Position numbers and translations under genes: made by a program
Shown: piece by piece, positions 1 to 64,000 of the stretch
Numbering within the stretch: position 1 is the first letter of the stretch
Layout: each line of letters begins with the position of its first letter
Assembly (NCBI GenBank): GCA_942493025.1
Contig: OW818663.1
Span: 2,258 to 66,257 of the forward strand
DNA from: Paludibacteraceae bacterium
Lineage (GTDB): Bacteria > Bacteroidota > Bacteroidia > Bacteroidales > Paludibacteraceae
DNA: 64,000 nucleotides
Reading direction: 5' to 3'
Notes under the pieces: model-generated
What the model saw: the letters and a program-made list of their open reading frames with translations, nothing else
What the model was told of the DNA's origin: nothing
The model's database searches: none

Positions 1-148
<148 letters not shown>

Positions 149-169
149 CTGGAGCGATGTTATCCTTGT

Positions 170-194
170 ACCCCTAAATCCCCTAAAAGGGACT
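170..194 (+). repeat. CCCCT-AAGGG palindromic repeat, copy 1 (in 16S-23S ITS)
   Basis: ACCCCTAAATCCCCTAAAAGGGACT matches copies at 11036, 11130, 19957, 20059 and 27279. Confidence 0.7.
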
Positions 195-283
195 TAAAGA
201 GGTACGATTTATTTTAAAAAAGTGGTATGTAAAGGAATGGAAATTCCGAGTACTACATTATGTTGTTTATGATATAAAATACA

Positions 284-380
284 GTAACAAGTTGACAGTT
301 GACAATGAACAGTTGACAATAAACAGTTACACAACAGTGAAAAGCAAGCTGATAACTGATAACTGACGACTGATAACTGA
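284..380 (+). repeat. Heptamer tandem repeats (GTTGACA / TGAACAG / CTGATAA) in ITS
   Basis: gttgacagttgacaatgaacagttgacaataaacagtt and ctgataactgataactgacgactgataactga read directly. Confidence 0.85.
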
Positions 381-385
381 AATTC

Positions 386-459
386 AGTCCTATAGCTCAG
401 TTGGTTAGAGCGCTACACTGATAATGTAGAGGTCGGCAGTTCAACTCTGCCTGGGACTA
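386..459 (+). tRNA. tRNA-Ile (GAT)
   Basis: Acceptor stem AGTCCTA/TGGGACT, anticodon arm CTACA-CTGATAA-TGTAG, TTCAA T-loop; usual ITS position. Confidence 0.98.
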
Positions 460-460
460 C

Positions 461-522
461 AAGAAAAGTGATAAACGATTAGTGATAAACGATTAATCAC
501 TAATCACTGAACACTAATCATT
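461..522 (+). repeat. Direct/inverted short repeats between the tRNAs
   Basis: AGTGATAAACGATT twice, followed by (T)AATCACT units; ATTAGTGAT...ATCACTAAT forms a hairpin. Confidence 0.7.
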
Positions 523-528
523 AAATTC

Positions 529-603
529 GGGGGATTAGCTCAGTTGGCTTAGAGCACCTGCCTTGCACGCAGGGGGTCATCGGTTCGAGCCCGATATTCT
601 CCA
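529..603 (+). tRNA. tRNA-Ala (TGC)
   Basis: GGGGGAT...ATTCTCCA acceptor stem with G3:U70, anticodon loop CTTGCAC, GTTCGAG T-loop. Confidence 0.98.
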
Positions 604-890
604 CAAAAATCGACCAGCGGGTTGTTTTTTTTTGAAGAATAAATAAATTACATAAGATTTGATAGCCTTGAAACGCTGTAAATCAACACATTTAAATGCC
701 TGTGTCGTGAGACATACGCCCAGAGTATTCAAGATATGAATTCTGAATATGAAGGTAAGCATTAAATAGAGATCTTTGACATATTGGAAAGAGAGAAAAG
801 TAAAGTAGTAAAAGCAATGCTATACGATAGAGTAAGCATTGTGGATTTTGTAATCAGTTTCGATTGATTATAAAACGAGCAAAAAAGAAT

Positions 891-3783
<2,893 letters not shown>

Positions 3784-3904
3784 TTGTACCTTATGGTATT
3801 GTAATGCTGAAACGAAATGTTTTTCTCTCTTTTTCCGATTGTCTTATTAAACCTATAAGATAGTTTTAAATTGTCAACTGTCAATTATGAACTGTCAACA
3901 GAAC

Positions 3905-4013
<109 letters not shown>

Positions 4014-4017
4014 TTTT

Positions 4018-4055
4018 AAAGCCCCGATTACTGAAAAGTAGTTGGGGCTTTTTTT
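4018..4055 (+). terminator. rrn rho-independent terminator (copies at about 4186-4223 and 4362-4401)
   Basis: GCCCCGATTAC-TGAAAA-GTAGTTGGGGC followed by T7. Confidence 0.9.
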
Positions 4056-4452
4056 GTGCCTGAATGTGGGGGAATGGAAAATGGGAATTGGGAATTGGGA
4101 ATTGGAGCCATAAGTAGATTTTTGCCATCCATGGAGATGACACTTCCTTCAGCAGACGGAGGGAGAGTAGATAGCCGCCGTTTTTAAAGCCCCGATTACT
4201 GAAAAGTAGTTGGGGCTTTTTTTGTACCTGAAAGTGGGGGAATTGGGAAATGGGAAATGGGAATTAGAATGGAACATGAAACCATAAGTAGATTTTTGCC
4301 ATTCATGGTGATGGTACTTCCGTCAGCAGACGGAGGGAGAGTAGATAACCGCCGTTTTTGTGAGAGTTCTGATTGCAGAAAAGTAGTTGGGACTTTTTTT
4401 TGTCCGAATGTGGGGAAATGGAAAATGAAGCGATATTCATTTTATAAAAACG

Positions 4453-4487
4453 AAAACCCTCTACGGCATTGTGCTGTAGAGGGTTTG
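4453..4487. terminator. Bidirectional terminator between rrn and nitroreductase
   Basis: AAAACCCTCTACGGC-ATTGT-GCTGTAGAGGGTTT. Confidence 0.8.
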
Positions 4488-4510
4488 CTTTGATGGAAAG
4501 TTTGGACTGA

Positions 4511-5254
4511 CTATTTTAGAAACCCTTGTTCTTTGAGTGCCAAAAGAAATTTATCTGAGAAGAATTCATTGTTTTTACGAGTATAACGTATGTCTGTAAA
4601 GACTTGCGCTAATGTTTCTTTCTTGTTTTCAGCAATAAATTGTTTGTAGAACTCACTGTTCTCCTTCTCAGCATAGAGTTCATCAATCTCTTCGCTGCTA
4701 AATTCGCTATATGTTTCATAATGTACAACTGATTTTAATGGTAATCGATCAGTTTGTTCGGGATTTCCATCAGGATAGCCAACTGTAATTGTTGTTATTG
4801 GAACTACTAGTTTGGGTAATTTAAGTGTGCTGATAATTTCTTGAGCATTGTAAGTTGTAGTGCCCAGATAGCAAATTCCCAAACCTGCACTTTCAGCAGC
4901 TACGCAGAAAGTTTGAGCTGCAAGTAATGTGTCGATAGCAGACGAGATAAATGATTGAAAATTATCGTATCCCGGTTCAGCCTGCCGTTGTTCACACCAT
5001 TGCGTAACTCGGTTAAAATCGGCACAAAAGGTAAGTACAACCGGAGCTTGTGTTATCATTGGCTGATTAAAATGTGCTGGCGCAAGTTCTTTTTTTATCG
5101 TTTCGTCAGTCGTAACCACAATGCTGTAAGCCTGCATGTTTCCCGTGTTTGATGTTCTACAAGTGGCTTCGAGAAGTTGATTTAATAACTCTGTCGATAT
5201 GGTTTTGTCGGTATATTTCCGAACTGTACGATGTTGATTAAGTAGATTGAGCAT
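4511..5254 (-). CDS. Nitroreductase family protein (NfrA/Frp-like flavin oxidoreductase)
   Basis: N-terminal HRTVRKY, SNTGNMQAY, GLGICYLGT, ITVGYP and TDRLP motifs. Confidence 0.9.
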   Translation of the reverse strand: MLNLLNQHRTVRKYTDKTISTELLNQLLEATCRTSNTGNMQAYSIVVTTDETIKKELAPAHFNQPMITQAPVVLTFCADFNRVTQWCEQRQAEPGYDNFQSFISSAIDTLLAAQTFCVAAESAGLGICYLGTTTYNAQEIISTLKLPKLVVPITTITVGYPDGNPEQTDRLPLKSVVHYETYSEFSSEEIDELYAEKENSEFYKQFIAENKKETLAQVFTDIRYTRKNNEFFSDKFLLALKEQGFLK

Positions 5255-5299
5255 GATGTGAGTGAATGGTGTGTAATCGATTGAATTGTTTTTACACTA

Positions 5300-5307
5300 C
5301 AAAGATA
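5300..5307 (-). promoter_or_regulatory. Bacteroidetes -7 promoter element (TATCTTTG) for nitroreductase
   Basis: Matches TAnnTTTG about 45 bp upstream of the start codon. Confidence 0.6.
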
Positions 5308-5337
5308 CTGTTTTTGATTTCGAACTGCAAGTATATT

Positions 5338-5381
5338 AAAAAGGAGAAAACTCTGCGGTGAGCATTGAGTTTTCTCCTTTT
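5338..5381 (-). terminator. Terminator after gdhA
   Basis: AAAAAGGAGAAAACTC...GAGTTTTCTCCTTTT hairpin. Confidence 0.75.
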
Positions 5382-5415
5382 ATAATTATTACAGATGAAT
5401 TAAATGGCACATCGA

Positions 5416-6750
5416 TTAGAGTACGCCTTGTGCTAACATTGCTTTTGCAACTTTTAAGAATCCGGCCACGTTAGCACCTTTCATGTAATTAATATAGCCA
5501 TCGCTTTCGCGACCATATTTTACACATTGAGCATGGATCTCGCTCATGATTTGGTGCAATTTAGCATCCACTTCTTCAGCTGTCCAGGTTAAGTGCATCG
5601 CATTTTGCGACATTTCCAGCCCTGAAGTTGCTACACCACCCGCATTTACTGCTTTTCCCGGCCCATACATGATTTTATGTTGAAGCAATAATTCTATGGC
5701 CTCTGGTGTACAGCCCATATTCGAAATTTCACCAACACAAATAACCCCGTTTTCTACGAGAACCCGTGCGTCGTCTTCGTTCAGTTCGTTTTGAGTGGCA
5801 CAAGGAAGTGCAATGTCTACTTTTAATTCCCATGGGCGACGGTTGGCAACGAATTTAGCTCTGAACTTTTCGGCGTAGGGCTCAACAATATCGTTACAAG
5901 TGGCACGTAATTCGAGCATATATTCAATTTTCTCTCCGGCGATACCATTTTCATCATAAATATAACCATCAGGACCGGAGATGGAAACTACTTTTGCACC
6001 CATTTCGGTGGCTTTTTGAGCTGCTCCCCAGGCTACATTCCCAAATCCGGACAGAGCTATGGTTTTTCCCTGAATACTCATTCCTGCAGTTTCAAGCATT
6101 TGCTTTACAAAATACAGACCACCAAAGCCGGTAGCCTCGGGTCGAATCAGAGAACCACCGAATTCCAGGTTTTTTCCGGTAAGTACACCGGTATTTACTC
6201 TTGCCAATTTGCGGTACATCCCGTATAAATATCCAATTTCGCGTCCGCCCACTCCTATATCCCCGGCAGGCACATCGGTATCAGGACCAATATGTTGCCA
6301 AAGTTCAATCATAAATGCCTGACAGAAGCGCATTACTTCAGCATCCGATTTTCCTTTAGGATTGAAGTCTGAACCACCTTTAGCTCCACCCATAGGCAAA
6401 GTAGTAAGTGCATTTTTGAATATTTGTTCGAAGCCCAGAAACTTTAGAATAGATAAGTTTACTGAAGGGTGAAAGCGCAAGCCTCCCTTGTAGGGCCCTA
6501 TTGCATTGTTGAATTGAATTCTGTAGCCAATATTGATTTGAACATCGCCTCTGTCATCTACCCACGGAATCTTGAATGTGAAAATACGATCCGGCTCAAC
6601 TAATCGTTCAGCTATTTTTGCCTTTTCAAATTCAGGATGATCGTTGTACACGTTTTCTATTGTACTCAATACTTCCTTAACGGCTTGTAAATACTCTGTT
6701 TCGCCCGGGTGTTTTGCCTCAAGCGATTGCATTAGTTTCTCGATGTTCAT
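5416..6750 (-). CDS. gdhA: NAD(P)-specific glutamate dehydrogenase
   Basis: GPYKGGLRFHP, LPMGGAKGGSDF, DVPAGDIGVG, RPEATG, GFGNVA, KAVNAGGV motifs. Confidence 0.97.
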   Translation of the reverse strand: MNIEKLMQSLEAKHPGETEYLQAVKEVLSTIENVYNDHPEFEKAKIAERLVEPDRIFTFKIPWVDDRGDVQINIGYRIQFNNAIGPYKGGLRFHPSVNLSILKFLGFEQIFKNALTTLPMGGAKGGSDFNPKGKSDAEVMRFCQAFMIELWQHIGPDTDVPAGDIGVGGREIGYLYGMYRKLARVNTGVLTGKNLEFGGSLIRPEATGFGGLYFVKQMLETAGMSIQGKTIALSGFGNVAWGAAQKATEMGAKVVSISGPDGYIYDENGIAGEKIEYMLELRATCNDIVEPYAEKFRAKFVANRRPWELKVDIALPCATQNELNEDDARVLVENGVICVGEISNMGCTPEAIELLLQHKIMYGPGKAVNAGGVATSGLEMSQNAMHLTWTAEEVDAKLHQIMSEIHAQCVKYGRESDGYINYMKGANVAGFLKVAKAMLAQGVL

Positions 6751-7094
6751 ACCAGTCTGATTTTTTGTAAAATAATTATATTTGATGTGATGGTCAGTTT
6801 CTGTTGAAATTAATTTTACTTTCTTTTGATGTTAAAAATGGCTATATACAGATCATAATAATACTCATTGTTCTTAATTTAGCTAATTGTGGGCTTAAGA
6901 TGCTGTCTAAATGATAATTGGCTCTTTGAAGAATGCTATTTAAATTTCACTGCAAGTTTAGATATTTTATTTGTAACAGTCAAACAATTTGACTTGTTTT
7001 TTAGCAAAATTTTAAGTTCGCATAATTTCAAAAATCTTAATTTGATTTTCTGTTATTAAATTATAAGGTTTTCGGCTTGCCCAATAAATTTTTG

Positions 7095-7102
7095 TATCTT
7101 TG
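7095..7102 (+). promoter_or_regulatory. -7 element (TATCTTTG) for porin operon
   Basis: TAnnTTTG consensus in AT-rich intergenic region. Confidence 0.55.
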
Positions 7103-7286
7103 CGCTTGTGCATAAACACACATTATTTTGCATTTGTGCTGATTGTTTTTGAAGTTGTTTTATAAATAAAGGCCTGAAATACTGTTTGTTCTTTGTTGTC
7201 GAAAAAAATAATGCTTATGCTATTGCAATGCAGGACGCTGAGATTATTTCAACCTGATTTGTTTATTGTTCCTAATATATTTTTGT

Positions 7287-9170
7287 GTGAAGAAGTTTAT
7301 TTTTTGTATTCAGTTTATATTGTTTTCCAACATTCTTTTTGCTCAAACCGAGCAGGTAAATCAATATGTGAAAACCTGGAGGATTTCGGAACAGTTTGCG
7401 AAAGTCGATTCTTTTCATGTTGATACACTCCATCTTAATTATCAAGATGCTAACCCGATTGATCGATTTAGTATTGCCAATTCATACAATGGAAATTTGG
7501 GTTCACCCATACAATCAAAATTGTATTTTAGCAGACCGGAAGTAAATGATTTTATTTTTTCGAATGCTTATTTTCCTTATTTGATGAATGTTCAGAATGC
7601 AACATTTTATAATACCAAATCTCCATTTAGCAATTTGAATTATACTTCAGGGGGAACAACTTACAGAAAAGAAGATAATATCAAATTCTTATTCACCGTT
7701 AATACGAACAAGAAATTTAATTTTGGTACAACACTGGACTATATTTATGCCAGAGGTGAGTATGATAATCAGGCAGTAACTAAGTTTTCGGGTTCTTTGT
7801 TTGGTAGTTATAACGGCAAGCATTATACAGCTTATGGATTGGCCTCTACAAATAGCTTAAGTAATTTTGAAAATGGCGGGCTGAAAGATGTTACAAATGG
7901 AATCAACCCGGAGAATGTGGCTACTATGATTATTCCGGTAAATATGGAGGGATATTCCAAATTTAAACAAAAACAGATTTATTATAATCATCAGTATACC
8001 ATTGGAATTGAACGGGCTAAGCGGGTAAGTAAAGATTCTGTACGGATGGATTATGTGCCGGTAACCCGCTTTGCTCATACTTTTAAGTATGACGATGTGC
8101 GGAAACGATATTATGAGAATACGGTAATTAATGATACAACTATCTACAAAAAGACGTATTTCGACAAACTAATTCATACAAACGACACTTCTGCTTTAAG
8201 GACATTTAAAAATAATTTTTCCATAAGCATGGAAGAGGAGTTTAATAAATGGATGAACTTCGGGCTGACTGCTTTTGTAGAAAATGAAATGCAGAAATAT
8301 ACTTTTAATAGAGATACTTTGGTAAATAGTGTCTCTAAATCAACAACTAAAGTGGGTGGGATTCTCTCCAAAGAACGAGGTCAACGGTTTAGATACAATG
8401 TGCTTGGTGAATTGAGCTTAATTGGGTATAAAGCCGGTGATTTTAGAATTGAAGGCACAATGGGTGGTTTTTTTAAACTGTGGAATGATAGTATTTCGCT
8501 GGTTGCCAGTGGGTTTATGAGAAGTGATAAGCCTTCATTTTTCTTAGAATCTTATAATTCAAATCATTTTAGATGGGAGAATCATTTTGCCAGTACCTAT
8601 CGTACTCATATCGGTGGTACTTTCTCCATTCCTACGCGTTCATTGTCTTTAAATGTTGGTGTTGAGAATATAACTCAACTGATCTATTTCAATTCGAAAG
8701 GTTTACCGGATCAGCATTCGGGTAATGTGCAGGTCATAGCTTTGAATTTAAAACAAGACTTTCATGTAGGAAAGTTTACGCTCGAAAATAATATTGTGTA
8801 TCAGTTAAGTTCTCAGGCTGACGTTTTGCCTTTACCAACTTTGGCACTTTATCATAATTTGTATTATAATGATAAATGGTTTAATGTGTTGAGTATGCAA
8901 TTGGGTGCAAGTGTACGTTATAACACAGCCTATTACGCACCGAAGTATATGCCTGCTACTGGTCAGTTTTATACGCAGTCGGATGTGAAAATAGGCAATT
9001 TCCCAGTTGTAAATGTATATTTAAATTTTCATTTAAAACGTACTCGCGTTTTTGTTGAGTATTATCATTTAAATCAGAAATTTATGAAAACAGCCTATTT
9101 TTCGATGCCTAACTACCCAATAGACCCTGCTATTCTTAAAACGGGTGTATCCTGGAATTTTTATGATTAA
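7287..9170 (+). CDS. Putative outer-membrane beta-barrel porin (Bacteroidetes putative porin family); likely GTG start at 7287
   Basis: Signal peptide MKKFIFCIQFILFSNILFA, alternating beta-strand pattern, C-terminal GVSWNFYD. Confidence 0.8.
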   Translation: MKKFIFCIQFILFSNILFAQTEQVNQYVKTWRISEQFAKVDSFHVDTLHLNYQDANPIDRFSIANSYNGNLGSPIQSKLYFSRPEVNDFIFSNAYFPYLMNVQNATFYNTKSPFSNLNYTSGGTTYRKEDNIKFLFTVNTNKKFNFGTTLDYIYARGEYDNQAVTKFSGSLFGSYNGKHYTAYGLASTNSLSNFENGGLKDVTNGINPENVATMIIPVNMEGYSKFKQKQIYYNHQYTIGIERAKRVSKDSVRMDYVPVTRFAHTFKYDDVRKRYYENTVINDTTIYKKTYFDKLIHTNDTSALRTFKNNFSISMEEEFNKWMNFGLTAFVENEMQKYTFNRDTLVNSVSKSTTKVGGILSKERGQRFRYNVLGELSLIGYKAGDFRIEGTMGGFFKLWNDSISLVASGFMRSDKPSFFLESYNSNHFRWENHFASTYRTHIGGTFSIPTRSLSLNVGVENITQLIYFNSKGLPDQHSGNVQVIALNLKQDFHVGKFTLENNIVYQLSSQADVLPLPTLALYHNLYYNDKWFNVLSMQLGASVRYNTAYYAPKYMPATGQFYTQSDVKIGNFPVVNVYLNFHLKRTRVFVEYYHLNQKFMKTAYFSMPNYPIDPAILKTGVSWNFYD

Positions 9171-9246
9171 ATGATTGATTCTTATATTTTTTTAGTCGTT
9201 TGATGAATGATTCAACAGAACTAGATTGATTTTTTATAATTTAGAA

Positions 9247-10053
9247 ATGAATAAAAAACTAAAAACAGGAATTTCGATTGGTACGCTAATCCTGCTTATC
9301 TGTATCTTTTTTCTTTTTAAACATGTGCGGCAACAAAAACATGATTTAAAAGGGATTGTTGAATCGGGCAGGCTTACTGTGGTGACTGAAGGTAGTAGTT
9401 CCGGACTATTAGTAAATGGAGATACAGTTTCAGGTTTTCAGTACGAAATAATCAAGGCTTTTGCCGATACGCTTGGAGTGGAGTTGGTAGTTACCGAACA
9501 AAACGACATGAAAAAATGTGTTGAAGGACTCGAAAATGGTGATTATGACTTGATAGCCAATTTTATTCCTACCACCACACAATGGAAAAATGAGCTGCTT
9601 TATTCCGATCCGATATTTACATCCCACCAGGTGTTGGTTCAGCATTTGATTTCGGATTCGAGTGGCGTAAATATACTCACTAAGCAAACTCAGTTAGCTA
9701 ATGATACCATTTATATTCCGCTCAATTCTCCGAATAAAATTCTGTTGGAACATTTATCGGATGATATAGCAGCTCCGATTCATATCATCGAAATGAAAAA
9801 TATGAATGCCGAAAGGCTTATCCGTTTGGTGACCGAAGGAAAAATAAAGAATACGATTTGTGAGGTTCAATTGGCCGAGCGATTCAAAAACCAGTATGGA
9901 AATATTGATATCGCAATGCCGATAAGTTTTGCTCAACAACAGGTTTGGGCTGTACCCATCAAATCAGTCCAATTGCTCGAGAAATTGAATGCTTTTTTGT
10001 ACGATTTTGTAGGAAGCTCAGACTATTGGAAAATTTACAGTAAATATTATTAA
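9247..10053 (+). CDS. Substrate-binding-domain protein (family 3, MltF N-terminal-like, no SLT domain)
   Basis: N-terminal TM anchor, DLKGIVESGRLTVVT, SGFQYEIIKAFADTLGVELVV. Confidence 0.75.
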   Translation: MNKKLKTGISIGTLILLICIFFLFKHVRQQKHDLKGIVESGRLTVVTEGSSSGLLVNGDTVSGFQYEIIKAFADTLGVELVVTEQNDMKKCVEGLENGDYDLIANFIPTTTQWKNELLYSDPIFTSHQVLVQHLISDSSGVNILTKQTQLANDTIYIPLNSPNKILLEHLSDDIAAPIHIIEMKNMNAERLIRLVTEGKIKNTICEVQLAERFKNQYGNIDIAMPISFAQQQVWAVPIKSVQLLEKLNAFLYDFVGSSDYWKIYSKYY

Positions 10054-10117
10054 TGTATCGTTGGCATGAAACGCTTGTTTCAATTGATGATTGCCAATGA
10101 ACTCAACAGACTAAATT

Positions 10118-11035
10118 ATGCCTCTAAATATACCATTCACATTGCCGGCAGTAGATGTTCTTCGTGAAGAGAATATTTTTGTAATGGACTCAGAACGTGC
10201 TTCGAGTCAGGAAATTCGTCCGCTTAAAATTGTGATATTGAACTTGATGCCGGTGAAAATAACCACCGAAACTGATTTGATTCGCTTACTCTCAAACTCG
10301 CCTTTGCAAATTGAAATTGATTTTCTGCACATGGAAAGTCATACTTCAAAGAATACACCTATTGAGCATTTGATGACTTTTTATAAGAGTTTTGATGAAA
10401 TTAAGGAGAGTAACTATGATGGTATGATTATTACCGGTGCCCCGGTGGAATTACTCGAATTTGAGGAAGTAAATTATTGGTCGGAAATAACAACCATTTT
10501 TGATTGGGCTAAAACGCATGTTACCTCAACTCTGTTTATCTGTTGGGCTGCACAGGCGGGATTGTACCATCATTACGGCATTAATAAATATCCACTCAAC
10601 GCAAAGATGTTTGGCGTTTTTGAACATATGAAGTTTGAAAAGCATAATCCTATTTTCCGCGGTTTTGACGATGTGTTTTACGTACCCCATAGTCGTCATA
10701 CCGAAGTGCGTGCAGAAGATATTCGCCGTGTGCCGGAATTGACTTTGCTGTCCGAATCGCCCGAGGCTGGGGTCTATCTTGTAATGGCGCGCAACGGTCG
10801 TGAGTTCTTTGTTACAGGGCACTCCGAGTATTCGCCGGATACTTTGAATACCGAATACAAGCGTGATGTCGCAAAAGGATTGGATATCAATTTACCTCAA
10901 AATTATTATCTGAATGATGACCCGAACAATGAGCCGCTTGTTCGTTGGCGCAGTCATGCCAATCTAATGTTCACCAACTGGTTGAACTACTTTGTATATC
11001 AGGAAACTCCATACGATTTAACGAAGATTCACTAA
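10118..11035 (+). CDS. metA: Homoserine O-acyltransferase MetA (predicted acetyl-specific)
   Basis: ILNLMP, ITGAPVE (Glu111), ICWAAQA (Cys142), GHSEY, WRSHA. Confidence 0.95.
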
Positions 11036-11159
11036 ACCCCTAGCCCCTGAAGGGGAACTAAGTATGTGTTATTAATAACACATAATAATAAAAATGAAAT
11101 CAAAAAATACAACAGACAATACTAATTTAATTCCCCTTCAGAGGTTAGGGGTTAGGGGT
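11036..11159. repeat. Inverted pair of CCCCT-AAGGGG repeats enclosing a perfect 22-bp palindrome and the U32 start codon
   Basis: ACCCCTAGCCCCTGAAGGGGAA (+) and TTCCCCTTCAGAGGTTAGGGGTTAGGGG; TATGTGTTATTAATAACACATA at 11063-11084. Confidence 0.85.
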
Positions 11160-12962
11160 ATCGAACTTCTCTCTCCTGCTAAAAATCTTGAATGTGGTTT
11201 GGCGGCTATTAATCATGGGGCTGACGCCGTGTATATCGGTGCATCTCAGTTTGGAGCGCGCGCTGCAGCCGGAAATTCGATAGAAGATATTAGTACTTTA
11301 GTGCAGTATGCTCATCAATTTCGTGTAAAAGTGCTGGTGGCGTTGAATACAGTGCTGACGGACGATCAATTACCGGATGCTGAAAAGTTGATTTGGGAAA
11401 TTTATAACACCGGAGCCGATGCGTTGATTATTCAGGATATGGGCATTTTGAAACTAAATTTGCCGCCAATAGCACTTCATGCAAGTACGCAAACCGATAA
11501 CCGTACAGTGGAAAAAGTTCGCTTTTTGCAGGATGTTGGTTTTTCGCGTGTGGTGTTGGCTAGGGAGCTTTCGTTGAAACAAATTTCTGAAATTTCTACT
11601 CAAACAAATGTTGAGCTAGAAGCTTTTGTGCACGGTGCTTTGTGTGTGAGTTACAGCGGTCAGTGCTATATGAGTCAGGCTAATTGCGGTCGAAGTGCTA
11701 ACCGGGGTCAATGTGCGCAGTACTGCCGTTTGCCTTATCATTTGGTGGATGCTGATGATAATATGTTGGTGAAAAATAAACATTTGCTTTCATTGAAAGA
11801 TTTAGATCAGTCCGATTCGTTGGACGAGATGATGGAAGCGGGAGTGACTTCGTTTAAAATTGAAGGACGATTGAAAGATGTAGATTATGTAAAAAATATC
11901 ACTTCCTTTTATCGAAAAAAATTAGATGCAATTCTGGAGAACAATCCTCGTTTTCAACGTGCATCGGCAGGAAAAACGACCATCTTATTTGAACCGAATC
12001 CTGAGAAAAGTTTTCGTCGTGGTAATACCGATTATTTTCTGCACGAGCGTAAAGCTAATATTGTCCAGCAAGATACACCCAAATCGTTAGGTGAACCGAT
12101 TGGTAAAGTGACGTATATTGGGCGCAACTTCTTTGAAGTTCAGAATGGAACAGTGTTGAATAATGGTGATGGACTTTGTTTTGTAAATAAGCATGGTGAT
12201 TTGACCGGATTTAGGGTAAATAGAGTCGAACGAAAGCAAATATTTCCGGCGGAGATGCCTAAAATAACGGATGGAGTTATGCTGTACCGTAATCAGGATC
12301 AGGCTTTTGAAAAAATACTGAAGGGTAAAACTTCCGAACGAAAGATTGCGCTCCAGATAGAATTTAAAGAAACTGTTACCGGTTTTTCTATTCAATTAAC
12401 CGACGAAGAAGGAATTTCAAGCATTTTCGAAGTCGAATGCGACAAACAACCTGCTCAAAAGCCGGATGCTGTAAATGATAATATCAAAAATCAGCTTTCT
12501 AAGCTGGGGAATACGATTTATGAGGCTGCTGATATTCTGATTGAAATAAGTTCCCCTTGGTTTTTCCCTGCTTCGCAATTAAGCGAATGGCGTCGATTGG
12601 CTGTGGAGAGACTGGATGAAGTAAAAGCAGCTGCTTATGTTCGTGAATTGAAACACGAAGCGAAGCCGGCAACCTTCGCGACTACGCAATTATCTTATTT
12701 GGGAAATGTAACCAACAAGTTGTCGGAGGAGTTTTATCATGAGCACGGTGTGGAAGATGTACTGCCGGGTTTTGAGGTGAAAGCGGAGGAAGGTGTGCCT
12801 TTGATGTATTGCAAACATTGCATTAAATATAGTATGGGTTGGTGCCCGAAAGAAGGCTATAAAGCTACATTTAAAGAACCCTTGTACCTAAGAAATAATG
12901 ATCAGGTATATCAACTGACTTTTGACTGTAAGGCTTGTGAAATGCGGATATCAAAAGCCTAA
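11094..12962 (+). CDS. rlhA: U32 peptidase family protein with long C-terminal domain (RlhA-like 23S rRNA C2501 hydroxylase)
   Basis: ELLSPA, GADAVYIG, HASTQ, FVHGALCVSYSGQC, SANRGQCAQYCR Fe-S cysteines, FKIEGR; C-terminal LMYCKHC...CP. Confidence 0.75.
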   Translation: MKSKNTTDNTNLIPLQRLGVRGIELLSPAKNLECGLAAINHGADAVYIGASQFGARAAAGNSIEDISTLVQYAHQFRVKVLVALNTVLTDDQLPDAEKLIWEIYNTGADALIIQDMGILKLNLPPIALHASTQTDNRTVEKVRFLQDVGFSRVVLARELSLKQISEISTQTNVELEAFVHGALCVSYSGQCYMSQANCGRSANRGQCAQYCRLPYHLVDADDNMLVKNKHLLSLKDLDQSDSLDEMMEAGVTSFKIEGRLKDVDYVKNITSFYRKKLDAILENNPRFQRASAGKTTILFEPNPEKSFRRGNTDYFLHERKANIVQQDTPKSLGEPIGKVTYIGRNFFEVQNGTVLNNGDGLCFVNKHGDLTGFRVNRVERKQIFPAEMPKITDGVMLYRNQDQAFEKILKGKTSERKIALQIEFKETVTGFSIQLTDEEGISSIFEVECDKQPAQKPDAVNDNIKNQLSKLGNTIYEAADILIEISSPWFFPASQLSEWRRLAVERLDEVKAAAYVRELKHEAKPATFATTQLSYLGNVTNKLSEEFYHEHGVEDVLPGFEVKAEEGVPLMYCKHCIKYSMGWCPKEGYKATFKEPLYLRNNDQVYQLTFDCKACEMRISKA

Positions 12963-13019
12963 ATAATAAAACGAAAATGTGGAATTGAATACCCCACGCT
13001 ACTATTCGATACTTATGTA

Positions 13020-13700
13020 GAGCGTTGAAGACGCGACATCTGTAAACGTCGGGTAAAGCCCGACGAATAGGTCAATACGGAGCATAAGCCACGAAGTGGC
13101 GTAATCAATATTCCATTTTGAACGAAAGGAGGAAATGAGTGCTTATTCCCAAAGGTATCACTCATTGTATTCTACATTATATTCTTTTAAAAATTGTAAT
13201 AATTCTGTTTGGAAAGTCTTTTTGGAATGATGTGTTTTCTGAGTGGAAATGTATTTTACGACCACTTCGACCTCTTTCGGGTTGACTGAAAATGCACCAT
13301 ACCCATCCTGCCAATAGAAGTTTGAGTAATTCTCTCCTTTTGACTTTATCCATTTTGAAGAATGAGATTTGACTTCCTCCAAAAGTTTTACCAAAGCAAT
13401 TTTTTTTGATAATAAGCAAAGTATATGGATATGATCTAAATATCCACCCACGATTATCGGTTGACATTCGAGTTTTTTACAAACACCACCTAAATAGTTG
13501 AAGAGTTCGTTTTCGATAGACTCATCTATGTAGGGGAATCGATACTTGGTGCTGAAAACAAGATGGATGTAGTTTCTGACGAGTGACTGTGCCATAATGT
13601 TAGGATTTAGTGATTACGCCACTTCGTGGCTTGATGTCGCTGCTTTGCAGCTTCATAGGTCTTTACCCTATGTTAGGAGATTACGCCACTTCGTGGCTAA
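13020..13700. mobile_element. IS200/IS605-family (RAYT-like) Y1 transposase locus flanked by REP-like hairpins
   Basis: tnpA ORF flanked by GCCACGAAGTGGCGTAATC (13088) and two inverted copies (13611, 13679) plus further shared hairpins; no tnpB. Confidence 0.85.
13158..13595 (-). CDS. tnpA: IS200/IS605 family Y1 (HUH) transposase, ends 5 codons early at TGA
   Basis: HLVFSTKYR, DHIH (HUH), WQDGYGAFSV, catalytic YI..Q; in-frame tail Y-L-W-E-stop continues to 13143. Confidence 0.92.
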   Translation of the reverse strand: MAQSLVRNYIHLVFSTKYRFPYIDESIENELFNYLGGVCKKLECQPIIVGGYLDHIHILCLLSKKIALVKLLEEVKSHSSKWIKSKGENYSNFYWQDGYGAFSVNPKEVEVVVKYISTQKTHHSKKTFQTELLQFLKEYNVEYNE

Positions 13701-13703
13701 AAA

Positions 13704-13753
13704 AAAATCCCCATCTAATCAAGTTTTTACACTTAATATGGATGAGGATTTTG
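13704..13753 (-). terminator. Probable recA terminator
   Basis: AAAATCCCCATC...GATGAGGATTTT with an A-run on the + strand (U-tract on minus). Confidence 0.55.
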
Positions 13754-13763
13754 CACGGGTCTG

Positions 13764-14783
13764 TTATTTGTTTTTGATAGCTTCCACAATTTTAGCTTCC
13801 AGTTCTGCCGCTAATTCAGGATTATCTTTTACAAGTGTTTTAGAAGCATCACGTCCCTGAGCCAGTTTTGTTTCACCGTAGCTGTACCACGAACCGCTCT
13901 TTTTGATAATGCCGTATTCTACACCAAGGTCAATGATTTCACCTGTTTTAGAAATACCTTCGCCAAACATAATGTCAAATTCAGCTTTACGGAAAGGTGG
14001 TGCAACTTTGTTTTTTACCACTTTCACACGGGTTTGGTTACCAATTACCTCATCTCCGTCTTTCAACTGGCCAATACGGCGAATATCCAAACGCACTGAA
14101 GCATAGAATTTCAAGGCATTACCACCGGTAGTTGTTTCAGGGTTACCAAACATAACACCAATTTTTTCACGCAATTGATTGATGAAAATACAAGTTGTGT
14201 TGGTCTTGTTGATATTGGCAGTCAGTTTACGCAATGCTTGCGACATTAAACGTGCTTGTAATCCCATTTTCGAATCACCCATGTCGCCTTCCAACTCAGC
14301 TTTTGGAGTCAAAGCGGCTACCGAGTCAATCACCACAATGTCCACAGCCGAAGAGCGAATCAATTGGTCGGCAACTTCCAACGCTTGTTCACCATTATCA
14401 GGTTGTGAGATCAGTAATTCTTCGATGTTCACGCCTAATTTTTCGGCATAAAAACGGTCGAAGGCATGCTCTGCATCGATAAATGCTGCAATACCACCGG
14501 CTTTTTGTGCTTCGGCAATGGCATGAATGGCCAAGGTTGTTTTACCGGATGATTCTGGTCCGTAAATTTCAATTACACGTCCGCGGGGATAGCCACCTAC
14601 GCCCAAAGCCACGTTTAATCCCACCGATCCGGTTGAAATGAATGACACTTCTTCCACATGGGTGTCGCCCATTCTCATGATGGTTCCTTTTCCGTGGTCT
14701 TTGTCAATTTTGTCCATTGCCAATTGCAATGCTTTTAGTTTATCTGAGGTAGGTGATTTTACCTCTTCTGCGGTTTTAGCCAT
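13764..14783 (-). CDS. recA: Recombinase RecA
   Basis: GPESSGKTT Walker [45 protein letters not shown]. Confidence 0.99.
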
Positions 14784-14857
14784 AATTGTATAGTTTTATT
14801 TTTATTTATTTGTTTAATAGTTGTTCAGATAAATGTTCGTGTCAATGTTTGTTGTTA

Positions 14858-14865
14858 CAAAGATA
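14858..14865 (-). promoter_or_regulatory. -7 element (TATCTTTG) for recA
   Basis: TAnnTTTG in the uvrD-recA gap. Confidence 0.55.
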
Positions 14866-14874
14866 AACATTTTT

Positions 14875-17187
14875 CTAATTCAGCACTTCTAACTTTGCAA
14901 ACTTCAACAATAAAGATTTTCGACCTTTCTCGCCAAAGTCAATGTCTGCTTTTTCATTTCCATCCACAGTGCTTGTTTCAAGTACTTTACCGATGCCAAA
15001 CATGCTGTGTTTTACGAATGCACCTACCGGGATAGAACTGTTTGTTGTTGGAATTTTAGTTTCTTTTGTGCTTTCAATTTTTACCAATCGTTTGGGTATT
15101 GGCGCTGTGAAATTATCATCAATCACGGGTTTTGAGAATGCCAGTTTGTTGAACCGATTGCGTTCAATTTCTACATCGTCGTCCCAGTCGCCAATGCGGG
15201 CTTGTTTGGGCTTTGCCTCAACGGGCATATCCAGAAATTGCTCGTCGATATCCCTGATAAAACGGCTTGGATTCGAAAAGTTTGTCTTTCCATTTTTAAA
15301 GCGTGATTTGGAATAACTAATAAAACAACGTTCTTCGGCACGGGTTATGGCTACGTAAAAAAGTCGACGTTCTTCTTCCAGTTCTCGCTCGCTCTGTGTG
15401 CAAAAGGGAGAAGGAAAGAGTTCCTCTTCCATTCCCACAATAAAAACGGCTTTAAATTCCAGTCCTTTCGCGGCATGAACGGTCATGAGCGTTATCTTGT
15501 CTTTGTCCGTTTCTTTATCCGTGTCCTGATCGGTAAGCAGCGAAATTTCCGCCAAATAATCGGGGAGTAGTGCAATGCTTTCGCCGGTTTGCTGTTTTGC
15601 TTCACAGAATTCGTGAATGGCCTTGAGCAACTCTTGCACGTTTTCCTGCTTGCTCATATTCTCCGGTGAGCGGTCGATATAGGTGTCGCTGATGACTCCG
15701 GTTGTTTTTACAATACTATTGACCAGATCATAAGCATTTTGCGTTGGTACTTGCTCAGCAAAAATATCAATCATTGCCCTGAACTGAGCCAGCTTATTGG
15801 CTGTACCTGCATTTACGGCTAGATTGTATTTTAGCATATCGTTCAACACGTCCCATGCACTTACAGCATGAAGTTGAGCGCATTCAATCAGCTTGTTGAC
15901 GGTTGTTTCACCAATGCCACGTGCAGGATAATTGATAATTCGCTTCATTGCTTCCTCGTCGTTCGGGTTGCAAATCAATCGGCAATAGGCAATTACGTCT
16001 TTAATTTCCTTGCGTTGATAAAATGACAAACCACCATAAATCCGATAAGGCGTATTTTGCTTGCGCAAGGCCTCTTCCATTACCCGACTCTGCGAGTTGG
16101 TACGATACAAAATGGCAATGTCCTGAAATCGATAATTATTCGAATGACGCAAATCTGCAATCGAATTTGCCACCACAAAACCTTCCTCGTAATCGGTAAA
16201 AACACTTAGTATCTTTATCGGTTTACCAACTTCTTTTTCGGAAAAAACCGTTTTCTTTATTTGCTTCGAATTCTTGTCAATCAAGCTGTTTGCTGCATTA
16301 ACAATGGTTTTAGTAGAACGATAGTTTTGTTCCAGTTTAAATACCTGAGCGTTTTTGTAGGTGTTTTTAAACTGAAGAATATTATCAATATTTGCTCCAC
16401 GAAAGGAGTAAATGCTTTGCGCATCGTCGCCCACCACACAGATTTTTTCGTGCAACTCAGCCAGTTTTTTTACGATCAGGTATTGTGCAAAGTTGGTGTC
16501 CTGGTACTCATCTACCAAAATATATTTGAATATGTTTTGATATTTATTTAAAACGTCGGGGTGATTGCGAAACAGCACATTGGTTTGCAGCAATAAATCA
16601 TCAAAATCCATTGCATCCGCTTGTTTGCAACGGTTGTAGTAAATTTTGTAAATGTCTTTTATCAATGGCACGCGCGAAGCATTGTCGGCCTTCAGCAAAT
16701 CGGTATTCCCCAGATAAGCATCAGGTGTGATAAGGTTGTTTTTAGCGTAAGAGATACGCGACTGTACCACTCCGTGTTTATAGAGTTTATCGTCCAGTTT
16801 CATCTCTTTCACAATGCTCTTTACCAGACTTTTTGAATCGGCCGAATCGTAAATGGTAAAGTTTTTTGAGTAGCCAATGTGCTCTGCTTCCGAACGCAGA
16901 ATGCGCGAGAAAATGGCGTGAAAAGTACCCATCCAAAGGTAGCGGGCTGTGTTTATGCCTACCATATCGGCAATACGCTCCTTCATTTCACGAGCCGCTT
17001 TGTTGGTAAAGGTAAGTGCCAGAATGGAACCTGGAGCCATGCCCGTTTGGAGTAAATAAGCTATTTTGTAGGTCAATACGCGCGTTTTTCCCGATCCGGC
17101 ACCGGCTATCACCAGCGATGCTCCATCTGTATACGTTACCGCTTTTTGTTGACTTTCGTTGAGTTCTTTTAAAAAAGGAAAATCCAT
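14875..17187 (-). CDS. uvrD: ATP-dependent DNA helicase UvrD/PcrA (likely start 17187)
   Basis: AGAGSGKT, TFTNKAA, DEYQD, VGDDAQSIYSFRGA, NYRS, TVHAAKGLEF, EERRLFYVAITRA. Confidence 0.96.
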   Translation of the reverse strand: MDFPFLKELNESQQKAVTYTDGASLVIAGAGSGKTRVLTYKIAYLLQTGMAPGSILALTFTNKAAREMKERIADMVGINTARYLWMGTFHAIFSRILRSEAEHIGYSKNFTIYDSADSKSLVKSIVKEMKLDDKLYKHGVVQSRISYAKNNLITPDAYLGNTDLLKADNASRVPLIKDIYKIYYNRCKQADAMDFDDLLLQTNVLFRNHPDVLNKYQNIFKYILVDEYQDTNFAQYLIVKKLAELHEKICVVGDDAQSIYSFRGANIDNILQFKNTYKNAQVFKLEQNYRSTKTIVNAANSLIDKNSKQIKKTVFSEKEVGKPIKILSVFTDYEEGFVVANSIADLRHSNNYRFQDIAILYRTNSQSRVMEEALRKQNTPYRIYGGLSFYQRKEIKDVIAYCRLICNPNDEEAMKRIINYPARGIGETTVNKLIECAQLHAVSAWDVLNDMLKYNLAVNAGTANKLAQFRAMIDIFAEQVPTQNAYDLVNSIVKTTGVISDTYIDRSPENMSKQENVQELLKAIHEFCEAKQQTGESIALLPDYLAEISLLTDQDTDKETDKDKITLMTVHAAKGLEFKAVFIVGMEEELFPSPFCTQSERELEEERRLFYVAITRAEERCFISYSKSRFKNGKTNFSNPSRFIRDIDEQFLDMPVEAKPKQARIGDWDDDVEIERNRFNKLAFSKPVIDDNFTAPIPKRLVKIESTKETKIPTTNSSIPVGAFVKHSMFGIGKVLETSTVDGNEKADIDFGEKGRKSLLLKFAKLEVLN

Positions 17188-17279
17188 TTTATGTTGAATC
17201 GATAAATTGTTGAAACTGATTTTGAAAAGGCATGAACACATCAACTTGTTGACATGTTTACTCTGTATCTTTCTGTCTG

Positions 17280-17356
17280 CAAAGTTAGCAAATTCATCCG
17301 TTGATTACGAAAATAGTTTTCAACAACTTGTATTTTGGCAAAAAGGACTAACTTTG
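17280..17356. promoter_or_regulatory. Divergent -7 elements TAACTTTG for uvrD (17280-17287, minus) and plsC (17349-17356, plus)
   Basis: Two TAnnTTTG matches oriented toward the flanking genes. Confidence 0.6.
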
Positions 17357-17490
17357 TGCACCCAATGCGAATTTGTTTAACATTGGAGCCGTTTAATATC
17401 AAAGCTGTTTAACTGAGATGGAAGATTGATTGCCAGTCTGTTTCTTGTTATCTTTCAGACTTATAATTCATTCTGTGTAACTAAAATTGT

Positions 17491-18036
17491 ATGCAAAAGA
17501 TTAGTAATTTTATATTGAAATCTCTCGGTTGGAAATTTGTAATCACAGTGCCCGAACCACCTAAAAGTGTAATCTGCATTGCACCGCATACCAGTAACTG
17601 GGACTTTTTTGTAGGACAACTATCCTATTGGGCATTAGGACGGGATGCTTCTTTTTTGATTAAGAAATCATGGTTCTTCTTTCCGCTGAACTATTTTTTC
17701 GGTGCCATTGGTGGAGTTCCTATTGACCGGTCGAAGCGAACCACCGTAACCGATCAGATGGCCGAAGAGTTTAATAAAAGAGAGACTTTTCATTTAGCCA
17801 TAACGCCCGAAGGCACGCGAAGTTTGGTGAAGAAATGGAAAATGGGATTTTATTATATAGCTGTAAAAGCGAATGTGCCTATTCAGTTGGCCTATTTCGA
17901 TTATGCGAAAAAAGAGATGGGTATCACCAAAGTATTTTACCCAACGGGCGATGAGAATGAGGATTTGAAAGTGATACAAGATTATTATCAGGATGTTACG
18001 GCGTGTAATCCGGGGAATTTTCATCTTCAGGATTAA
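17491..18036 (+). CDS. 1-acyl-sn-glycerol-3-phosphate acyltransferase family protein
   Basis: APHTSNWD (HxxxxD), PIDR, TPEGTR motifs. Confidence 0.9.
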   Translation: MQKISNFILKSLGWKFVITVPEPPKSVICIAPHTSNWDFFVGQLSYWALGRDASFLIKKSWFFFPLNYFFGAIGGVPIDRSKRTTVTDQMAEEFNKRETFHLAITPEGTRSLVKKWKMGFYYIAVKANVPIQLAYFDYAKKEMGITKVFYPTGDENEDLKVIQDYYQDVTACNPGNFHLQD

Positions 18037-18127
18037 ATATATAGGTTAAACAAGTTTGTGACTTCACAACTTTATCATTTAATCAACTGTTCAACCATTA
18101 TACAAATCAACCATTACACCTGTACTA

Positions 18128-18898
18128 ATGCGTATTTCACTTATTCAAGATGTTATCTTTTGGGCTGATAAGGCCGCTAACCTCCAAAAAACAGCCGATC
18201 AACTGGCTGCTTTGGCCGGGCAAACTGATCTTGTGGTGTTGCCCGAGATGTTTACCACCGGTTTTTGTACGGCTAAGATTCATTTGGCTGAAACAATGGA
18301 TGGTGAAACGGTGCAAACGCTAAAAGCCTGGGCTCTAAAATACAAACTGGCCATTACCGGAAGTTTTATCGCTACCGAGAATGGATTACATTACAATAGG
18401 GCATTTTTTGTTTTTCCAACGGGCGAAATAGTTACGGCCGATAAGCGCCATTTATTTACTAAAGGTGAGGAACACAAGCATTTCACAGGCGGTGATAAAC
18501 GGATGATTGTGAATTATTGCGGGTTCAATATATGCGTGATGGTATGTTACGATGTTCGTTTTCCGGTATGGACGCGCAATGTAAACAATGAATACGATTT
18601 GTTGATTTATGTCGCTAATTTCCCCGAACGGCGTATCGTCGACTGGGATATTTTACTGCAGGCTCGTGCCATTGAGAATCAGGCTTATGTGTGTGGGGTG
18701 AACAGGATAGGAGTGGATGGACTGGGCATTGATTACAACGGACATTCTACTTTAATTGATTTCAAAGCCAATACGATATTGCATTTCCCCGAAAATGCGA
18801 CCTTTATTCAAACCTTTGAACTGCAACAGGAACCGCTGCAACGCTATCGCGAAAGATTTGCGGTTTGGAAAGACGCTGACGCATTTGATGTTAAATAA
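18128..18898 (+). CDS. Nitrilase-family amidohydrolase (omega-amidase YafV-like)
   Basis: VLPEMFTTGF, DKRHLF, VCYDVRFP catalytic E-K-C triad. Confidence 0.9.
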   Translation: MRISLIQDVIFWADKAANLQKTADQLAALAGQTDLVVLPEMFTTGFCTAKIHLAETMDGETVQTLKAWALKYKLAITGSFIATENGLHYNRAFFVFPTGEIVTADKRHLFTKGEEHKHFTGGDKRMIVNYCGFNICVMVCYDVRFPVWTRNVNNEYDLLIYVANFPERRIVDWDILLQARAIENQAYVCGVNRIGVDGLGIDYNGHSTLIDFKANTILHFPENATFIQTFELQQEPLQRYRERFAVWKDADAFDVK

Positions 18899-18980
18899 AA
18901 CAGGCGGCGAAACTTTATTCTTCCTATGTGCAGAGGACAAAATATGCATGTTGAACAACCACAAAATCAGTTGGAAAAAG

Positions 18981-19095
18981 CCATACGTGTGCAGCAGAAT
19001 TTCCATACGTGTGCAGCTAAATTTCTTCACGTGCGCAACAAAACTTCTACACGTGTGCAACCAAATTTCTGGACGTGAGGAAATTTTGCTGCAAT
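18981..19095. repeat. Degenerate 22-bp tandem array (5 units)
   Basis: ACGTG(T/C)GCA core at 18985, 19007, 19029, 19051 and ACGTG at 19073. Confidence 0.85.
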
Positions 19096-19184
19096 AGTGT
19101 GTAGTCTTGGAAGGCGTTGTTGACTTAATTGGAAAGCGCCAAAAGCTTCGCTGTCGGGCTCATAAAGCTTGATGTGGTTTAGAG

Positions 19185-19946
19185 TTACTGCTTCTCTGTC
19201 AGATATTTCCAATAGCGTTGGGGCATGTGTTGGCGTTGAAGCTTCAGGTTGATACGTTCTTTGATGGTCATCGATTTAAAATAACCCTTCCATAGTTCCT
19301 GAAACAATTTTTCATCCTCTGCCATTCGTTTCTCATCCAACTTACCTTCGGGGAAAAGGTCAGCACTGTCGAGCGTCATTTCGGTGACGGTTTTCATGTC
19401 GTAATAATAACCGTAGTTTCGTTTGGTGTCGTAGATAATCCATTTTTGGTCGGCAAAGCGGTCGGTGAAATGTTCCAACGTGAGTGGTAATGAATTGTGG
19501 TCGGGCGATACGGGTGCAAAGAAGATGTCGTCGGCTGCTTTTTGGAAACGTACCAGTTCTATCAATCGACACTTTTCTTTGTTTACTTTCTGTGCCACGT
19601 TGCGCATTTGCAGCACATCATCGTCGGCAAAATTCATTTCGATGGAGTGCTTGCTGTCGAGCGCCTTACGAATGTAACGGAAAATCAACTCGTCGCTCCC
19701 TGCTAGTTCCGACATCCAAACGTAAGAGAGCATGTTTCGGGTGATGGGCGAGAGCTTTTTTACTAAACCTTTCCAAACGCGACCGGATTTTTCTTCGTCA
19801 GTCACTACAGTGTAACTCTCGTCCACAAACAAAGGCTCAAGTTCCTCCAACCCCAACAGTTTGTCGGGGAAAGTCTTGCGGTTGTATGCATCGAATACGG
19901 CCGTCAGTAAGCCTTCGAGAGTTTTATCGTAGTGGAAAATAATCAT
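19185..19946 (-). CDS. TIGR03915-family putative DNA metabolism protein (DUF4130-type)
   Basis: YDKTLEGLLTAVF start, RFQK, FADQKWIIYDTKR, LWKGYF, HMPQRYWKYLTEK; adjacent to the cognate radical SAM gene. Confidence 0.88.
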   Translation of the reverse strand: MIIFHYDKTLEGLLTAVFDAYNRKTFPDKLLGLEELEPLFVDESYTVVTDEEKSGRVWKGLVKKLSPITRNMLSYVWMSELAGSDELIFRYIRKALDSKHSIEMNFADDDVLQMRNVAQKVNKEKCRLIELVRFQKAADDIFFAPVSPDHNSLPLTLEHFTDRFADQKWIIYDTKRNYGYYYDMKTVTEMTLDSADLFPEGKLDEKRMAEDEKLFQELWKGYFKSMTIKERINLKLQRQHMPQRYWKYLTEKQ

Positions 19947-19956
19947 AGAGTAAAAT

Positions 19957-20083
19957 GACCCCTAACCCCTAAAGGGGGATAAGAGGAGTTGCGAGAATTA
20001 TTTAAATTGAAACTAATTCCTTAAATTAAACGAAATATTGCCAGACGAAACTAATCCAATTCCCCTTTAGGGGTTAGGGGTCA
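19957..20083. repeat. Inverted pair of CCCCT-AAGGGG repeats; right copy supplies the radical SAM stop codon
   Basis: GACCCCTAACCCCTAAAGGGGGAT (+) and TTCCCCTTTAGGGGTTAGGGGTC. Confidence 0.88.
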
Positions 20084-21339
20084 AATAATAAAGATAATTG
20101 TTGTCTGTTATCTTTTCCTTTCGCCATTTTTTTCTCGGTAAGCAATCGTCGTACATACTCGGGTGATGTATCATTAACGTTAAAGGCTGCCAGTTCGTTG
20201 CAGGTAATAAAATACTGTGCTTTTTTCAATGAAACTCCCATTTTTTTCAATGATTCGGAGTTTAAGCGACTGTACCGACGAGTGACAACAATCAATTTCG
20301 CCGATTTTACACCGATGCCCGGGATGCGGAGTATCTGTGAATAATCGGCTTTGTTGATGTCCACCGGGAAATGTTCGGGATGACGCAATGCCCATGCCAG
20401 TTTAGGGTCTATCTCTAAGTCGAGGTTCGGGAACTTATCGTCAACAATTTCATCCACTTTGAACTCATAAAAACGCATCAGCCAATCGGCCTGATACAAT
20501 CGGTTTTCGCGCACCAATGGTGGTTTTACGAGTGCCGGTAGTCGGTTGTCGTTCGTATTTATAGGAATGTAGCCCGAATAATATACTCGTTTCAAGCTGG
20601 GTTGTTGATACATCGATGCCGATATGTTGAGTATTTGTTTGTCGCTATCATCGGTAGCGCCAATAATCATTTGCGTACTTTGTCCGGCGGGTGCAAAGCG
20701 TGGCGCCGAATTGAACTTTCGTCGTTCCTCGCGACTCTCCAGTACTCCTTGCTGGATATAGAGCATAGGAGCAAAAACACTTTTATGGTCTTTCTCCGGA
20801 GCAAGCATCTTCAGATTTTCTTCCGTTGGTATTTCTATGTTTACACTCAACCGGTCGGCATACAGTCCGGCTTCGCGCACCAGTTGCTCGCTGGCTCCGG
20901 GTATACTTTTCATGTGGATATACCCATTGTAGCGATGCACCGTGCGCAGTTGTTTCAGCACACGCACCATTCGCTCCATGGTGTAATCGGGAGTATTGAT
21001 AACCCCTGAACTGAGAAACAATCCCTCGATATAGTTTCGGCGATAAAATTCGATGGTGAGTTCTACCAACTCTTCTACCGAAAAAGTGGCGCGCCGGATA
21101 TCATTCGTTCTACGGTTGATACAATAAGCACAGTCGTAAATGCAGTAATTGGTCAGCATTATTTTAAGAAGCGATACGCAGCGACCGTCCTCGGTAAAGC
21201 TATGGCAAATGCCCCAACCGGCTGTGCTGCCAATGCCACCCGGAGTGTTTTTTCGCGTGGTACCGCTCGACGAGCACGAAACATCGTACTTTGCCGACTC
21301 AGCCAGTGTTTTAAGTTTTTCGAGGATTTCTTCTTTCAT
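20074..21339 (-). CDS. TIGR03916-family putative DNA modification/repair radical SAM protein (likely start 21339)
   Basis: AKYDVSCSSSG, GICHSFTEDGRC, CIYDCAYC (CxxxCxxC), PAGQSTQMIIGA, REnRLYQADWL, HhH LRIPGIGVKSA. Confidence 0.92.
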   Translation of the reverse strand: MKEEILEKLKTLAESAKYDVSCSSSGTTRKNTPGGIGSTAGWGICHSFTEDGRCVSLLKIMLTNYCIYDCAYCINRRTNDIRRATFSVEELVELTIEFYRRNYIEGLFLSSGVINTPDYTMERMVRVLKQLRTVHRYNGYIHMKSIPGASEQLVREAGLYADRLSVNIEIPTEENLKMLAPEKDHKSVFAPMLYIQQGVLESREERRKFNSAPRFAPAGQSTQMIIGATDDSDKQILNISASMYQQPSLKRVYYSGYIPINTNDNRLPALVKPPLVRENRLYQADWLMRFYEFKVDEIVDDKFPNLDLEIDPKLAWALRHPEHFPVDINKADYSQILRIPGIGVKSAKLIVVTRRYSRLNSESLKKMGVSLKKAQYFITCNELAAFNVNDTSPEYVRRLLTEKKMAKGKDNRQQLSLLFDP

Positions 21340-21503
21340 GCTATGCAAAGTAACGGATTTTGGACGAGAAAAAAGGACGAGAATCATTAAAACTTGATGC
21401 TTGTTGATAAGTTTTGGATGCAAGTGACGAACTGTTCTTGTGATTCTGGTTCGTGCGATTTAATCTATTGTAAATCTATTGTTTGCACCTTGATGTGTGT
21501 ACA

Positions 21504-21540
21504 AAAAGAACTCCTGCAAGCTTTCGTTTGCAGGAGTTCC
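21504..21540 (-). terminator. Terminator after the 161-aa gene
   Basis: AAAAAGAACTCCTGCAAG-CTTTCG-TTTGCAGGAGTTC. Confidence 0.8.
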
Positions 21541-21571
21541 ATTATTTTTGAATGTGCTTATTGCTTATCTT

Positions 21572-22057
21572 CTAGTCATCATATCGGTCGTTCCGATCAT
21601 CATATCTTTCGCGGTTGTTTTTGCGTCTGTCATCATTGTTGTTTCTGTATTGATCTTCACGTCTGTCGTCGCGTCTGTTGTCGGAATATCTTCTGTCGTT
21701 GTTATTGTATCTTCTGTTGTCGTTATAATAGTTATCATCATTATAACATTGAGGTGCACGGGAATTTACATTTAATTCTACATATCGTGCGCTGCGAATG
21801 TTGATGTTTCCGAATCTGATGGGTAAGTCCAGGCTTGCACTCCATCTTCCATTGTTTACAGAGATATATACACCTCGTTGAATATCATAATACATATTGT
21901 ATTTAGGGAAATAGACCTGTCGTGTTTGTGATCTGTAACCGTGAGCCGGAGCCCAGACAGGAACTCTATGGTTATTGCGTGCAGAAACTTCGGTTGGCAT
22001 ACTCAAACTAAGTGCGAAAAATACGCTAAGGGCTATTGTGAATAATTTAGTTTTCAT
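21572..22057 (-). CDS. Secreted hypothetical protein with PVWAPAHGYR motif and low-complexity D/N/R tail
   Basis: Signal peptide MKTKLFTIALSVFFALSLSMPTEVSA; C-terminal YNDDRR-type repeats. Confidence 0.75.
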   Translation of the reverse strand: MKTKLFTIALSVFFALSLSMPTEVSARNNHRVPVWAPAHGYRSQTRQVYFPKYNMYYDIQRGVYISVNNGRWSASLDLPIRFGNINIRSARYVELNVNSRAPQCYNDDNYYNDNRRYNNNDRRYSDNRRDDRREDQYRNNNDDRRKNNRERYDDRNDRYDD

Positions 22058-22110
22058 AATGTTTTATTTTAAAAGGATTAGAATGTTGATTTGATTGTAC
22101 TGGTCATATT

Positions 22111-22126
22111 CCAATTTCTGTGCCAA
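22111..22126 (-). promoter_or_regulatory. Sigma-54-like -24/-12 promoter (TTGGCACAGAAATTGG)
   Basis: Near match to TGGCACG-N4-TTGC, 54 bp upstream of the 161-aa gene. Confidence 0.5.
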
Positions 22127-22359
22127 AGTTTTTCGTTCAACTTTAATTAGGAATAAATCATTTATAGATGCAAAAAGTAAAAAGGATAAAATCTCTATGC
22201 TGAATTGTTGGGATTGATGAGGGATTTCAATTTTGCACTCAATTTGAAAGTATAGTTGTTTATTCCCTATAATTCATTACGATACATTCTATTATTTGCC
22301 TTAATTTTCTTATTTTTGTGGCTCGAAAATTGCTATCGTTTTCGGCAAATAACCAAAGC

Positions 22360-23607
22360 ATGAAAAAACTATTTTTCTTACTTTTCATTTCGCTCTGTTT
22401 GAGTCTCACGGCGCAAACTGTTTACCGTACTCAACTGTTTCAATCCAATATTAAAACGCTTCAATTCAATGTGCAGGGTGAAACAATGGGCTTGCCAGTC
22501 ATTGAACTGAATGGCTCGTCGGTGTTACAATTGAGCTTCGACGAAATGTCGCACGAAGCACATTCCTACAGCTTCAAGGTGTTGCATTGCAATGCCGATT
22601 GGACACTTTCAAATTTGAATTCCAACGAATACATTGCAGGGTTTACCACCGGCAATATAACCGATTATGTGCAATCGTTGAATACCACTGTTTTATATAC
22701 TCATTACAAATTTAATTTGCCCAACGATGATATGAATTTTAAATTATCGGGTAATTATGTGGTGGAGATTTACGAGGATAATCAAACGGATAAGCCTATT
22801 GCCCGCGCTTGTTTCTCGATTGTAGACCCACGGATAAATATTTCAGCAAATTTGAGAGGGAATACCGATACGGAAGTGAACGGGCGATTGCAGCAACTGG
22901 ACGTTGAAGTGAACCTGAACGGTTATCCGGTTCGCGATGCTGCTACGGAACTAAAGATGATCGTGCGACAAAATAATAGGTTCGACAACCAGGTTTCTGA
23001 TCTTAAACCGAGCTATTTTTCCGGTTCAAAACTAAGCTATATCAATAATAAAATGTTGATTTTTGATGGTGGATATGAGTATCACCGTTTCGATATTTCG
23101 TCGGTGTATGCTGCCGGTGTAGGAGTTGCCGGGGTTAAATTTCAACAGGGTTTTTATCATGCTACGCTTTATGATGACAAACTTCAAACTTCAAAATTGT
23201 ATATGGAGGAGATGGATGTGAATGGAAAGTTTGTGGTGAACATGCAGCGCGCGAATGATAATGATACGGAAGCCGATTATATATATATGCACGTCAATCT
23301 GCCTGTAAAACAACCTTTTTTCGATGGACAGGTTTATTTGGGTGGTGAGTTCAATTATAACCTGCTGGATGACGCTTCACGGTTAAAATACGACGTGGAT
23401 GCAGGGGCTTATTCACATACATTATTGCTGAAACAAGGAGGCTATAATTATCAATACTGGTTTGTGCCGAAAGGAACAACCAAAGCCTCGCCCGAACGAA
23501 TTGATGGCAATCACTGGGAGACAAAAAATCAATACACGGTTTATGTTTATCATCGTGCGTGGGGCGAACGGTACGATCGGCTGGTGGGTGTGAAAAATAT
23601 GGAATAA
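22360..23607 (+). CDS. DUF5103-type protein, probable T9SS plug protein (likely start 22360)
   Basis: Signal peptide, LSFDEM, HCNADWTLS, YTHY, SGNY, GGYEYHRFD, LLKQGGYNYQY, ETKNQYTVYVY; TATTTTTG -7 element at 22311. Confidence 0.8.
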   Translation: MKKLFFLLFISLCLSLTAQTVYRTQLFQSNIKTLQFNVQGETMGLPVIELNGSSVLQLSFDEMSHEAHSYSFKVLHCNADWTLSNLNSNEYIAGFTTGNITDYVQSLNTTVLYTHYKFNLPNDDMNFKLSGNYVVEIYEDNQTDKPIARACFSIVDPRINISANLRGNTDTEVNGRLQQLDVEVNLNGYPVRDAATELKMIVRQNNRFDNQVSDLKPSYFSGSKLSYINNKMLIFDGGYEYHRFDISSVYAAGVGVAGVKFQQGFYHATLYDDKLQTSKLYMEEMDVNGKFVVNMQRANDNDTEADYIYMHVNLPVKQPFFDGQVYLGGEFNYNLLDDASRLKYDVDAGAYSHTLLLKQGGYNYQYWFVPKGTTKASPERIDGNHWETKNQYTVYVYHRAWGERYDRLVGVKNME

Positions 23608-23700
23608 CTGGGAATTGGTTTATTAGTTAATAGGATAAGAGTTTATTGGTTAAGTGCGAGCATCAACCAATTCCCAATTAACCAATCAGCCAATTTCCAA
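23606..23700. repeat. Imperfect inverted cluster of AACCAAT/ATTGGTT-type short repeats
   Basis: ttggtttattagtt...ttattggtt versus aaccaattcccaattaaccaatcagccaa. Confidence 0.55.
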
Positions 23701-23738
23701 TGAACAACAATAAAACAAATCAACTATTTTATAAAGCA

Positions 23739-25004
23739 ATGAAAGTTTACAAATTTGGTGGAGCGTCGGTGCGCTCAGCGGAAGGGATTCGGAATATCGC
23801 TCACATTGTGTCGGGCGTGAGTGATAATTTATTTATCGTGGTGTCGGCCATGGGTAAAACCACCAATGCTATGGAAGTGGTGTTGGACTTGTTTATGAAA
23901 GCCGATCACAAAGCTTCGTTGGCAAAGCTTGCTGAGGTAGAGGACTACCACTACGAAATTATTGCTGAACTTTTTGCCGATAAAACCAAAGGGAATGCAG
24001 CCGTAGAACCTCTTTTTGCCGAGCTTAAAACTTACCTGACTGAAGGAGTTGGTGATGAGTATGATCGTTGGTACGACCGGTTGGTGTCTTATGGCGAAGT
24101 TATTTCTACACGCATTGTGTCGGCTTTTCTGGCCGAGTCGGGCATTGCCAACGAGTGGGTGGATATGCGCGGATTGTTGGTAACGGATAGTAATTACCGC
24201 GAAGCCAATGTACGCATGGAAGATTCACAGGTGCGTTTGCAAAAGGTGGCTGATTTTAGCAACAACCGTATTTATCTCGGACAAGGTTTTATTGGAGCCA
24301 ATATCAAAGGCGACCCTACGACTCTTGGGCGCGAGGGTTCTGATTATTCGGCGGCTGTGGTTGGAAATTTATTGAATGCCGAAAGTGTTTCTATTTGGAA
24401 AGATGTGCCGGGTATCTTGAATGCTGACCCGCGCTTGTTCGAAAATACAGTGCTTATTCCGGAAATGACCTATCTTGATGCAGTAGAGTTAGCCTACAGT
24501 GGTGCTCAGATTATTCACCCGAAAACGATTAAACCGCTTCAAAATAAAAATATTCCTTTGTTTGTTCGTCCGTTTGGAAGTCCTTCCGAAGCGGGTTCGG
24601 TGATTAAAGCTACCACCGAAAAGCCTATCGATGTTCCGGTTCTTATTTTGCGCAAGAATCAAGTGCTGATTACCGTGCGTCCGCGCGATTTCTCGTTTGT
24701 ATTGGAAGAAAGTCTTTCGAAAGCATTTGCAGTGATGAACAAACACCGATTGAAAGTTTCGTTGATTCAAAGTTCGGCCATTAGTATCTCGGTTTGCGTG
24801 GATAACTCGCGTTATCTGTCGGGAGCGTTGGACGAATTGGGCAATGATTTTAATGTGAATTATAATGATAATTTGGAACTGCTGACAATTAGAGGTCTTG
24901 CAGACGGAATTGTGGAGAAGACTACTACTGGTCGTACCATTTTATTGAAGCAAGAAACGCGCAGAAGTGGCCGGTTCTTGATGAGAGAGGAAGTTAATTC
25001 ATAA
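23739..25004 (+). CDS. lysC: Aspartate kinase (likely start 23739)
   Basis: KFGGASV, VVSAMGKTTN, TLGREGSDYSA, WKDVPG, ADPR, HPKTIKP; C-terminal ACT-like region. Confidence 0.95.
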   Translation: MKVYKFGGASVRSAEGIRNIAHIVSGVSDNLFIVVSAMGKTTNAMEVVLDLFMKADHKASLAKLAEVEDYHYEIIAELFADKTKGNAAVEPLFAELKTYLTEGVGDEYDRWYDRLVSYGEVISTRIVSAFLAESGIANEWVDMRGLLVTDSNYREANVRMEDSQVRLQKVADFSNNRIYLGQGFIGANIKGDPTTLGREGSDYSAAVVGNLLNAESVSIWKDVPGILNADPRLFENTVLIPEMTYLDAVELAYSGAQIIHPKTIKPLQNKNIPLFVRPFGSPSEAGSVIKATTEKPIDVPVLILRKNQVLITVRPRDFSFVLEESLSKAFAVMNKHRLKVSLIQSSAISISVCVDNSRYLSGALDELGNDFNVNYNDNLELLTIRGLADGIVEKTTTGRTILLKQETRRSGRFLMREEVNS

Positions 25005-25045
25005 TTCATAATGCACAATTCATAATGCACAATTCATAATTCATT
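24994..25045 (+). repeat. Heptamer tandem repeat AATTCAT/AATGCAC overlapping the lysC stop
   Basis: aattcataattcataatgcacaattcataatgcacaattcataattcatt. Confidence 0.85.
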
Positions 25046-25060
25046 GTGAGTTTGTAAATA

Positions 25061-25096
25061 AGAAACGCCTTCTGATTATTTCAGAAGGCGTTTTTG
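25061..25096. terminator. Bidirectional terminator between lysC and putA
   Basis: AAACGCCTTCTGA-TTATT-TCAGAAGGCGTTTTT. Confidence 0.85.
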
Positions 25097-25126
25097 CATT
25101 TAGTAAAATGATGATGAATTCTAACT

Positions 25127-28100
25127 TTAATCTTCTGTTTCCACCGTTTCGGTAATGCTGCCGTAGCGGTGATATTCGAACGCAATGCTTTGCTCTTTTA
25201 CGTAATGGAGCAATTCCACGCGTCCTTCGATGATGGGTTTTGCCGTGGCTATGTATTTTCCAAGTTGGGCAGCTTTGAGTATCATTTCTTTTGAAATGTC
25301 AGAGCTACAGGTACGGATACGTTCGTAGTCGTCCATCTCTTCCAAAAATTCCGCTTCGGATTGAATAAGAATATCACATTCTTTGTTGATGCAATTTTTC
25401 AGCACTTCCAACTTATAATCTTCGGGGGCAATGCTCAGGGTGATGGGGGTACCCACAACGTCTGCAGCAGTTAGAATCATAAATATATCACTCAATTCGT
25501 CGGTGGCTTGCACGCGCAGTGCCATGCTTTTCAGCGGCAAATAGCGGAAAGTGTTCCGTTCGCCGAGTAGATTATTGATATCGAGTTCCAACGAGAATTC
25601 GTGCTTCCAGTTTTTCAAATAGCTTTCTACAGCCGTTTGGAAACGGGTGTTTTCTTTTACATTCAGCATACTTGCAAACGATTTGTAAGCCGTTTCTTTT
25701 ATCTCTTTGGCTTTATATTCAGCGTTTTCGGCAATGTTTACAAAGCACGAAACATAATTGCGCCCGCCGGCTTTGATGCCACCGCCAAAGGCCGACCGTT
25801 TCATGCCGCCGAATGGTTGGCGGTTGACAATTGCACCTGTGATGCCGCGGTTGATGTACAAATTACCCGCTTCGATGTTTGTTTTCCAATGATGTTGTTC
25901 GGTTTCATCCAAACTTTGAAGTCCGGAGGTCAGTCCAAAATCGGTATGGTTGTTCAATAAATCGATGCCATGATCTAGATCATCAATGCAGACAACGGCT
26001 AACAATGGAGCGAATAATTCATTTTTAAACGTAAAACTACCCGGTTTTACGCCCCATTTTACTGATGGTTTAAGGATGAATTTCTTCTCATCAACGAACT
26101 CCGATTTCACCAGCCACCATTCGCCTTCTTCCAAATGGTTGATGGCCTGCAGCAGTTTGTCGTTTTCGTTGGTAATCATGGGACCAACAACATTGCCGCC
26201 ATTCCATACACCACCAACCTGCAAACTTGTTACGGCATCGGTGAGTTTTGTTTTGAAGTCAGGATCGTTGTACACCTCCTTTTCGAGCAATAACAACGAA
26301 CAAGCCGAACATTTCTGACCGGCATTGCTGAATGCCGATGTTACAATGTTCTGAATAGCATGGTCTCGATCGCCACTGGCGGTGAGGATAATGCCGTTTT
26401 TACCACCGGTCTCGGCCGAGAGTGGACAGGCGGGGTTATTTTCCAACAAGCGGAAAGCAGTATCTGTTCCACCTGTGAGGATAATGTGTTTGATAGACGG
26501 ATGGGCGGTAAGGTAAGTCAATGGTTCGCGACCGTCGGTACATACTACCTGCAAGGCGTCTTTGGGTACGCCGGCAGCCCAAAACGATTTAGCAAACTCC
26601 CACGCCACCGGCAATGCCACCGATGCCGGTTTGAGAATTACGGTGTTTCCACCCGCCAAAGCAGCTGCTACACCACCCACGGGAATAGCCAATGGAAAAT
26701 TCCATGGAGGAATGACCAGCACAATGCCTTTTGGGGTATAAGTGATGGTGTTCAGTTCGGCAAAAGCCTTCATGCTGACCGGATAATAGCGACAAAAATC
26801 GATGGCTTCGGATATTTCCACATCCCCTTCGCCAAATGTTTTACCGGTGATGGCCGACATGCAACCAATCAGATTACCGCGGTCGTTGCCGAGGTTTTCG
26901 GCCACCTGATGAAGAATACGGTTGCGATCGTCCAGAGAAGTGCTGCGCCACTTTGAAGCATCTGTTTCGGCTATAGCAATGATTTCTTTTACTTGTTCCA
27001 GATTAGAGACACTGGCTTCGCAAACACATATTTCTTCTGTCTGACTGCGGTCGAAGTAGCGCAGTTTCTTATCCGAAGTGAATTCTTTCTCACCCATCTG
27101 TACGGGGATAGCATAGGGCTTATCGGCAGTAGTTTTCTTCCATTGATTGCGGATACCGTCGGCCCACAAACGATTTTGTTTTAAATCGAAATCAGTATCC
27201 GGCTCGTTTCTGAAAGTGGATAGTTGATAGTTGACAGTTGACGGTTCATTCTTTTGAGTTTTATCAGATATTGCGTCTGAAACCCCCTTCAGGGGGTAGG
27301 GGGTTGTTCTGTCTTGTGTCCGGTATGATTTTGCTTCAATTTTGTCCTTCAAGCCGTAGGCATCCATAAACTGTTGTTGCAGAAAATGCCATTGTTTACT
27401 GTCGTATTTAAGGTTGAATGAGTAGCTGAGGAAATTGTCTTTCCCGGTATTCTCATCCAGTCGGCGAACAAGGTAAGAGACTGCATTGAGGAAATGCTCG
27501 TTTTTTACCACCGGCGTGTACAAAATAATTTGCTTGCCCAGGTTGCGCATCACGCGGGGTAAGTGATTGGCCATTCCTTCCAACATCTCGAAGGTGACTT
27601 GTTCTTCCACACCCATTTTTTTGCTCAACAGGTAGGCATAGCCAATGCTAAAGAAATTGTGCGACGCAACTCCAACGTGCAATGCCTTGGCGTTTTCGGG
27701 TTCAAGGGCTCGATCGAGAATGTGCAGGTAGTTGGCATCCACTTCCACTTTGCTGCCCAATACCGGATTTTCCCAGCCTTTGAGCGACGAAACAATGCTT
27801 TCCATTTGCAGATTCGCCCCTTTTACCAACCGCATTTTTAAATGTGCTCCACCATTTGCACATCTTTCTTTGGCAAACGCCAGCAGTTCGCTTTGCAAGT
27901 TCCACGCATCAGGTAAATAAGCCTGAATGACAATGCCTGCAGAGTAGTTTTTAAACTGAGGTAAAGCCAGCACCGTTTTAAACACATCCAGCGTTAACTC
28001 GGCATCCTTGTATTCTTCCATGTCGAGGTTCACAAACTTGGAGCGACTGACTCCATTGTCGTCGGTGTATGGGTATTCGATTGATTGTTGGTAGATACGA

Positions 28101-28708
28101 GCCAGTCGTTCGCACAAATCCACCTTGTTTTTGGCATAGTTGAGCGGGTTTATTTGCGCGTAGATACCCGAAATTTTGATAGAGATATAATTAATCTGCG
28201 GATCTTTGAGTGCTTCCAGATAATGTTCGTAACGATGATTGGCCTCTCCGTTGCCGAGTACCACTTCGCCCAACAGGTTGACGTTTTGACCAATTTGTTG
28301 CTTGCGACGTTCGGTGAGATGATGGTTTAGAAAGGATGCCTTTTCGTTGATAATCACTTTGGATGTGTCGGAGCGGAGGCGTTGTTTAAAAATTGGGACG
28401 GCTATAAAATCGAACCAATAGCCGAAGGAAGTGAAGAGTTTAAGGAGAAAAGCATCGGTGGAACTGAAAAACTGCGGCACACCGTACCGTTCAATCAGCA
28501 CCTTCATGCGGCGGGCTAATAATTTATTGTCGTGTATTTGCGACGATTCGTCGAGCATTTTCGAAAGCAGCGTTTTATCATTCGGATTCTGAATGAGGAT
28601 AGCGTACTTTTTTTGTTCTTTCAACTCGTCGCCGGTAATTTCTTTTTCTGATTTGGCAAGAAAGTCTTTTGCCCAATCAAGGACTTCTGTGGTGCTTATT
28701 TTTTCCAT
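25127..28708 (-). CDS. putA: Bifunctional proline dehydrogenase / P5C dehydrogenase
   Basis: LDMEEY, RLVKGAN, VASHN, VRRLDEN, NEPDTDF; ALDH part PPWNFPLAI, LTGGT, ETGGKN, GQKCSA, GAIVNRQPFGG. Confidence 0.95.
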   Translation of the reverse strand: MEKISTTEVLDWAKDFLAKSEKEITGDELKEQKKYAILIQNPNDKTLLSKMLDESSQIHDNKLLARRMKVLIERYGVPQFFSSTDAFLLKLFTSFGYWFDFIAVPIFKQRLRSDTSKVIINEKASFLNHHLTERRKQQIGQNVNLLGEVVLGNGEANHRYEHYLEALKDPQINYISIKISGIYAQINPLNYAKNKVDLCERLARIYQQSIEYPYTDDNGVSRSKFVNLDMEEYKDAELTLDVFKTVLALPQFKNYSAGIVIQAYLPDAWNLQSELLAFAKERCANGGAHLKMRLVKGANLQMESIVSSLKGWENPVLGSKVEVDANYLHILDRALEPENAKALHVGVASHNFFSIGYAYLLSKKMGVEEQVTFEMLEGMANHLPRVMRNLGKQIILYTPVVKNEHFLNAVSYLVRRLDENTGKDNFLSYSFNLKYDSKQWHFLQQQFMDAYGLKDKIEAKSYRTQDRTTPYPLKGVSDAISDKTQKNEPSTVNYQLSTFRNEPDTDFDLKQNRLWADGIRNQWKKTTADKPYAIPVQMGEKEFTSDKKLRYFDRSQTEEICVCEASVSNLEQVKEIIAIAETDASKWRSTSLDDRNRILHQVAENLGNDRGNLIGCMSAITGKTFGEGDVEISEAIDFCRYYPVSMKAFAELNTITYTPKGIVLVIPPWNFPLAIPVGGVAAALAGGNTVILKPASVALPVAWEFAKSFWAAGVPKDALQVVCTDGREPLTYLTAHPSIKHIILTGGTDTAFRLLENNPACPLSAETGGKNGIILTASGDRDHAIQNIVTSAFSNAGQKCSACSLLLLEKEVYNDPDFKTKLTDAVTSLQVGGVWNGGNVVGPMITNENDKLLQAINHLEEGEWWLVKSEFVDEKKFILKPSVKWGVKPGSFTFKNELFAPLLAVVCIDDLDHGIDLLNNHTDFGLTSGLQSLDETEQHHWKTNIEAGNLYINRGITGAIVNRQPFGGMKRSAFGGGIKAGGRNYVSCFVNIAENAEYKAKEIKETAYKSFASMLNVKENTRFQTAVESYLKNWKHEFSLELDINNLLGERNTFRYLPLKSMALRVQATDELSDIFMILTAADVVGTPITLSIAPEDYKLEVLKNCINKECDILIQSEAEFLEEMDDYERIRTCSSDISKEMILKAAQLGKYIATAKPIIEGRVELLHYVKEQSIAFEYHRYGSITETVETED

Positions 28709-28802
28709 AAAAACTTCATTGTTTAAAATTCGTCCGAAAGATAATAGAAAAGTATGAAATTTGTATAATTATTAGACTATTCTTTTAGAAAATGGACGAT
28801 CT

Positions 28803-28900
28803 TGACAGTTATCAGTGAACAGTTATCAGTCATCAGTCATCAGTCATCAGTGAACAGTTATCAGTCATCGGTGAACAGTCATCAGTGAACGGTAATCATA
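28803..28900 (+). repeat. Heptamer tandem repeat TCATCAG/TTATCAG/TGAACAG (about 13 units)
   Basis: cagttatcagtgaacagttatcagtcatcagtcatcagtcatcagtgaacagttatcagtcatcggtgaacagtcatcagtgaacggtaatca. Confidence 0.9.
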
Positions 28901-28970
28901 CCTAAGTTGTTTGTCTGGGGAGAGTAAGAAATAGGACTTAGTGCTGAAATGGATAATTGAAGAATGCAAA

Positions 28971-29222
28971 ATGTAAAACTAAGTAATGAGAAAGTAAGAC
29001 ATCGTAATAAAAAAGTAAATAGTAGTTTTGAAAAAATATAATGTAGTAACTAGAAAGTAATATGTATTAATAAAAAAGTAAAAAGACGCATTAAAAAAGT
29101 AAAGTGGAGTAATAATAAAGTAATGATTATTAATTAAAAAGTAAATTGTAATAATTAAAAAGTAAATTGTAGTAATTGAAAAGTAATACTACGGAGTGAA
29201 AAAGTAAAATGTATTATTCTTA
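28971..29222. repeat. Non-coding 21-bp tandem array, 11-12 units, consensus about AAGTAAATTGTAGTAATTAAA
   Basis: AAGTAA core at 28992, 29013, 29055, 29076, 29097, 29118, 29139, 29160, 29181 and 29202 (29034 degenerate); exact 21-bp phase. Confidence 0.92.
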
Positions 29223-29261
29223 TTTGGCATGAACACAGGAAGTGTGTAACCGTTTTATTGT

Positions 29262-30005
29262 TTATTTGCTGAACTTTCTAAAAGTCAGTTTCGAAAGTTG
29301 TTTAAACTCATAACTACTCATTCCGAATACCGATTTTACATAGTTTTTTACATCAACTGATAGGTCGACTAGTCCTGTAAGAGGTGCTTCCTGAATCTTG
29401 TTGCGGGTGCTACGTGCACTTTTAAGTGCTATGGTGGCTATTGTTGCTCTGTTGTGTTTCGTTTTCAGGTTGTTGCTAAAAGTGCGCAAACCTATTGGCT
29501 TTAGAGTTTCTTCGTTGGGAGCGTATTCAGGAATCGATTCGAAATATGCAATTAGTTCGTCGAAGTTGGCAATGCGATTATCGAAACTCATTTGTGAAGT
29601 TGATTTTTCTTTCATGTCACTTCCTTCGGTGTTCATTGCTTGTGGGTCGGGTGTCGATTTCTTAGTGGCTTTATTCCCCTGAATTTTGCGAACAAGTGCT
29701 TTGGCGTTATTGTCCTGCCGGCCAATGGTGCTGCTTGCTTTAATGGCACTTATAGTTCTGCTGGTGAGTGGAGTGAGCAATTTAAATGTTTCGGCACGCT
29801 CGGCAGTAGCGTTTTTGTATTCTGCTTTGGCTACGTTTAGTACATGTGTTGCGTCTAGAGCATTGCTTGCCACTTGTTGCAGTTGGGGTATTTGTATAGC
29901 TTCTCTCGATGGGTTGTAGGCCGAACCGAAACTAATAACGGTGCTGATTAATTGCTGCCAGTTGGCAAGGTTTTTCGAATAACCTACTTCTGAAATTTCA
30001 CTCAT
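29262..30005 (-). CDS. Hypothetical, predicted largely alpha-helical cytoplasmic protein (likely start 30005)
   Basis: Long ORF with own TATCTTTG -7 element (30099-30106); SEVGYSKNLANW..YNPS, SQMSFDNRIANF, YAPNE, VKNYVKSVFG; I recall similar Bacteroidota hypothetical proteins but know no function. Confidence 0.8.
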   Translation of the reverse strand: MSEISEVGYSKNLANWQQLISTVISFGSAYNPSREAIQIPQLQQVASNALDATHVLNVAKAEYKNATAERAETFKLLTPLTSRTISAIKASSTIGRQDNNAKALVRKIQGNKATKKSTPDPQAMNTEGSDMKEKSTSQMSFDNRIANFDELIAYFESIPEYAPNEETLKPIGLRTFSNNLKTKHNRATIATIALKSARSTRNKIQEAPLTGLVDLSVDVKNYVKSVFGMSSYEFKQLSKLTFRKFSK

Positions 30006-30422
30006 AATTAAACGATTTATCAGGTTTGAGTATTGAAGATAATTACGATTTTTCTTGGAAATCAATGACTATAATCTGTGTTTTATTGTTGGTTAATGCA
30101 AAGATATATTTTATTATTTAGCAAAAAAACGATTTAATTTTTTTTTGCTAAACAGATTGTTCTTGCGCTTTGCTACGCCTTTTGAGTCTTGAATTTATAG
30201 TGAAAATTATCAATAGTTTTTTTTATTATGTATAAATGGTGTGGATATTTAAAGTGTGGCCTCTGTTGATTATAAAAAATTAAAGTTGTAATTTTGGTGC
30301 GAAAAATTGAATCTAAATATAGTAGGATTCATTCTGCTATTATTTTCAGGGAATAATTGTAAACTAATAATGGGGATGCTGAAAACCAAAACGAGTAAGC
30401 AATAATATTTAAGTTGTGTGTA

Positions 30423-31028
30423 ATGATAAAAAGAAGCAGTCTATTCGTAATCTTGTTTGTGTCAATTGCTAGTTTGGCACAAACCACAAAATTGCCAAAT
30501 GGTATTTATTTAAATGTTGAGCAATTGAAGAATCGAACGCCAGCATTTGATGTGAACTTGTCGGTGGTTAAAAGAACTTCGGGAGACATATTTATGCTGG
30601 GTGGAAATGACTATAAACTTATATCGAACGTCGATTCTATTGATAAAAAGTATATTGCAAAAAAAGTATTTGCTTATGTGAAAAGTGATTCGCTGTTTCT
30701 TAATTGTTTTCCTCATAAATTGCAGCAATGGTATACATTAAGTGATAATTCGACAGGTAATTATTTGGTGTTTAAGGCCTGTATGTCACTTGATAGAGCA
30801 ACTTCAGTTGCCATGTTTACCGGCGGATTGGGAGCAGGATTTGCAGCAGGGAAAAGATATTTGTATGTGCTTAATTTACATAATGGTTTAATAATACCAC
30901 TGAATGAAAAAACGATGTTGGAGCTGTTGGCTGGAAAATCCGAGTTGCGTTCCAGTTTTCAAAATAGTGAGGATCGAAGTTCGGAAGTTGTCTTACGGGA
31001 ATATATTGGTAAATTGAATGAGTTGTAA
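30423..31028 (+). CDS. Secreted hypothetical protein (likely start 30423)
   Basis: Signal peptide ending ASLA-Q, GIYLN motif, small hydrophobic GG-rich segment; no recognisable catalytic motif. Confidence 0.65.
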   Translation: MIKRSSLFVILFVSIASLAQTTKLPNGIYLNVEQLKNRTPAFDVNLSVVKRTSGDIFMLGGNDYKLISNVDSIDKKYIAKKVFAYVKSDSLFLNCFPHKLQQWYTLSDNSTGNYLVFKACMSLDRATSVAMFTGGLGAGFAAGKRYLYVLNLHNGLIIPLNEKTMLELLAGKSELRSSFQNSEDRSSEVVLREYIGKLNEL

Positions 31029-31074
31029 TACAATTCTCTATTTTGTATAATTCATCAAAATAGCAAATACATTT

Positions 31075-31551
31075 ATGTCAATCGAAAAAACAAATGCTGC
31101 CCGGCTACTTGACAGAGCGAAAATTCATTACGAATTAGTAGCTTACGAGGTAGATGAAAGTGATTTAAGCGCGGTACATGTTGCCGAACAATTGAACGAG
31201 CCAGTAGAAGCTGTTTTCAAAACACTGGTGCTGAAAGGGGATAAGACAGGCTTTTTTGTCTGTATCATTCCCGGGGCTGAGGAGCTGGATTTGAAAAAGG
31301 CTGCGAAAATTTCGGGCAATAAAAGCTGTGAGATGATTCCGATGAAAGATTTATTATCCATCACAGGGTACATTCGTGGAGCATGTTCGCCTTTGGGGAT
31401 GAAAAAGCGATTCCCTACTTTTATACACGAGAGTTATCGCGATTTTGAGAATATCTACGTCAGTGCCGGAAAGCGCGGATTGCAATTGCACGTGGCACCA
31501 CAAGAACTTATTGCAGAAATAAAAGCAATAGTTGGTTCTTTGATTGCGTAG
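31075..31551 (+). CDS. ybaK: Cys-tRNA(Pro) deacylase
   Basis: KTNAARLL, VFKTLV, GYIRGACSPLGMKK, VSAGKRG. Confidence 0.95.
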   Translation: MSIEKTNAARLLDRAKIHYELVAYEVDESDLSAVHVAEQLNEPVEAVFKTLVLKGDKTGFFVCIIPGAEELDLKKAAKISGNKSCEMIPMKDLLSITGYIRGACSPLGMKKRFPTFIHESYRDFENIYVSAGKRGLQLHVAPQELIAEIKAIVGSLIA

Positions 31552-31632
31552 AATAAGGATAAATCAAGTGTCCAAGAAAATACGAAATAAAAAAGATTAT
31601 CCGTTGTCCTAACAAGATGTATTGTTCGATAA

Positions 31633-31804
31633 CAAGAAATATGTCGGTGCTCTGCACCTCACACTTCAATAATAATTGAGTTCCTACAAATATTGCGGGA
31701 TTCTGTCCCTTTGGGTTTTATCAAATAAGGTGCAGAGCACCGAAATCTTTGTAGAATAAAGTCATAAAGAAACAAAAGAGGTGCAGAGCACCGACATATA
31801 CTTG
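31633..31804. repeat. REP/REPIN-like cluster of GGTGCAGAGCACCG palindromes (nested inverted pairs)
   Basis: ATATGTCGGTGCTCTGCACCTC (31639) perfectly inverted with GAGGTGCAGAGCACCGACATAT (31778); third copy at 31728; degenerate fourth at 31684. Confidence 0.88.
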
Positions 31805-31844
31805 CCTAAGATTATAAGTGGGTAACAAAACCGGATATTTATCT

Positions 31845-31884
31845 AATAGAAAATCCCGCAAACACATTCGCGGGATTTTCTATT
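31845..31884. terminator. Terminator between ybaK and SOD
   Basis: AATAGAAAATCCCGC...GCGGGATTTTCTATT. Confidence 0.8.
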
Positions 31885-31916
31885 TTCTATAATGCAAAGT
31901 CGCGCGGCGTGCGAAT

Positions 31917-32594
31917 TTACGAAGCAGTAATTAATTTTTCTACTTCCGTCCAGTTTACCACATTCCAGAATGCCTTGATATAGGCAGCCCGTTTCGATTG
32001 ATATTTCAGGTAATACGCATGTTCCCAAACATCGAGTGTTAGTACCGGTTTGCCTTTTACATCGGCCATGGGCAGTAGCGGACTGTCCTGATTGGCAGTG
32101 GAGATGATGCGCAACTTGCCTGATGGCTCTTTGATAAGCCATGCCCAACCCGAACCAAATCGCGATGCGGCGGCTTTTTCAAACTCAATTTTAAAGGCAT
32201 CCACGCTTCCAAAATTTTCGGATAGGATTTTTTCTAACTTTGGCGTCATATTTGTTGTGCCTGTAGGTGCCATTAGGGTCCAAAAAAGGCTGTGATTATA
32301 AAATCCACCGCCCTGGTTGCGCACCGCGGTTTGAATATCGGCCGGAAGTTCGTTGAGACCCTGAATTAATTCAACTACACTTTTTTTGTACAGCTCGGGA
32401 TATTTCTCCAGCGCTTTATTCAGATTGGTGCAGTATGCAGCATGATGCCCGTTGTAGTGAATGTACATTGTTGTACTGTCGATATAAGGCTCCAATGCAC
32501 TGTATTTGTAAGGCAGGGGTGCTTGACTAAATTGCCCGAATGCAACTGCGCTGCAAGCTAAGAATAAGATAAGTGATAAACCGGTTCTTTTCAT
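31917..32594 (-). CDS. sod: Fe/Mn superoxide dismutase with N-terminal signal peptide
   Basis: LPYKYSALEPYID, HYNGHH, NQGGGFYNHSLFW, FGSGWAWL, NQD, DVWEHAYYLKY; TATATTTG -7 element at 32821-32828. Confidence 0.95.
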   Translation of the reverse strand: MKRTGLSLILFLACSAVAFGQFSQAPLPYKYSALEPYIDSTTMYIHYNGHHAAYCTNLNKALEKYPELYKKSVVELIQGLNELPADIQTAVRNQGGGFYNHSLFWTLMAPTGTTNMTPKLEKILSENFGSVDAFKIEFEKAAASRFGSGWAWLIKEPSGKLRIISTANQDSPLLPMADVKGKPVLTLDVWEHAYYLKYQSKRAAYIKAFWNVVNWTEVEKLITAS

Positions 32595-32950
32595 GTGGTG
32601 TTTTTTTTAGCGTTTAAAATGAAAATGTTTTTTTTTAATCTGATTAAATAACACAGGTTTACGTACTTTGTTTTATTGTCGACGTTAATTTAATGTAAAT
32701 TAGGGGCTTGTGTTCATCTACAGAATGGACAGTTTTCCCCACTAAATTGGGTCTCAATGGGTGAGTGTAAATTATGTTACATATTTGTTTTTTAATTAAC
32801 ACTATTTTTGTACTTTTTAGCAAATATAAACGTTAGTTATATTATTGAAAATAAAACAAGAGAGCCTTTACTTCTGTTGTTGCGGTAGCATTTAATCAGT
32901 ATCTTTGCATGTTAAATATATCTATTCTAAAAATATAAAATAAAGACTTA

Positions 32951-33541
32951 ATGATTGATTATATTAAAGGTGAAATAGCTGAACTAACGCCATCTTATGT
33001 AGTAATAGAGATTGGCGGAATTGGTTATTTTATCAATATTGCATTGCCTACATTTTCGTTTTTAGGCGACCATACTTCAGCCAAGTTATTTGTATACGAA
33101 GCTATCCGCGAGGATGCACATGTGTTATATGGTTTCCGCTTACAAGCTGAGCGTCAGTTATTCTTGTTACTCATCTCCGTGTCGGGTATAGGTGCCAACA
33201 CGGCTCGTGTCATCATGTCGTCGTACACCGCGCAGGAAATTCAGGAAATGATAGCCACCGGCAATGTTGTGGCCCTGAATGCTATAAAAGGTATTGGTAC
33301 AAAGACAGCTCAACGTATCATTGTAGATCTGAAAGATAAAATAATAAAGAATGTAGGTGGCGGTGAGTTCCCGAGTGCGGCTGTAAATACACATTCCGAA
33401 CAAAAAGAAGAGGCAGTGTCGGCATTGGTTATGCTCGGTTTTGCTTCGGCTGCTTCGCAAAAAGTGGTGGATCGTATTTTAAAAGATCAGCCGGCTTTGA
33501 AAGTGGAGCAATTGATTAAGTTTGCCCTTAAAATGTTGTAA
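32951..33541 (+). CDS. ruvA: Holliday junction branch migration protein RuvA
   Basis: MIDYIKG, IREDAHVLYGF, SVSGIGA HhH, KGIGTKTAQRIIVDLKDK; TATCTTTG -7 element at 32900. Confidence 0.97.
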   Translation: MIDYIKGEIAELTPSYVVIEIGGIGYFINIALPTFSFLGDHTSAKLFVYEAIREDAHVLYGFRLQAERQLFLLLISVSGIGANTARVIMSSYTAQEIQEMIATGNVVALNAIKGIGTKTAQRIIVDLKDKIIKNVGGGEFPSAAVNTHSEQKEEAVSALVMLGFASAASQKVVDRILKDQPALKVEQLIKFALKML

Positions 33542-33624
33542 AATTTCGTTATTCTAAACAGAATTACCTAATCCTGTCGGCATTTTTAAAAACTGCCGGC
33601 AAAAGTGCGCTAGTATTGAAATTT

Positions 33625-36600
33625 ATGATTTTTACAAAAAAACTACTTCCTGTATTATTCATCTGTGGCTTAGTACTCAGTTCGGCTTACGCATTTGTAA
33701 GTCCTGTATATAGTTACACTGTTGAGCCACCCGTGCCCGACAATGTAGTTGCCGCATCGGATACAGGCAAAACTTCCACCGCTTTCCCCATAAAAAAATA
33801 CACGCAGGACAGTTACGAAGAATTGAATGCCCAGTATCCGATGGATGCTCCGCAACCCGCTAATGTAAAGTCCGGTTTTGAGTATGATACCCGAACTGGC
33901 AATTATGTTCTGCGCTCTAAGGTGGGCGAAACGGATATTTCTACCCCGTTTACCATGACCCCGGAGGAGTATCGTAACTTCTCGGGCAAGCTTGATTTAC
34001 AGCGGTATTGGAAGGAGAAAAACTCCAAAGCACAGGTAAACAATGAAGACAAATTTTCCAAATCGGATATCAAGTTCAGTCTTGGCCCTGCCGATAAGGT
34101 TTTTGGCCCCGGTGGGATACAAATAAAAACGCAAGGTTCGGCCGAGTTGGTATTTGGGTTTAAGAGCAATAAAATCAATAATCCGGCGCTCACCGAACGG
34201 ATGCGCAAGTCGAATATTTTTGACTTCGACGAAAAAATACAGCTGAATGTAAGCGGTAATGTGGGCGATAAATTGAATTTCGGGTTGAATTACAATACCG
34301 AGTCCAGTTTTGATTTTGATCAAAAAATGGTGAAGCTGGCCTTTAAGGGGAAGGAAGATGATATTATCAAAAGCATAGAAGCCGGGAACGTGAGCATGCA
34401 ACTGAATAGTTCATTGATTTCGGGGAGCACAGCGCTTTTTGGTGTGAAGACCGAATTGCAGTTTGGAAAACTGAGCGTTACAGCCCTCGCATCGCAACAG
34501 GAATCGCAAACGCAAACCGTGAGCGCAAAAGGTGGAGCGCAAATTACTCATTTTGATGTGGATGCCGATGCTTACGATGAAAACCGGCACTTCTTTTTAT
34601 CGCATTATTTTCGCGATAATTACGAGAAATCGATGAGTCAATTGCCTTTGATTTCGTCGGGTGTTACCATTAAAAGGGTGGAGGTTTGGGTTACCAACAA
34701 ACGTGGTAACTACGATCAGGCAAGGAATATTGTTGCTTTTATGGATTTGGGTGAAACGAACAGAATCGACAATCAACACTGGGCAACTACCGGAGCCGAT
34801 AAATTGCCAAAGAATAAGGTCAATACGCTTTACGATGAAGTTACGGCCATGGATGGCGTGCGCGATGTGCAGCAAGCAAACAATGTTCTGTCGTCAAACC
34901 TGGGTGTTTACGGAATTAATGGTGGCGAAGATTACGAAAAAATAGAGAGTGCACGCAGGTTGGATCAGTCGGAATATACGCTGAATCCCGGTTTGGGATT
35001 TATTTCCCTGCGCAATACGCTGAATCCAGATGAGGTGCTTGGTGTGGCTTACGAGTACTCGTATGGCGGAGAAGTGTATCAGGTGGGTGAATTTTCTACC
35101 GATAATGTTGCTGCTCCCAACGCATTGGTTGTGAAGTTGCTGAAAGCCACAGCACAATCGCCTCAGCTGGCATTGTGGGATTTGATGATGAAAAACGTTT
35201 ATAATCTGGGGGCTTTGGAGATTCAACCGGATAATTTTAAATTGAACATCGTCTATCGTAATGACTCTGTAGGTACAGATATACAATATCTTACCGAAGG
35301 GAATATAAAAAATGAGCTGTTGCTTCGGGTGATGAACCTCGATCGATTGGATACAAAAGGAAATCTCAACAGAGATGGGAAGTTTGACTTTGTGGAAGGT
35401 TATACGGCGCTTTCATCCTCCGGTAGAATAGTTTTTCCTGTTTTGGAGCCTTTCGGTAAACACCTTTTAGATAAAATAGGAAATGCAGGTATTGCAAAAA
35501 AATATATATTTCAGGAGTTGTATGACTCTACTCTGATTGTAGCACAGAGCTACAGCGAGAAAAAGAAGTTCCGCCTGGTAGGAGAATACAAAGGTACGAG
35601 CGGGGCTACTTCCGAAATACGTCTGAATGCTATGAATATACCGCGTGGATCGGTAACGGTTACTGCCGGTGGGGTAACGCTGATTGAGAATAAAGACTAC
35701 ACGGTGGATTATACCATGGGTACGGTTTCCATTATCGACGAGGCTTTGGTGCAATCCAAGACAAAGATTGATGTGAAGCTGGAAAACCAATCCATGTTTA
35801 GCATGCAACGAAAATCGCTGGTTGGAACGCATTTAGAGTATAAGTTCAATAAAGACTTCAGCTTGGGTGGTACAATTATGCACTTGTCGGAAATGCCACT
35901 TACTACCAAAGTGAATACAGGTAGCGAACCCATTTCAAATACCATTTGGGGGATGAATACTTCCTGGCGCACCGAGTCGCAATGGATAACCAATATGCTC
36001 GATAAACTGCCGTTTGTAAATGCCACCAAGCCATCGACCATAGCATTAAATGCAGAATTTGCGCAACTAATACCGGGACACTCCAATGTAATCAGTTCGG
36101 CCGGCCTGGCTTATCTCGACGACTTTGAATCGACTAAAACCACTATCGATATTCATTATCCGTTTAGTTGGTATTTGGCCGGCACACCTTATAACCCCGG
36201 TGCAAACGCTCTGTTTCCCGAAGCTGCAAAAAGCAACGACGTGGAATACGGAAAGAACCGTGCGCTGATGTCATGGTATTTAGTTGATCCGATATTTAAT
36301 TCCAATGTGAGTGCCACACCTCAATACTTAAGGACTGACGACGCGCAATCAAATCATTTGACGCGTACCGTGGTTGAGCAGGAAATTTTCCCTAACAGAA
36401 ATACGCCTCAAGGTCAGACTTCGCGGATGACGGTGTTGAATCTGTCGTATTATCCAACCGAACGTGGACCTTATAATCTCGACGTAGCAGGGATGAATGC
36501 CGATGGAACACTGGCTAATCCGAAAAACCGTTGGGGTGGAATTATGCGTAAGTTGGATGCCAGTGCGAGCGATTTCGAAACATCGAACATCGAATACATT

Positions 36601-39600
36601 GAGTTTTGGATGATGGATCCATTTATCAATGATAAAGCAAACACTGATAAAGGTGGCGATTTGTATTTCAACCTGGGCGATGTCAGCGAAGATATCCTGA
36701 AAGATGGAAAGAAATCATTCGAAAATGGACTCCCTTTGGATGGTGATCTTGCAAAAACAGAAGAAACAAAATGGGGTGTTGTACCTAAAATTCAATCCAC
36801 TGTCACTGCGTTCGACAATGCTGCCGGTGCGCGCAAAAATCAGGATGCAGGATTGGATGGATTGTCTACCGATAATGAATTTCAGTTTTCCACTTACAAA
36901 GATTATGTTACGGGCATTAGTGCAAAATTATCTCCTGATGCTAAACAACGCTTTCAGGCCGATCCGTTTTCGCCTATAAATGACCCCGCCGGCGATAATT
37001 ATCATTTCTATCGTGGAAATGATTATGATGATGAAAAACTGGATGTGTTGACCCGTTACAAACATTATAATGGTGTTGAAGGTAACTCGCCCGAAACGAC
37101 GACCAACGATATTTATGGTACATCGGCTACTTCTTTACCCGATCAAGAGGATATTAACCAGGATAATACGCTGAATGAGTATGAAAAGTACTATCAGTAC
37201 CGCATTCGCTTAAATAAAGGGTTGATGAATATTGGAGATAACCATATTACCGATATTGTAACTGCCAAGGTAACGCTGAAAAACGATGAAGTTGTGCCGG
37301 TAAAATGGTATCAGTTTAAAATTCCGGTTCGGCAATACGACGAAAAAATAGGAAGCATCCGAAATTTTAAGTCTATCCGCTTTATTCGAATGTTCCTTAC
37401 TAATTTCGAAAAAGAGACGCATTTACGTTTTGCAACTATGGATTTGGTACGAGGCGAGTGGCGTAACTTTACCAAACCACTTTATCCGGTGGGTACTTTA
37501 CCTTTATCAGATGGAAAATTAGAAATTCAGGCTGTAAATATTGAGGAAAACAGCAGCAAAACGCCGGTCAACTACGTGCTGCCTCCGGGTGTTACGCGTG
37601 AGACCGACCCGGGTCAGCAGCAAATCCTGCAACTAAATGAGCAGGCAATGCTCCTGCGGCTGAATGATCTTTCGCCAGGTGATGCTCGTGCGGTATATAA
37701 AAATACGAATTACGATATGCGTCAGTACAAACGCCTGCAAATGTTTGTGCATGCCGAGAAACTGATGAACGATAATACCAACTTGCAGGATAATCAGTTG
37801 TCGTGTTTCATCCGTTTGGGATCAGACATGGTTAATAACTATTATGAATATGAAATTCCACTACGATTAACCCCTCCGGGAGACTACAGTGGAGGAGATA
37901 ATTCTCATCGCGCAACTGTTTGGTATCCCGAAAATATGTTTGATTTTCCGTTTACGTCGCTTACCAATGCGAAACTAAAACGAAATGTTGACAGGCAAAA
38001 TAATGTGGCAGGTGTTGGAAATACAATTCCATACACAGTCAATGAAACCGATCCGGCAAAACTGAAAAATAAAATCACGGTGGTAGGTAATCCTTCTTTG
38101 TCGGAAGTACAAACCATTATGATTGGTGTCAGAAGTGTGAAAGGAGAGGTGAGGGACGATGTGAAATCCGGAGAAATTTGGGTGAACGAGTTGCGCATGT
38201 CCGAGTTTGACGAGTCGGGTGGTTGGGCTGCCATGGGAAACCTGGCGGTAGGATTGTCCGATATTGGGAATGTGAATATCTCCGGTCGCACTGAATCAGC
38301 CGGATTTGGAGGTATTGAGAGTAATGTGATGAACAGGCGTTTGGACGATTTATACCAAATGAATTTTTCTACAGCCCTGGAGCTGGGTCGTTTTTTACCA
38401 GAGAAAGCTAAAATTCAGATTCCAGCCTATTTTTCGTATTCCAACGAGACTTTATCACCCAAATACAATCCACTTGATCAGGATATTAAACTGAAAGATG
38501 CATTGGAAAGTATGGATAATAAGGCAGATCGGGATTCGTTGAAATCAATAACACAGTCGGTGGTGACCACCAAAAGTTTCAATATCTCGGGTGCCCGGGT
38601 AAATATAAAAAGTAAGACTCCACAGTTTTACGATCCTGCCAATGTGTCGTTTAGCTATGCTTTTAACGAAACAAAACAACACAGTCAGGATGTAGAGGAA
38701 AATCTGGTAAAAGATCAGCGTGGGGCCATCGACTATAATTTCTCGTTTAACCCTACGCCTTGGGAGCCATTTAAAAATGTCAAAGCACTAAGTAGTCCGA
38801 TGTTGAAAATAGTGAAAGACTTTAATCTGAACTATTTGCCAACAACGTTGAGTTTGAATACCAATATGAATCGTCAATACTCGCAGGTGAAATTGCGCGA
38901 TTTAAATGCCGATCCCTCAATAATTGGGACTAATCAAGCCTTGGATATGACTTTTAGCAGGGATTTTATGTGGAACAGACGATTTGATATTACCTACGAT
39001 TTAACCCGTGCGCTTAAATTTAGTTTCCAGTCGGCTATGAATGCCAATATTGCTGAACCATACAAAACCCCTGAGGTTAATCCCGATTATTACAAAGAAT
39101 GGCGCGACTCGGTTTGGTCGAATATCCGTAAGTTAGGTACTCCTTACGCCTATCAGCAGGTGTTTTCTGCCTCGTGGATCTTGCCACTAAATAAAATTCC
39201 AACTTTCGACTGGGTTACAGCCAATGCTAGTTATAATTCTACCTACGATTGGAATAGAATGGCTCGGGTGTCGGGTGACAGCCAGTTAGGAAATATCGCT
39301 ACCAGCATGGGAGCATGGCAAGTCGATGGAACTTTCAATTTCGAAAGTCTTTACAATAAATCTAAATACCTGAAGGATGTGAATCGACGGTTTGCTACGC
39401 AGCCGAATACCAATAAATCAAAATTTCAATCTAAGACCTATAATCAGATGGTGCGGTTGGAAAAAAATAAGCCGATTACCATTAATCACCGCTTAGGCAG
39501 TGATAAGTTAATGTTCAAGGTTGCCGACAAGCTTGGCAAACCCATGTTGCTTTCTTACAAGTCAAAGAATTCAAGTTCGTTGGAAATAACACCTCAGATA

Positions 39601-41121
39601 GATGCTGATAGTGTTATGCTTACTCTTGTTAGTCAGGATCCAAACGAGCAAACGGCAAGTGCCAAAACGGTTGATTTTGTTGCCCGTATGTTGATGATGG
39701 TGCGTCGCGTAAGCTTCACGTATCGTGAGTCGAACAGTACGGTGCTACCCGGTTTCTTGCCCGAGCCGGTTTTCCTGGGACAGCAAAAATATGGCGGTGT
39801 CGGTTCTCAGATGAATGCGCCGGGATATGCTTTTGCTTTTGGATTTCAGGATAAAAATTTACTTCAACGAGCGTTGGATAATGGCTGGTTGGTGAATGAT
39901 ACCAGCATTGTCAATCCTGCCACTACTGCATTTACATCCGATCTTGATATTAAGGCTACGCTTGAACCTCTGCCGGGGTTTAAGATAGATGTAAGCGCAA
40001 AACGCTATACTGCTGATAATACAACTGTTCAGTACATGTTCGACGGAATGCCAACAAGCTTTACAGGTAGTTATAATATTACTCTGGTGGCACTTTCCAC
40101 CGCTTTTAAACCAATGGGAACGGCTAATCAAAATTATAATTCTGAAGTGTTCAATACCTTTTTGGCCAATAGAAAGATTATACAAAACAGATTGAATAAA
40201 CAATATGCAGGCACTCGTTATCCAAGTAGCGGTTTTTTCAAGGATATTCCTTCTTATGCCGGAAAAGAGTTTGGGTCGGTGGGTAACGCCAATACGGCTT
40301 ACTCCGAAAATTCGGCCGACGTACTCATTCCGGCCTTCCTGGCTGCATATACCGGAAGGGATGCGAACTCGATGAGTACCAATCCGTTTCTTTCGTTGCT
40401 GAGCGTTTTGCCGAACTGGCGCATAAGTTATGATGGTTTGTCACGTTTACCTTGGGTTAAAAATCATTTCCGATCGGTGAGTCTGACACATGCTTACACT
40501 TGTCGTTACAGTGTGGGTGCGTATACTTCATTCTCTACGTGGGAAGGCGTAGGTGGCGATAACAGTGCGCTTGGTTATGTGCGCGATGTGCAAACGAACA
40601 ATCCGATTATGTCGTCGCCTTACGATATTTCAACCGTTTCGCTGACCGAACAGTTTAGTCCGCTTATTGGAGTAAATGTGGCAATGAACAATAGCATGAC
40701 CGCTAAGATGGAATTTCGTAAGCAACGAAACCTGGCTCTCAATCTGTCGAGTACACAATTGGTGGAGGCAGCAAGCGATGAATATGTCGTCGGGATGGGC
40801 TATGTTATCAAGGATTTTGATGTTATTCTGAAATTGAAAAACGATAAACAAACCACCATTAAAAACGATTTGAAATTAAGTGCGGATTTGTCATACAAAG
40901 ACATTAAAACGCTTTTACGAAAAATTGACAGCAATCTTACACAAGCATCGAGTGGGAATAAACTATTGACACTAAAAGTAATTGCCGACTACGTTTTCAG
41001 TTCGAAACTAAATATTCAATTGTTCTATGACCGGCAAATGAGTTCGCCGCTTATTTCATCTTCATTCCCTGTTTCATCAACAAACTTTGGGGTTAGTTTC
41101 AAATTTATGTTGACACGTTAG
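33625..41121 (+). CDS. sprA: Type IX secretion system outer-membrane translocon SprA/Sov (likely start 33625)
   Basis: About 2500 aa; FDFDEKIQLNVSG, YDENRHFFL, WGGIMR, EYIEFW, GEIWVNELR, RIRFDPL-like repeats; directly downstream of ruvA. Confidence 0.95.
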   Translation: MIFTKKLLPVLFICGLVLSSAYAFVSPVYSYTVEPPVPDNVVAASDTGKTSTAFPIKKYTQDSYEELNAQYPMDAPQPANVKSGFEYDTRTGNYVLRSKVGETDISTPFTMTPEEYRNFSGKLDLQRYWKEKNSKAQVNNEDKFSKSDIKFSLGPADKVFGPGGIQIKTQGSAELVFGFKSNKINNPALTERMRKSNIFDFDEKIQLNVSGNVGDKLNFGLNYNTESSFDFDQKMVKLAFKGKEDDIIKSIEAGNVSMQLNSSLISGSTALFGVKTELQFGKLSVTALASQQESQTQTVSAKGGAQITHFDVDADAYDENRHFFLSHYFRDNYEKSMSQLPLISSGVTIKRVEVWVTNKRGNYDQARNIVAFMDLGETNRIDNQHWATTGADKLPKNKVNTLYDEVTAMDGVRDVQQANNVLSSNLGVYGINGGEDYEKIESARRLDQSEYTLNPGLGFISLRNTLNPDEVLGVAYEYSYGGEVYQVGEFSTDNVAAPNALVVKLLKATAQSPQLALWDLMMKNVYNLGALEIQPDNFKLNIVYRNDSVGTDIQYLTEGNIKNELLLRVMNLDRLDTKGNLNRDGKFDFVEGYTALSSSGRIVFPVLEPFGKHLLDKIGNAGIAKKYIFQELYDSTLIVAQSYSEKKKFRLVGEYKGTSGATSEIRLNAMNIPRGSVTVTAGGVTLIENKDYTVDYTMGTVSIIDEALVQSKTKIDVKLENQSMFSMQRKSLVGTHLEYKFNKDFSLGGTIMHLSEMPLTTKVNTGSEPISNTIWGMNTSWRTESQWITNMLDKLPFVNATKPSTIALNAEFAQLIPGHSNVISSAGLAYLDDFESTKTTIDIHYPFSWYLAGTPYNPGANALFPEAAKSNDVEYGKNRALMSWYLVDPIFNSNVSATPQYLRTDDAQSNHLTRTVVEQEIFPNRNTPQGQTSRMTVLNLSYYPTERGPYNLDVAGMNADGTLANPKNRWGGIMRKLDASASDFETSNIEYIEFWMMDPFINDKANTDKGGDLYFNLGDVSEDILKDGKKSFENGLPLDGDLAKTEETKWGVVPKIQSTVTAFDNAAGARKNQDAGLDGLSTDNEFQFSTYKDYVTGISAKLSPDAKQRFQADPFSPINDPAGDNYHFYRGNDYDDEKLDVLTRYKHYNGVEGNSPETTTNDIYGTSATSLPDQEDINQDNTLNEYEKYYQYRIRLNKGLMNIGDNHITDIVTAKVTLKNDEVVPVKWYQFKIPVRQYDEKIGSIRNFKSIRFIRMFLTNFEKETHLRFATMDLVRGEWRNFTKPLYPVGTLPLSDGKLEIQAVNIEENSSKTPVNYVLPPGVTRETDPGQQQILQLNEQAMLLRLNDLSPGDARAVYKNTNYDMRQYKRLQMFVHAEKLMNDNTNLQDNQLSCFIRLGSDMVNNYYEYEIPLRLTPPGDYSGGDNSHRATVWYPENMFDFPFTSLTNAKLKRNVDRQNNVAGVGNTIPYTVNETDPAKLKNKITVVGNPSLSEVQTIMIGVRSVKGEVRDDVKSGEIWVNELRMSEFDESGGWAAMGNLAVGLSDIGNVNISGRTESAGFGGIESNVMNRRLDDLYQMNFSTALELGRFLPEKAKIQIPAYFSYSNETLSPKYNPLDQDIKLKDALESMDNKADRDSLKSITQSVVTTKSFNISGARVNIKSKTPQFYDPANVSFSYAFNETKQHSQDVEENLVKDQRGAIDYNFSFNPTPWEPFKNVKALSSPMLKIVKDFNLNYLPTTLSLNTNMNRQYSQVKLRDLNADPSIIGTNQALDMTFSRDFMWNRRFDITYDLTRALKFSFQSAMNANIAEPYKTPEVNPDYYKEWRDSVWSNIRKLGTPYAYQQVFSASWILPLNKIPTFDWVTANASYNSTYDWNRMARVSGDSQLGNIATSMGAWQVDGTFNFESLYNKSKYLKDVNRRFATQPNTNKSKFQSKTYNQMVRLEKNKPITINHRLGSDKLMFKVADKLGKPMLLSYKSKNSSSLEITPQIDADSVMLTLVSQDPNEQTASAKTVDFVARMLMMVRRVSFTYRESNSTVLPGFLPEPVFLGQQKYGGVGSQMNAPGYAFAFGFQDKNLLQRALDNGWLVNDTSIVNPATTAFTSDLDIKATLEPLPGFKIDVSAKRYTADNTTVQYMFDGMPTSFTGSYNITLVALSTAFKPMGTANQNYNSEVFNTFLANRKIIQNRLNKQYAGTRYPSSGFFKDIPSYAGKEFGSVGNANTAYSENSADVLIPAFLAAYTGRDANSMSTNPFLSLLSVLPNWRISYDGLSRLPWVKNHFRSVSLTHAYTCRYSVGAYTSFSTWEGVGGDNSALGYVRDVQTNNPIMSSPYDISTVSLTEQFSPLIGVNVAMNNSMTAKMEFRKQRNLALNLSSTQLVEAASDEYVVGMGYVIKDFDVILKLKNDKQTTIKNDLKLSADLSYKDIKTLLRKIDSNLTQASSGNKLLTLKVIADYVFSSKLNIQLFYDRQMSSPLISSSFPVSSTNFGVSFKFMLTR

Positions 41122-41369
41122 AATATTTAAGTTCTAATTCTAACCTGCGGATACTGTTTTTAAACTATTGAATCAGGGTATTTTCGTACATTTTGTCTTG
41201 AAATATGAATTAGTATATAGCTATATCTGCCATTCTGCCACCCGATTTCTGCCAAAAACGGAAATCGGGTGTTTTGGCAAAATTATTGACCTATTCCACC
41301 GAACTAAAACTCAAAACGACTAATTTGATATCTAGATTAATACAGTGGTTCGAATTTAATTATAAAAGT

Positions 41370-41942
41370 ATGAAGAAGAATAAACATCCGGAGGAGCATT
41401 TAGACATAAAAGAAGGTGCACAAGCAGCAGAAACCTGTCAGCCTTGCGAATCAACCGAAAATACAGTAGAAACTCCAGTAGAAATCCCCGTTAACGAATT
41501 GGAACTCTTGACTCAAAAGTGTGCCGACTTGAACGATAAAAATCTTCGGATGATGGCCGAGTTTGATAATTACCGCAAACGTACGCTTAAGGAGAGAATG
41601 GATTTGTTGAAAACAGCTAGCGAGGGTGTTTTGGTAGATATGTTACCATTGGTTGATGATTTCGAACGCGGTTTAAAAGCGATGGAAACATCAGAAGATG
41701 TACAAGCTGTAAAAGATGGTGTTGAGCTAATTTACAATAAGTTTTTAGCTTTTTTACTTTCGAAAGGAGTAAAGTCTATCCCAACGGAAAATGAGGCTTT
41801 TGATACCGAATTTCATGAAGCTATAACTACTTTTCCTGCACCAAGCGAAGACTTGAAAGGAAAGATTATTGATTGTGCTTCGAAAGGCTATACGCTGAAC
41901 GAAAAAGTAATTCGTTTCTCGAAAGTAGTGGTTGGAGAGTAA
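41370..41942 (+). CDS. grpE: Nucleotide exchange factor GrpE (likely start 41370)
   Basis: LRMMAEFDNYRKRT, LPLVDDFERG, FDTEFHEAI, KGYTLNEKVIRFSKVVVG. Confidence 0.96.
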   Translation: MKKNKHPEEHLDIKEGAQAAETCQPCESTENTVETPVEIPVNELELLTQKCADLNDKNLRMMAEFDNYRKRTLKERMDLLKTASEGVLVDMLPLVDDFERGLKAMETSEDVQAVKDGVELIYNKFLAFLLSKGVKSIPTENEAFDTEFHEAITTFPAPSEDLKGKIIDCASKGYTLNEKVIRFSKVVVGE

Positions 41943-42024
41943 TTCAGTTGTTAGTAAATAATTATCAGTAAACAGTTAGGCGATGGTAGAATGTCGGCTA
42001 ATTCCATAATTCAACGAAAGAGAA

Positions 42025-43185
42025 ATGTCTAAGAGAGATTTTTACGAAATATTAGAAGTGTCCAAGTCGGCTTCTGCTGATGAAATCAAAAAGGCTTACC
42101 GCAAAAAAGCCATTCAGTTCCACCCGGATAAGAACCCGGGTGATAAACAGTCAGAGGAAAAATTCAAGGAAGCTGCAGAAGCGTATGAAATTCTAAGCGA
42201 TCCTCAGAAACGTCAGCGTTACGACCAATACGGTCATGCCGGAGTAGGTGGTGCTTCAGGTGGCGGCGGCTTCAATGGCGGCGGAATGAATATGGAAGAT
42301 ATATTCTCGCACTTTGGCGATATTTTTGGCGGTCATTTTGGTGGCGGCGGATTTGGCGGATTTGGTGGTGGTCAGCGCGGTGGCGGTCAGCGGGTTCGTA
42401 AAGGCTCTGATTTACGGGTGAAAGTGAAACTTACGCTTGCAGAAATTGCTGTAGGTGTTGAAAAGAAAATCAAAGTAAAAAAACAGGTTGCTTGTTCGCA
42501 TTGTAGTGGAACCGGTGCTGAAGCCGGATCTTCGTCTACAACTTGTACCACTTGTAATGGTCAGGGACGTGTTACCCGTGTGCAAAATACCATCTTAGGA
42601 CAGATGCAAACGGCAGCCGAATGTCCGACCTGTAATGGCGAAGGCAAAATTGTAAAAGATAAATGCAAGCACTGTAGTGGTGAAGGTGTTGTTCGCGAGG
42701 ATGAAGTAATTACTATCAATATTCCGGCAGGAGTAATGGAAGGTATGCAGCTGTCGGTTAGCGGAAAAGGAAATGCAGCGCGTAGGGGAGGAGTGAACGG
42801 TGATTTATTGGTGCTTGTTGAAGAAGAAGCTCACCCTGAATTAATACGTGATGAAAATGACCTGATATATAATCTTTTACTTACTGTGCCATTGGCAACG
42901 CTGGGTGGTTCTGTAGAAGTACCGACTGTGGAAGGAAAAGTGAAAGTAACGATTGCCCCCGGAACACAACCGGGTAAAGTGCTGCGCCTGCGTGGTAAAG
43001 GATTGCCAAGCGTAAACCGTTATGGTACCGGCGATTTGTTGGTAAATATTGGTGTTTATATACCTGAGAATCTGAATAAAGAAGAAAAAATAGTCATGGA
43101 GAAGCTTGGTAAATCGGATAACGTAAAACCAAATGCTGCTGCCTCAAAAAACTTTTTTCAACATTTTAGAAACATGTTTCAATAG
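42025..43185 (+). CDS. dnaJ: Chaperone DnaJ
   Basis: J domain with HPD, G/F-rich region, four CxxCxGxG zinc-finger repeats. Confidence 0.99.
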
Positions 43186-43218
43186 ATTTTAGTGCAGGTA
43201 ATTTAACCTGACTATTTT

Positions 43219-43259
43219 ATAAAAAAATGCACAACTATTTTTAGCTGTGCATTTTTTAT
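43219..43259. terminator. Bidirectional terminator between dnaJ and the secreted GH13
   Basis: ATAAAAAAATGCACA...TGTGCATTTTTTAT. Confidence 0.8.
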
Positions 43260-43277
43260 ATATAAGTATGTCGCTTT

Positions 43278-46025
43278 TTATTGTTTTACAATTTTATAAC
43301 TTCCTTTTCCGTCCAAAGTACTTACTTCCATTAAGTATATACCTGTGCTTAACGTAGATAAATCTACTTCAGTTTGACTCGTTACAGTTTTTAGAAGCAG
43401 CCCCTGCATATTATAAACCTTTATCTCTTTTACAGCATTTGGAGTTGTAACGTAGACTTTGCCTGCGGTTACTGTTGGAAATACATTGCAATTGAGTAGT
43501 GTTTTTGGATTGTTGACTGCACTCGTGAAATTTACTTTCCTGTCAGTGTACAACAATAAATCGCCGGCTTGCATGCTAATTGTCATGCTTGTGTTGGTTA
43601 CATTCAGTTCTTCGCCGGTAAGTAAGTTATACCATATCCCTGTTTTGGGGAAGTTAGGGCTGGCGGTAATTGTTGCCGAAGCATTGAAGTTCCCCAGCAT
43701 AACCATGCTTAAATCTGCATGTGACAGTGCTATGCGACGTCCTGTGTTCCAGTCGGATTGCGAGACATTGATGGTATACGTTCCCTGCGTAAAGGCGTTC
43801 GGATATAATTTCTTCAGCGAAATGACTTTTGCACACGCGTCGGCTGCTGCTTTGCGATGTGCCAGGTTTAAATATCCCCATGCCGATGACTTCTCGTTTG
43901 TTCTGCCGCCGTTTGAATTAATAGAATAATCGTATCCCATTTCTCCAAATTGCCATATCATCTTAGGACCGGGCAGTAGTGCTGTGAAAGCTATATTTAG
44001 TGGCACTCGTTTGATGCGGGCAATAGAATCTGTTAAGATAACACCGACGCCATTTATCTTGGCATTATAAAAATTTCGCTCCTCGTCATGACTCTCGGCA
44101 TAACCCACCCAGTTGCGGGGAGTAGTGTTTAGATTTCCGAAATCGCTGCCCGTTTGGTATCCCATGGCTGATTGTGAGTAGTTATAGTTGGCATTCTTCC
44201 AAAGGTACATACCGCTATTGGCCAACACTGTTTCCTCCTCATTACTACAAAAATGTTCAAGAATAAACATTACATCACTTTTTACCGATTTAGCAGCATT
44301 GTAATAGGCGGTCAGATTGTCAATTCTCGATTGATCGTAATTCGATACGGCCGGCTCACCGGTAGTTGCTGTTTGAGTAAAACCTTTTGTTAAATCCATG
44401 CGGTATCCATCTACTTTGTACTCGGTAATCCAGTATTGAAGTACACGTTTAAAGTATTCTTTCGTTCCTGTAAAACTGTGATTAAAATCGTTTAAAACAC
44501 TGTATGGGTGTGGTGCAACGGGGTTCATCCAAGGGTTATCTGCTGCGGGTCTGTTATTAGTGCTATCCCAATAAAGCAATGCAAAAGGATTAATGCCCGA
44601 AGCCTGATTGAAAACCATATCCAAGAGTACAGCCATGCCTCGTTTGTGGCATTCATCTATAAATTTCTTGTACATTTCCGGTGTTCCATAGGCTTTGTCG
44701 GGTGCAAAATGGTGGTTTGAATTGTATCCCCAACTGTTATTTCCATCAAATTCTTGAATTGGCATTAGTTCGACAGCCGTAATTCCAAGGGTTTTCAGGT
44801 AATCGAGATGAGTGATGGCAGCTTCCAATGATTTTTGTGTTGTAAAATCGCGCAGAAGTAGTTCATAAATCACCATGTTCTCGCGCGGAGGCATTGCGAA
44901 TGTGGGAACTTCCCAACTGTAAGCAGTTTTCGTTGTTTGCAAGGTGGCTACTAAACCACTGGTTTTACCTTCAGGGTAAGCCTTTAGATTAGGGAAAATA
45001 GAATTGTATTGATTAATCCATTTATCATTCCAAGGATCCAGCACCAGCTCGGTGTACGGATCACTGATTCTCAATGTACCATCAACAAGGTACTGGTAGC
45101 CGTATAATTTACCGGCGGTTAACCCAGTAAGCGTAATCCACCAGTAATTTCCATCTTTTTTCAACTGATAGGTATTGGATTGCGTCCAATCGTTGAAATC
45201 TCCAATTAAAAAGACATTGCTTTTATTCGGAGCGTACAATACCAGTGTTGCTGTTGTAGGGTCAATTATATTGATACCGTCCTTTACACCTGCCGGGCGC
45301 GGTTCACTAATAACCGGTGCGGGAACACTTACTTTTACTGTGTCGTAAACAGTTGTTCCATTTGCAGTGGCCGATGCGATTAAGATATAATCGTTTACCG
45401 TGGCAAAATTATAAGAATAATTCAAACTTGTGGCTGCTGTGGCAGTTTGTACACTACTACCATTTATTTTAAGATTTATATCGGCGGTGGCTGATGCTCC
45501 AACCTGAATATTTAGAGTTGTTCCTGCTGTAACATTTAAATTTGTTGCCGGGTTAGTAAAAGCTATGTTTAGTCCTGCTTGATACACATTCACCATTATG
45601 TCGGCTCCACCGGTATCTTTGCCTTCTTTGGTGCTTAAGCCATTGCGGAACACAAAGGCCATTTTAGTAACCGTTTCGCCGGCAGTTAAGCCATAGTAAG
45701 TCGCCATGTCGGGTGTAATGGACAGCTTGTATTTATTGTTGCCAAGTGCTGTTAACTTGTATTTAGTCGCGTTATCGCCCCAGCTTGGTGCGTGTTTCCA
45801 ATCGGTGGCCGAAGTGCTGGCAGTGGTAATTACCCCTGTGTGGGCATAAATACCATCGGTGCCGGTATAATCTTTCAAGCCTGCTGTGCCTAAACTTGCA
45901 TCGTAAACAATATCAATCGCTCCACCGTTTTGAGTCACAAAAGTGGGTGTTGTTGTAATTATTTGCGCCCAACCGGCTAGAGATATTAATAGAAAGAGTA
46001 GCGAAGTAGTAATTGATTTTTTCAT
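43278..46025 (-). CDS. GH13 alpha-amylase-family enzyme with CBM48-like module and T9SS C-terminal sorting domain
   Basis: Signal peptide; LIGDFNDW; ELMPIQEF..SWGY; DGYRMDLTKGF, ILEH, ESHDEER catalytic D/E/D; C-terminal VFPT...YNMQG...LSTGIYLM..YKIVKQ. Confidence 0.92.
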   Translation of the reverse strand: MKKSITTSLLFLLISLAGWAQIITTTPTFVTQNGGAIDIVYDASLGTAGLKDYTGTDGIYAHTGVITTASTSATDWKHAPSWGDNATKYKLTALGNNKYKLSITPDMATYYGLTAGETVTKMAFVFRNGLSTKEGKDTGGADIMVNVYQAGLNIAFTNPATNLNVTAGTTLNIQVGASATADINLKINGSSVQTATAATSLNYSYNFATVNDYILIASATANGTTVYDTVKVSVPAPVISEPRPAGVKDGINIIDPTTATLVLYAPNKSNVFLIGDFNDWTQSNTYQLKKDGNYWWITLTGLTAGKLYGYQYLVDGTLRISDPYTELVLDPWNDKWINQYNSIFPNLKAYPEGKTSGLVATLQTTKTAYSWEVPTFAMPPRENMVIYELLLRDFTTQKSLEAAITHLDYLKTLGITAVELMPIQEFDGNNSWGYNSNHHFAPDKAYGTPEMYKKFIDECHKRGMAVLLDMVFNQASGINPFALLYWDSTNNRPAADNPWMNPVAPHPYSVLNDFNHSFTGTKEYFKRVLQYWITEYKVDGYRMDLTKGFTQTATTGEPAVSNYDQSRIDNLTAYYNAAKSVKSDVMFILEHFCSNEEETVLANSGMYLWKNANYNYSQSAMGYQTGSDFGNLNTTPRNWVGYAESHDEERNFYNAKINGVGVILTDSIARIKRVPLNIAFTALLPGPKMIWQFGEMGYDYSINSNGGRTNEKSSAWGYLNLAHRKAAADACAKVISLKKLYPNAFTQGTYTINVSQSDWNTGRRIALSHADLSMVMLGNFNASATITASPNFPKTGIWYNLLTGEELNVTNTSMTISMQAGDLLLYTDRKVNFTSAVNNPKTLLNCNVFPTVTAGKVYVTTPNAVKEIKVYNMQGLLLKTVTSQTEVDLSTLSTGIYLMEVSTLDGKGSYKIVKQ

Positions 46026-46129
46026 AATTGTGTCGATTTATAAAAGGTGCTTGTACCCTAATCAGCACAAATATACAGCAATATTCTACCTTGTGTTTTA
46101 TGCTTTATAAAGAAAGAATCTATTTTTAG

Positions 46130-46143
46130 TGCAAACGTTTGCA
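46130..46143. promoter_or_regulatory. LacI-type operator TGCAAACGTTTGCA
   Basis: Perfect palindrome upstream of the secreted GH13; -7 element TATATTTG at 46068-46075 (minus); same core at 57513. Confidence 0.8.
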
Positions 46144-46165
46144 TTGGTTGAATTTAATTGCGTAT

Positions 46166-46208
46166 CATCCTAAAAAAGTCCGAATTTAAATCGGACTTTT
46201 TTAGGATG
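46166..46208 (-). terminator. Terminator of the sus operon
   Basis: CATCCTAAAAAAGTCCGA-ATTTAAA-TCGGACTTTTTTAGGATG. Confidence 0.8.
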
Positions 46209-46252
46209 CACAACCAATGCAGGTTTGTGTCATAAATGAGTGGGCAGTTGTT

Positions 46253-48031
46253 TTATTTTGACAATATAAATTCTAAGGGAATGTGCAATCTACTGTTCCA
46301 TGATTTTTCGCTGTGATCATCCCCTGGAAAAAATGTAGTTACCCAGCTTTTTGCGGTGTATCCTTTGTTCCTCATAACTTCATCAATTCTTTTCTGTAAA
46401 GGCGGATACAGTGCGTCCAATGTTTTATCGCCGTAGTCAAAATAGATTTTGTGATTTTGTGGATTCGGCAAATGAGCTTTCATGTAGCTGGCAAATGCTT
46501 CCGGAATTGGATTATTGTCGACCGAAAAAATCCCCGGCCAGTGCGTTGACATACAGATGGCAGCTCCAAAGATAGTAGGATATTCACAAATGGCGTACAT
46601 TGATATTAATCCGCCCATGCTGCTTCCGGCAATAAAGGTATGACTCTTATCTTTATAAACCGGGTACTTTTTGTCGATATAAGGTTTCAGCTCTGCGACT
46701 ATAAATTTCAGGTAATTGTCTGACTCCGGTTTAAAAGTTTCGGTTGTATTTCCAGTGGGGAACAATTGCTTGTTTATAAAGTCCTTCTGCTCATCGGTTA
46801 GCGATTCGAATGGTTTTTGTGGAAAATAATCCGTGTGACGGGTTTTACCTCCATTGCTAATGCCCACGACGATGAAACCCTGTACTTTACCTTCACTCAG
46901 TAGTTTTGCTGCAACGTCATCCACATCCCAGGCCTGATGATTCCATGTAGTGGCGGCATCGTAAAGCATTTGACCATCGTGCATGTACAGTACTGCATAT
47001 TTCTTTTTTAAGCTATAGTTCTCAGGTAGCCAAACTTCTACATTTCTTGTTGAAATGTATTTTGATGGAAAGTTTTCGTACACATCAATGCGCCCTGAAA
47101 CTGGCTTTTGATGCTGAGTTTTAGGTAGTAGAAACTCAAGAGGAACATTCAACCGCTGACTCCATGCCACTTCATTGTGCTCAGCTTTGTCGTACACTTT
47201 TGACAGATAATTATTATCGTGATATTTTTTTCCCTTTGCAATTAAATCCACAAACGATTGTGTCATTTCATATGCTTTGTCACTTTCGCCGGTTCCATAA
47301 TCCATATAGATTTTATGCTCGTTTGCAGAGGCCATATTTTTCTTCAAATAGCCAAAAGTAGCTAATGGAATTTCATAATTTGGTTCAATCTGACTGAGCC
47401 AGGCCGTCGAGAGGCATGCAGCACCATTAAAAATGGTCGGATATTCCGAAATAGCATACATGGAAATTAAACCACCCATACTCGAACCCATTATGAAGGT
47501 GTGCTCCTTTTCAACGAACGTTGAAAAGTGATTGTCGATAAATGGTTTGACTTCCGAAACAATAAATTTTAAATAATTGTCGCCATTTGCCAATTTTCCG
47601 TTGCAGTATTTCTCCGACAGTTTTTTTTGAGTTTTTTCTTCTAATTGATTAAATATCTTGGTTGGAAAATATTCCGAGATGCGATCAGCACTATTGTTCC
47701 AAATTCCTACAACAATGCATTCTTCAATTTTACCTGATTTTATCAATTGAGAAACTACTTCGTCTACTTTCCATTCTTTTCTGTTCCATGTTTGTGTACT
47801 GTCAAACAACATTTGTCCATCGTGCATATATAGCACATTGTACTTTTTTGCAGAGCTGTAATCCTCTGGTAACCATATATCAATGTTTCTGGAGGCAATA
47901 TAAGAAGACGGGAAATTTTCAATACGCTCGACCTTTCCACTCGAAACTGAAAGTTTAGAATCGGTAATTACTTGCCCAAAGCTCACAATTGATAAGGCTA
48001 AGGCCAATAGTATTAAAAATTTCGTCTTCAT
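46253..48031 (-). CDS. Secreted alpha/beta-hydrolase (putative esterase) with two tandem catalytic domains
   Basis: Two copies each of LYMHDGQ, GSSMGGLIS (GxSxG) and H(N/S)E motifs; signal peptide. Confidence 0.88.
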   Translation of the reverse strand: MKTKFLILLALALSIVSFGQVITDSKLSVSSGKVERIENFPSSYIASRNIDIWLPEDYSSAKKYNVLYMHDGQMLFDSTQTWNRKEWKVDEVVSQLIKSGKIEECIVVGIWNNSADRISEYFPTKIFNQLEEKTQKKLSEKYCNGKLANGDNYLKFIVSEVKPFIDNHFSTFVEKEHTFIMGSSMGGLISMYAISEYPTIFNGAACLSTAWLSQIEPNYEIPLATFGYLKKNMASANEHKIYMDYGTGESDKAYEMTQSFVDLIAKGKKYHDNNYLSKVYDKAEHNEVAWSQRLNVPLEFLLPKTQHQKPVSGRIDVYENFPSKYISTRNVEVWLPENYSLKKKYAVLYMHDGQMLYDAATTWNHQAWDVDDVAAKLLSEGKVQGFIVVGISNGGKTRHTDYFPQKPFESLTDEQKDFINKQLFPTGNTTETFKPESDNYLKFIVAELKPYIDKKYPVYKDKSHTFIAGSSMGGLISMYAICEYPTIFGAAICMSTHWPGIFSVDNNPIPEAFASYMKAHLPNPQNHKIYFDYGDKTLDALYPPLQKRIDEVMRNKGYTAKSWVTTFFPGDDHSEKSWNSRLHIPLEFILSK

Positions 48032-48037
48032 GATTGT

Positions 48038-49885
48038 CTATTTTAATTCCAGTATGAGTACGTTTTCTTTTGGTAATAGAATGGGCGATGTGAGGTCAAA
48101 TGTTTTTTCTGACATTACATCTGTTCCTATTGTTTTGCCTTTTAGACTTTCTGCATAGCGATCAAGTTTAAGAGTCTGGTCGGTTAAGTTATTGTTGATA
48201 ATAACCATTATGTTCTCAGTGTTATTGTATCTGAAGTACACATAGATGTCATTTTCAGGGATGTAATGGGTCAATTGCCCCGTGTGAATTACCGGTTTGT
48301 TTTTTCGCCAGTTGAGTAGCTTTGCCAGATAGCTGTGGTACTCGTTTTGAATAGCTGTTCTACCATTGGGCGAAAAAGCATTAATTGAATCGCCACTCCA
48401 TCCACCGGGAAAATCATGTCGGATGTCGCCATCGCCTTTGTCTTTGTTGCCGGTCATGCCTATTTCAGTTCCGTAATAGAGTTGAGGTATGCCACGGGTG
48501 GTCATTAAAAACGACATGGCCATTTTATACTTGGTCAAATCTCCCTTTAATACATAGTTGTACCGTTGTGTGTCGTGATTTTCGGCAAAAACAAGCAAAT
48601 TGTTTACGTTAGCATATAAATAATCATTGGCAATAATAGTGTAGAGCCTGTTCATTCCCATTTCTTCCCACGATTTGCCATGTTCATTAAAACAAGTAGT
48701 GAGCGCTTTTTGGGTAATGAAATCCATAACTGTAGGTAGCTGTGAGTTGTATTTCAATGGGTTAGTGGCATCTTTTTGCCAAAAAGCAATATCCTGAGGG
48801 CTGGCGAGCCATGCTTCTCCCATAATATTGAAATGTGGATATTCGGTGGTAATGGCTTTTGCCCATTTAGCCATAGCATCCCGGTCGTTGTAGGGGTAAG
48901 TGTCCATTCGTATACCGTCCAGGTTGGCATATTCCACCCACCAAATTGAATTTTGAATATAATATGTCCAAAAATATGGATTTTGTTGGTTCATATCCGG
49001 CATACTGGTATCAAACCACCCATCGATAAATAGCTTTTTATCAATGGTTGAGGCATGAATATCTTTTAATGTAGAGGCTTTGTGGCTGGTGTAGGTAAAT
49101 TCTTTCCATTGGTGAATCCAGTCTTTCATAGGTAAATCTTTCATCCACCAGGCTCCAATTCCGCCATGGTTAGAAACCATATCCATAATTACTTTCAGAC
49201 CTTTTTGATGCGCAGCTGTCACGAATCCGGCGTATTCATTATTGCTGCCAAACCGTGGATCTATTTTGTAGAAATCGCTTATTGCATAGCCATGGTAGGT
49301 GTATTTTGTATGATTATTTTCCTGAACAGGCGTGCACCAAATGGCCGTAGCACCCAGCTCTTTGATATAATCCAAATTATCCTGAATTCCTTTGATGTCA
49401 CCACCATGACGTCCCGAATCGCTGGCGCGGTTGGCTTTTTCCGGTTGTGAATCTATATTGTCGTTTGATGTGTCACCATTTGCAAAACGATCGGGCATAA
49501 GCAAATAAATGACGTCTGAACTCGAAAACCCTTGCCGCTGAGCAGAATTTTGGCGTCTGGATTTTAGCTCATAGCTATAAGTGGCTTTTATTTTGCCATT
49601 TTGTTTGAAAAGAATATCAAACTTACCCGCTTTTGCCAGTTTAGCATCAATTAGCAAATCGACAAACAAGTAGTTTGGGTTTGAGACTTTGTTTACTTTA
49701 AGTAATTTTACACCAGGATAGTTGATGACAATTTGGTTTTTAGAGATGCTATCCCCATGCATTAATAATTGGAGTTGAGGATTTTTCATTCCTGTCCACC
49801 AAAAGGCAGGTTCAATGCGTTCGATTTGAGCACTAATACTCAATGAAACCAAACTAAAGATCAGGAGAAGTGCTTTTTTGTTCAT
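48038..49885 (-). CDS. susA: SusA-like GH13 neopullulanase/cyclomaltodextrinase
   Basis: RIEPAFWW, DVIYLLMPDRFANG, RHGGDIKG, MDMVSNH, DGIRMDTYPY, GEAW, ENHD. Confidence 0.9.
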   Translation of the reverse strand: MNKKALLLIFSLVSLSISAQIERIEPAFWWTGMKNPQLQLLMHGDSISKNQIVINYPGVKLLKVNKVSNPNYLFVDLLIDAKLAKAGKFDILFKQNGKIKATYSYELKSRRQNSAQRQGFSSSDVIYLLMPDRFANGDTSNDNIDSQPEKANRASDSGRHGGDIKGIQDNLDYIKELGATAIWCTPVQENNHTKYTYHGYAISDFYKIDPRFGSNNEYAGFVTAAHQKGLKVIMDMVSNHGGIGAWWMKDLPMKDWIHQWKEFTYTSHKASTLKDIHASTIDKKLFIDGWFDTSMPDMNQQNPYFWTYYIQNSIWWVEYANLDGIRMDTYPYNDRDAMAKWAKAITTEYPHFNIMGEAWLASPQDIAFWQKDATNPLKYNSQLPTVMDFITQKALTTCFNEHGKSWEEMGMNRLYTIIANDYLYANVNNLLVFAENHDTQRYNYVLKGDLTKYKMAMSFLMTTRGIPQLYYGTEIGMTGNKDKGDGDIRHDFPGGWSGDSINAFSPNGRTAIQNEYHSYLAKLLNWRKNKPVIHTGQLTHYIPENDIYVYFRYNNTENIMVIINNNLTDQTLKLDRYAESLKGKTIGTDVMSEKTFDLTSPILLPKENVLILELK

Positions 49886-49976
49886 AATGTCTCTTATTTA
49901 TAATTATTTTTAAGAAAAGAAAAGCCTGAACTTTTTAGGGAACAGACTTTTCTTGAGGGTTATTTAGCGCATTGAA

Positions 49977-51413
49977 TTATTTGAAATAATAGGTTTTGTC
50001 GATATCATTGTATAACACAGTGTAGGTTCCTGCTGTGATTGGGATATTTGAACCTTTTTCTACGCCAATTCCTACTGGGAATGAAGTTCCTCCCCAGTCG
50101 GTTGCCCAATTATTGTAATTGAACTTGATTCCGCCTGCTGCTGTAACAGTGATCTTAGCATACCAAATATGGCTGTTCATAGATGCACCTTTTGTCATTG
50201 GATTTGCCGCAGATGACCAACCGTTGAAATCTCCGGATAAACTCATTGAGCTATAAGTTGTAGGTGTTACTACAGCTGGAACAATAGTCAGAACATTTGT
50301 AATAGAGTTTAAATTGATAGTATAGTAGCCACTGGTTGGTACTGTAATATCACTTCCTGTGTTATGGGTGTAAACTCCATTTGTTACTCCCCATTGTTCA
50401 GCCCAACTACCCGGGTCGCGGATTAATTTAAACGCTTTTCCTGCTTCAAAATAGCCAGTGTATGTAAATTCTCCGTCACCGGCAATATTATATTTATTAC
50501 CTGTAACAACACTTAGAGGATATAATGCAACACCTAAGCCTGCTGTGGAGTTATTCCATGAACCATCACCAATTGCTGCTCCTACTAGGTACCATGGTCT
50601 TGGTGCTACTGCAGTGTAAGGCATAATGGCCATTACTGTAACATCAACATTTGCAATGACTGCATTGCCATTACCATCACTTACTGTGTAGCTAAAACTA
50701 TCAGCACCCGAATAACCAACTGTTGGCGTGTATTTTACTTTTCCATCAGTGTTTATGGTAACCGTACCGTGTGCAGCTGTTCCTACAGCCGATACCGTTA
50801 ATACATCTTTTTCAGGATCAGTATCGTTTCCAAGTACATCGATGTTGACAAAACCATTCATAGGAAGTGAAACGATATCGTTTACAGGCGTCGGAACATA
50901 ATTGTTTGGTGTTACCAATAATGAAGCAACTTTTGAGGTGTAAACTGTTTTCAGTCCACCTTTTACAATGTACGACAATAAACGAACATAAACTGTGCGT
51001 TGAACCGCATTCTTGTTGTAGGTTTTGATCGAATCGTTGAATTGTTTGCAGTCAACCGATACATCTGAGCCTGCTTTGCCATCGAATGTAATAGGGATGG
51101 TGATAAAGTTTGCAAATGTAGCAAGGTTGGTGAATTGAATTTTATATTCAGCTCTGGTAGCTGTGTCAACTCTGTTAAGCACCGACGAACAAGTAAGCAG
51201 CGCCAAAGGACTGGTCAATTTGTTTGTAGCTATTGTTAGCGGGCTGACGCCGGCTTTAAGTGCAGCTGCGAATCCTGTTGTGTCTTGAAGTGTTTCCTGA
51301 GTATAAGCAGTCGGGCTTGCCACCTTCTGATTGGCATACGGATCTTCACACGAGGTAAAGCTCAGGCCAATAACAACCGAAAATATGAATAATACTATTT
51401 TTTTCATTTTCAA
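49977..51413 (-). CDS. SusE/SusF-like surface lipoprotein with an inserted Ig-like domain
   Basis: Lipobox FTSC followed by acidic residues; Trp-rich PWYLVG, WAEQWG, GDFNGW, WATDWG modules. Confidence 0.8.
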   Translation of the reverse strand: MKMKKIVLFIFSVVIGLSFTSCEDPYANQKVASPTAYTQETLQDTTGFAAALKAGVSPLTIATNKLTSPLALLTCSSVLNRVDTATRAEYKIQFTNLATFANFITIPITFDGKAGSDVSVDCKQFNDSIKTYNKNAVQRTVYVRLLSYIVKGGLKTVYTSKVASLLVTPNNYVPTPVNDIVSLPMNGFVNIDVLGNDTDPEKDVLTVSAVGTAAHGTVTINTDGKVKYTPTVGYSGADSFSYTVSDGNGNAVIANVDVTVMAIMPYTAVAPRPWYLVGAAIGDGSWNNSTAGLGVALYPLSVVTGNKYNIAGDGEFTYTGYFEAGKAFKLIRDPGSWAEQWGVTNGVYTHNTGSDITVPTSGYYTINLNSITNVLTIVPAVVTPTTYSSMSLSGDFNGWSSAANPMTKGASMNSHIWYAKITVTAAGGIKFNYNNWATDWGGTSFPVGIGVEKGSNIPITAGTYTVLYNDIDKTYYFK

Positions 51414-51447
51414 TATGTTTTATAATGAATAATTAGTTCTTTTCAAC

Positions 51448-51482
51448 GCGTACTGCAGGTTTAAAGTGCAGTACGCATTTCT
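51448..51482 (-). other. Strong intercistronic hairpin between the two SusE/F-like genes
   Basis: GCGTACTGCA-GGTTTAAAG-TGCAGTACGC. Confidence 0.65.
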
Positions 51483-51483
51483 T

Positions 51484-52689
51484 TTATTTTTTAATAAAGA
51501 AGTAGCAATTATCAATATCATTGAACATCACAGTGTATGTGCCTGCATTTTCAATCATGTTTTGACCACCACCTACGCCTAGTCCTATTACTGAGTATTT
51601 TGCTTCTCCGGGGCCATCTGATTTACCTCCGGTTCCCCAGTTATTTGTCCAGCTCGCATCTGCACGCAGTTTTAATTGAGAAGATTCTGTCAATGTCAAT
51701 GCACCTGACCAAAAGTGTTTTGAAGCACTTGCGTTTCCTGTTAGGTTGACATCGGCGCCCCAACCGTTAAATGCTCCAATAATTCCAATCGAATTATATG
51801 TTGCAGGAGTCTTAGTATATGGTTCAATTTTCATTTTTTTGTCAATTGAATTCATAGTAATTTTATAGTATCCATCAGAAGGAACTGTAATATTACCTCC
51901 ACCATTATATACATAACTTGCTCCGGTCATACCCCAGATGTCATTAGCCCAGTCGCCAATGTTGCGTAGAATTTTAAATCCGGCAGAAGCTTTGAAATAT
52001 CCGGTGTAAATAAATTCCCCATCGCCATTCAAATTGTATTTACTGCCATCTTGAATACTTAGAGGAATAAGCGAAGTGCCTACACCAGAAGGAGAGTTAT
52101 TCCAAACACCATCCAATCCAACGATATACCATAGTCTTGGACTAACTTCAGTATAAGGGAACAATGGTAAAACGTAAGGTTTTATATTCATTACAACTGA
52201 ATTTGAATATAATGATTTTACAGTTGGAGTTGTTACTAGCGGAGTAGAGGTTGCTCCACTAACATTTGCAACCAATCTGATATATACATCCTTTTTTACG
52301 ATTGGATCTGGCAAAGCTCCTCCATAAAGTGCAATAATCGCAATGTCTAATTCTTTTACATTGATTGCCACTTTTTCGCCATTCACAGTGCTTGGTAGGC
52401 TTTGAAATTTACCTGCTGCAAAATTTGCATCGAAACAAACCTGTGCAGTGTAAGTTACCGCTGCAGTAAATCCATAATTGGGTTGAACACAGGTAAGTGA
52501 GTCCATGCTCAATGTGGAATTAGCATCAGTCAGTTCATACGTTGAATTTGTATATCGGGTTTGGTTTAGTTTGAATGTCAAACTTCCATCCAATGCTCCG
52601 CTGTTTATTACAGGATCTTTTGCATCTTCGCACGAAGAAAATCCAATTAAACTTAGCAAAACAATAAATAATATATTTAATTTTTTCAT
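51484..52689 (-). CDS. SusE-domain surface lipoprotein
   Basis: Lipobox FSSC-EDAKD, QPNYGFTAAVTY, WYIVG, IGIIGAFNGW, KLRADASWTNNWG. Confidence 0.85.
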   Translation of the reverse strand: MKKLNILFIVLLSLIGFSSCEDAKDPVINSGALDGSLTFKLNQTRYTNSTYELTDANSTLSMDSLTCVQPNYGFTAAVTYTAQVCFDANFAAGKFQSLPSTVNGEKVAINVKELDIAIIALYGGALPDPIVKKDVYIRLVANVSGATSTPLVTTPTVKSLYSNSVVMNIKPYVLPLFPYTEVSPRLWYIVGLDGVWNNSPSGVGTSLIPLSIQDGSKYNLNGDGEFIYTGYFKASAGFKILRNIGDWANDIWGMTGASYVYNGGGNITVPSDGYYKITMNSIDKKMKIEPYTKTPATYNSIGIIGAFNGWGADVNLTGNASASKHFWSGALTLTESSQLKLRADASWTNNWGTGGKSDGPGEAKYSVIGLGVGGGQNMIENAGTYTVMFNDIDNCYFFIKK

Positions 52690-52726
52690 ATTGTTACTAT
52701 TTTATTAGTTATATATAAATGCCTAA

Positions 52727-54307
52727 TTAATAATTTGGATTTTGTTTCAAATTTGGATTTGCATTTAAATCTCCCGGAGGAAGCGGCATCAAATTGAATT
52801 TGGCAGGGAAACTTGATCCGGCAGCAGTTCCGCCTTTCCAATCCCAATTGTAGGTGCCTCCACCAAAATATCCATAACGAATTAAATCAGTTCTACGACG
52901 ACCTTCGAAGTAGAATTCGCGTGCCCATTCATCCAAAACCTGGTCTTTGCTAAGTGCTGTAAGTGGAATGGCATGTGCTCTCGCTCTAAGATCATTAACG
53001 GCTTTTAAAGCAAGTGTTGGGTTACCGGCAGTTGAGCGAAGGTTTGCTTCGGCATAAGTGAGGTAAGCCTCTGCTGCACGCATAAACGGAATATCCATAT
53101 CCGGAAATTGTGTGTCATGTGAAGCAAGTCCGTCGGCGCGTACGTTCGTGTATTTTGCTACTGATATACCTTTTGTAAAGTCGGTAACCTTGCTGATGTC
53201 GAGTGTTTTATCTACAGAATTCAGCATTGCACGGTCATCTACTGCCGCTGTGGTCAAGTCTGCAGCAATTGGAACGCTTCCACTGGGGAAGAATTTTTTC
53301 ACTAAAGTTGCTCTGGCGCGGTTACCACCCCATCCTTCGGTACTTCCCCAAGCTGCCATGCCATTGGTATGTGTAGAGGCAATTAAGAAAAGAGATGCTC
53401 CCCAACTTTTAGTTTTTATGCCATCGGCTGCAATTGGGAAAATAATTTCCTGAGGTGCAGTGTTTATTGTAGATCCGTCGACAGTACCAGCATTATCAGC
53501 CATAAATAATTGTTTGTAGCTTGGATTCAATTTGTACGCTGATGTCATTACTTTATTCGAATAAGTTATTGCATCATCCCAACGTTGGGTTCCAGTGTAT
53601 ACTTCAGCATTCAAATATAATCGTGCTTTTAACATCCAGTTGGCAGCTTTGTCCAAACGATAGTAGGGTTTGTCTGCCTGACGTGGTTCGTACATGTCCG
53701 GTTCACATTCTGTGAGTTCTTTTTCGATGTATGTAAACAGATCAGCTCTTTTTATTTGTGGTGGAAATTCATCGGAGATTTTTTCCGAAAAAGGTACATT
53801 TCCAAAGAAATCCAACAAATAATAGTAGCTTAATGCTCTGAGGTAACGTACTTCGGCACGTTCTTTTACAGATACAGCATCGGTTTTTCCAGCAGTTTGC
53901 TCCAAAAAGTGATTGCTGATAGTAACGATAAAGTACAAACGGGCATACAAACCTTCTGTAGCCAAATTGGTAGAAGGCCATGTGTTAGCATTCAACTCTA
54001 CAACTTCGTTATCTCCCCAGGCACACAATGCCTCATCAGTAGGTAATTCACTGCAGTTCCATAAGCAACGGGTGAGCGAAAAACGACCTTCGTCGGTGAT
54101 GTCAATGTCATTGTTCCCAGCTGCACCTTCCTGACCGGATAGTGCAAATGCTGCATAGGTTTTTGCAAAAACAGCTTCCTGGTCAAATGTTTGAGTTACC
54201 TGAGGATTTATGGGGGTCACGTTCAAATCATCGAGGCATGAGCTTGCACTAAATGCAATAACACCCAGGGCGATGACGTAAAACAATTTTTTATTTATGT
54301 TGTTCAT
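52727..54307 (-). CDS. susD: SusD/RagB family lipoprotein
   Basis: Lipobox ASSC-LDDL, ELPTDE, RAEVRYLRALSYYYLLDFFGNVPF, EWAREFYFEGRRRTDLIRYG, QNPNY. Confidence 0.95.
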   Translation of the reverse strand: MNNINKKLFYVIALGVIAFSASSCLDDLNVTPINPQVTQTFDQEAVFAKTYAAFALSGQEGAAGNNDIDITDEGRFSLTRCLWNCSELPTDEALCAWGDNEVVELNANTWPSTNLATEGLYARLYFIVTISNHFLEQTAGKTDAVSVKERAEVRYLRALSYYYLLDFFGNVPFSEKISDEFPPQIKRADLFTYIEKELTECEPDMYEPRQADKPYYRLDKAANWMLKARLYLNAEVYTGTQRWDDAITYSNKVMTSAYKLNPSYKQLFMADNAGTVDGSTINTAPQEIIFPIAADGIKTKSWGASLFLIASTHTNGMAAWGSTEGWGGNRARATLVKKFFPSGSVPIAADLTTAAVDDRAMLNSVDKTLDISKVTDFTKGISVAKYTNVRADGLASHDTQFPDMDIPFMRAAEAYLTYAEANLRSTAGNPTLALKAVNDLRARAHAIPLTALSKDQVLDEWAREFYFEGRRRTDLIRYGYFGGGTYNWDWKGGTAAGSSFPAKFNLMPLPPGDLNANPNLKQNPNY

Positions 54308-54331
54308 ATTGCTAAATTTATTGGTTAAGTG

Positions 54332-57316
54332 TTAGAAATTAAGGCTTACTCCCAACATAGTTACAATTGGGCGAGGGTAAATGTTGTTATCAATACCTCC
54401 GGAAATTTCAGGATCTAACCCTTTATATTTTGTAAATACAAATGGGTTTTGGAATGTGGAGTAAACACGTCCGCTGAGACTTGATTTTTTAGCGCCTTTG
54501 AATGAATATCCAATTGTGACGTTATCGCAACGAATGAAAGACGCATTCTGAACGTAGTAATCAGAAAGATAGGTGTTACCTCCTCCGCTAAAGTTAGTGT
54601 TAAATGCGGATTTCAACTTGTTCGAGAAATATCCTAATGATGAATATACACCACCTGAGCCAACATTTAAGCCTCCTGCATCAACTGCATTGTACATGTA
54701 GTTGCCAATACTTGCTCTAAGTGAGAATCCAAAATCCCAACTTTTATAAATGATTTTAGAAGAAAGACCCATTGTTATATCTCCATTAGGATTGTGATAA
54801 AAATATTTATCTTTCTCATTTATAACATGATCTCCGTTACGATCTACGTATAAACCTTCGATTGGTTTGTGGTTTGTGTCGTATATTTGTTCGTATACAT
54901 AGAATGAACTAGCAGGGAACCCAACCGCATGAGCTTGCGCAAATCCTTGAAACAAACCTCCTTGTGCAACATAATATCCTTCTATGTTACCCATGGTTAG
55001 TTTCGTGATTTTATTTCTGTTTACAGTTGCATTGTAACCAATTTCCCAGGTTAAATCTTTTGTGGTAATTGCTTTTGCATTTAACGTGAATTCCACACCG
55101 GTGTTTTTTAGAGTTCCAACGTTGCTAACTACCTTGTTTCTAAAGTTTGTAGAAGCAGGAGCTGTTACTACGTTGATAAGATCCTTGGTGTTACGATAGT
55201 AGTAATCAACCGAACCGGTGATACGAGATTTGAAGAATCCGAAGTCTAAACCTGTATTCCATGTTGTTGTTTCTTCCCATTTCAGTTTTGAATTATAAGC
55301 ATCCGGTCTTGAAGTGTTATAATAGGTTGATCCAAATGGATAAAATGCCCCATTTTTGTTGGTTGTATAAACCGGGAAATATGCGTATTCAGGATATAGG
55401 ATCTGATCTCCAGTTAGGTTTTGTTGTCCGGTGATACCATACCCTAAACGTAATTTTAAATCAGATACGGTATTGTTATCCTTTAGGAAACTCTCCTCGT
55501 TTATTTTCCAGGCAAAGGCTAATGCCGGGAAAATAGCACTACGATTGTTTGCTGCAAAACGTGAAGAACGGTCATTACGTACAGTTGCTGTAAATAAATA
55601 CCTGTCGGCAAGCGTATAATTTACACGTCCAAAGAATGAAACCAGATAACTTTCGGTTTTGAAAACACTTGGAACCGGATTATAACCATCTAATCCAATA
55701 AACTCAGAAGAACCTTCGCGATAAAAATGTTGCCATTCATATCCGGCCATTGCATCGTATCTGTGAATGCCAGCTTCTTTGCCATACTGCATATAATAGT
55801 TCAAAGATGTATTTCGTTTACTTTGTTTGTCCCAACCTGTACGACCATGTGGAAAATCACTTGCGGCCTGCTTACTCAAATTCAATATTTGCTTGCCATA
55901 AGCATCATCGATACCTAAGTTTAAGTGTAAGCGTAAATCAGGTAAGAAATGTACTTTATAGTCAAATTCCGCACTTCCAATCAAATCTCTTGAGTTAGCG
56001 GTTTCATCTTTTTGCATTAAAGTAGCAAGCGGATTTTTTGTTGCCTGAGGATTTGGGATCGAGCTATCAGTTCCATTTGTCCATTGCCAGTATCCTCCGA
56101 ATGGAGCATAAGCGGCAGCTCTTGAAGTAACAGGTTGGGTCGGATCCATAGAAATAGCAGCCGAAATGGCACCATTATCTGCATATCTATTCTTAACCAT
56201 CATGCCTTTGGCATTCAAATTGATTTTTAAATGATCATCGAATAGTGAAGGGCTTAAACTGATGGCGGCGGTATACCGTTCGAAATTAGATGTTTTCAGA
56301 ATACCATCTTGATTCGTATAACCTACAGATGCACGATAAGGAACGTTTTTAAAGCCTCCGGTTACACTGATGTTGTGGTCATGACTAATGGCGGCTTGAT
56401 AAATCTGACTTTGCCAGTCTGTGTTTGCTGTTCCAAGTTTGGCAACAGCTGCAGCTTGATCTACATATAATTGTCTGGCGTAAGCGCGATACTCGTCACC
56501 ATTCAATACTTTGACTGTTTTACCTACTATTCCGATTGAAGTGTTTCCGTCGTATGAAAATCTGGGTTTAGAGCCTTTTAATCCTTTTTTAGTATTGATG
56601 ATAATTACACCGTTCGAAGCACGCGAACCGTAAATGGCAGTTGCAGATGCATCTTTCAATACGGTAAATGTTTCAATGTCATTCGGGTTAATGGTGCTCA
56701 GGTAATTGGCTACTCCTTTAATCCCATCATTGTCCATGGCCAATCCGTCGATAACGATTAAAGGGTCGTTACTGGCATTTAATGAAGAACCTCCGCGAAT
56801 ACGGATAGTAGCGCCACTACCGGGAGTACCGCCACCAGTGATTACGCTTACACCGGCTATTTTTCCCACAATCATGTCCTGGGCACTTGTGGTTACACCC
56901 TTGTTAAGTTTGTCCGGTTTAATGGCAGTAATCGAACCGGTTGCATCGTTTTTCTTTACAACACCATATCCAATTGCTACTACTTCGCCTAAGGCCACTG
57001 CATCTTCTTTAATTTGAATTACAATGTTTTTTTGACCCGCTACTGGAACTTCCACGGTTGCGAATCCGATGTATCTGACAACTAAAGTAGCATTGGCAGC
57101 TACTTTGAGAGTGAATTGACCATCAAGATTGGTAATTGTACCATTTGATGTACCTTTTTCTAGAATGTTAGCTCCGAGGATAGGTTCCCCATTACTTGCA
57201 TCTTTTACTATTCCAGAAATGGATGTTTGTTGCGCATTGACAGCAGCCGCAAAAACAAACAACACTAAAATGGCTAAGCATGCCCGTAATTTTAGCTTAA
57301 AGTTTGTGTACTTCAT
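54332..57316 (-). CDS. susC: SusC/RagA family TonB-dependent transporter
   Basis: IRIRGGSSL, PLIVIDG, LKDASATAIYGSRASNGVIII, LKWEETTT, YPRP...GVSLNF. Confidence 0.97.
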   Translation of the reverse strand: MKYTNFKLKLRACLAILVLFVFAAAVNAQQTSISGIVKDASNGEPILGANILEKGTSNGTITNLDGQFTLKVAANATLVVRYIGFATVEVPVAGQKNIVIQIKEDAVALGEVVAIGYGVVKKNDATGSITAIKPDKLNKGVTTSAQDMIVGKIAGVSVITGGGTPGSGATIRIRGGSSLNASNDPLIVIDGLAMDNDGIKGVANYLSTINPNDIETFTVLKDASATAIYGSRASNGVIIINTKKGLKGSKPRFSYDGNTSIGIVGKTVKVLNGDEYRAYARQLYVDQAAAVAKLGTANTDWQSQIYQAAISHDHNISVTGGFKNVPYRASVGYTNQDGILKTSNFERYTAAISLSPSLFDDHLKINLNAKGMMVKNRYADNGAISAAISMDPTQPVTSRAAAYAPFGGYWQWTNGTDSSIPNPQATKNPLATLMQKDETANSRDLIGSAEFDYKVHFLPDLRLHLNLGIDDAYGKQILNLSKQAASDFPHGRTGWDKQSKRNTSLNYYMQYGKEAGIHRYDAMAGYEWQHFYREGSSEFIGLDGYNPVPSVFKTESYLVSFFGRVNYTLADRYLFTATVRNDRSSRFAANNRSAIFPALAFAWKINEESFLKDNNTVSDLKLRLGYGITGQQNLTGDQILYPEYAYFPVYTTNKNGAFYPFGSTYYNTSRPDAYNSKLKWEETTTWNTGLDFGFFKSRITGSVDYYYRNTKDLINVVTAPASTNFRNKVVSNVGTLKNTGVEFTLNAKAITTKDLTWEIGYNATVNRNKITKLTMGNIEGYYVAQGGLFQGFAQAHAVGFPASSFYVYEQIYDTNHKPIEGLYVDRNGDHVINEKDKYFYHNPNGDITMGLSSKIIYKSWDFGFSLRASIGNYMYNAVDAGGLNVGSGGVYSSLGYFSNKLKSAFNTNFSGGGNTYLSDYYVQNASFIRCDNVTIGYSFKGAKKSSLSGRVYSTFQNPFVFTKYKGLDPEISGGIDNNIYPRPIVTMLGVSLNF

Positions 57317-57512
57317 GCATTGAGTTTTTTAAGGTTGATAATTATTATTGGTCTAATTAAAATCAAAACAAATTGTTGTTGTAATTCGCGATGATTAGAT
57401 ATAATCTAATTTTAATTCAAAATGAACATTTGCTTGTGATTTTATGTGGCAAAAATAGAGGGTAAATACTTAAATACTATCTTAAAAATATAATTAAAGT
57501 TATAAAAATCTC

Positions 57513-57526
57513 CGCAAACGTTTGCG
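57513..57526. promoter_or_regulatory. LacI-type operator CGCAAACGTTTGCG in the susC/regulator divergent region
   Basis: Perfect palindrome between -7 elements TATTTTTG (57450-57457, minus) and TACTTTTG (57579-57586, plus). Confidence 0.82.
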
Positions 57527-57725
57527 AAAGATATTTTTAATATTTGCAGAAATAATTTTTTATTCGGCTAAACTAATATACTTTTGTATTAGCAATAATG
57601 ATAATGTTTTTGTTTTGATAAAAAAAACACAGTTCTTGTTTTTAGTTCTCTGTAAATGAGTAGGTTCTGTTGTAGATCGAAATTCAAATCTAATGTTGTT
57701 GCTTCTGACCCTAAATCACGCTCGT

Positions 57726-58736
57726 ATGAATAAACCACAAATAACCATCAAGGATATTGGACGCGCTCTCCATATTTCACCCTCCACGGTTTCTCGCGCG
57801 CTTAAGAATCATCCCGATATAAGCCAGTCGACAAAAGATGCCGTAAATAAATATGCCAAAGATTTTAATTATAAGCCTAACACACTGGCTTTGAGCTTAC
57901 GTACCAGTAAGAATAATACGATTGGCGTAATTGTTCCCGAAATAAATAACTACTTTTTTTCATCTGTTCTCTCCGGTATTGAGGAAATAGCCAACGAAGG
58001 TGATTTTAATGTTATTTTATGTCAATCAAGTGAAAATTATGAAAAAGAAGTTAGAAATACTAAAGCCCTTGTCGCAACCCGGGTTTCGGGTGTTTTAGCG
58101 TCTTTGTGTAAACATACCACCAATTACGACCATTTTCAGGAAATCATAGAAAGTGATATTCCATTGGTGTTTTTCGACCGGATCTGTATCGGTATTATTA
58201 CCGACCGTGTGGTGGTAGATGATTACGCAGGCGCTTTTGCAGCTGTTGAGTATTTAATTCAAAGCGGTTGCAAGCGAATTGCGTTTTATAGTTCCCCTTT
58301 TCATTTGGAAATTTCTAAAAATAGAAAAAACGGATACCTCGATGCACTGCGGAAATATCGGATACCAGTTGATGAATCATTGATCAGGGTATGCGATACG
58401 CGTGAGGAGGCTATCATTATTACGCCCGAAATTCTTGACAGACCGGACAGACCCGATGGTTTTTTTGCGATTAATGACCATTGTGCTGCCGGAATTTTGT
58501 ATGCCGTAAAACTGGCTAAGTTGCGTGTGCCGGAAGATATAGCTATTTTCGGTTTCTCGGATGGCGAACTGGCTAAGGCCTGCGATCCATTATTAAGTAC
58601 GGTTGAGCAACATGGCTATGAAATGGGAAAAAATGCAGCTAAGCTTCTTCTCGACAAGATTAATGGGATTACTCACGGACAATATACAAATAAAATAGTA
58701 AAAACGAATCTAATTATCAGAGGAACAACTAAATAG
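57726..58736 (+). CDS. LacI-family transcriptional regulator (MalR-like; likely start 57726)
   Basis: ITIKDIGRALHISPSTVSRAL HTH, YKPN, IGVIVP, VFFDR, VPEDIAIFGF. Confidence 0.95.
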   Translation: MNKPQITIKDIGRALHISPSTVSRALKNHPDISQSTKDAVNKYAKDFNYKPNTLALSLRTSKNNTIGVIVPEINNYFFSSVLSGIEEIANEGDFNVILCQSSENYEKEVRNTKALVATRVSGVLASLCKHTTNYDHFQEIIESDIPLVFFDRICIGIITDRVVVDDYAGAFAAVEYLIQSGCKRIAFYSSPFHLEISKNRKNGYLDALRKYRIPVDESLIRVCDTREEAIIITPEILDRPDRPDGFFAINDHCAAGILYAVKLAKLRVPEDIAIFGFSDGELAKACDPLLSTVEQHGYEMGKNAAKLLLDKINGITHGQYTNKIVKTNLIIRGTTK

Positions 58737-58762
58737 TTTTTTATCAGTAAACACAACCATCG

Positions 58763-60277
58763 ATGAAACCAAAATTATCATTTACTCAAATCTGGAATAT
58801 GAGTTTCGGATTTTTAGGAATTCAGTTTGGATTTGCATTACAAAACGCCAATACAAGTCGCATTTTCGAAACTTTAGGTGCTGATGTCGATAAAATTCCA
58901 TTATTGTGGATTGCAGCTCCTGTTACAGGTTTGATTGTCCAACCGATTATCGGACATTGGAGTGATAAAACCTGGAATCGTTTTGGACGGAGGAAGCCAT
59001 TTTTCCTAATGGGTGCCATTTTAGCTTCTTTGGCGCTGTTTGTTATGCCAAATTCATCTGCTTTATGGATGGCTGCAGGCATGTTGTGGATTATGGATGC
59101 TTCCATCAATGTTTCTATGGAGCCATTCAGGGCATTTGTAGGTGATATGCTTCCATCCGAGCAACGCACTTTGGGATTTTCGATGCAGAGCTTTTTTATT
59201 GGTATTGGTGCTGTTGCAGGTTCTGTATTGCCCTATATACTTGCTAATTGGGTTGGTATTTCGAATGTACCTGTGGGCGATGCTCTGATTCCGGATACGG
59301 TAAAATGGTCTTTTTATTTGGGTGGATGTGTATTTATTTTGACGATACTTGTTACTGTGTTAAGTACTAAGGAATATTCGCCAAACGAATTGCTTGAATT
59401 TGAAATAAATGATAAGAATGAAACCGTAAATAAGGACTTGCTATTGCAACTGCCTTCCAGTCGTTTTTCAATTGCCGGAATCATATTTGTTATTTTGAGT
59501 GTTATTAGTTTAGCGTCAATATTCTCTTTTTCGCTCGATAAACAACTGTATATTTTAAGTGGAATTTTACTCCTTATTGCACTTCTGTTTCTGCTGGTAG
59601 GTGAAATGCGAAGACGAGAAAAGGACAATGATTTAGTGGAAGTTATGACCGACTTAATGAATATGCCTAAAACAATGATTCAATTGGCAGTTGTTCAATT
59701 CTTTACATGGTTAGCATTGTTTTCTATGTGGATCTATACCACTCCGTCGGTTACTGCTTATCATTTTGGAGCGACCGATAAAATGTCGGAAGCATACAAT
59801 ACGGGTGCAAACTGGGTGGGTGTTTTGTTTGGAGCCTATAGTCTTTTTGCTGCAGCAGTAGCCTTTATTTTACCTGTTTTGGCTCGTCGGATTTCACGCA
59901 AAGCAACCCATTTACTCGCGTTAATGCTGGGTGGTTTGGGATTAATATCTATCTATTTTTTCAAAAACCCCGATTATCTCATCATTAGTATGTTTGGAGT
60001 TGGAGTAGCGTGGGCAAGTATCCTTTCTATGCCATATGCTATGTTGACAAGTGCTTTGCCGGCTCGCAAAATGGGGATTTATATGGGGATTTTTAATTTT
60101 TTCATAGTTTTGCCGCAAATATTAGCAGCTACAATTCTTGGAAGTATTACGAAACACCTTTTCGATGGAAATTCAATATATACTATTGTATTTGGAGGTT
60201 GCTCCATGATTTTAGCCGGAATACTTACACTTTGGGTAACCGATATTGATGATCCATTTAATAAAGCAAATAAATAA
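58763..60277 (+). CDS. MFS sugar transporter (maltose/sucrose GPH-like, SLC45 type)
   Basis: NMSFGFLGIQFGF, QPIIGHWSD, GRRKPF, MEPFRAFVGD, VQFFTWLALF, GIFNFFIVLPQ. Confidence 0.92.
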   Translation: MKPKLSFTQIWNMSFGFLGIQFGFALQNANTSRIFETLGADVDKIPLLWIAAPVTGLIVQPIIGHWSDKTWNRFGRRKPFFLMGAILASLALFVMPNSSALWMAAGMLWIMDASINVSMEPFRAFVGDMLPSEQRTLGFSMQSFFIGIGAVAGSVLPYILANWVGISNVPVGDALIPDTVKWSFYLGGCVFILTILVTVLSTKEYSPNELLEFEINDKNETVNKDLLLQLPSSRFSIAGIIFVILSVISLASIFSFSLDKQLYILSGILLLIALLFLLVGEMRRREKDNDLVEVMTDLMNMPKTMIQLAVVQFFTWLALFSMWIYTTPSVTAYHFGATDKMSEAYNTGANWVGVLFGAYSLFAAAVAFILPVLARRISRKATHLLALMLGGLGLISIYFFKNPDYLIISMFGVGVAWASILSMPYAMLTSALPARKMGIYMGIFNFFIVLPQILAATILGSITKHLFDGNSIYTIVFGGCSMILAGILTLWVTDIDDPFNKANK

Positions 60278-60319
60278 TGCTTTTCTGTCAATAAATCACA
60301 ACTTGAAATTCTTAATCAT

Positions 60320-62626
60320 ATGAATAAATATTTACAAACCGACCCCTGGTCTATTGTCGAAGAGGGATTTCATTCCGACCGGCAATTGGCTTCCGAGAGT
60401 ATTTTTAGTCTTGGTAACGGTCATATGGGTCAGCGTGCCAATTTTGAAGAGTTTTATTCGGGTGAAACCATGCTGGGTTCCTACATTGCCGGTATTTATT
60501 ATCCCGAAAGAGCAGAGCGGGGGAATTGGAAAAATGGATATTCGGAGACGAATGATAAGATAATCAATGCCCCTAACTGGACTAGTATTATTGTGCGATT
60601 GAATGATGACCAACTGGATGTAAGTACATGGGACGTTCAGAATTTCAAGCGGGTGTTGAATATGCACGAAGGTTATCTGGAAAGGACTTTCGAAGCGATC
60701 TCACAAAAAGGACATAAAATTCAGGTTTCGGTGAAACGATTTTTAAGCATGGCCGAATCGGAGGTGGGTGCTATAAGTTATTCGGTAAAATCAATTAACT
60801 ACGAAGGGCGCATTTCATTTATGCCACTGATAGATGCTGATGTAAGAAACCACCTCACAAATTATAATGAACCATTCTGGAATGTGCTGCAAATAAAAAC
60901 CGATCAGGATGTGTCGCACTTATGGGCACAAACCCGTCGCATCGATTTTCATGTTTGCTGCGCGCAAACTTTTGTTTTTTACAAAAATAATGAACTTCTT
61001 AATACCATTCCAACAAAGATAGAGAAAGAAAAAGCAGCGGGCTACAGTATTGGTACCGATGTTCGGGTGGGTGATACCGTTTGCATAAATAAATATGTAG
61101 CGGTTTTGAGTTCGTTGAATCACCCTTACGATGAACTTACCGATAGAGCCAGAACGCTTGCCCGTCAAGCAAAAACGAAAGGGTGGAATAAGTTATTCGA
61201 AGAGCACGCTGCCGTTTGGGCGGAGAAATGGCTGCATTCCGATATTATTATTGAAGGTGATGTTGAATCGCAACAGGCCATCCGATTTGCAATTTTTCAA
61301 CTAAATCAAACCTACGATGGGAATGATGCCCGTTTAAATATTAGTCCTAAGGGTTTTACCGGTGAAAAATATGCCGGTGCCACCCGTTGGGATACGGAGG
61401 CAATGTGTATCCCGTTTTATTTGTGCACATCCGTTCAAAGTGTGTCGAAGAATCTGCTGCTGTATCGTTACCGACATTTACCCAAAGCCATTCAGAATGC
61501 CGAAAAACTTGGATTTACAAATGGTGCGGCTCTGTTCCCGATTGCTACATTCAATGGTGTAGAAAGTTTTAATGATTGGGAGTTGACTTTTGAGGAAGTG
61601 CATAGGAATGGTATAATTGCTTATGCCATTAATGATTATGTTAGTTATACCGGTGATGAAAACTATTTGGCTGAGTATGGGCTTAAAGTGTTGATTGCCA
61701 TATCCCGTTTCTGGTGTCAGCGGGTAAATATATCTTCCGAAAAGCAGAAATATGTCATTTTAGGCGTTACTGGTCCTAATATGTACGAAAATAATGTGAA
61801 TAATAACTGGTTCACCAACTATATTGCAGTATGGTGTCTTCAATATACTATTGATTGTATTGAAAAAGTAAAAAAGAACAATTTCAGGGTATTCGAAGAT
61901 CTTACTCAGGAGATACACTTGCATAATGATGAGCTTTTTCAATGGAAAGATATTATTGAAAATATGTATCTGCCTGAAAACAAGACTTTAGGTGTTTTTG
62001 TACAACAAGATGGTTTCTTTGACAAAACTCTGATGCCGGCAGCTGAAATTTCGGATGCGCAGTTACCGGTAAATCAGCATTGGACATGGGATAAAATCCT
62101 TCGTTCGTCGGTCATTAAGCAAGCCGATGTAGTACATGGATTGTATTTTTTCGAAACTGATTTTGAGACAGAAACAATACGAAAGAATTTTGAATTTTAC
62201 GAACCGCTGACTGTTCATGAGTCATCGCTTTCGCCGGGAATACATTCCATTGTGGCCAGTAAAATTGGAAACAAGCAAAAAGCCTATGAGTTGTATCTGC
62301 GTACAGCGCGTATCGATTTGGATGATTACAATAATGAAGTGGCTGAAGGATTGCATATTACCAGTATGGCCGGCACCTGGCTGAGTATTGTAAAAGGATT
62401 TGGCGGAATGCGGGTAAAGGATGATATGCTGCAGTTAAATCCACAAATTCCCGAAAAATGGAATGCGTTTGCCTTTAATATCGTGTTTCGCGAGAATCAA
62501 TTGAGCGTCAAGATTGAAAAGAAGCAAATTCTTATACAGAATATTAAAGGTAGTGGCATTGATCTGTTGGTGAATAATAAACGCGTTCACATAAAAGCCG
62601 AAAGTCAGGAGAAAATAATCATTTAA
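60320..62626 (+). CDS. GH65 maltose-phosphorylase-family protein (Met at the catalytic-acid position)
   Basis: ESIFSLGNG, GQRANFEE, PKGFTGEKY, WDTE, EEVHRNG, KQAD, HESSLSP; GPNMYENN instead of GP(N/D)EYENN. Confidence 0.92.
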   Translation: MNKYLQTDPWSIVEEGFHSDRQLASESIFSLGNGHMGQRANFEEFYSGETMLGSYIAGIYYPERAERGNWKNGYSETNDKIINAPNWTSIIVRLNDDQLDVSTWDVQNFKRVLNMHEGYLERTFEAISQKGHKIQVSVKRFLSMAESEVGAISYSVKSINYEGRISFMPLIDADVRNHLTNYNEPFWNVLQIKTDQDVSHLWAQTRRIDFHVCCAQTFVFYKNNELLNTIPTKIEKEKAAGYSIGTDVRVGDTVCINKYVAVLSSLNHPYDELTDRARTLARQAKTKGWNKLFEEHAAVWAEKWLHSDIIIEGDVESQQAIRFAIFQLNQTYDGNDARLNISPKGFTGEKYAGATRWDTEAMCIPFYLCTSVQSVSKNLLLYRYRHLPKAIQNAEKLGFTNGAALFPIATFNGVESFNDWELTFEEVHRNGIIAYAINDYVSYTGDENYLAEYGLKVLIAISRFWCQRVNISSEKQKYVILGVTGPNMYENNVNNNWFTNYIAVWCLQYTIDCIEKVKKNNFRVFEDLTQEIHLHNDELFQWKDIIENMYLPENKTLGVFVQQDGFFDKTLMPAAEISDAQLPVNQHWTWDKILRSSVIKQADVVHGLYFFETDFETETIRKNFEFYEPLTVHESSLSPGIHSIVASKIGNKQKAYELYLRTARIDLDDYNNEVAEGLHITSMAGTWLSIVKGFGGMRVKDDMLQLNPQIPEKWNAFAFNIVFRENQLSVKIEKKQILIQNIKGSGIDLLVNNKRVHIKAESQEKIII

Positions 62627-62648
62627 GAACTTAGAATTGCTATAAAAG

Positions 62649-64000
62649 ATGAAAAAGATATTTCTGCTCATTATCGTCGCGGTTTGTGCCTTTCAACTAC
62701 AGGCAAAACCGGCGGCATGGGTGCAACGTGTCGAGCCAACTTATTGGTGGACGAATATGCAACAATCCGAATTTCAAATAATGTTGTATGGTGCCGATAT
62801 TGCTTCGGCTGATGTTTCGGTGAACTATGCAGGGCTTACCATATCACGTAAGGAATTGACAGATAATCACAATTATGTTTTTCTATATTTGACAGTTGCG
62901 AAAGAAGCACTTGCCGGAAAATTCAATATTGAATTGAAAAAAGGAAATAAAAAGCAATTCATTTCCTATGAATTGAAACAAAGACTTGAGGGCTCAGCTT
63001 CACGAAAAAGTTTTACCGAGGCCGATGCCATTTATTTGCTTATGCCCGACCGTTTTGCAAATGGAAATCAGGCCAATGATTCGGTTCCTAATTATCATCA
63101 GGGGGTTTGTCGTGAAGTGACCGGAGCGCGGCACGGTGGTGATATCGAAGGAATTATATCTAAGGTTCCTTACATTGCCGACCTGGGTGCTACTGCTTTG
63201 TGGACGACTCCGCTTTTTGATAATAATGATAGCAATTATTCATACCATCATTACGCTTGCTCTGATTATTACAAAATTGATCCGCGTTTTGGAAAAAATG
63301 AGGATTACGCACGACTTTCAGAAACCTGCCATGCCAACGGTTTGAAAATGATTATCGATGTAGTGCCCAACCATTGCGGCGGTTCCCATTGGTGGATGAA
63401 AGATGTGCCTGCAAAAGACTGGTTCAATACATGGTCAACTTACACTTCGTCTAATTACCGGATTGCTGCATGGACTGATCCGCATGCTTCGGATGTTGAT
63501 AAACAACGCTTGACGAATGGTTGGTTTGCTCCCAATATGCCCGACTTGAACTTACAAAATCCATTGTTGTTTGACTATTTACGGCAGGTTTATACCTTTT
63601 GGATTGAAACAGCCAATATTGATGGTATACGGGTGGATACTTATCCTTACAATGATTTGAAAACGGCTGCACGGTTTATTGAGGCCATTCGGAGTGAATA
63701 TCCAAACATGAATGTAGTAGGGGAGTGCTGGGTAAAAACGCCTGCCGAGATTGCCTATTTCCAGTCGGGGAACAATAATAAAGATGGCTTTGATTCCCGC
63801 TTAACGAGCGTGATGGATTTTTGTTTGAAGGATGTGTTTGCTGCAGCATTCAATGAGCAGGATAGCTGGGATGGTGGTATGGCTCGATTCTATGCCCACT
63901 ATGCGCAGGATTTTGTGTATGCTAATCCGAATATGATTATGAATTTTTTGGATAATCACGACATCGATCGTTTTTCTACGGCTGTCAATCGTGATGTTCA
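62649..64000 (+). CDS. Second SusA-like GH13, partial (runs off the window; absent from the supplied ORF track)
   Basis: ATG at 62649 read by hand: MKKIFLLIIVAVCAFQLQA signal, RVEPTYWW, DAIYLLMPDRFANG, RHGGDIEG, IDVVPNH, DGIRVDTYPY, GECW, DNHD. Confidence 0.92.
   Translation, partial: MKKIFLLIIVAVCAFQLQAKPAAWVQRVEPTYWWTNMQQSEFQIMLYGADIASADVSVNYAGLTISRKELTDNHNYVFLYLTVAKEALAGKFNIELKKGNKKQFISYELKQRLEGSASRKSFTEADAIYLLMPDRFANGNQANDSVPNYHQGVCREVTGARHGGDIEGIISKVPYIADLGATALWTTPLFDNNDSNYSYHHYACSDYYKIDPRFGKNEDYARLSETCHANGLKMIIDVVPNHCGGSHWWMKDVPAKDWFNTWSTYTSSNYRIAAWTDPHASDVDKQRLTNGWFAPNMPDLNLQNPLLFDYLRQVYTFWIETANIDGIRVDTYPYNDLKTAARFIEAIRSEYPNMNVVGECWVKTPAEIAYFQSGNNNKDGFDSRLTSVMDFCLKDVFAAAFNEQDSWDGGMARFYAHYAQDFVYANPNMIMNFLDNHDIDRFSTAVNRDV

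Follow-up and report, generated by a model that had tools for sequence, protein, structure and literature searches.

The Paludibacter putA gene in the stretch of DNA analyzed here (64,000 nucleotides, hereafter the window) raises the question of how sequence resembling the repeats of intergenic spacers came to be translated in the middle of a housekeeping enzyme. A preliminary description had proposed that the linker between the PRODH and P5CDH modules of this PutA carries an in-frame insertion built from two repeat families. Indeed, the linker holds extra in-frame sequence, and that sequence comes from two repeat families of this genome that are otherwise intergenic. The gene and the linker lie as follows.

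25127 to 28708, minus strand: putA, bifunctional proline dehydrogenase/P5C dehydrogenase of 1,193 amino acids (open reading frame [ORF] and translation).
27215 to 27307, minus strand: inter-module linker, residues 468 to 498 (31 amino acids), between invariant R467 and F499.

Both modules lie on one polypeptide, Pro_dh at residues 130 to 428 (8e-58) and Aldedh at residues 558 to 991 (8e-101) in Pfam, as befits a bifunctional PutA. The closest solved structure is the PutA 5ux5 (E value, 2e-188), and 5ur2 is also among the best PDB relatives. At the junction, the translated 1,193-amino-acid ORF reads YRTQDR, then TTPYPLKGVSDAISDKTQKNEPSTVNYQLST, then FRNEPDTDF. The anchors RTQ[DN]R and FxNEPDT that border the joint are kept in 120 orthologues, and F499, N501, and E502 are invariant among 48 orthologues. 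Monofunctional P5CDH chains align from their residue 3 or 4 onward at PutA residues 496 to 498, that is, at the FRNEP anchor. In an AF2 model of moderate quality (mean pLDDT of 74), the pLDDT is below 50 at residues 472 to 493 and only 26 to 35 over residues 471 to 490, and residues 455 to 509 are without secondary structure. The model places the linker segment in a predicted disordered loop at the PRODH-P5CDH fusion junction, where the preliminary description had suggested that a structure model be consulted.

Repeats and hairpins are prone to misassembly, and the contig lay-down shows a dip in depth over positions 27260 to 27307, both of which would suit an assembly or sequencing artifact at the repeat. 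We consider the chance of such an artifact negligible. The window sequence is matched by a Logan contig of an independent run (X1) with zero differences over positions 27230 to 27386, and the same insert recurs in five further independent assemblies. The frame is unbroken, and the putA protein cluster has 47 members.

The half of the linker next to the P5CDH module is made of heptamers and is accompanied by a degenerate direct repeat.

27241 to 27214, minus strand: imperfect heptamer array TCAACTG TCAACTA TCAACTA TCCACTT, translated as STVNYQLST(F).
27253 to 27242, minus strand: AAGAATGAACCG, the upstream member of a degenerate direct-repeat pair, encoding KNEP.
27211 to 27200, minus strand: AGAAACGAGCCG, the downstream member of the pair, which is the conserved (F)RNEP beginning of the P5CDH module and no insertion product.

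This block is a heptanucleotide repeat in the sense of at least three 7-nucleotide units standing head to tail, and the DNA of the whole linker in the window shows a period-7 autocorrelation of 0.51, versus about 0.25 at other lags. The heptamers were said to be of the class seen in the rRNA spacers, and the unit does recur in both the 16S-tRNA and the 23S-5S spacers. As the unit TCAACTG/A differs at two of seven positions from TCAGTTA, the reverse of TAACTGA, the array is related to the TAACTGA family but does not belong to it in the strict sense. Each of the six lineages in the species complex to which the window belongs carries four units. The array also keeps the register of the conserved ACT TTC AAA AAC anchor, so that a local origin by slippage is possible instead of transposition. 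The block is common to all close relatives and older than the 45-nucleotide hairpin indel described below; the linker has two parts and is not the single insertion that had been proposed.

The direct repeat, which brackets the heptamers and not the hairpin, had been likened to a target duplication. The repeat itself is present, with matches at 8 of 12 positions between AAGAATGAACCG and AGAAACGAGCCG and at 13 of 16 positions in the related loci L087 and L091 (read from the alignment). However, the downstream copy is the conserved FKNEP motif, which occurs in all Bacteroidales orthologues whether they have arrays or none, and a target duplication is not established. The upstream copy varies in relatives (KKQP, KTKP, KNEL, and QNEL) and more plausibly stems from local duplication of the FKNEP anchor.

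The other half of the linker, next to the PRODH module, is a hairpin.

27304 to 27283, minus strand: hairpin core ACCCCCT ACCCCCT GAAGGGGG, a REP-like singlet translated as TPYPLKG.
27254 to 27298, minus strand: 45-nucleotide in-frame indel YPLKGVSDAISDKTQ, with boundaries ambiguous by a few nucleotides.

The indel comprises the second ACCCCCT heptamer, GAAGGGGG, and the tail TTTCAGACGCAATATCTGATAAAACTCAA, and the single-stranded DNA of positions 27240 to 27310 (minus strand) folds at -9.7 kcal/mol (z of -3.0). In the nearest relatives, L001 and L002, the joint has 16 amino acids and exactly 45 nucleotides are missing, while the segment is found again in L085/86, L087, and L091/92, so that it occurs in four of the six lineages of this 91 to 94% identical complex and is lacking from two. 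A first reading, taken from L001 and L002, was a recent insertion in the window lineage. That reading is weakened by a rooted neighbor-joining tree in which the element-bearing L085 takes the basal position in 84% of bootstraps and L001 never pairs with L002 as its sister, and we speak of an indel for this reason. The tree suggests that the common ancestor of the complex already had the segment, which two lineages now lack; gain is no more parsimonious than loss in L001 and L002 or recombination, and the indel may have gone in either direction. Homologous recombination was rejected as a source of the linker, the flanks being collinear and about 92% identical up to the 45-nucleotide boundaries, with no mosaic in sliding-window identity around the indel. 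At the hairpin site, L001 and L002 retain CCC[T/G]AAG, which may be a leftover of the element or a target for it. Forms with and without the element are both found among Logan metagenome contigs. Polymorphism within a strain was considered, since both forms occur in one biofilm metagenome, and was set aside for these Logan contigs, which are 5 to 12% divergent and thus from different species.

The palindromic repeat had been reported to occur five other times between genes. It does so, as four matches to the 20-mer CCCCTACCCCCTGAAGGGGG with at most three mismatches, at 11037 (plus), 11132 (minus), 19959 (plus), and 20061 (minus), and as one degenerate copy; none would be expected in the window by chance.

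171 to 195, plus strand: degenerate hairpin singlet just past the 3' end of the 16S rRNA, the fifth other copy in the window.
11026 to 11162, no strand assigned: inverted doublet, REPIN/MITE-like, intergenic between a homoserine O-succinyltransferase gene and a peptidase U32 gene.
19947 to 20083, no strand assigned: inverted doublet, intergenic, which gives the radical-SAM ORF at 20074 to 21423 (minus strand) its last two codons and stop.

The two doublets fold as single-stranded DNA at -23.8 kcal/mol (z of -5.7) and -29.8 kcal/mol (z of -6.7), respectively, and the singlet at 171 to 195 has no folding advantage over shuffled sequence (z of -0.6). Like MITEs, which are noncoding, 50 to 500 bp long, and bounded by terminal inverted repeats, the doublets (128 to 137 nucleotides; 19956 to 20083 for the inverted repeat of the second) have imperfect inverted arms of 38 to 45 nucleotides around an AT-rich, noncoding core. 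The doublet at 19947 to 20083 is unique to the genome of the window, and its site is empty in L001, L002, L090, L091, and L092, outgroup included, which is the presence/absence pattern of a MITE at an orthologous site. Because this site is filled in the window and empty in five relatives, the hairpin family is mobile, and the earlier suggestion of selfish repeats holds in that respect. Filling replaced 12 nucleotides, and no target-site duplication of the MITE kind was seen beside the filled doublet. A CCTGAA-like sequence occurs at two empty sites, which is suggestive only (n = 2); by eye, no common target motif was evident in the left-hand flanks of the elements.

Beyond the window, intergenic copies of the hairpin occur in L004, L006, L025, L026, L030, and L074, many of them as inverted doublets 70 to 110 nucleotides apart. 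With five intergenic copies in 64 kb and copies in seven related loci, the family is a short, repeated, extragenic imperfect palindrome as REPs are, and the long single-hairpin folds, together with doublets in L004, L006, and L026, match the doublet organization of REPINs. The family consensus is ACCCCTAA CCCCT[A/G]AAGGGG plus a tail, and heptamers make up the motif itself (CCCCTAA CCCCTAA AGGGG). An intergenic copy in L088, an unrelated contig, ends in the same TTTCAGACGCAGT tail as the putA copies and shares 13 nucleotides with them beyond the hairpin. A pattern scan of metagenomes for hairpin plus tail gave four exact matches, of which three lie in putA and one lies between genes; these suffice to demonstrate dispersal, though not to take a census. 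In the 64-kb window, no transposase linked to the hairpin family was found, nor a cognate RAYT for the CCCCTAA hairpin. A link between the family and the Y1 transposase gene of the window (13158 to 13595) was rejected, the palindromes that flank the gene (AAGCCACGAAGTGGCGTAATCA) being a different sequence; the gene scores 64 bits as IS200 and 20.5 bits as RAYT, for which the cutoff is 80.

Heptamer arrays are likewise spread through the noncoding DNA of the window.

281 to 382, plus strand: heptamer arrays in the 16S-tRNA spacer, of the CAGTTGA type (the linker class, about 291 to 330) and with a TAACTGA-type run.
3870 to 3899, plus strand: heptamer array TGTCAAC/TCAACTG in the 23S-5S spacer.
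24992 to 25045, plus strand: heptamer array AATTCAT/AATGCAC downstream of putA, which gives the amino-acid-kinase ORF at 23700 to 25004 its stop codon.
28791 to 28900, minus strand: heptamer array with some 14 TAACTGA-like units, located about 85 nucleotides before the start of putA.

Under matched thresholds, eight arrays of period 7 occur in the window, six of them noncoding, and none of period 6 or of periods 8 to 11; shuffled sequence has none. A wider survey covered the window plus 88 loci (1.46 Mb) and counted 77 arrays of period 7, against 25, 32, 8, 3, and 0 of periods 5, 6, 8, 9, and 10, respectively, so that in the window and in the survey alike heptanucleotides exceed other periods and are mostly intergenic. 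Upstream of putA, the orthologous site in six relatives holds arrays of about 14, 7, 6, 3, 3, and 1 units, and the unit number of the downstream array also differs among relatives. Such a range, from about 1 to about 14 units on both sides of putA among relatives that are 92 to 94% identical, is what slippage produces. A further candidate, KLQTSKL in the T9SS-plug ORF (23177 to 23206), has only 2.5 CAAACTT units and was too short to be called an insertion.

These observations bear on whether both parts of the linker arose on the spot, by slippage and small duplications, with the likeness to intergenic sequence reflecting a shared mutational bias. The register of the TCAACT array with the anchor, a perfect (CTTTCAA)4 that adjoins the anchor in L014, the heptamer duplication ACCCCCT ACCCCCT, and the change of orthologous noncoding arrays by slippage all suit such an origin. 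It is at odds with the five further window copies of the hairpin motif, with the tail held in common with the L088 copy, and with the complete family doublet inserted elsewhere in this genome only. For the linker as a whole we therefore hold a purely local origin to be distinctly improbable; for the heptamer part alone it may still hold.

The joint is variable well beyond the species complex. Among 120 Paludibacteraceae orthologues it ranges from 11 to 72 amino acids (median of 14) and often consists of heptamer arrays or hairpin elements, with period-7 autocorrelations of 0.6 to 0.78 in many Paludibacter linkers and about 0.15 to 0.45 in those of the Paludibacter clade without arrays. PutA outside the joint is 73 to 98% identical. 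In other Bacteroidales (Dysgonomonas, Tannerella, Prevotellaceae, and others) the joint has 11 to 13 amino acids, mostly 12, and no period-7 signal; repeat-free orthologues thus have a shorter (12-amino-acid), unrelated linker, and the equal length and similar sequence that the preliminary description had named as refuting its view were not found. Within one genome, linker and intergenic arrays belong to one unit class (TCAACTG in the window; AAGCAGT in L008 and L025), and the units of sister taxa are unrelated. The preliminary description had raised the prospect of other coding sequences with these motifs in frame. The hairpin was found in none within the window and related loci, which are putA neighborhoods only. 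As for the heptamers, the putA joint holds 22 of the 24 period-7 arrays that lie in ORFs of at least 150 amino acids in the 1.46 Mb, a hot-spot statistic that is biased because every locus was picked for containing putA, and the other 2 arrays lie outside the joint. The joint is a clade-wide hot spot and no one-off event.

A joint that coincides with the N terminus of monofunctional P5CDH and holds repeats of intergenic type might be a relic of gene fusion, an intergenic spacer captured with its resident repeats between former PRODH and P5CDH genes. We regard this as highly improbable. The gene is fused in all 80 Bacteroidales loci examined, and neither split putA genes nor joint arrays containing stops were found among the loci whose anchors the initial pattern had missed. 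Moreover, the constant, repeat-free, 12-amino-acid joint outside Paludibacter indicates that the fusion long predates the repeats.

A selected function was weighed as well: the joint could tune tether length for substrate channeling or oligomerization, or the mRNA could offer a hairpin or a site for a heptamer-binding protein that paces translation between the two modules or regulates the downstream half. All putA copies of the hairpin, from at least five clades, lie at one nucleotide position, in one orientation, and in one frame, and L081, L083, and L084 have the same core at that position; repeats recur at the exact joint in many lineages, and heptamer arrays flank putA on both sides. Between distant orthologues, the hairpin core has also diverged less than the gene, with 29 of 33 positions identical between the window and L081, whose proteins are about 75% identical. 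Selection fits the single position, orientation, and frame as well as repeated insertion does, and so does vertical inheritance with repeated loss. However, the joints of close relatives are wholly different, from 11 amino acids free of repeats (TKKAENKIDYVN in L089) to 72, with unrelated units in sister taxa, and L001 and L002 do without the hairpin. Avoidance of stop codons would by itself yield one orientation and one frame, the canonical element being open in one frame per strand when derived by hand, and arrays of other orthologues carry mutations at precisely the places where a unit would bring in an in-frame stop. With the segment predicted to be disordered, we judge a selected function quite unlikely.

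In light of this, we favor, with a probability of roughly 75%, the explanation that repeat DNA colonized a disordered PutA tether, as slipped heptamers and a mobile hairpin singlet that are read through as filler. The joint in Paludibacter would be an unconstrained tether between the PRODH and P5CDH modules, open to both kinds of noncoding repeat that populate the intergenic spacers of this genome. The (TCAACTN)4 array would be an imperfect STRR/TAACTGA-like microsatellite, most likely grown by slippage from the ACT-TTC-AAA-AAC anchor, in register with it, and surviving only in the stop-free strand orientation; because only three-unit changes keep the reading frame, its unit number in the linker is fixed. 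The hairpin segment would be a 45-nucleotide singlet of the dispersed mobile family that elsewhere occurs as doublets, gained or lost cleanly and in frame. We infer both the origin of the array by slippage and the way in which the hairpin element moves. Ribosomes would read through both parts, giving the filler peptides TPYPLKGVSDAISDKTQ and STVNYQLST, and the likely effect on the enzyme would be only a longer tether. To judge from the hypervariability of the joint and the low predicted pLDDT, the linker peptide would be neutral. The translation of repeat DNA into protein is real and recurrent here, and it is probably harmless.

A more active process can also be envisaged, in which a hairpin mobilized by Y1 "peel-and-paste" homes to CC(C)T[G/A]AA-like sites and, with a generator of heptamer arrays, repeatedly rewrites the joint. 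The linker would then be a continuously diversified cassette, possibly under selection for tether length or as an RNA-level control point between the PRODH and P5CDH modules. We think such a site-selective system unlikely; if true, it would offer a tractable window on the origin of bacterial heptamer repeats of the STRR and TAACTGA kinds.

Under the favored reading, the PutA joint is a clean, well-controlled natural case of noncoding repeat DNA turned into protein sequence. Within one bacterial family, a segment fixed at 12 residues in most Bacteroidales has come to span 11 to 72 residues translated from microsatellite and hairpin DNA. The frame works as an inherent filter: a single orientation persists, units that would create stops are mutated, and the coding array keeps its length while the noncoding arrays beside it grow and shrink. 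For annotators and structural biologists, the segment is presumably dispensable filler at a permissive insertion site, and the result alone suggests no new biochemical function. The locus is useful for studying the origin and movement of heptamer and hairpin repeats, a question that extends to cyanobacteria, Beggiatoaceae, and Bacteroidetes.

The STRRs of cyanobacteria are heptamer repeats. The SDRs of Nostoc are reportedly hairpin-forming dispersed repeats of about 20 to 30 nucleotides that nest in heptamer arrays, with filled and empty sites pointing to mobility. Tiny hairpin repeats and heptamer arrays would co-occur in both settings, and the comparison serves as a lead. Nostoc is of a different phylum, and its SDR sequences are not known to be related to the present hairpin family.

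Closer at hand are the TAACTGA repeats. The preliminary description knew of no new peptide sequence generated by selfish repeats in Bacteroidales, and a search for literature on PutA linker insertions in that order returned nothing relevant. Heptamer repeats are already known in five Bacteroidetes, including Paludibacter propionicigenes (MacGregor 2015, PMC4679880), where tolerance of heptamer repeats between the modules of modular proteins was also anticipated. That paper also cites long simple-sequence repeats (Mrazek 2007). The arrays described here resemble TAACTGA repeats in their 7-nucleotide units, in forming short, imperfect, mostly intergenic tandem arrays, often by start or stop codons, and in overlapping the ends of coding sequences and supplying stops (here at 24992 to 25045 and at 20074); the window even has a near-perfect four-unit run of TAACTGA type at 349 to 380, with one unit TGACGAC. 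Read forward, TAACTGA repeats meet a stop in every frame, which leaves just the reverse orientation open to translation. The differences are that many unit classes coexist here and that recurrent use of one protein joint throughout a family, with up to about 200 nucleotides translated, was not described.

REPINs are doublets of REP sequences mobilized by RAYT transposases (Bertels and Rainey 2011, PMC3116915). The hairpin family resembles them as a short, imperfect, extragenic palindrome that occurs mostly as inverted doublets 70 to 110 nucleotides apart folding into one long hairpin, with occasional singlets, and in its insertion without obvious target duplication. A palindrome-flanked Y1 (IS200-type) transposase gene even lies 2 kb from one doublet, but its palindrome AAGCCACGAAGTGGCGTAATCA differs, the gene scores as IS200 and not as RAYT, and the hairpin motif here is built of heptamers.

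In-frame insertions of MITEs and of Rickettsia palindromic elements (RPEs) are established precedents (PMC10969869). By that account of Ogata et al. (2000), RPEs are about 100 to 150 bp long and encode a conserved peptide of about 30 to 50 amino acids in dozens of unrelated genes per genome. The coding copy described here differs in being a 45-nucleotide singlet (15 amino acids) known from a single gene joint, and its host is a free-living member of the Bacteroidales, unlike the reduced intracellular genomes that host RPEs. In mode of action alone, the comparison with RPEs made in the preliminary description is apt: in each, a palindromic repeat that also occurs between genes stands in frame in a housekeeping enzyme and encodes a peptide compatible with the fold.

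Across the Paludibacter clade, the segment between the PRODH and P5CDH modules of PutA is a fusion joint written by repeats. The window DNA, which starts with the last part of an rRNA operon of bacterial type, was assigned to a Paludibacter species, and its nearest public assemblies are the Paludibacter metagenome-assembled genomes (MAGs) L001 and L002 (L numbers denote related loci or contigs, P numbers PutA orthologues). The best solved relative of the encoded PutA is 5ux5. Between the invariant residues R467 and F499 the ORF translation reads TTPYPLKGVSDAISDKTQKNEPSTVNYQLST, the peptide given in a preliminary description made from the sequence alone; predicted tryptic peptides across the joint include GVSDAISDK and NEPSTVNYQLSTFR. 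The gene and its repeats, with two related features of the window, are as follows.

25127..28708, minus strand: putA, ORF of 1193 aa (Pfam Pro_dh 130-428 and Aldedh 558-991)
27304..27283, putA coding strand: hairpin motif, ACCCCCT ACCCCCT GAAGGGGG
27241..27214, putA coding strand: heptamer array, TCAACTG TCAACTA TCAACTA TCCACTT
27253..27242 and 27211..27200, either side of the heptamer array: degenerate direct repeat
About 171-195: degenerate fifth other copy of the hairpin
349-380: near-perfect four-unit TAACTGA-type array

The sequence had been described accurately in every particular, the degenerate direct repeat included. The hairpin 20-mer has four other matches in the window with at most three mismatches (11037+, 11132-, 19959+, and 20061-), where chance would give none, and these together with the degenerate copy are the five further occurrences noted previously. 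The linker heptamers likewise belong to the class found in the rRNA spacers, as the TCAACTG unit class is present in both the 16S-tRNA and 23S-5S spacers. At matched thresholds the window contains eight arrays of period 7 and none of period 6 or 8 to 11, and shuffled sequence yielded no period-7 array at the same thresholds. At 3993-4427, a unit made up of the 5S rRNA 3' end and its terminator hairpin (AAAGCCCCGATTACTGAAAAGTAGTTGGGGCTTTTTTT) occurs three times at a spacing of 168 to 177 nt, with GGGAATT heptamer arrays between the copies (4068-4110 and 4234-4271).

The monofunctional P5C dehydrogenase structures 3qan, 1uzb, and 3rjl align to PutA residues 496 to 498 from their residue 3 or 4 onward. 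This places the N terminus of the P5CDH module at the FRNEPDT anchor, and the repeat-bearing segment is therefore the fusion joint. An AlphaFold2 model of the kind the preliminary description had proposed as a check, built with 48 orthologues as input (mean pLDDT 74, pTM 0.74), showed no secondary structure at residues 455 to 509 and pLDDT below 50 at 472 to 493, where averages over ten residues are 35 and 26. The extra residues are thus predicted to sit in a disordered loop, and their functional effect is most likely a longer disordered tether and nothing more.

Among 120 aligned PutA orthologues (73 to 98% identical), the RTQ[DN]R and FxNEPDT anchors are conserved and the sequence between them is hypervariable, ranging from 11 to 72 aa (median, 14) and reaching 20 aa or more in 32 proteins. 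The comparison also covered 80 loci in the genomes of GTDB species representatives. In Bacteroidales outside Paludibacter (Dysgonomonas, Tannerella, Prevotellaceae, "Ca. Symbiothrix," and "Ca. Azobacteroides") the joint has 11 to 13 aa, and 12 aa in 27 of 35 cases, for example TKAPVPVADINT; it is not the equally long and similar linker that, in orthologues free of the repeats, had been named as evidence against an insertion. The repeat-built segment noted in this one protein is real, and the finding is more general than was first seen, extending to Paludibacter joints clade-wide. Linker DNA in that clade is often a heptamer array, with period-7 autocorrelation of 0.6 to 0.78, and the units differ: AACTTCA arrays translate as QTSNFKL, CGGTAGT or AAGCAGT arrays as VVGSxxS or SSKQQAV, GGAACAC arrays as EHGTRNT, and TCAACTN arrays as STVNYQL. 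A genome's intergenic arrays can repeat the unit class of its linker, as with TCAACTG for the window and with AAGCAGT for both L008 and L025. In three loci (L004, CAGTAAG; L008, AAGCAGT; L009, AGTCGGT), a run of consensus units would put a TAA or TAG stop in frame at every third unit, and the unit is mutated exactly where a perfect array would place that stop. In these stop-removing substitutions, selection on a microsatellite that is translated has left a visible trace.

A survey of 1.46 Mb (the window and 88 loci) found 77 arrays of period 7, compared with 25, 32, 8, 3, and 0 for periods 5, 6, 8, 9, and 10, respectively. Twenty-four of the 77 lie within ORFs of at least 150 aa, and 22 of those are in the putA joint, with the caveat that all surveyed loci had been picked for their putA content. 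One Prevotellaceae MAG (L080, 4715-8855) has nine intergenic AATCACT/AAACACT arrays within 4 kb and a normal 12-aa joint, so array abundance alone is not enough for colonization of the joint. In the window, a T9SS-plug-domain ORF (22318..23607) contains 2.5 units of CAAACTT (KLQTSKL; 23177-23206), the unit of the commonest PutA linker in other Paludibacter (QTSNFKLQT); this is too short a stretch to be counted as an insertion. Other Paludibacter lineages have a second, unrelated hairpin family in the same joint (L044 at about 11433, also P0046), CCCTCTC-TGGAG-GAGAGGG followed by AGGGAGAGG and translated as LSGGEGFRER or GEGFGVRS; a relative of this family is intergenic in a contig of "Ca. Symbiothrix" (L050, 9369).

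Heptamer arrays also flank putA, and their orthologous sites were compared in L001, L002, L089, L090, and L091. The upstream TAACTGA-like array (28791-28900) has about 14, 7, 6, 3, 3, and 1 units among close relatives, and the downstream AATTATG array (24992-25045), which supplies the stop codon of an amino-acid-kinase ORF (23700..25004), varies in unit number as well; overall, relatives with 92 to 94% identity differ in these flanking arrays over a range from about 1 unit to about 14. In contrast, every one of the six lineages of the species complex (91 to 94% identical) has four units in the coding array, which behaves as a microsatellite locked by the reading frame, as expected if only changes of three units (21 nt) are viable. 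It is in register with the conserved anchor (...TCAACTT TCAAAAA C), and in L014 a perfect (CTTTCAA)4 adjoins that anchor. Local slippage would be sufficient to explain the origin of the array. The flanking direct repeat had been likened to a target duplication. The repeat itself is genuine, matching at 8 of 12 positions in the window and, by alignment, at 13 of 16 in L087 and L091 when extended to ACT...AAAAACGAAC, but the downstream one of its two copies is FKNEP, a motif conserved universally, and the reading as a target duplication is not established. More simply, the upstream copy may have arisen when the anchor was duplicated locally, an event that either seeded the array or went along with it. 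Farther upstream of putA (28959-29230), an A/T-rich repeat of 21 nt (core TTACTTTTT, putA strand) is present in at least eight copies, a feature common to the window and L002. In L001, L089, and L090 that site is instead occupied by a tRNA_edit gene together with arrayed GCATTCTCA-N4-TGAGAATGC palindromes, which look like operator sites. The upstream region is mosaic among close relatives.

The hairpin part of the joint has a history separate from that of the heptamers. Compared with L001 and L002 (putA about 92% identical in nucleotides), the window differs by a single clean 45-nt indel, 27298..27254, encoding YPLKGVSDAISDKTQ; all three have the TCAACTN block as well as the direct repeat in both its copies. 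Two repeat families are indeed involved, as the preliminary description held, but not in one event, since L001 and L002 have the heptamers without the 45 nt. The insert is real and not an artefact: an independent sequencing run yielded a contig that spans it with no difference from the window. Further contigs, from that run and from others, skip the insert. The 45 nt are also present in three further lineages of the complex (L085/86, L087, and L091/92, the last being P0001). A neighbor-joining tree of linker-free putA DNA was rooted on L090 and L089. It places L085, which has the element, in a basal position in 84% of bootstraps, and it never joins L001 with L002. The ancestor of the complex may therefore have had the element already, and L001 and L002 may have lost it or may have a recombinant allele; we use the term indel, as either gain or loss may apply. 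Both outgroups are without the hairpin, L089 having the joint TKKAENKIDYVN and L090 an AAGCAGC array instead. The hairpin core recurs at the identical nucleotide position, orientation, and frame in distant putA orthologues, which represent at least five clades, each with element-free sisters.

L081 (P0086): IPYPLKEVSDAVS
L082 (P0070), L083 (P0063), L084 (P0030), and P0062: hairpin copies
L026: decayed copy

The window and L081 copies are identical at 29 of 33 positions in genes about 75% identical at the protein level. This may be a sign that the copies arose more recently from a conserved family, or that the hairpin is under constraint.

The family (consensus ACCCCTAA CCCCT[A/G]AAGGGG) is dispersed and mobile. 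Intergenic copies occur in the window, L004, L006, L025, L026, L030, and L074, often paired as inverted doublets 70 to 110 nt apart. The putA singlet has a single-stranded DNA (ssDNA) fold of -9.7 kcal/mol (z -3.0); the window doublets and a transposase gene are listed below.

11026-11162: inverted doublet, ssDNA fold -23.8 kcal/mol, z -5.7
19947-20083: inverted doublet, ssDNA fold (19956-20083) -29.8 kcal/mol, z -6.7
13158..13595, minus strand: Y1 (IS200-type) transposase, 145 aa, in region 13086-13699

The strongest evidence for mobility is the filled and empty site at 19947-20083. This complete doublet, between radical-SAM and DUF4130 genes that only 3 nt separate in the five relatives compared, is present in the window only, and L001, L002, L090 (the outgroup), L091, and L092 have the empty site TTATTATTT|CCTGAATAAAAA|ATG. 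It replaces the last two codons and stop of the radical-SAM gene (PE* to DP*) and itself provides the new stop, with no target duplication visible. Of the copies that a metagenome scan for the hairpin with its tail returned, three are in putA; a fourth (L088) is intergenic, 31 nt upstream of an ORF and with a tail, TTTCAGACGCAGT, identical to that of the putA copies; the putA-type subfamily is thus not confined to putA.

The joint points to two processes of known kinds, heptamer microsatellites that slip under a reading-frame filter and a small mobile hairpin element carried in frame. That an active, site-selective element system is diversifying the joint under selection we consider unlikely.

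We found no literature on PutA linker insertions in Bacteroidales. The hairpin family is REPIN/MITE-like; in REPINs, inverted REP doublets are the mobile unit (PMC3116915). The window's Y1 gene resembles RAYT genes in its palindrome-flanked layout, with a 22-nt motif that contains a palindrome (AAGCCACGAAGTGGCGTAATCA) present in three copies, a single one to one side and, in inverted orientation, two to the opposite side, but it scores 64 bits as IS200 and 20.5 bits as RAYT (cut-off, 80), and its palindrome type (GCCACGAAGTGGC) differs from the CCCCTAA hairpins. The family is therefore not filed as a REPIN. Rickettsia palindromic elements are the best-known in-frame palindromic insertions into enzymes (PMC10969869). 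TAACTGA heptamers were described by MacGregor in Beggiatoaceae, Cyanobacteria, and five Bacteroidetes, including Paludibacter propionicigenes; they give stops in all forward frames, translate in reverse as LSVISYQ, and form arrays that run over the ends of coding sequences (PMC4679880). The linker unit departs from TCAGTTA at two of seven positions, which makes it a relative of that family and not a strict member. Elhai reportedly described, in 2008, small hairpin repeats nested within heptamer arrays in Nostoc, and these would be the closest combined analogue of the repeats in the PutA joint.

What the first reader, a model, noticed from the sequence alone, without database searches (positions are those of the whole stretch)
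28971..30106. Orphan helical protein gene followed by a non-coding, strictly 21-bp-phased array: candidate protein + repeat system
Seen: a stand-alone gene with its own TAnnTTTG promoter has, about 40 bp past its stop codon, 11-12 tandem units of exactly 21 bp. Each unit has a fixed AAGTAA core flanked by an A-run and a variable ~12-nt middle. I see no terminator hairpin between gene and array, so the array is probably co-transcribed as U-rich UUACUU repeats. The only nearby ATG on the gene strand closes after 13 codons and the + frames hit TAA, so the array is non-coding. Unit length is conserved while sequence drifts, which suggests selection on spacing (21 bp = two helical turns). Inference: either the protein coats a phased DNA site array (centromere- or iteron-like), or the array gives a repetitive RNA bound or processed by the protein, analogous to type III toxin-antitoxin repeats (although those lie upstream of the toxin). 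I recall similar Bacteroidota hypothetical proteins but no function for them. This is my best candidate for an undescribed system.
Basis: partly seen in the sequence, partly recalled or inferred. Interest (0 to 1): 0.8.

Follow-up and report, generated by a model that had tools for sequence, protein, structure and literature searches.

The report
Conserved Bacteroidota protein with 21-bp array
A gene for an unannotated, basic, all-helical protein is followed by a strict 21-bp repeat array, and this pairing recurs in almost every relative across Bacteroidota, often at the head of integron-like gene-cassette arrays, so it is a real, undescribed genetic module of unknown function.

Summary
Window 28958-29209 holds 12 units of exactly 21 bp, starting 53 nt after the stop of a 247-aa gene (29262-30005, minus strand).

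A lag-21 periodic array lies just downstream in 70 of 79 evaluable homologue loci. The ~7 kb of flank per locus holds almost nothing comparable.

The family is large (2,967 clusters at 50% identity) and seen only in Bacteroidota. It has no Pfam, NCBIfam, PADLOC, PDB, Foldseek or Rfam match, no conserved neighbour gene, and no plasmid or phage copies.

New anatomy found here:
- Most loci have a hairpin between gene and array that is selected as sense-strand RNA. Its 3' arm is in register with the first unit.
- All arrays share a degenerate unit motif.
- About a third carry a conserved covarying hairpin with a T-run, then a promoter, then attC-like cassette arrays, with no integrase within 4 kb.

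The window copy is a solo version without these extras.

Best reading: the array is the cis-linked multi-site binding platform of the encoded protein. RNA is slightly favoured over DNA, but this is unproven. The type III toxin-antitoxin analogy is not supported.

The parts
30099..30106 (-). Promoter-like -7 box TATCTTTG (Bacteroidetes TAnnTTTG consensus), 94 nt upstream of the ATG
   Evidence: Read directly from the sequence. The exact motif lies within 250 nt upstream in 24 of 77 homologues, peaking at 40-60 nt, against a background of 0.15 per 250 nt. Function is not shown.
29262..30005 (-). Gene for a 247-aa basic (pI 9.7) all-alpha protein. It is two tandem copies of a roughly 100-aa four-helix unit joined by a disordered linker.
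   Evidence: ORF. 353 close and 2,967 clustered relatives, all about 245 aa. The alignment fixes the ATG start. AF2 model: pLDDT 82, helices only, residues 113-138 disordered. Internal duplication: hhalign probability 95.7%, E 1e-8. No Pfam, NCBIfam, PHROG, PADLOC, PDB or Foldseek match.
29210..29261 (-). Spacer between stop codon and array. It occupies the position of 'hairpin 1' in relatives, but here holds only a weak 5-bp stem (29233-29247).
   Evidence: No terminator is called here. The best local hairpin in the 98%-identical L001 has dG -6.7. The 72%-identical relative L086, which is syntenic, has GGAACCGCAGTTG...CAACTGCGGTTT at this place, running straight into the array.
28958..29209 (-). 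Non-coding array of 12 units of exactly 21 bp. Gene-strand unit is (T/A)TTTACTTTTTnATTAnnnnn.
   Evidence: phasing and shuffle control; no ORF; no RNA structure: L001 sense z +0.28. Against the sister strain L001: 94.6% identity plus one clean 21-bp unit indel. Homologous arrays occur in 70 of 79 relatives. The shared unit motif has information content (IC) 6.0 bits against 3.08 for the null.

Best explanation
The 247-aa gene and the 21-bp array are one conserved module. The array is the cis-linked, multivalent binding platform for the protein encoded just upstream.

The protein is basic, all-helical and internally duplicated. I propose that it recognises a short degenerate motif, about C(A/T)nCTGCAAAtTTGnAA on the gene strand. 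This motif descends from, and stays in register with, the 3' arm plus U-tract of the gene's own 3' hairpin. Ten to twenty protomers would line up at a fixed 21-nt pitch.

I slightly favour action on the transcript: a long 3' UTR nucleated at hairpin 1 and, where present, closed by the conserved hairpin-2 terminator. This would give an autoregulatory or insulating ribonucleoprotein. Binding to the duplex, at two helical turns per unit, is nearly as likely.

In about a third of the family the module sits directly upstream of a promoter and an attC-like cassette array. Its physiological role may therefore be to control or insulate what lies downstream. The window copy is a solo version upstream of putA.

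Shown here: the conserved association, the phasing, the shared motif, RNA-level selection on hairpin 1, covariation in hairpin 2, and the cassette-array context.

Inferred only: that the protein binds the array at all, which nucleic acid it binds, and what that achieves.
For: 1. Association. Lag-21 arrays lie downstream of 70 of 79 homologues (TRF of 80). Only 5 loci show a comparable window anywhere else, and no array lies upstream of the gene. This holds from Bacteroidales to Chitinophagales and Cytophagales.
2. No alternative partner. There is no conserved neighbour gene, and the next gene faces either way (30 same strand, 24 opposite).
3. Unit PWMs (position weight matrices) hit only their own array, not promoters or flanks.
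4. With orientation fixed, 66 arrays share one motif: IC 6.0 bits against 3.08 +/- 0.06 for column-permuted nulls.
5. The period is always 21, 42 or 63 while the sequence drifts. Between sister strains the only length change is one whole unit.
6. The protein is basic (median pI 9.5). Conserved Arg/Lys residues sit at equivalent positions in the two repeats (R70 and R201).
7. RNA side. Hairpin 1 is more stable on the sense strand in 42 loci against 13 (p 5e-6, symmetric selection). Its motif is 55-fold enriched downstream of family genes, and its 3' arm is the first array unit. Hairpin 2 has 14 of 17 covarying pairs and a sense-strand T-run. Groups without hairpin 1 (the L022 group and the window) start the array 2-50 nt after the stop, so there it must be transcribed.
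Against: - No binding data exist.
- The fold has no recognisable nucleic-acid-binding domain, and Foldseek gives only generic helical bundles.
- In the window-L001 comparison the array diverges about as fast as third codon positions (5.4% against 4.8%). Purifying selection on its sequence is therefore weak at short range.
- An unrelated gene in the same window (19185..19946) also has a hairpin followed by four 22-bp direct repeats in register with its 3' arm. Terminator-arm slippage can thus make such arrays without any dedicated protein.
- Where hairpin 1 works as a terminator, little array RNA would be made.
- The arrays have no RNA structure of their own (mean z -0.56).
- The exact 21-bp pitch (two helical turns) and the palindromic core CAAWTTTG argue for duplex DNA rather than RNA.
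Confidence: 0.45

Rival explanations
1. Duplex-DNA version. The array is a row of phased double-stranded sites at two helical turns. The protein coats them as a filament, forming a boundary, roadblock or silencer between its own gene and the downstream promoter. Hairpins 1 and 2 only shield it from transcription.
For: The period is exactly 21 bp in about 70 loci, and whole-unit indels keep the phase. The conserved core of the unit is palindromic (CAAWTTTG), which suits a pseudo-dimeric two-repeat protein. Many loci have a strong hairpin before the array. The array always lies upstream of a promoter in the cassette-linked loci. Many arrays have phased A/T tracts.
Against: No HTH, RHH or winged-helix fold is detected. 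Everything is strand-oriented relative to the gene. The T-run of hairpin 2 is on the sense side, which implies that transcription crosses the array. Arrays in the L022 group and the window begin right after the stop codon, so they are transcribed.
Confidence: 0.2
2. Non-adaptive by-product. The conserved, quasi-palindromic 3' hairpin of this gene family creates a direct repeat about 21 bp apart. Slipped-strand replication keeps spinning off tandem copies of the 3' arm. The protein has nothing to do with the array.
For: Units are in register with the 3' arm of hairpin 1 and resemble it. In the L010 group both arms carry AACTGCGGT 21 nt apart. Arrays show satellite-type dynamics: homogenised centres, decayed edges, unit indels and a near-neutral substitution rate. 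An unrelated gene in the window shows the same architecture with 22-bp units.
Against: Arrays are present in about 88% of loci with a median of about 10 units. Only three small arrays (3-4 units) of period 18-23 occur among hundreds of flanking genes. Arrays persist where hairpin 1 is gone (window, L022 and L070 groups). The period never drifts to 20 or 22. It does not explain why a mere terminator keeps its sequence across about 40% protein identity.
Confidence: 0.2
3. Integron-platform accessory. The array is an attI-like landing pad or architectural site, and the protein is a helper or regulator, for an integrase encoded elsewhere that services the adjacent attC cassette array. Solo copies like the window are cassette-less platforms.
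For: attC-like elements of about 130 nt have invariant ..AAC and GTT.. ends and 13 of 16 covarying pairs. They all lie on the gene strand, the first at +410..+560, then every 0.4-1.5 kb with one ORF between copies. The module is on the attI-proximal side and a consensus promoter points into the array. Many units contain GTTRYAAC.
Against: Only about 29-35 of 80 loci have attC-like sites, and the window has none. No tyrosine recombinase lies within 4 kb by Pfam census or motif scan. The first element after the promoter is a complete attC, not a hybrid attI. The attC call rests on my own model, not on IntegronFinder.
Confidence: 0.1
4. Type III toxin-antitoxin-like pair. The array is cut into 21-nt RNAs that neutralise a toxic protein.
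For: Only the general picture of one protein gene next to one tandem non-coding repeat. A few family copies neighbour restriction-modification or STAND (signalling NTPase) genes.
Against: No ToxN, AbiQ, CptN or any PADLOC hit. The protein is all-helical rather than the ToxN alpha/beta fold. The repeats lie downstream of the gene, often behind a hairpin, so the RNA would be made in deficit. Units are 21 nt rather than 34-40 nt, only about 67% alike in the window, and unstructured.
Confidence: 0.03
5. Plasmid-type centromere or iteron origin: ParB/SopB-sopC, ParR-parC or Rep-iterons carried on an integrated element.
For: Direct repeats of about 20 bp next to the gene of their putative binder. 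F sopC lies downstream of sopB (established knowledge).
Against: The setting is chromosomal, among housekeeping genes, in a window that also holds an rRNA operon. tblastn finds no hit in 72,556 plasmids or 50,697 phages. There is no ParA, ParM or Rep neighbour and no integrase. Paralogues within a genome are only 39-45% identical, so the module is not an active mobile element.
Confidence: 0.02

Closest known systems
F-plasmid SopB-sopC and other ParB/ParR-type centromeres
   Same: A gene is followed or preceded by a tandem array of direct repeats that is thought to bind many copies of that gene's product. In F, sopC lies downstream of sopB.
   Different: There is no partner NTPase and no HTH or RHH fold. 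The setting is chromosomal, with several diverged copies per genome, and it is absent from plasmids. Units are 21 bp rather than 43 bp, and they derive from the gene's own 3' hairpin.
Iteron-Rep replication origins
   Same: 17-22-bp direct repeats spaced about two helical turns apart, next to the gene of the presumed binding protein.
   Different: There is no Rep-type winged-helix domain, no AT-rich DUE (DNA-unwinding element) or DnaA-box context was looked for or found, and there are no plasmid copies. The arrays have 8-20 units downstream of the gene and are oriented with transcription.
Type III toxin-antitoxin systems (ToxIN, CptIN, TenpIN)
   Same: One protein gene plus one tandem non-coding repeat, with a hairpin between them.
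   Different: The order is reversed, the units are 21 nt rather than 34-40 nt, the units are degenerate and unstructured, and the protein is all-helical with no ToxN/AbiQ signal.
Integron platform (intI-attI-Pc) and its cassette-less (In0) or integrase-less (CALIN) forms
   Same: In about a third of relatives the module occupies the attI/intI-proximal end of an array of attC-like sites, with an outward-facing promoter. Solo copies resemble a platform without cassettes.
   Different: The protein is not a tyrosine recombinase, and none lies within 4 kb. A 21-bp array replaces any recognisable attI. The window copy has no attC-like site. Complete integrons are reported as nearly absent from Bacteroidetes genomes (PMC9024848).
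Multi-site RNA platforms for RNA-binding proteins (CsrB/RsmZ for CsrA; TRAP on the trp leader)
   Same: Many evenly spaced short motifs on one unstructured RNA, proposed to load many protomers.
   Different: Here the platform is fused in cis to the protein's own gene. The pitch is 21 nt. The motif differs between paralogues. No RNA binding has been shown.

Membership tests
Type III toxin-antitoxin (ToxIN-like) | The toxin is a ToxN/AbiQ/CptN-type endoribonuclease | tested here: not met
   No PADLOC, Pfam or NCBIfam hit. The AF2 model is helices only.
Type III toxin-antitoxin (ToxIN-like) | Near-identical repeats of about 34-40 nt lie upstream of the toxin, and each folds into an inhibitory RNA | tested here: not met
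   The repeats lie downstream, are 21 nt long, have lag identity 0.67 and no structure signal (z +0.28 for L001, mean -0.56).
Iteron plasmid origin | Rep initiator (winged-helix Rep_3/RepA-type) encoded next to the iterons on a replicon | tested here: not met
   No Pfam hit, no Foldseek hit, no plasmid copy.
Iteron plasmid origin | Direct repeats of 17-22 bp phased with the DNA helix | tested here: met
   Strict 21-bp period.
ParABS / ParMRC / SopABC partition locus | Adjacent partition NTPase gene (ParA, ParM or TubZ) | tested here: not met
   No conserved neighbour in 80 loci. The Pfam census of neighbours lists none.
ParABS / ParMRC / SopABC partition locus | The centromere-binding protein has a ParB HTH or RHH fold | tested here: not met
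Integron | IntI tyrosine recombinase adjacent to the array | tested here: not met
   Phage_integrase is not among the neighbour families listed (top 25 only). No HxLRH...LGH...Y motif in any frame of 88 loci. Only +/-4 kb was searched.
Integron | Array of attC sites: imperfect palindromes with RYYYAAC and GTTRRRY ends, same orientation, one cassette between sites | tested here: inconclusive
   The window has none. The feature is met in 29 homologue loci by my own nhmmer model, with invariant AAC/GTT ends and 13 of 16 covarying pairs. The IntegronFinder covariance model could not be run.
Integron | attI site and Pc promoter at the leader | tested here: inconclusive
   A consensus TAnnTTTG faces into the cassette arrays. 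No attI can be recognised from sequence.
CRISPR array | Repeats of 24-48 bp alternating with unique spacers of similar length, and cas genes nearby | tested here: not met
   Units are contiguous and 21 bp long with only about 6-9 variable positions. There are no cas domains among neighbours.
Any Rfam RNA family | Match to a curated covariance model | tested here: not met
   The window and 15 loci at the gathering threshold, and 2 loci at E<=1: only rRNA, tRNA and chance miRNA hits.

The most novel reading that the evidence does not exclude
The protein and its 21-bp array define the leader module of a previously unrecognised, integrase-less (or remotely serviced) class of cassette-array platform in Bacteroidota. 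The protein would coat the phased array to set up or regulate the entry point and promoter of attC-type cassette arrays. Solo copies such as the one in this window would be the cassette-free state. If so, the family would be a new core component of an integron-like gene-capture system in a phylum where integrons are considered almost absent.
Probability: 0.2. Interest if true: 0.9.

Novelty: categorically new. Interest (0 to 1): 0.8.

Why it matters
This is a very large protein family (about 3,000 clusters at 50% identity) restricted to Bacteroidota, with no annotation, no detectable relatives and no matching fold. It carries an unusually clear non-coding signature: a strictly phased array tied to its own 3' end.

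Such a tight protein-to-repeat linkage usually marks a specific nucleic-acid-protein machine, as with centromeres, origins, CRISPR and type III toxin-antitoxin systems. This one fits none of them.

Bacteroidota lack Hfq, ProQ and CsrA, so a new multivalent RNA- or DNA-binding system there would be of general interest.

The module also sits repeatedly at the head of attC-like cassette arrays with no integrase nearby. This opens a testable route into how gene cassettes are organised in a phylum where integrons are thought to be nearly absent.

The system is small (one gene and about 250 bp of repeats). It can be tested directly by EMSA, ChIP or CLIP, and deletion in cultured carriers such as Breznakibacter xylanolyticus DSM 6779.

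Tried and rejected
- Family and fold assignment. Pfam, NCBIfam, PHROGs, PADLOC, PDB sequence profile, and Foldseek against PDB and BFVD with the full model and with the N-terminal repeat alone all returned nothing significant.
- Plasmid or phage origin. tblastn gave no hit.
- Coding array (heptad peptide or multi-core RiPP (ribosomally made, post-translationally modified peptide) precursor, since 21 bp = 7 codons). No frame is consistently open: 19 of 68 arrays on the sense strand and 30 of 68 on the antisense strand have any open frame. The window array has stops in all frames.
- Structured RNA array. MFE z-scores are near zero.
- Known RNA family. No Rfam match.
- Operator copies of the unit at the gene's own promoter. 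None found.
- Promoter inside or at either edge of the array. TAnnTTTG is not enriched on either strand.
- Arrays in both orientations relative to the gene. A first PWM analysis suggested this. I rejected it because the flanking hairpin 1 and the 3' element are always co-oriented, and a shifts-only alignment gives a significant common motif. The quasi-palindromic core explains the ambiguity.
- Antisense RNA for hairpin 2. The antisense strand folds more stably (22 of 23). The covarying stem itself shows no G.U asymmetry (6 against 3 cells) and the T-run is on the sense side, so I attribute the difference to C-rich composition.
- The 256-aa ORF at 18128..18898 and the 253-aa ORF at 19185..19946 as paralogues. 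They are unrelated.
- Conserved neighbour or operon partner. None.
- Literature. Five full-text searches found no description of the family or the array.
- My first regex-plus-folding attC finder was too permissive, with many hits in coding DNA. I replaced it with an nhmmer model.
Full report
**1. What is in the window**

The window is chromosomal and comes from a Paludibacter-like Bacteroidales genome.
- It starts with an rRNA operon.
- The region is 89-95% identical and syntenic to a Paludibacter MAG contig, L001.

The gene is on the minus strand, 29262..30005, and encodes 247 aa. The longer TTG-initiated ORF (to 30065) is not supported by the family alignment. A TAnnTTTG box (TATCTTTG, 30106-30099) lies 94 nt upstream of the ATG.

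The array begins 53 nt past the stop.
- It has 12 rows of exactly 21 nt (29209 down to 28958) with gene-strand core TTTACTTTTT.
- Lag-21 identity is 0.67, against a maximum of 0.51 over all lags in 2000 shuffles.
- No ORF crosses it.
- It is 19% G+C and has essentially no predicted RNA structure (L001: dG -2.9 for 201 nt, z +0.28).
- No terminator is predicted between gene and array.

**2.

The protein has 353 close relatives, all about 247 aa and all 'hypothetical'. A profile search finds 2,967 clusters at 50% identity. At least 543 stretches occur in GTDB species genomes, often two per genome.

In 80 fetched loci, TRF finds a period-21, -42 or -63 array starting 0-400 bp after the stop in 55. 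A more sensitive measure (lag-21 identity in 126-bp windows) gives these counts:

| Region tested | Loci reaching 0.5 |
|---|---|
| Just downstream of the gene | 70 of 79 evaluable |
| Anywhere else in the ~7 kb per locus | 5 of 80 |

Of those five, four are heptamer or 14-mer runs or other repeats, and one is a displaced array.

- Arrays are 104-463 bp long, with a median of about 10 units.
- Unit sequences differ between genomes and between paralogues of one genome, but the period does not.
- Taxa run from Bacteroidales and Prolixibacteraceae to Chitinophagales, Cytophagales and Sphingobacteriales MAGs.
- The association is therefore real, ancient and specific. Unit PWMs hit nothing outside their own array.

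**3. The protein**

- It has no hit in Pfam, NCBIfam, PHROGs, PADLOC or PDB sequences.
- AlphaFold2 with an 18-sequence alignment gives pLDDT 82 and pTM 0.70. The model has only helices, in two blocks (H7-25, H39-75, H77-90, H96-109 and H141-157, H170-206, H212-227, H232-238). A disordered linker spans residues 113-138.
- The two halves are homologous (hhalign probability 95.7%, E 1e-8). Invariant R70 and R201 sit at equivalent positions.
- The family is basic, with median pI 9.5.
- Foldseek against PDB and BFVD returns only generic long-helix bundles (best E 0.2). This holds for the full model and for the N-terminal repeat alone.
- There are no copies in 72,556 plasmids or 50,697 phage records.
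- No neighbour gene is conserved. Immediate neighbours are mostly housekeeping genes, with a sprinkling of restriction-modification genes.

**4.

*(a) Hairpin 1.*
- About 50 loci have a strong hairpin (dG -14 to -30) between stop and array. It often has the recurrent sequence AAACYGCRRTTG-loop-CAAYYGCRGTTT.
- That 10-mer is 55 times denser in the 600 bp after family genes than in the flanks.
- With symmetric selection of the best window on each strand, the sense strand folds better in 42 loci against 13 (mean -2.7 kcal/mol, p 5e-6). A control on flanking DNA gives 37 against 27. The hairpin is therefore selected as RNA on the gene's transcript.
- Its T-tail is only moderate, with a mean of 3.6 T in 8 nt.
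- Its 3' arm is in exact 21-nt register with the units and resembles them. In the L010 group both arms carry AACTGCGGT 21 nt apart.
- The window lacks hairpin 1. The syntenic 72%-identical relative L086 has it, fused directly to a TTTTACTTTyTT array.

*(b) Shared unit motif.* With orientation fixed and only cyclic shifts allowed, 66 arrays align to about AGCAACTGCAAATTTGAAATT. Total information is 6.0 bits, against 3.08 +/- 0.06 for column-permuted nulls. The best-conserved core is the palindrome CAAWTTTG. The window units are an A/T-drifted version.

*(c) A conserved 3' element of about 170 nt.*
- It follows the array in 27 of 80 loci, always on the gene strand.
- It contains hairpin 2, with 14 of 17 pairs showing compensatory changes, followed by a T-run and a C/A-rich tail ending AAAAAATTAAAACCCC.
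- At the DNA level it is more conserved (about 80%) than the coding gene (about 68%).
- It has no Rfam match.
- It is absent from the window.

*(d) Short-term dynamics.* Compared with L001:

| Region | Identity to L001 |
|---|---|
| Gene | 97.6% (third codon positions 95.2%) |
| Upstream intergenic region | 98.0% |
| Array | 94.6%, plus one clean 21-bp unit indel |

By my reading of that alignment, 10 of the 12 array substitutions fall outside the TTTACTTTTT core.

**5. An unexpected context: cassette arrays**

- A consensus sense-strand promoter (for example TATATTTG) is enriched 150-250 nt after the array end.
- It is followed within about 30 nt by imperfect palindromes of about 130 nt that begin ..YTAAC and end CGTTAG...
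- A model built from 13 of them finds copies in 29 loci. The copies are essentially all on the gene strand. The first lies at +410..+560, and further copies follow every 0.4-1.5 kb. L055 has six. L066 reads element, 217-aa ORF, element, 303-aa ORF, element.
- An alignment of 28 copies has invariant AAC and GTT ends and 13 of 16 covarying pairs.
- By established knowledge these are the features of integron attC sites, and their orientation places the family gene on the attI/intI-proximal side.
- No tyrosine recombinase is seen within 4 kb.
- In most loci the genes upstream are ordinary core genes such as kdpD and efflux pumps. In four loci an attC-like element lies about 4 kb upstream.
- Cassette-linked and solo copies are interleaved in the protein tree. 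The window protein belongs to a divergent solo lineage.
- The IntegronFinder 2.0 survey reports essentially one complete integron in Bacteroidetes genomes (PMC9024848). I found no paper describing this family.

**6. How it most likely works**

*Shown:* a conserved cis-linkage of protein gene and phased array, a shared strand-specific motif, RNA-level selection on hairpin 1, a covarying hairpin 2 with a sense T-run, and frequent placement at the head of cassette arrays.

*Inferred:* that the protein binds the array.

I commit to this inference at about 0.45, for three reasons:
- There is no other conserved partner.
- The protein is basic and pseudo-dimeric.
- A motif with a fixed pitch has been held across about 40% protein identity.

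*RNA or DNA?*

For RNA:
- The array's founder units form an RNA-selected hairpin.
- Every element is co-oriented with transcription.
- Hairpin 2 looks like the real terminator.
- In the window and the L022 group the array begins right after the stop codon.

For DNA:
- The pitch is exactly two helical turns.
- The core is palindromic.
- A hairpin often precedes the array.
- The array lies upstream of a promoter.

I put the split at roughly 55:45 in favour of RNA.

*The by-product model.* A serious non-adaptive rival (0.2) is that the quasi-palindromic hairpin simply seeds slippage. The same window shows this architecture at an unrelated DUF4130-like gene: a hairpin at 19060-19095 followed by four 22-bp units at 18985-19077. 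That model does not explain three observations:
- arrays are present in 88% of loci;
- they persist where the hairpin is lost;
- the period is invariant.

*Other analogies.* The type III toxin-antitoxin and plasmid centromere or iteron readings fail their defining features (see the membership test).

**7. Verdict**

It is an undescribed, phylum-wide gene-plus-array module with additional conserved RNA-like elements and a recurrent link to integron-like cassette arrays. Its function remains unknown, but direct binding and transcript-mapping experiments would decide between the main readings.

Noticed in passing
window 18985-19095: A second phased array: four 22-bp direct units (ACGTGTGCAaCnAAATTTCt on the plus strand) plus an inverted copy. 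Read on the minus strand, this is a hairpin followed by direct repeats in register with its 3' arm, about 90 nt downstream of the unrelated ORF 19185..19946. By my reading of its translation, not a family search, that ORF looks like a DUF4130-type 'probable DNA metabolism protein'. The architecture matches the finding, but the gene family is different.
   Followed up: partly
window 290-328, 349-380, 467-524, 3872-3899, 4070-4105, 4238-4263, 24995-25044, 27211-27246, 28805-28898: Runs of tandem heptamers with different sequences (AGTTGAC, CTGATAA, TAATCAC, GGGAATT, TAATTCA, CAGTCAT and others). They lie in the rRNA-operon spacers, in several intergenic regions and inside the putA-like ORF, and one run sits right beside the 21-bp array. 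The run beside the array differs by a 42-bp indel from strain L001. Similar runs occur in other loci (L054, L012). They are reminiscent of the cyanobacterial STRR heptamers.
   Followed up: no
L022 4959-5173, L010 1667-1877 and 25 other loci: A conserved non-coding element of about 170 nt lies after the array. It has a covarying hairpin (14 of 17 pairs), a T-run and a C/A-rich tail ...AAAAAATTAAAACCCC. At the DNA level it is more conserved than the protein gene, and it has no Rfam match.
   Followed up: partly
L055 5262-8486, L066 5222-7269, L008 5262-7647, L022 5240-6081 and others: Arrays of attC-like imperfect palindromes of about 130 nt (..YTAAC ... CGTTAG..), with one ORF between copies, occur in Bacteroidales, Prolixibacteraceae and Chitinophagales MAGs. 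No integrase lies within 4 kb. Cargo includes an ORF that looks SIR2-like by eye from its N-terminal sequence (L022 from 6114; not scanned separately). By eye, an IS91-type transposase-like ORF follows the L066 array (7978-8727, minus strand).
   Followed up: partly
L002 950-3919, L060 815-3931, L085 1-2077: Some family copies lie directly downstream of large defence-type genes: an MmeI/Eco57I-like type IIG RM gene, a Type ISP RM gene, and a NA-iREase2 gene with a STAND NTPase domain. In L002 and L060 an attC-like element precedes the RM gene, so there the family gene may lie inside a cassette array rather than at its head.
   Followed up: no
many loci (e.g. L002, L009, L042, L048, L085): Contigs often end inside or just after the array, or next to the family gene. 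This suggests that the repeats, or the attC arrays behind them, break short-read assemblies. The family's context is therefore under-sampled in MAGs.
   Followed up: no
window 33616-41121: A very large ORF (2,501 aa, plus strand) a few kb from the finding. It was not examined.
   Followed up: no

Follow-up and report, generated by a model that had tools for sequence, protein, structure and literature searches.

In GH65 enzymes, the general acid is a glutamate (Glu487 in Lactobacillus (Levilactobacillus) brevis maltose phosphorylase, Glu483 in CsKP) that is said to be conserved throughout the family, and enzymes mutated at this residue are reported to be inactive (PMC11442529). Roles in maltose recognition have been assigned to the HNE motif (loop 3) and the MVI motif, and in the A5PS-type GH65 glycosyltransferase of apramycin a His replaces the phosphate-site Tyr, making room for the nucleotide (PMC11442529). 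In the L. brevis enzyme, a loop of the N-terminal domain forms part of the active site (PMC8537180). That GH65 sequences without the catalytic acid exist in CAZy is shown by the family-wide analysis of De Beul et al. 2021, in which 59 of them were removed, leaving 1953 sequences; these acid-less proteins were filtered out and never analysed (PMC8537180). Our literature search found nothing on GH65 pseudoenzymes or on the function of Paludibacter GH65 proteins.

We analysed a window of 64,000 nucleotides from a Paludibacteraceae bacterium (contig OW818663.1), in which all genes discussed here lie on the forward strand. A LacI-family regulator gene (57693..58736), whose counterparts in all related loci are 82–98% identical, is followed by a gene for an MFS sugar transporter (58763..60277) in the same operon as the GH65 gene (60320..62626). 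A GH13 SusA-like gene with a signal peptide (62649..63998) begins 22 bp after the GH65 gene and runs off the window. In ordinary Bacteroidales loci the gene order is LacI-MFS-pgmB-GH65-GH13, with pgmB between MFS and GH65 as the sequence-only reading that preceded this analysis had stated for Bacteroidota. The site of pgmB is taken here by a spacer of 42 bp (60278..60319), which is too short to hold that gene; the earlier reading had described this gap correctly, the MFS gene ending at 60277 and the GH65 gene starting at 60320. The neighbourhood is otherwise unchanged. By phylogeny, the ordinary Bacteroidales operon is the direct ancestor of this locus, with which it shares gene order, regulator and flanking susC/D genes, and its GH65 enzymes are 48–56% identical to the protein of the window. 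The 29 ordinary enzymes that we read carry GPNEYENN and mostly GSTYWDTEAY, whereas the Paludibacter clade lost both the acid and pgmB.

The GH65 gene encodes a full-length maltose phosphorylase homologue of 768 amino acids that lacks the general acid. Its frame contains no internal stop, and the Pfam domains PF03636 (N-terminal), PF03632 (catalytic) and PF03633 (C-terminal) are each matched over their full length. The protein aligns end to end with the L. brevis maltose phosphorylase (1H54, EC 2.4.1.8; E 2e-203, HMMER) and scores 1037.9 bits against NCBIfam NF010380 (cut-off 838), so that annotation pipelines would name it maltose phosphorylase or GH65 protein, like any ordinary member. The family profiles place it within GH65, with the beta-sandwich, the (alpha/alpha)6 catalytic domain and the C-terminal domain that it shares with the L. 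brevis enzyme. The kojibiose hydrolase model reaches only 204.8 bits (cut-off 800), and the distinguishing feature of GH65 hydrolases of this type, a catalytic base Glu replacing the Ser-Ser phosphate ligands, is absent, HESSLS being kept. An AlphaFold2 model, computed from a shallow alignment of 33 sequences, has a mean pLDDT of 71 and falls below 50 exactly in the active-site loops; its secondary structure delimits an N-terminal beta-sandwich with a helical linker at residues 1 to ~335 (60320..61324). The earlier description of an intact frame of 768 amino acids with the motifs RWDTEAM, KQAD and HESSLS thus held throughout.

Codon 488 (61781..61783) is ATG, in the context cct aat atg tac gaa (P-N-M-Y-E). 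In the HMMER alignment, GVTGPNMYENN of the window's protein lies over GVTGADEYENN of 1H54, and after reconstruction of the L. brevis numbering Met488 stands exactly opposite Glu487, as the sequence-only reading had proposed. We compared this position in the 121 homologues that are 69% or more identical and found Met in 82, Ile in 15, Thr in 8, Leu in 7, Gln in 3, and Glu, Ser and Val in 2 each; Glu is thus missing from 119 of the 121, and kept in all 29 ordinary Bacteroidales relatives read. The two homologues with Glu at this position have lost Arg356 (S356). A sequencing or assembly error was ruled out: the step from ATG to GAR takes two base changes, independent assemblies at 97–98% identity likewise have ATG at codon 488, and the loss is clade-wide. 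We also looked for a relocated acid among the clade-conserved positions that differ from the canonical enzymes and found no new conserved carboxylate, the only such change being D63E. Glu490, which had been named in advance as a residue that might occupy the catalytic position instead, is invariant in the clade, but it corresponds to Glu489 of L. brevis and is no new feature of the clade, since this residue is present in active maltose phosphorylases as well.

The changes extend over the +1 subsite. Codon 356 (61385..61387, CGT) encodes Arg in place of an otherwise invariant aromatic residue (Tyr357 in L. brevis, Phe342 in CsKP); Arg is found in 117 of the 121 clade members, Tyr in all 37 canonical enzymes. 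Tyr357/Phe342 serves as a platform beside the scissile bond. The N-terminal-domain loop reaching into the active site (codons 63–79, 60506..60556) is rebuilt by D63E, T65A, V67R/H, W69N, P75S, Y77T and F78N, and the rebuilt form is conserved in all full-length clade members. In the segment of the maltose-recognition residues (codons 408–422, 61541..61585), the protein reads IA..FND..L where real maltose phosphorylases have MV..HNE..I; within the clade the first residue of HNE is H, Y, L, F or Q, and MVI has become (V/I/L)(A/S)(M/L/F...). Relative to the L. brevis enzyme, Glu487 is therefore replaced by Met, Tyr357 by Arg and HNE by FND, with MVI and the N-terminal loop altered too. The net effect on the +1 pocket is a gain of two to three positive charges (E488 to M, Y356 to R, V67 to R/H) and the loss of three aromatic residues (W69N, Y77T, F78N).

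The -1 subsite, in contrast to these changes, retains the W, D, K and Q of the L. brevis enzyme: W357, D358 and Q601 are invariant in the clade, and position 600 is K or R. The phosphate site (K, Y, S-S, H) is likewise complete in the window's protein, with K344, Y351, S635, S636 and H679. Across the clade, K344 and Y351 vary, while S635, S636, H633 and H679 are invariant in most members; in the full-length member that diverges most, three of the five phosphate ligands are gone (K344A, Y351M, S636A), and the -1 pocket and R356 are kept. At position 351 the clade has Y, F or S but never H, which sets these proteins apart from the A5PS-type glycosyltransferases. The 37 canonical maltose phosphorylases, which average 55% pairwise identity, share 130 invariant sites; 28 of these, the phosphate ligands K344 and Y351 among them, have changed or vary in the clade, which is much shallower (mean 84%). 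In these alignments such sites are concentrated in the catalytic centre as defined in the literature (9 of 16 residues, against 19 of 114 elsewhere; Fisher p = 0.0012).

The homologues of at least 69% identity (n = 121) form a single Paludibacter clade on a long stem branch; clustered at 90% identity, its full-length sequences fall into more than 115 distinct groups. The GH65 gene is under very strong purifying selection: omega ranges from 0.02 to 0.06, equal to or below that of the operon neighbours, over pairs with dS from 0.2 to more than 1.5, and no stop or frameshift occurs among 28 full-length loci. All computational checks proposed in the sequence-only reading came out in its favour, among them whether homologues without the Glu form one clade and whether this clade is under purifying selection. 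Operationally, loss of an essential residue combined with purifying selection would classify the protein as a pseudoenzyme. Among the cluster representatives near the query, Glu is missing from 9 of 144; the other acid-less lineages found in this analysis also have degenerate -1 and phosphate sites, whereas the Paludibacter clade keeps the -1 site and a conserved, rebuilt +1 site.

The pathway partner of maltose phosphorylase is missing as well. No gene exceeded the pgmB cut-off in any of 31 clade genomes, whereas 49 of the 69 genomes that carry the ordinary enzyme have one above it (p = 1e-12); in about 43 of these 49, by our reading of the coordinates, no more than 1 kb separates pgmB from the GH65 gene. 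In the organism's own genome the best score against TIGR01990 was 74.7 bits (cut-off 189.4), and none of the 30 further clade genomes surpassed the cut-off. The sequence-only reading had asked whether such homologues lack pgmB, but the absence is no proof of inactivity on its own, because in 20 genomes whose enzyme contains the Glu no pgmB passes the cut-off either. The genome search that the same reading had called for, covering pgmB and a second canonical GH65, yielded neither: besides the gene of the window we found one other GH65, a secreted protein of 678 amino acids that is hydrolase-type and keeps the acid, and no second canonical maltose phosphorylase. The same genome encodes two GH77 enzymes and a single GT35 enzyme.

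Within the genus Paludibacter, the locus occurs in a second form. In about 31 of 102 species genomes, the operon slot of the GH65 gene holds just the N-terminal domain and linker (~330 amino acids), while from a further 40 of the 102 this gene is absent. The N-terminal-only frames span 287–347 amino acids, occupy the identical operon position in all 23 loci read and are found in about 85 metagenomic clusters. Assembly fragments and independent recent deletions were both rejected as explanations, since these frames sit between MFS and GH13 in the interior of long contigs, form a monophyletic group and are widespread. No full-length copy was found elsewhere in these genomes. Omega for close pairs is 0.04–0.17, and in simulations of neutral drift to the observed divergence the frame stayed open in 0.1–1% of trials. 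The stand-alone proteins evolve at ~6 times the rate of the corresponding domain within full-length proteins, and their function may therefore be weaker or different. An N-terminal-only GH65 form, under purifying selection at the same operon position, is new, and its presence at this locus favours a non-catalytic role over a changed reaction.

The sequence-only reading had offered a sensor, a scaffold or a transporter partner as such roles. A non-catalytic role is favoured by the N-terminal-only form, but close relatives whose GH65 proteins are 97% identical have MFS transporters of just 60% identity, which weakens the transporter partnership. Two MFS types occur, each together with both the full-length and the N-terminal-only GH65 form, which likewise weakens a specific pairing.

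With the acid and pgmB lost and the gene nevertheless conserved throughout the clade, a non-catalytic or different job is most likely for this protein now. Our best reading, at about even odds, is that the phosphorylase is catalytically dead and has been retained for ligand binding or regulation; with the same even confidence, it would be unable to phosphorolyse maltose and would act as a non-catalytic component on the cytoplasmic side of the starch-utilisation operon. A parallel is found in the GH18 chitinase-like lectins such as YKL-40, in which the catalytic Glu has become non-acidic, the sugar groove is kept and the protein has a conserved non-catalytic role. The Paludibacter protein may work in a similar manner, although YKL-40 differs in fold and family and is eukaryotic and secreted.

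The comparisons show that the ancestor of the Paludibacter clade dropped pgmB from a LacI-MFS-pgmB-MP-GH13 operon. The acid Glu gave way to a variable, mostly hydrophobic residue and the Tyr beside the scissile bond to Arg, with the +1 subsite rebuilt, while the glucose-binding -1 pocket (W357, D358, K/R600, Q601) stayed intact and selection on the protein remained strongly purifying. A sister lineage deleted the barrel along with the C-terminal domain, and there the beta-sandwich with linker (~330 amino acids) is maintained by selection in the same slot of the operon. The N-terminal part would possess a function that does not need catalysis, and in full-length proteins the former active-site pocket, more open and more positive, may bind a glucosyl-type and possibly anionic ligand, such as a glucose phosphate, that tunes this function. 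Maltodextrin carbon would pass instead through GH77 and GT35, requiring no beta-phosphoglucomutase.

The strongest competitor to a dead phosphorylase, possible though clearly less probable, is an enzyme with a changed, acid-free reaction on an anionic, activated alpha-glucoside. Its substrate, an alpha-glucosyl compound such as alpha-glucose 1-phosphate or an NDP-glucose, would bring along a good, anionic leaving group held by Arg356 and Arg/His67, and the attack by phosphate or water would come from the nucleophile site, which is retained. Plant myrosinase (GH1) similarly dispenses with the acid/base Glu because its aglycone leaves readily. The charge shift and aromatic losses in the +1 pocket are nearly fixed and the loop is rebuilt in all full-length members, the -1 pocket is invariant, as are S635, S636, H633 and H679 in most members, and omega is 0.02–0.06; the two Glu488 members with S356 fit an electrostatic coupling of both sites. 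The rebuilt loop, the near-fixed Arg356 and the very strong constraint on the barrel would likewise agree with a new and precise specificity as an enzyme. Against this stand the drift at position 488 (M/I/L/T/V/Q/S/E), the variation of K344 and Y351 with three of five phosphate ligands lost in one lineage, and the fact that about half of the species keeping the gene do without the catalytic barrel. The product of any phosphorolysis would moreover be beta-glucose 1-phosphate, and a mutase acting on it was recognisable in none of the 31 genomes; the gene neighbourhood points to no candidate substrate. The earlier inference of either a full-length non-catalytic GH65 or a changed reaction is supported in this sense, and the choice between the two stays where that reading had left it.

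Far less probable is a phosphorylase for maltose or another alpha-glucobiose that uses a different proton donor, for instance Glu490 or Arg356. The invariance of Glu490, the intact -1 subsite, the largely intact phosphate site of the window's protein and an operon context of maltose catabolism would agree with it, but Glu490 is not new to the clade (L. brevis Glu489), the HNE and MVI residues are changed or variable, the product would meet no beta-phosphoglucomutase, and GH65 acid mutants are reported to be inactive (PMC11442529). A recently inactivated, functionless gene on its way to loss is the least credible option and was rejected on the omega values: its absence from 40 and shortening in ~31 of the 102 genomes and the erosion of active-site residues would suit it, but omega of 0.02–0.06 over dS of 0.2 to more than 1.5, intact frames in 28 full-length loci, more than 115 full-length clusters at 90% identity and purifying selection even on the shortened form do not.

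For the preferred non-catalytic role, we tentatively suggest, as a possibility below an even chance, that the beta-sandwich of the N-terminal domain and the linker form an autonomous module of the Paludibacter starch system and that the acid-less barrel, with its intact glucose pocket and new, positively charged +1 pocket, serves as its ligand-sensing domain. The module might partner with the LacI regulator or another operon product, and the barrel might sense a glucose phosphate or other anionic glucoside; species with the N-terminal-only form would operate the module without ligand control. If true, this would be the first functional GH65 pseudo-phosphorylase and the first role for a lone GH65 N-terminal domain.

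The 2024 review of GH65 describes the acid as present in all members (PMC11442529), while Paludibacter provides a large, well-sampled and conserved acid-less clade. Because this clade, in its defined operon, can be set beside its ordinary ancestor and a descendant that has lost domains, all within one genus, the role of a dead phosphorylase is directly testable here. The finding also bears on annotation: full-length and N-terminal-only proteins are both called 'maltose phosphorylase' or 'GH65 protein', and with such labels metabolic reconstructions of Paludibacter and CAZyme counts of metagenomes would infer maltose phosphorolysis, a step that, judged from these sequences, very probably does not exist.

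The GH65 gene that lacks the catalytic acid is encoded on the forward strand at 60320-62626 as one uninterrupted reading frame of 768 residues. Its protein matches all three GH65 Pfam domains over the full length and has no signal peptide. The best solved relative is the maltose phosphorylase of L. brevis (1H54; E-value 2e-203, residues 2-733). In this alignment GVTGPNMYENN stands opposite GVTGADEYENN of the L. brevis enzyme, and Met488, encoded by ATG at 61781-61783 (+), faces Glu487 (L. brevis numbering, rebuilt from the 1H54 alignment). An MFS transporter gene ends 42 bp upstream, a LacI regulator gene also lies upstream, and a SusA-like GH13 gene with a signal peptide begins 22 bp downstream; a divergent susC/D/E/F-GH13 operon occupies the opposite strand. 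Everything that the sequence-only reading had stated on the sequence holds, including the ATG codon, the 42-bp gap and the intact frame. It had also considered Glu490 as a possible replacement acid; its counterpart in the L. brevis enzyme is Glu489, so active enzymes already have this residue and it is not new. Some related loci contain additional genes: between the GH65 and GH13 genes of some Paludibacter starch loci, a gene for a GH9 protein (cellulase family) carrying a CelD_N domain (L041 12505-14991, also L043 and L044), or, between the LacI and MFS genes, a small gene belonging to family PF05635 ("23S rRNA intervening sequence protein") (L072 6081-6494, L073 98-511).

A homologue search over 5.8 billion proteins yielded at least 120 clusters of 69-97% identity, mostly 768 aa long. 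Among the query and the 120 homologues listed, residue 488 is Met in 82, Ile in 15, Thr in 8, Leu in 7, Gln in 3 and Glu, Ser or Val in 2 each, while the flanking G-P-N and Y-E are invariant; at residue 356, 117 have Arg and 4 have Ser. In an even sample of the order, all 29 Bacteroidales relatives at 48-56% identity carry the acid motif GPNEYENN and, as second motif, GSTYWDTEA(Y/F). As the sequence-only reading had proposed to check, the acid-less sequences form one clade in a maximum-likelihood tree. It is nested within the ordinary Bacteroidales enzymes on a long stem, with a long-branched, Glu-retaining sequence as sister, and all named genomes with members are Paludibacter or Paludibacteraceae MAGs. 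A sequencing error behind Met488 is ruled out, since the loss is clade-wide and ATG was also read in independent assemblies of 97-98% identity. One subclade nested deep within the clade (homologues P0069, P0087, P0085 and P0086, and locus L072 8001-10307) has Ser356, Ser351 and Glu408. Residue 488 is Glu in two and Ser in two of its four homologues, so Glu488 was regained in a lineage without Arg356; the operon context is unchanged, still without the beta-phosphoglucomutase gene pgmB.

The full-length genes are under strong purifying selection, another point raised by the sequence-only reading. Omega ranges from 0.02 to 0.06 (pairwise Nei-Gojobori estimates from nine locus pairs with unsaturated dS, synonymous sites being saturated in many other pairs) and does not exceed that of the MFS, LacI, GH13, SusC and SusD genes in the same pairs. 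Together with the lack of stops or frameshifts in 28 full-length loci, this excludes a decaying pseudogene.

The beta-phosphoglucomutase model TIGR01990 has a cut-off of 189.4 bits. The host genome, a single contig of 99.97% completeness, has no match over the cut-off (best 74.7 bits), nor do 30 further clade genomes (best 108.9 bits), in line with the earlier claim that pgmB is missing. In an order-wide sample, by contrast, an ordinary maltose phosphorylase is encoded in 69 genomes, of which 49 have pgmB over the cut-off (0/31 vs 49/69, p = 1e-12). There pgmB usually lies, by our reading of the coordinates, directly upstream of the GH65 gene, and two complete genomes show the order LacI-MFS-pgmB-GH65-GH13, which agrees with the pgmB position given in the sequence-only reading. 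The Paludibacter operon is therefore this same operon minus pgmB. However, pgmB absence alone is no proof of inactivity, since a match over the cut-off is likewise missing from 20 Bacteroidales genomes that encode the ordinary, Glu-type enzyme (G008, G033, G036, G046, G052, G055, G078, G097, G116, G127, G129, G132, G154, G156, G176, G208, G225, G247, G260 and G271; Glu confirmed in the 8 loci read). Several of them have HAD proteins of 125-140 bits, which might be divergent beta-phosphoglucomutase candidates. In G033, the MFS protein encoded next to the ordinary GH65 gene is unusually long (599 aa). A second maltose-phosphorylase-type GH65, for which the sequence-only reading had advised a search, does not exist in the host genome. 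Its only other GH65 (G000:C1:1515398-1516276; L002 574-2610) is a secreted protein of 678 aa with a signal peptide; it has retained the acid (SDEW) and is similar to the kojibiose-hydrolase type. The genome also encodes two GH77 4-alpha-glucanotransferases and one GT35 glucan phosphorylase, a maltodextrin route to alpha-glucose 1-phosphate that requires no beta-mutase.

Comparison with 37 canonical enzymes, including the L. brevis maltose phosphorylase, revealed 17 positions that are at least 90% conserved there yet differ in the clade, with functional roles assigned from a GH65 review (PMC11442529). They fall into four groups: D63E, T65A, V67R/H, W69N, P75S, Y77T and F78N in the N-terminal-domain loop that reaches the active site (PMC8537180); G342S, G352A/S and Y356R beside the phosphate and -1 residues; the maltose-specific M-V-I residues (408, 409, 422) with C416S next to the HNE motif; and A432I, E488X and Y498F. 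On balance, the +1 subsite has three aromatic side chains fewer and two to three positive charges more; the clade shows no newly conserved carboxylate. The canonical set has 130 invariant positions. The clade retains 102 of them, has fixed a different residue at 2 and varies at 26, at a mean pairwise identity of 55% in the canonical set vs 84% in the clade. The variable sites include the acid position 488, the His of HNE (H/Y/L/F/Q), the M-V-I residues, the phosphate ligands K344 (K/N/R/C/S) and Y351 (Y/F/S), and the -1 Lys (K/R). Residues to which the literature assigns a function are overrepresented among these changed or variable sites (9/16 vs 19/114, p = 0.0012), so that constraint is relaxed at the catalytic centre. 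Invariant among the 115 database sequences compared are W357, D358, E360, Q601, H633, E634, S635, S636 and H679. Among the full-length members read from genome loci, the most divergent one (L054) lacks three of the five phosphate ligands (K344A, Y351M, S636A), with the -1 pocket, R356 and the rebuilt loop still in place. What the former active site conserves as its core is therefore the glucose pocket, Arg356 and the new loop rather than the phosphorolysis machinery. An AlphaFold2 model has low confidence in the active-site loops.

In 3 of the first 31 loci the GH65 reading frame spans only 330-342 aa and is followed directly by the GH13 gene. We scanned all 102 species genomes of the genus, sorting matches by E-value and alignment length. 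The full-length gene (62-100% identity) is present in 31, only residues 1 to ~300-343 in about 31, and neither form in 40. The short frames are open over 292-363 aa in all but one genome, with an internal stop in only three, and end just past the helical linker, ahead of the barrel. Twenty fetched loci have the same slot, LacI-MFS-GH65N-GH13 (GH65N, the short form), wherever flanks are present, and no full-length copy occurs elsewhere in the three short-form genomes searched. About 85 metagenomic clusters of 303-367 aa match PF03636 only, many on long contigs. The annotation given to this stand-alone family (287-347 aa, between MFS and GH13; loci L084-L103, L063, L065 and L067) reads "hypothetical protein" or "maltose phosphorylase". 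A complete genome of 3,685,504 bp has the N-terminal-only form (L088, G332:C1:3632500-3641600), counted with one internal TAA in the genome search, yet with a readable frame of 331 aa; no GH13 gene follows within the 4 kb fetched.

In a tree of the N-terminal domain, the short forms make up a single monophyletic group, whose sister is the full-length acid-less group. Their two slowest-evolving members have the clade-specific N69, S75 and T77, not the canonical W69, P75 and Y77; the barrel was therefore deleted from an already remodelled protein. The GH13 and LacI trees do not separate truncated from full-length loci, so the locus appears to recombine between species, leaving the N-terminal-domain tree as the one guide to the number of truncation events. 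Locus L057 (also L059) is 94-98% identical to the window in GH65, LacI and GH13, but only 60% in MFS, 69% in SusC and 55% in SusD, a mosaic that implies replacement of parts by recombination. Two MFS types occur in the genus, of ~435-460 aa and ~505-530 aa.

The short forms show a roughly sixfold higher rate of evolution than the same domain within full-length proteins, and the active-site loop, strongly conserved in the latter, varies freely in sequence and length. Nevertheless, they are under purifying selection, with omega at 0.04-0.10 for three pairs of close relatives and at 0.17 for one more, and under simulated neutral drift to the observed divergence (indels ignored) only 1%, 0.1% and 0.1% of trials end with an intact frame. 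For the older divergences, a less probable reading is selection that merely maintains an open frame so that the downstream gene is expressed.

The existence of acid-less GH65 sequences is on record, yet they have received no study of their own: 59 of them were removed before the 2021 family analysis (PMC8537180); a 2024 review describes the acid as conserved in all GH65 enzymes (PMC11442529), and our literature search found nothing on GH65 pseudoenzymes or stand-alone GH65 N-terminal domains. Among the nearest cluster representatives (50% identity) covering the site, 9 of 144 lack the Glu (P0130, P0144, P0145, P0148, P0152, P0177, P0198, P0212 and P0228), and all nine are also degenerate at the -1 (WD) or phosphate (SS, KQ) motifs. 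Loss of catalysis thus seems to recur in the maltose-phosphorylase branch of GH65.

That the Paludibacter protein performs the maltose phosphorylase reaction is very unlikely, given the missing acid, the changed maltose-recognition residues, the unusable product and a phosphate site eroding in some lineages; acid mutants of GH65 enzymes are inactive (PMC11442529). The main alternative, possible but less probable, is that the protein would catalyse a different reaction, with an alpha-glucoside whose leaving group is anionic and good. It fits the near-fixation of Arg356, the conserved rebuilt loop, the very low omega of the barrel and the return of Glu at 488 only where Arg356 became Ser, and myrosinase, which lacks its acid, would be a precedent. 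We favor, at about even odds, a non-catalytic role, as half of the species keeping the gene do without the barrel, the N-terminal part alone is under selection and the relaxed sites are precisely the catalytic ones. In this non-catalytic role, the conserved pocket of the full-length protein would continue to hold a glucosyl-type ligand, by analogy with the GH18 chitinase-like lectins.
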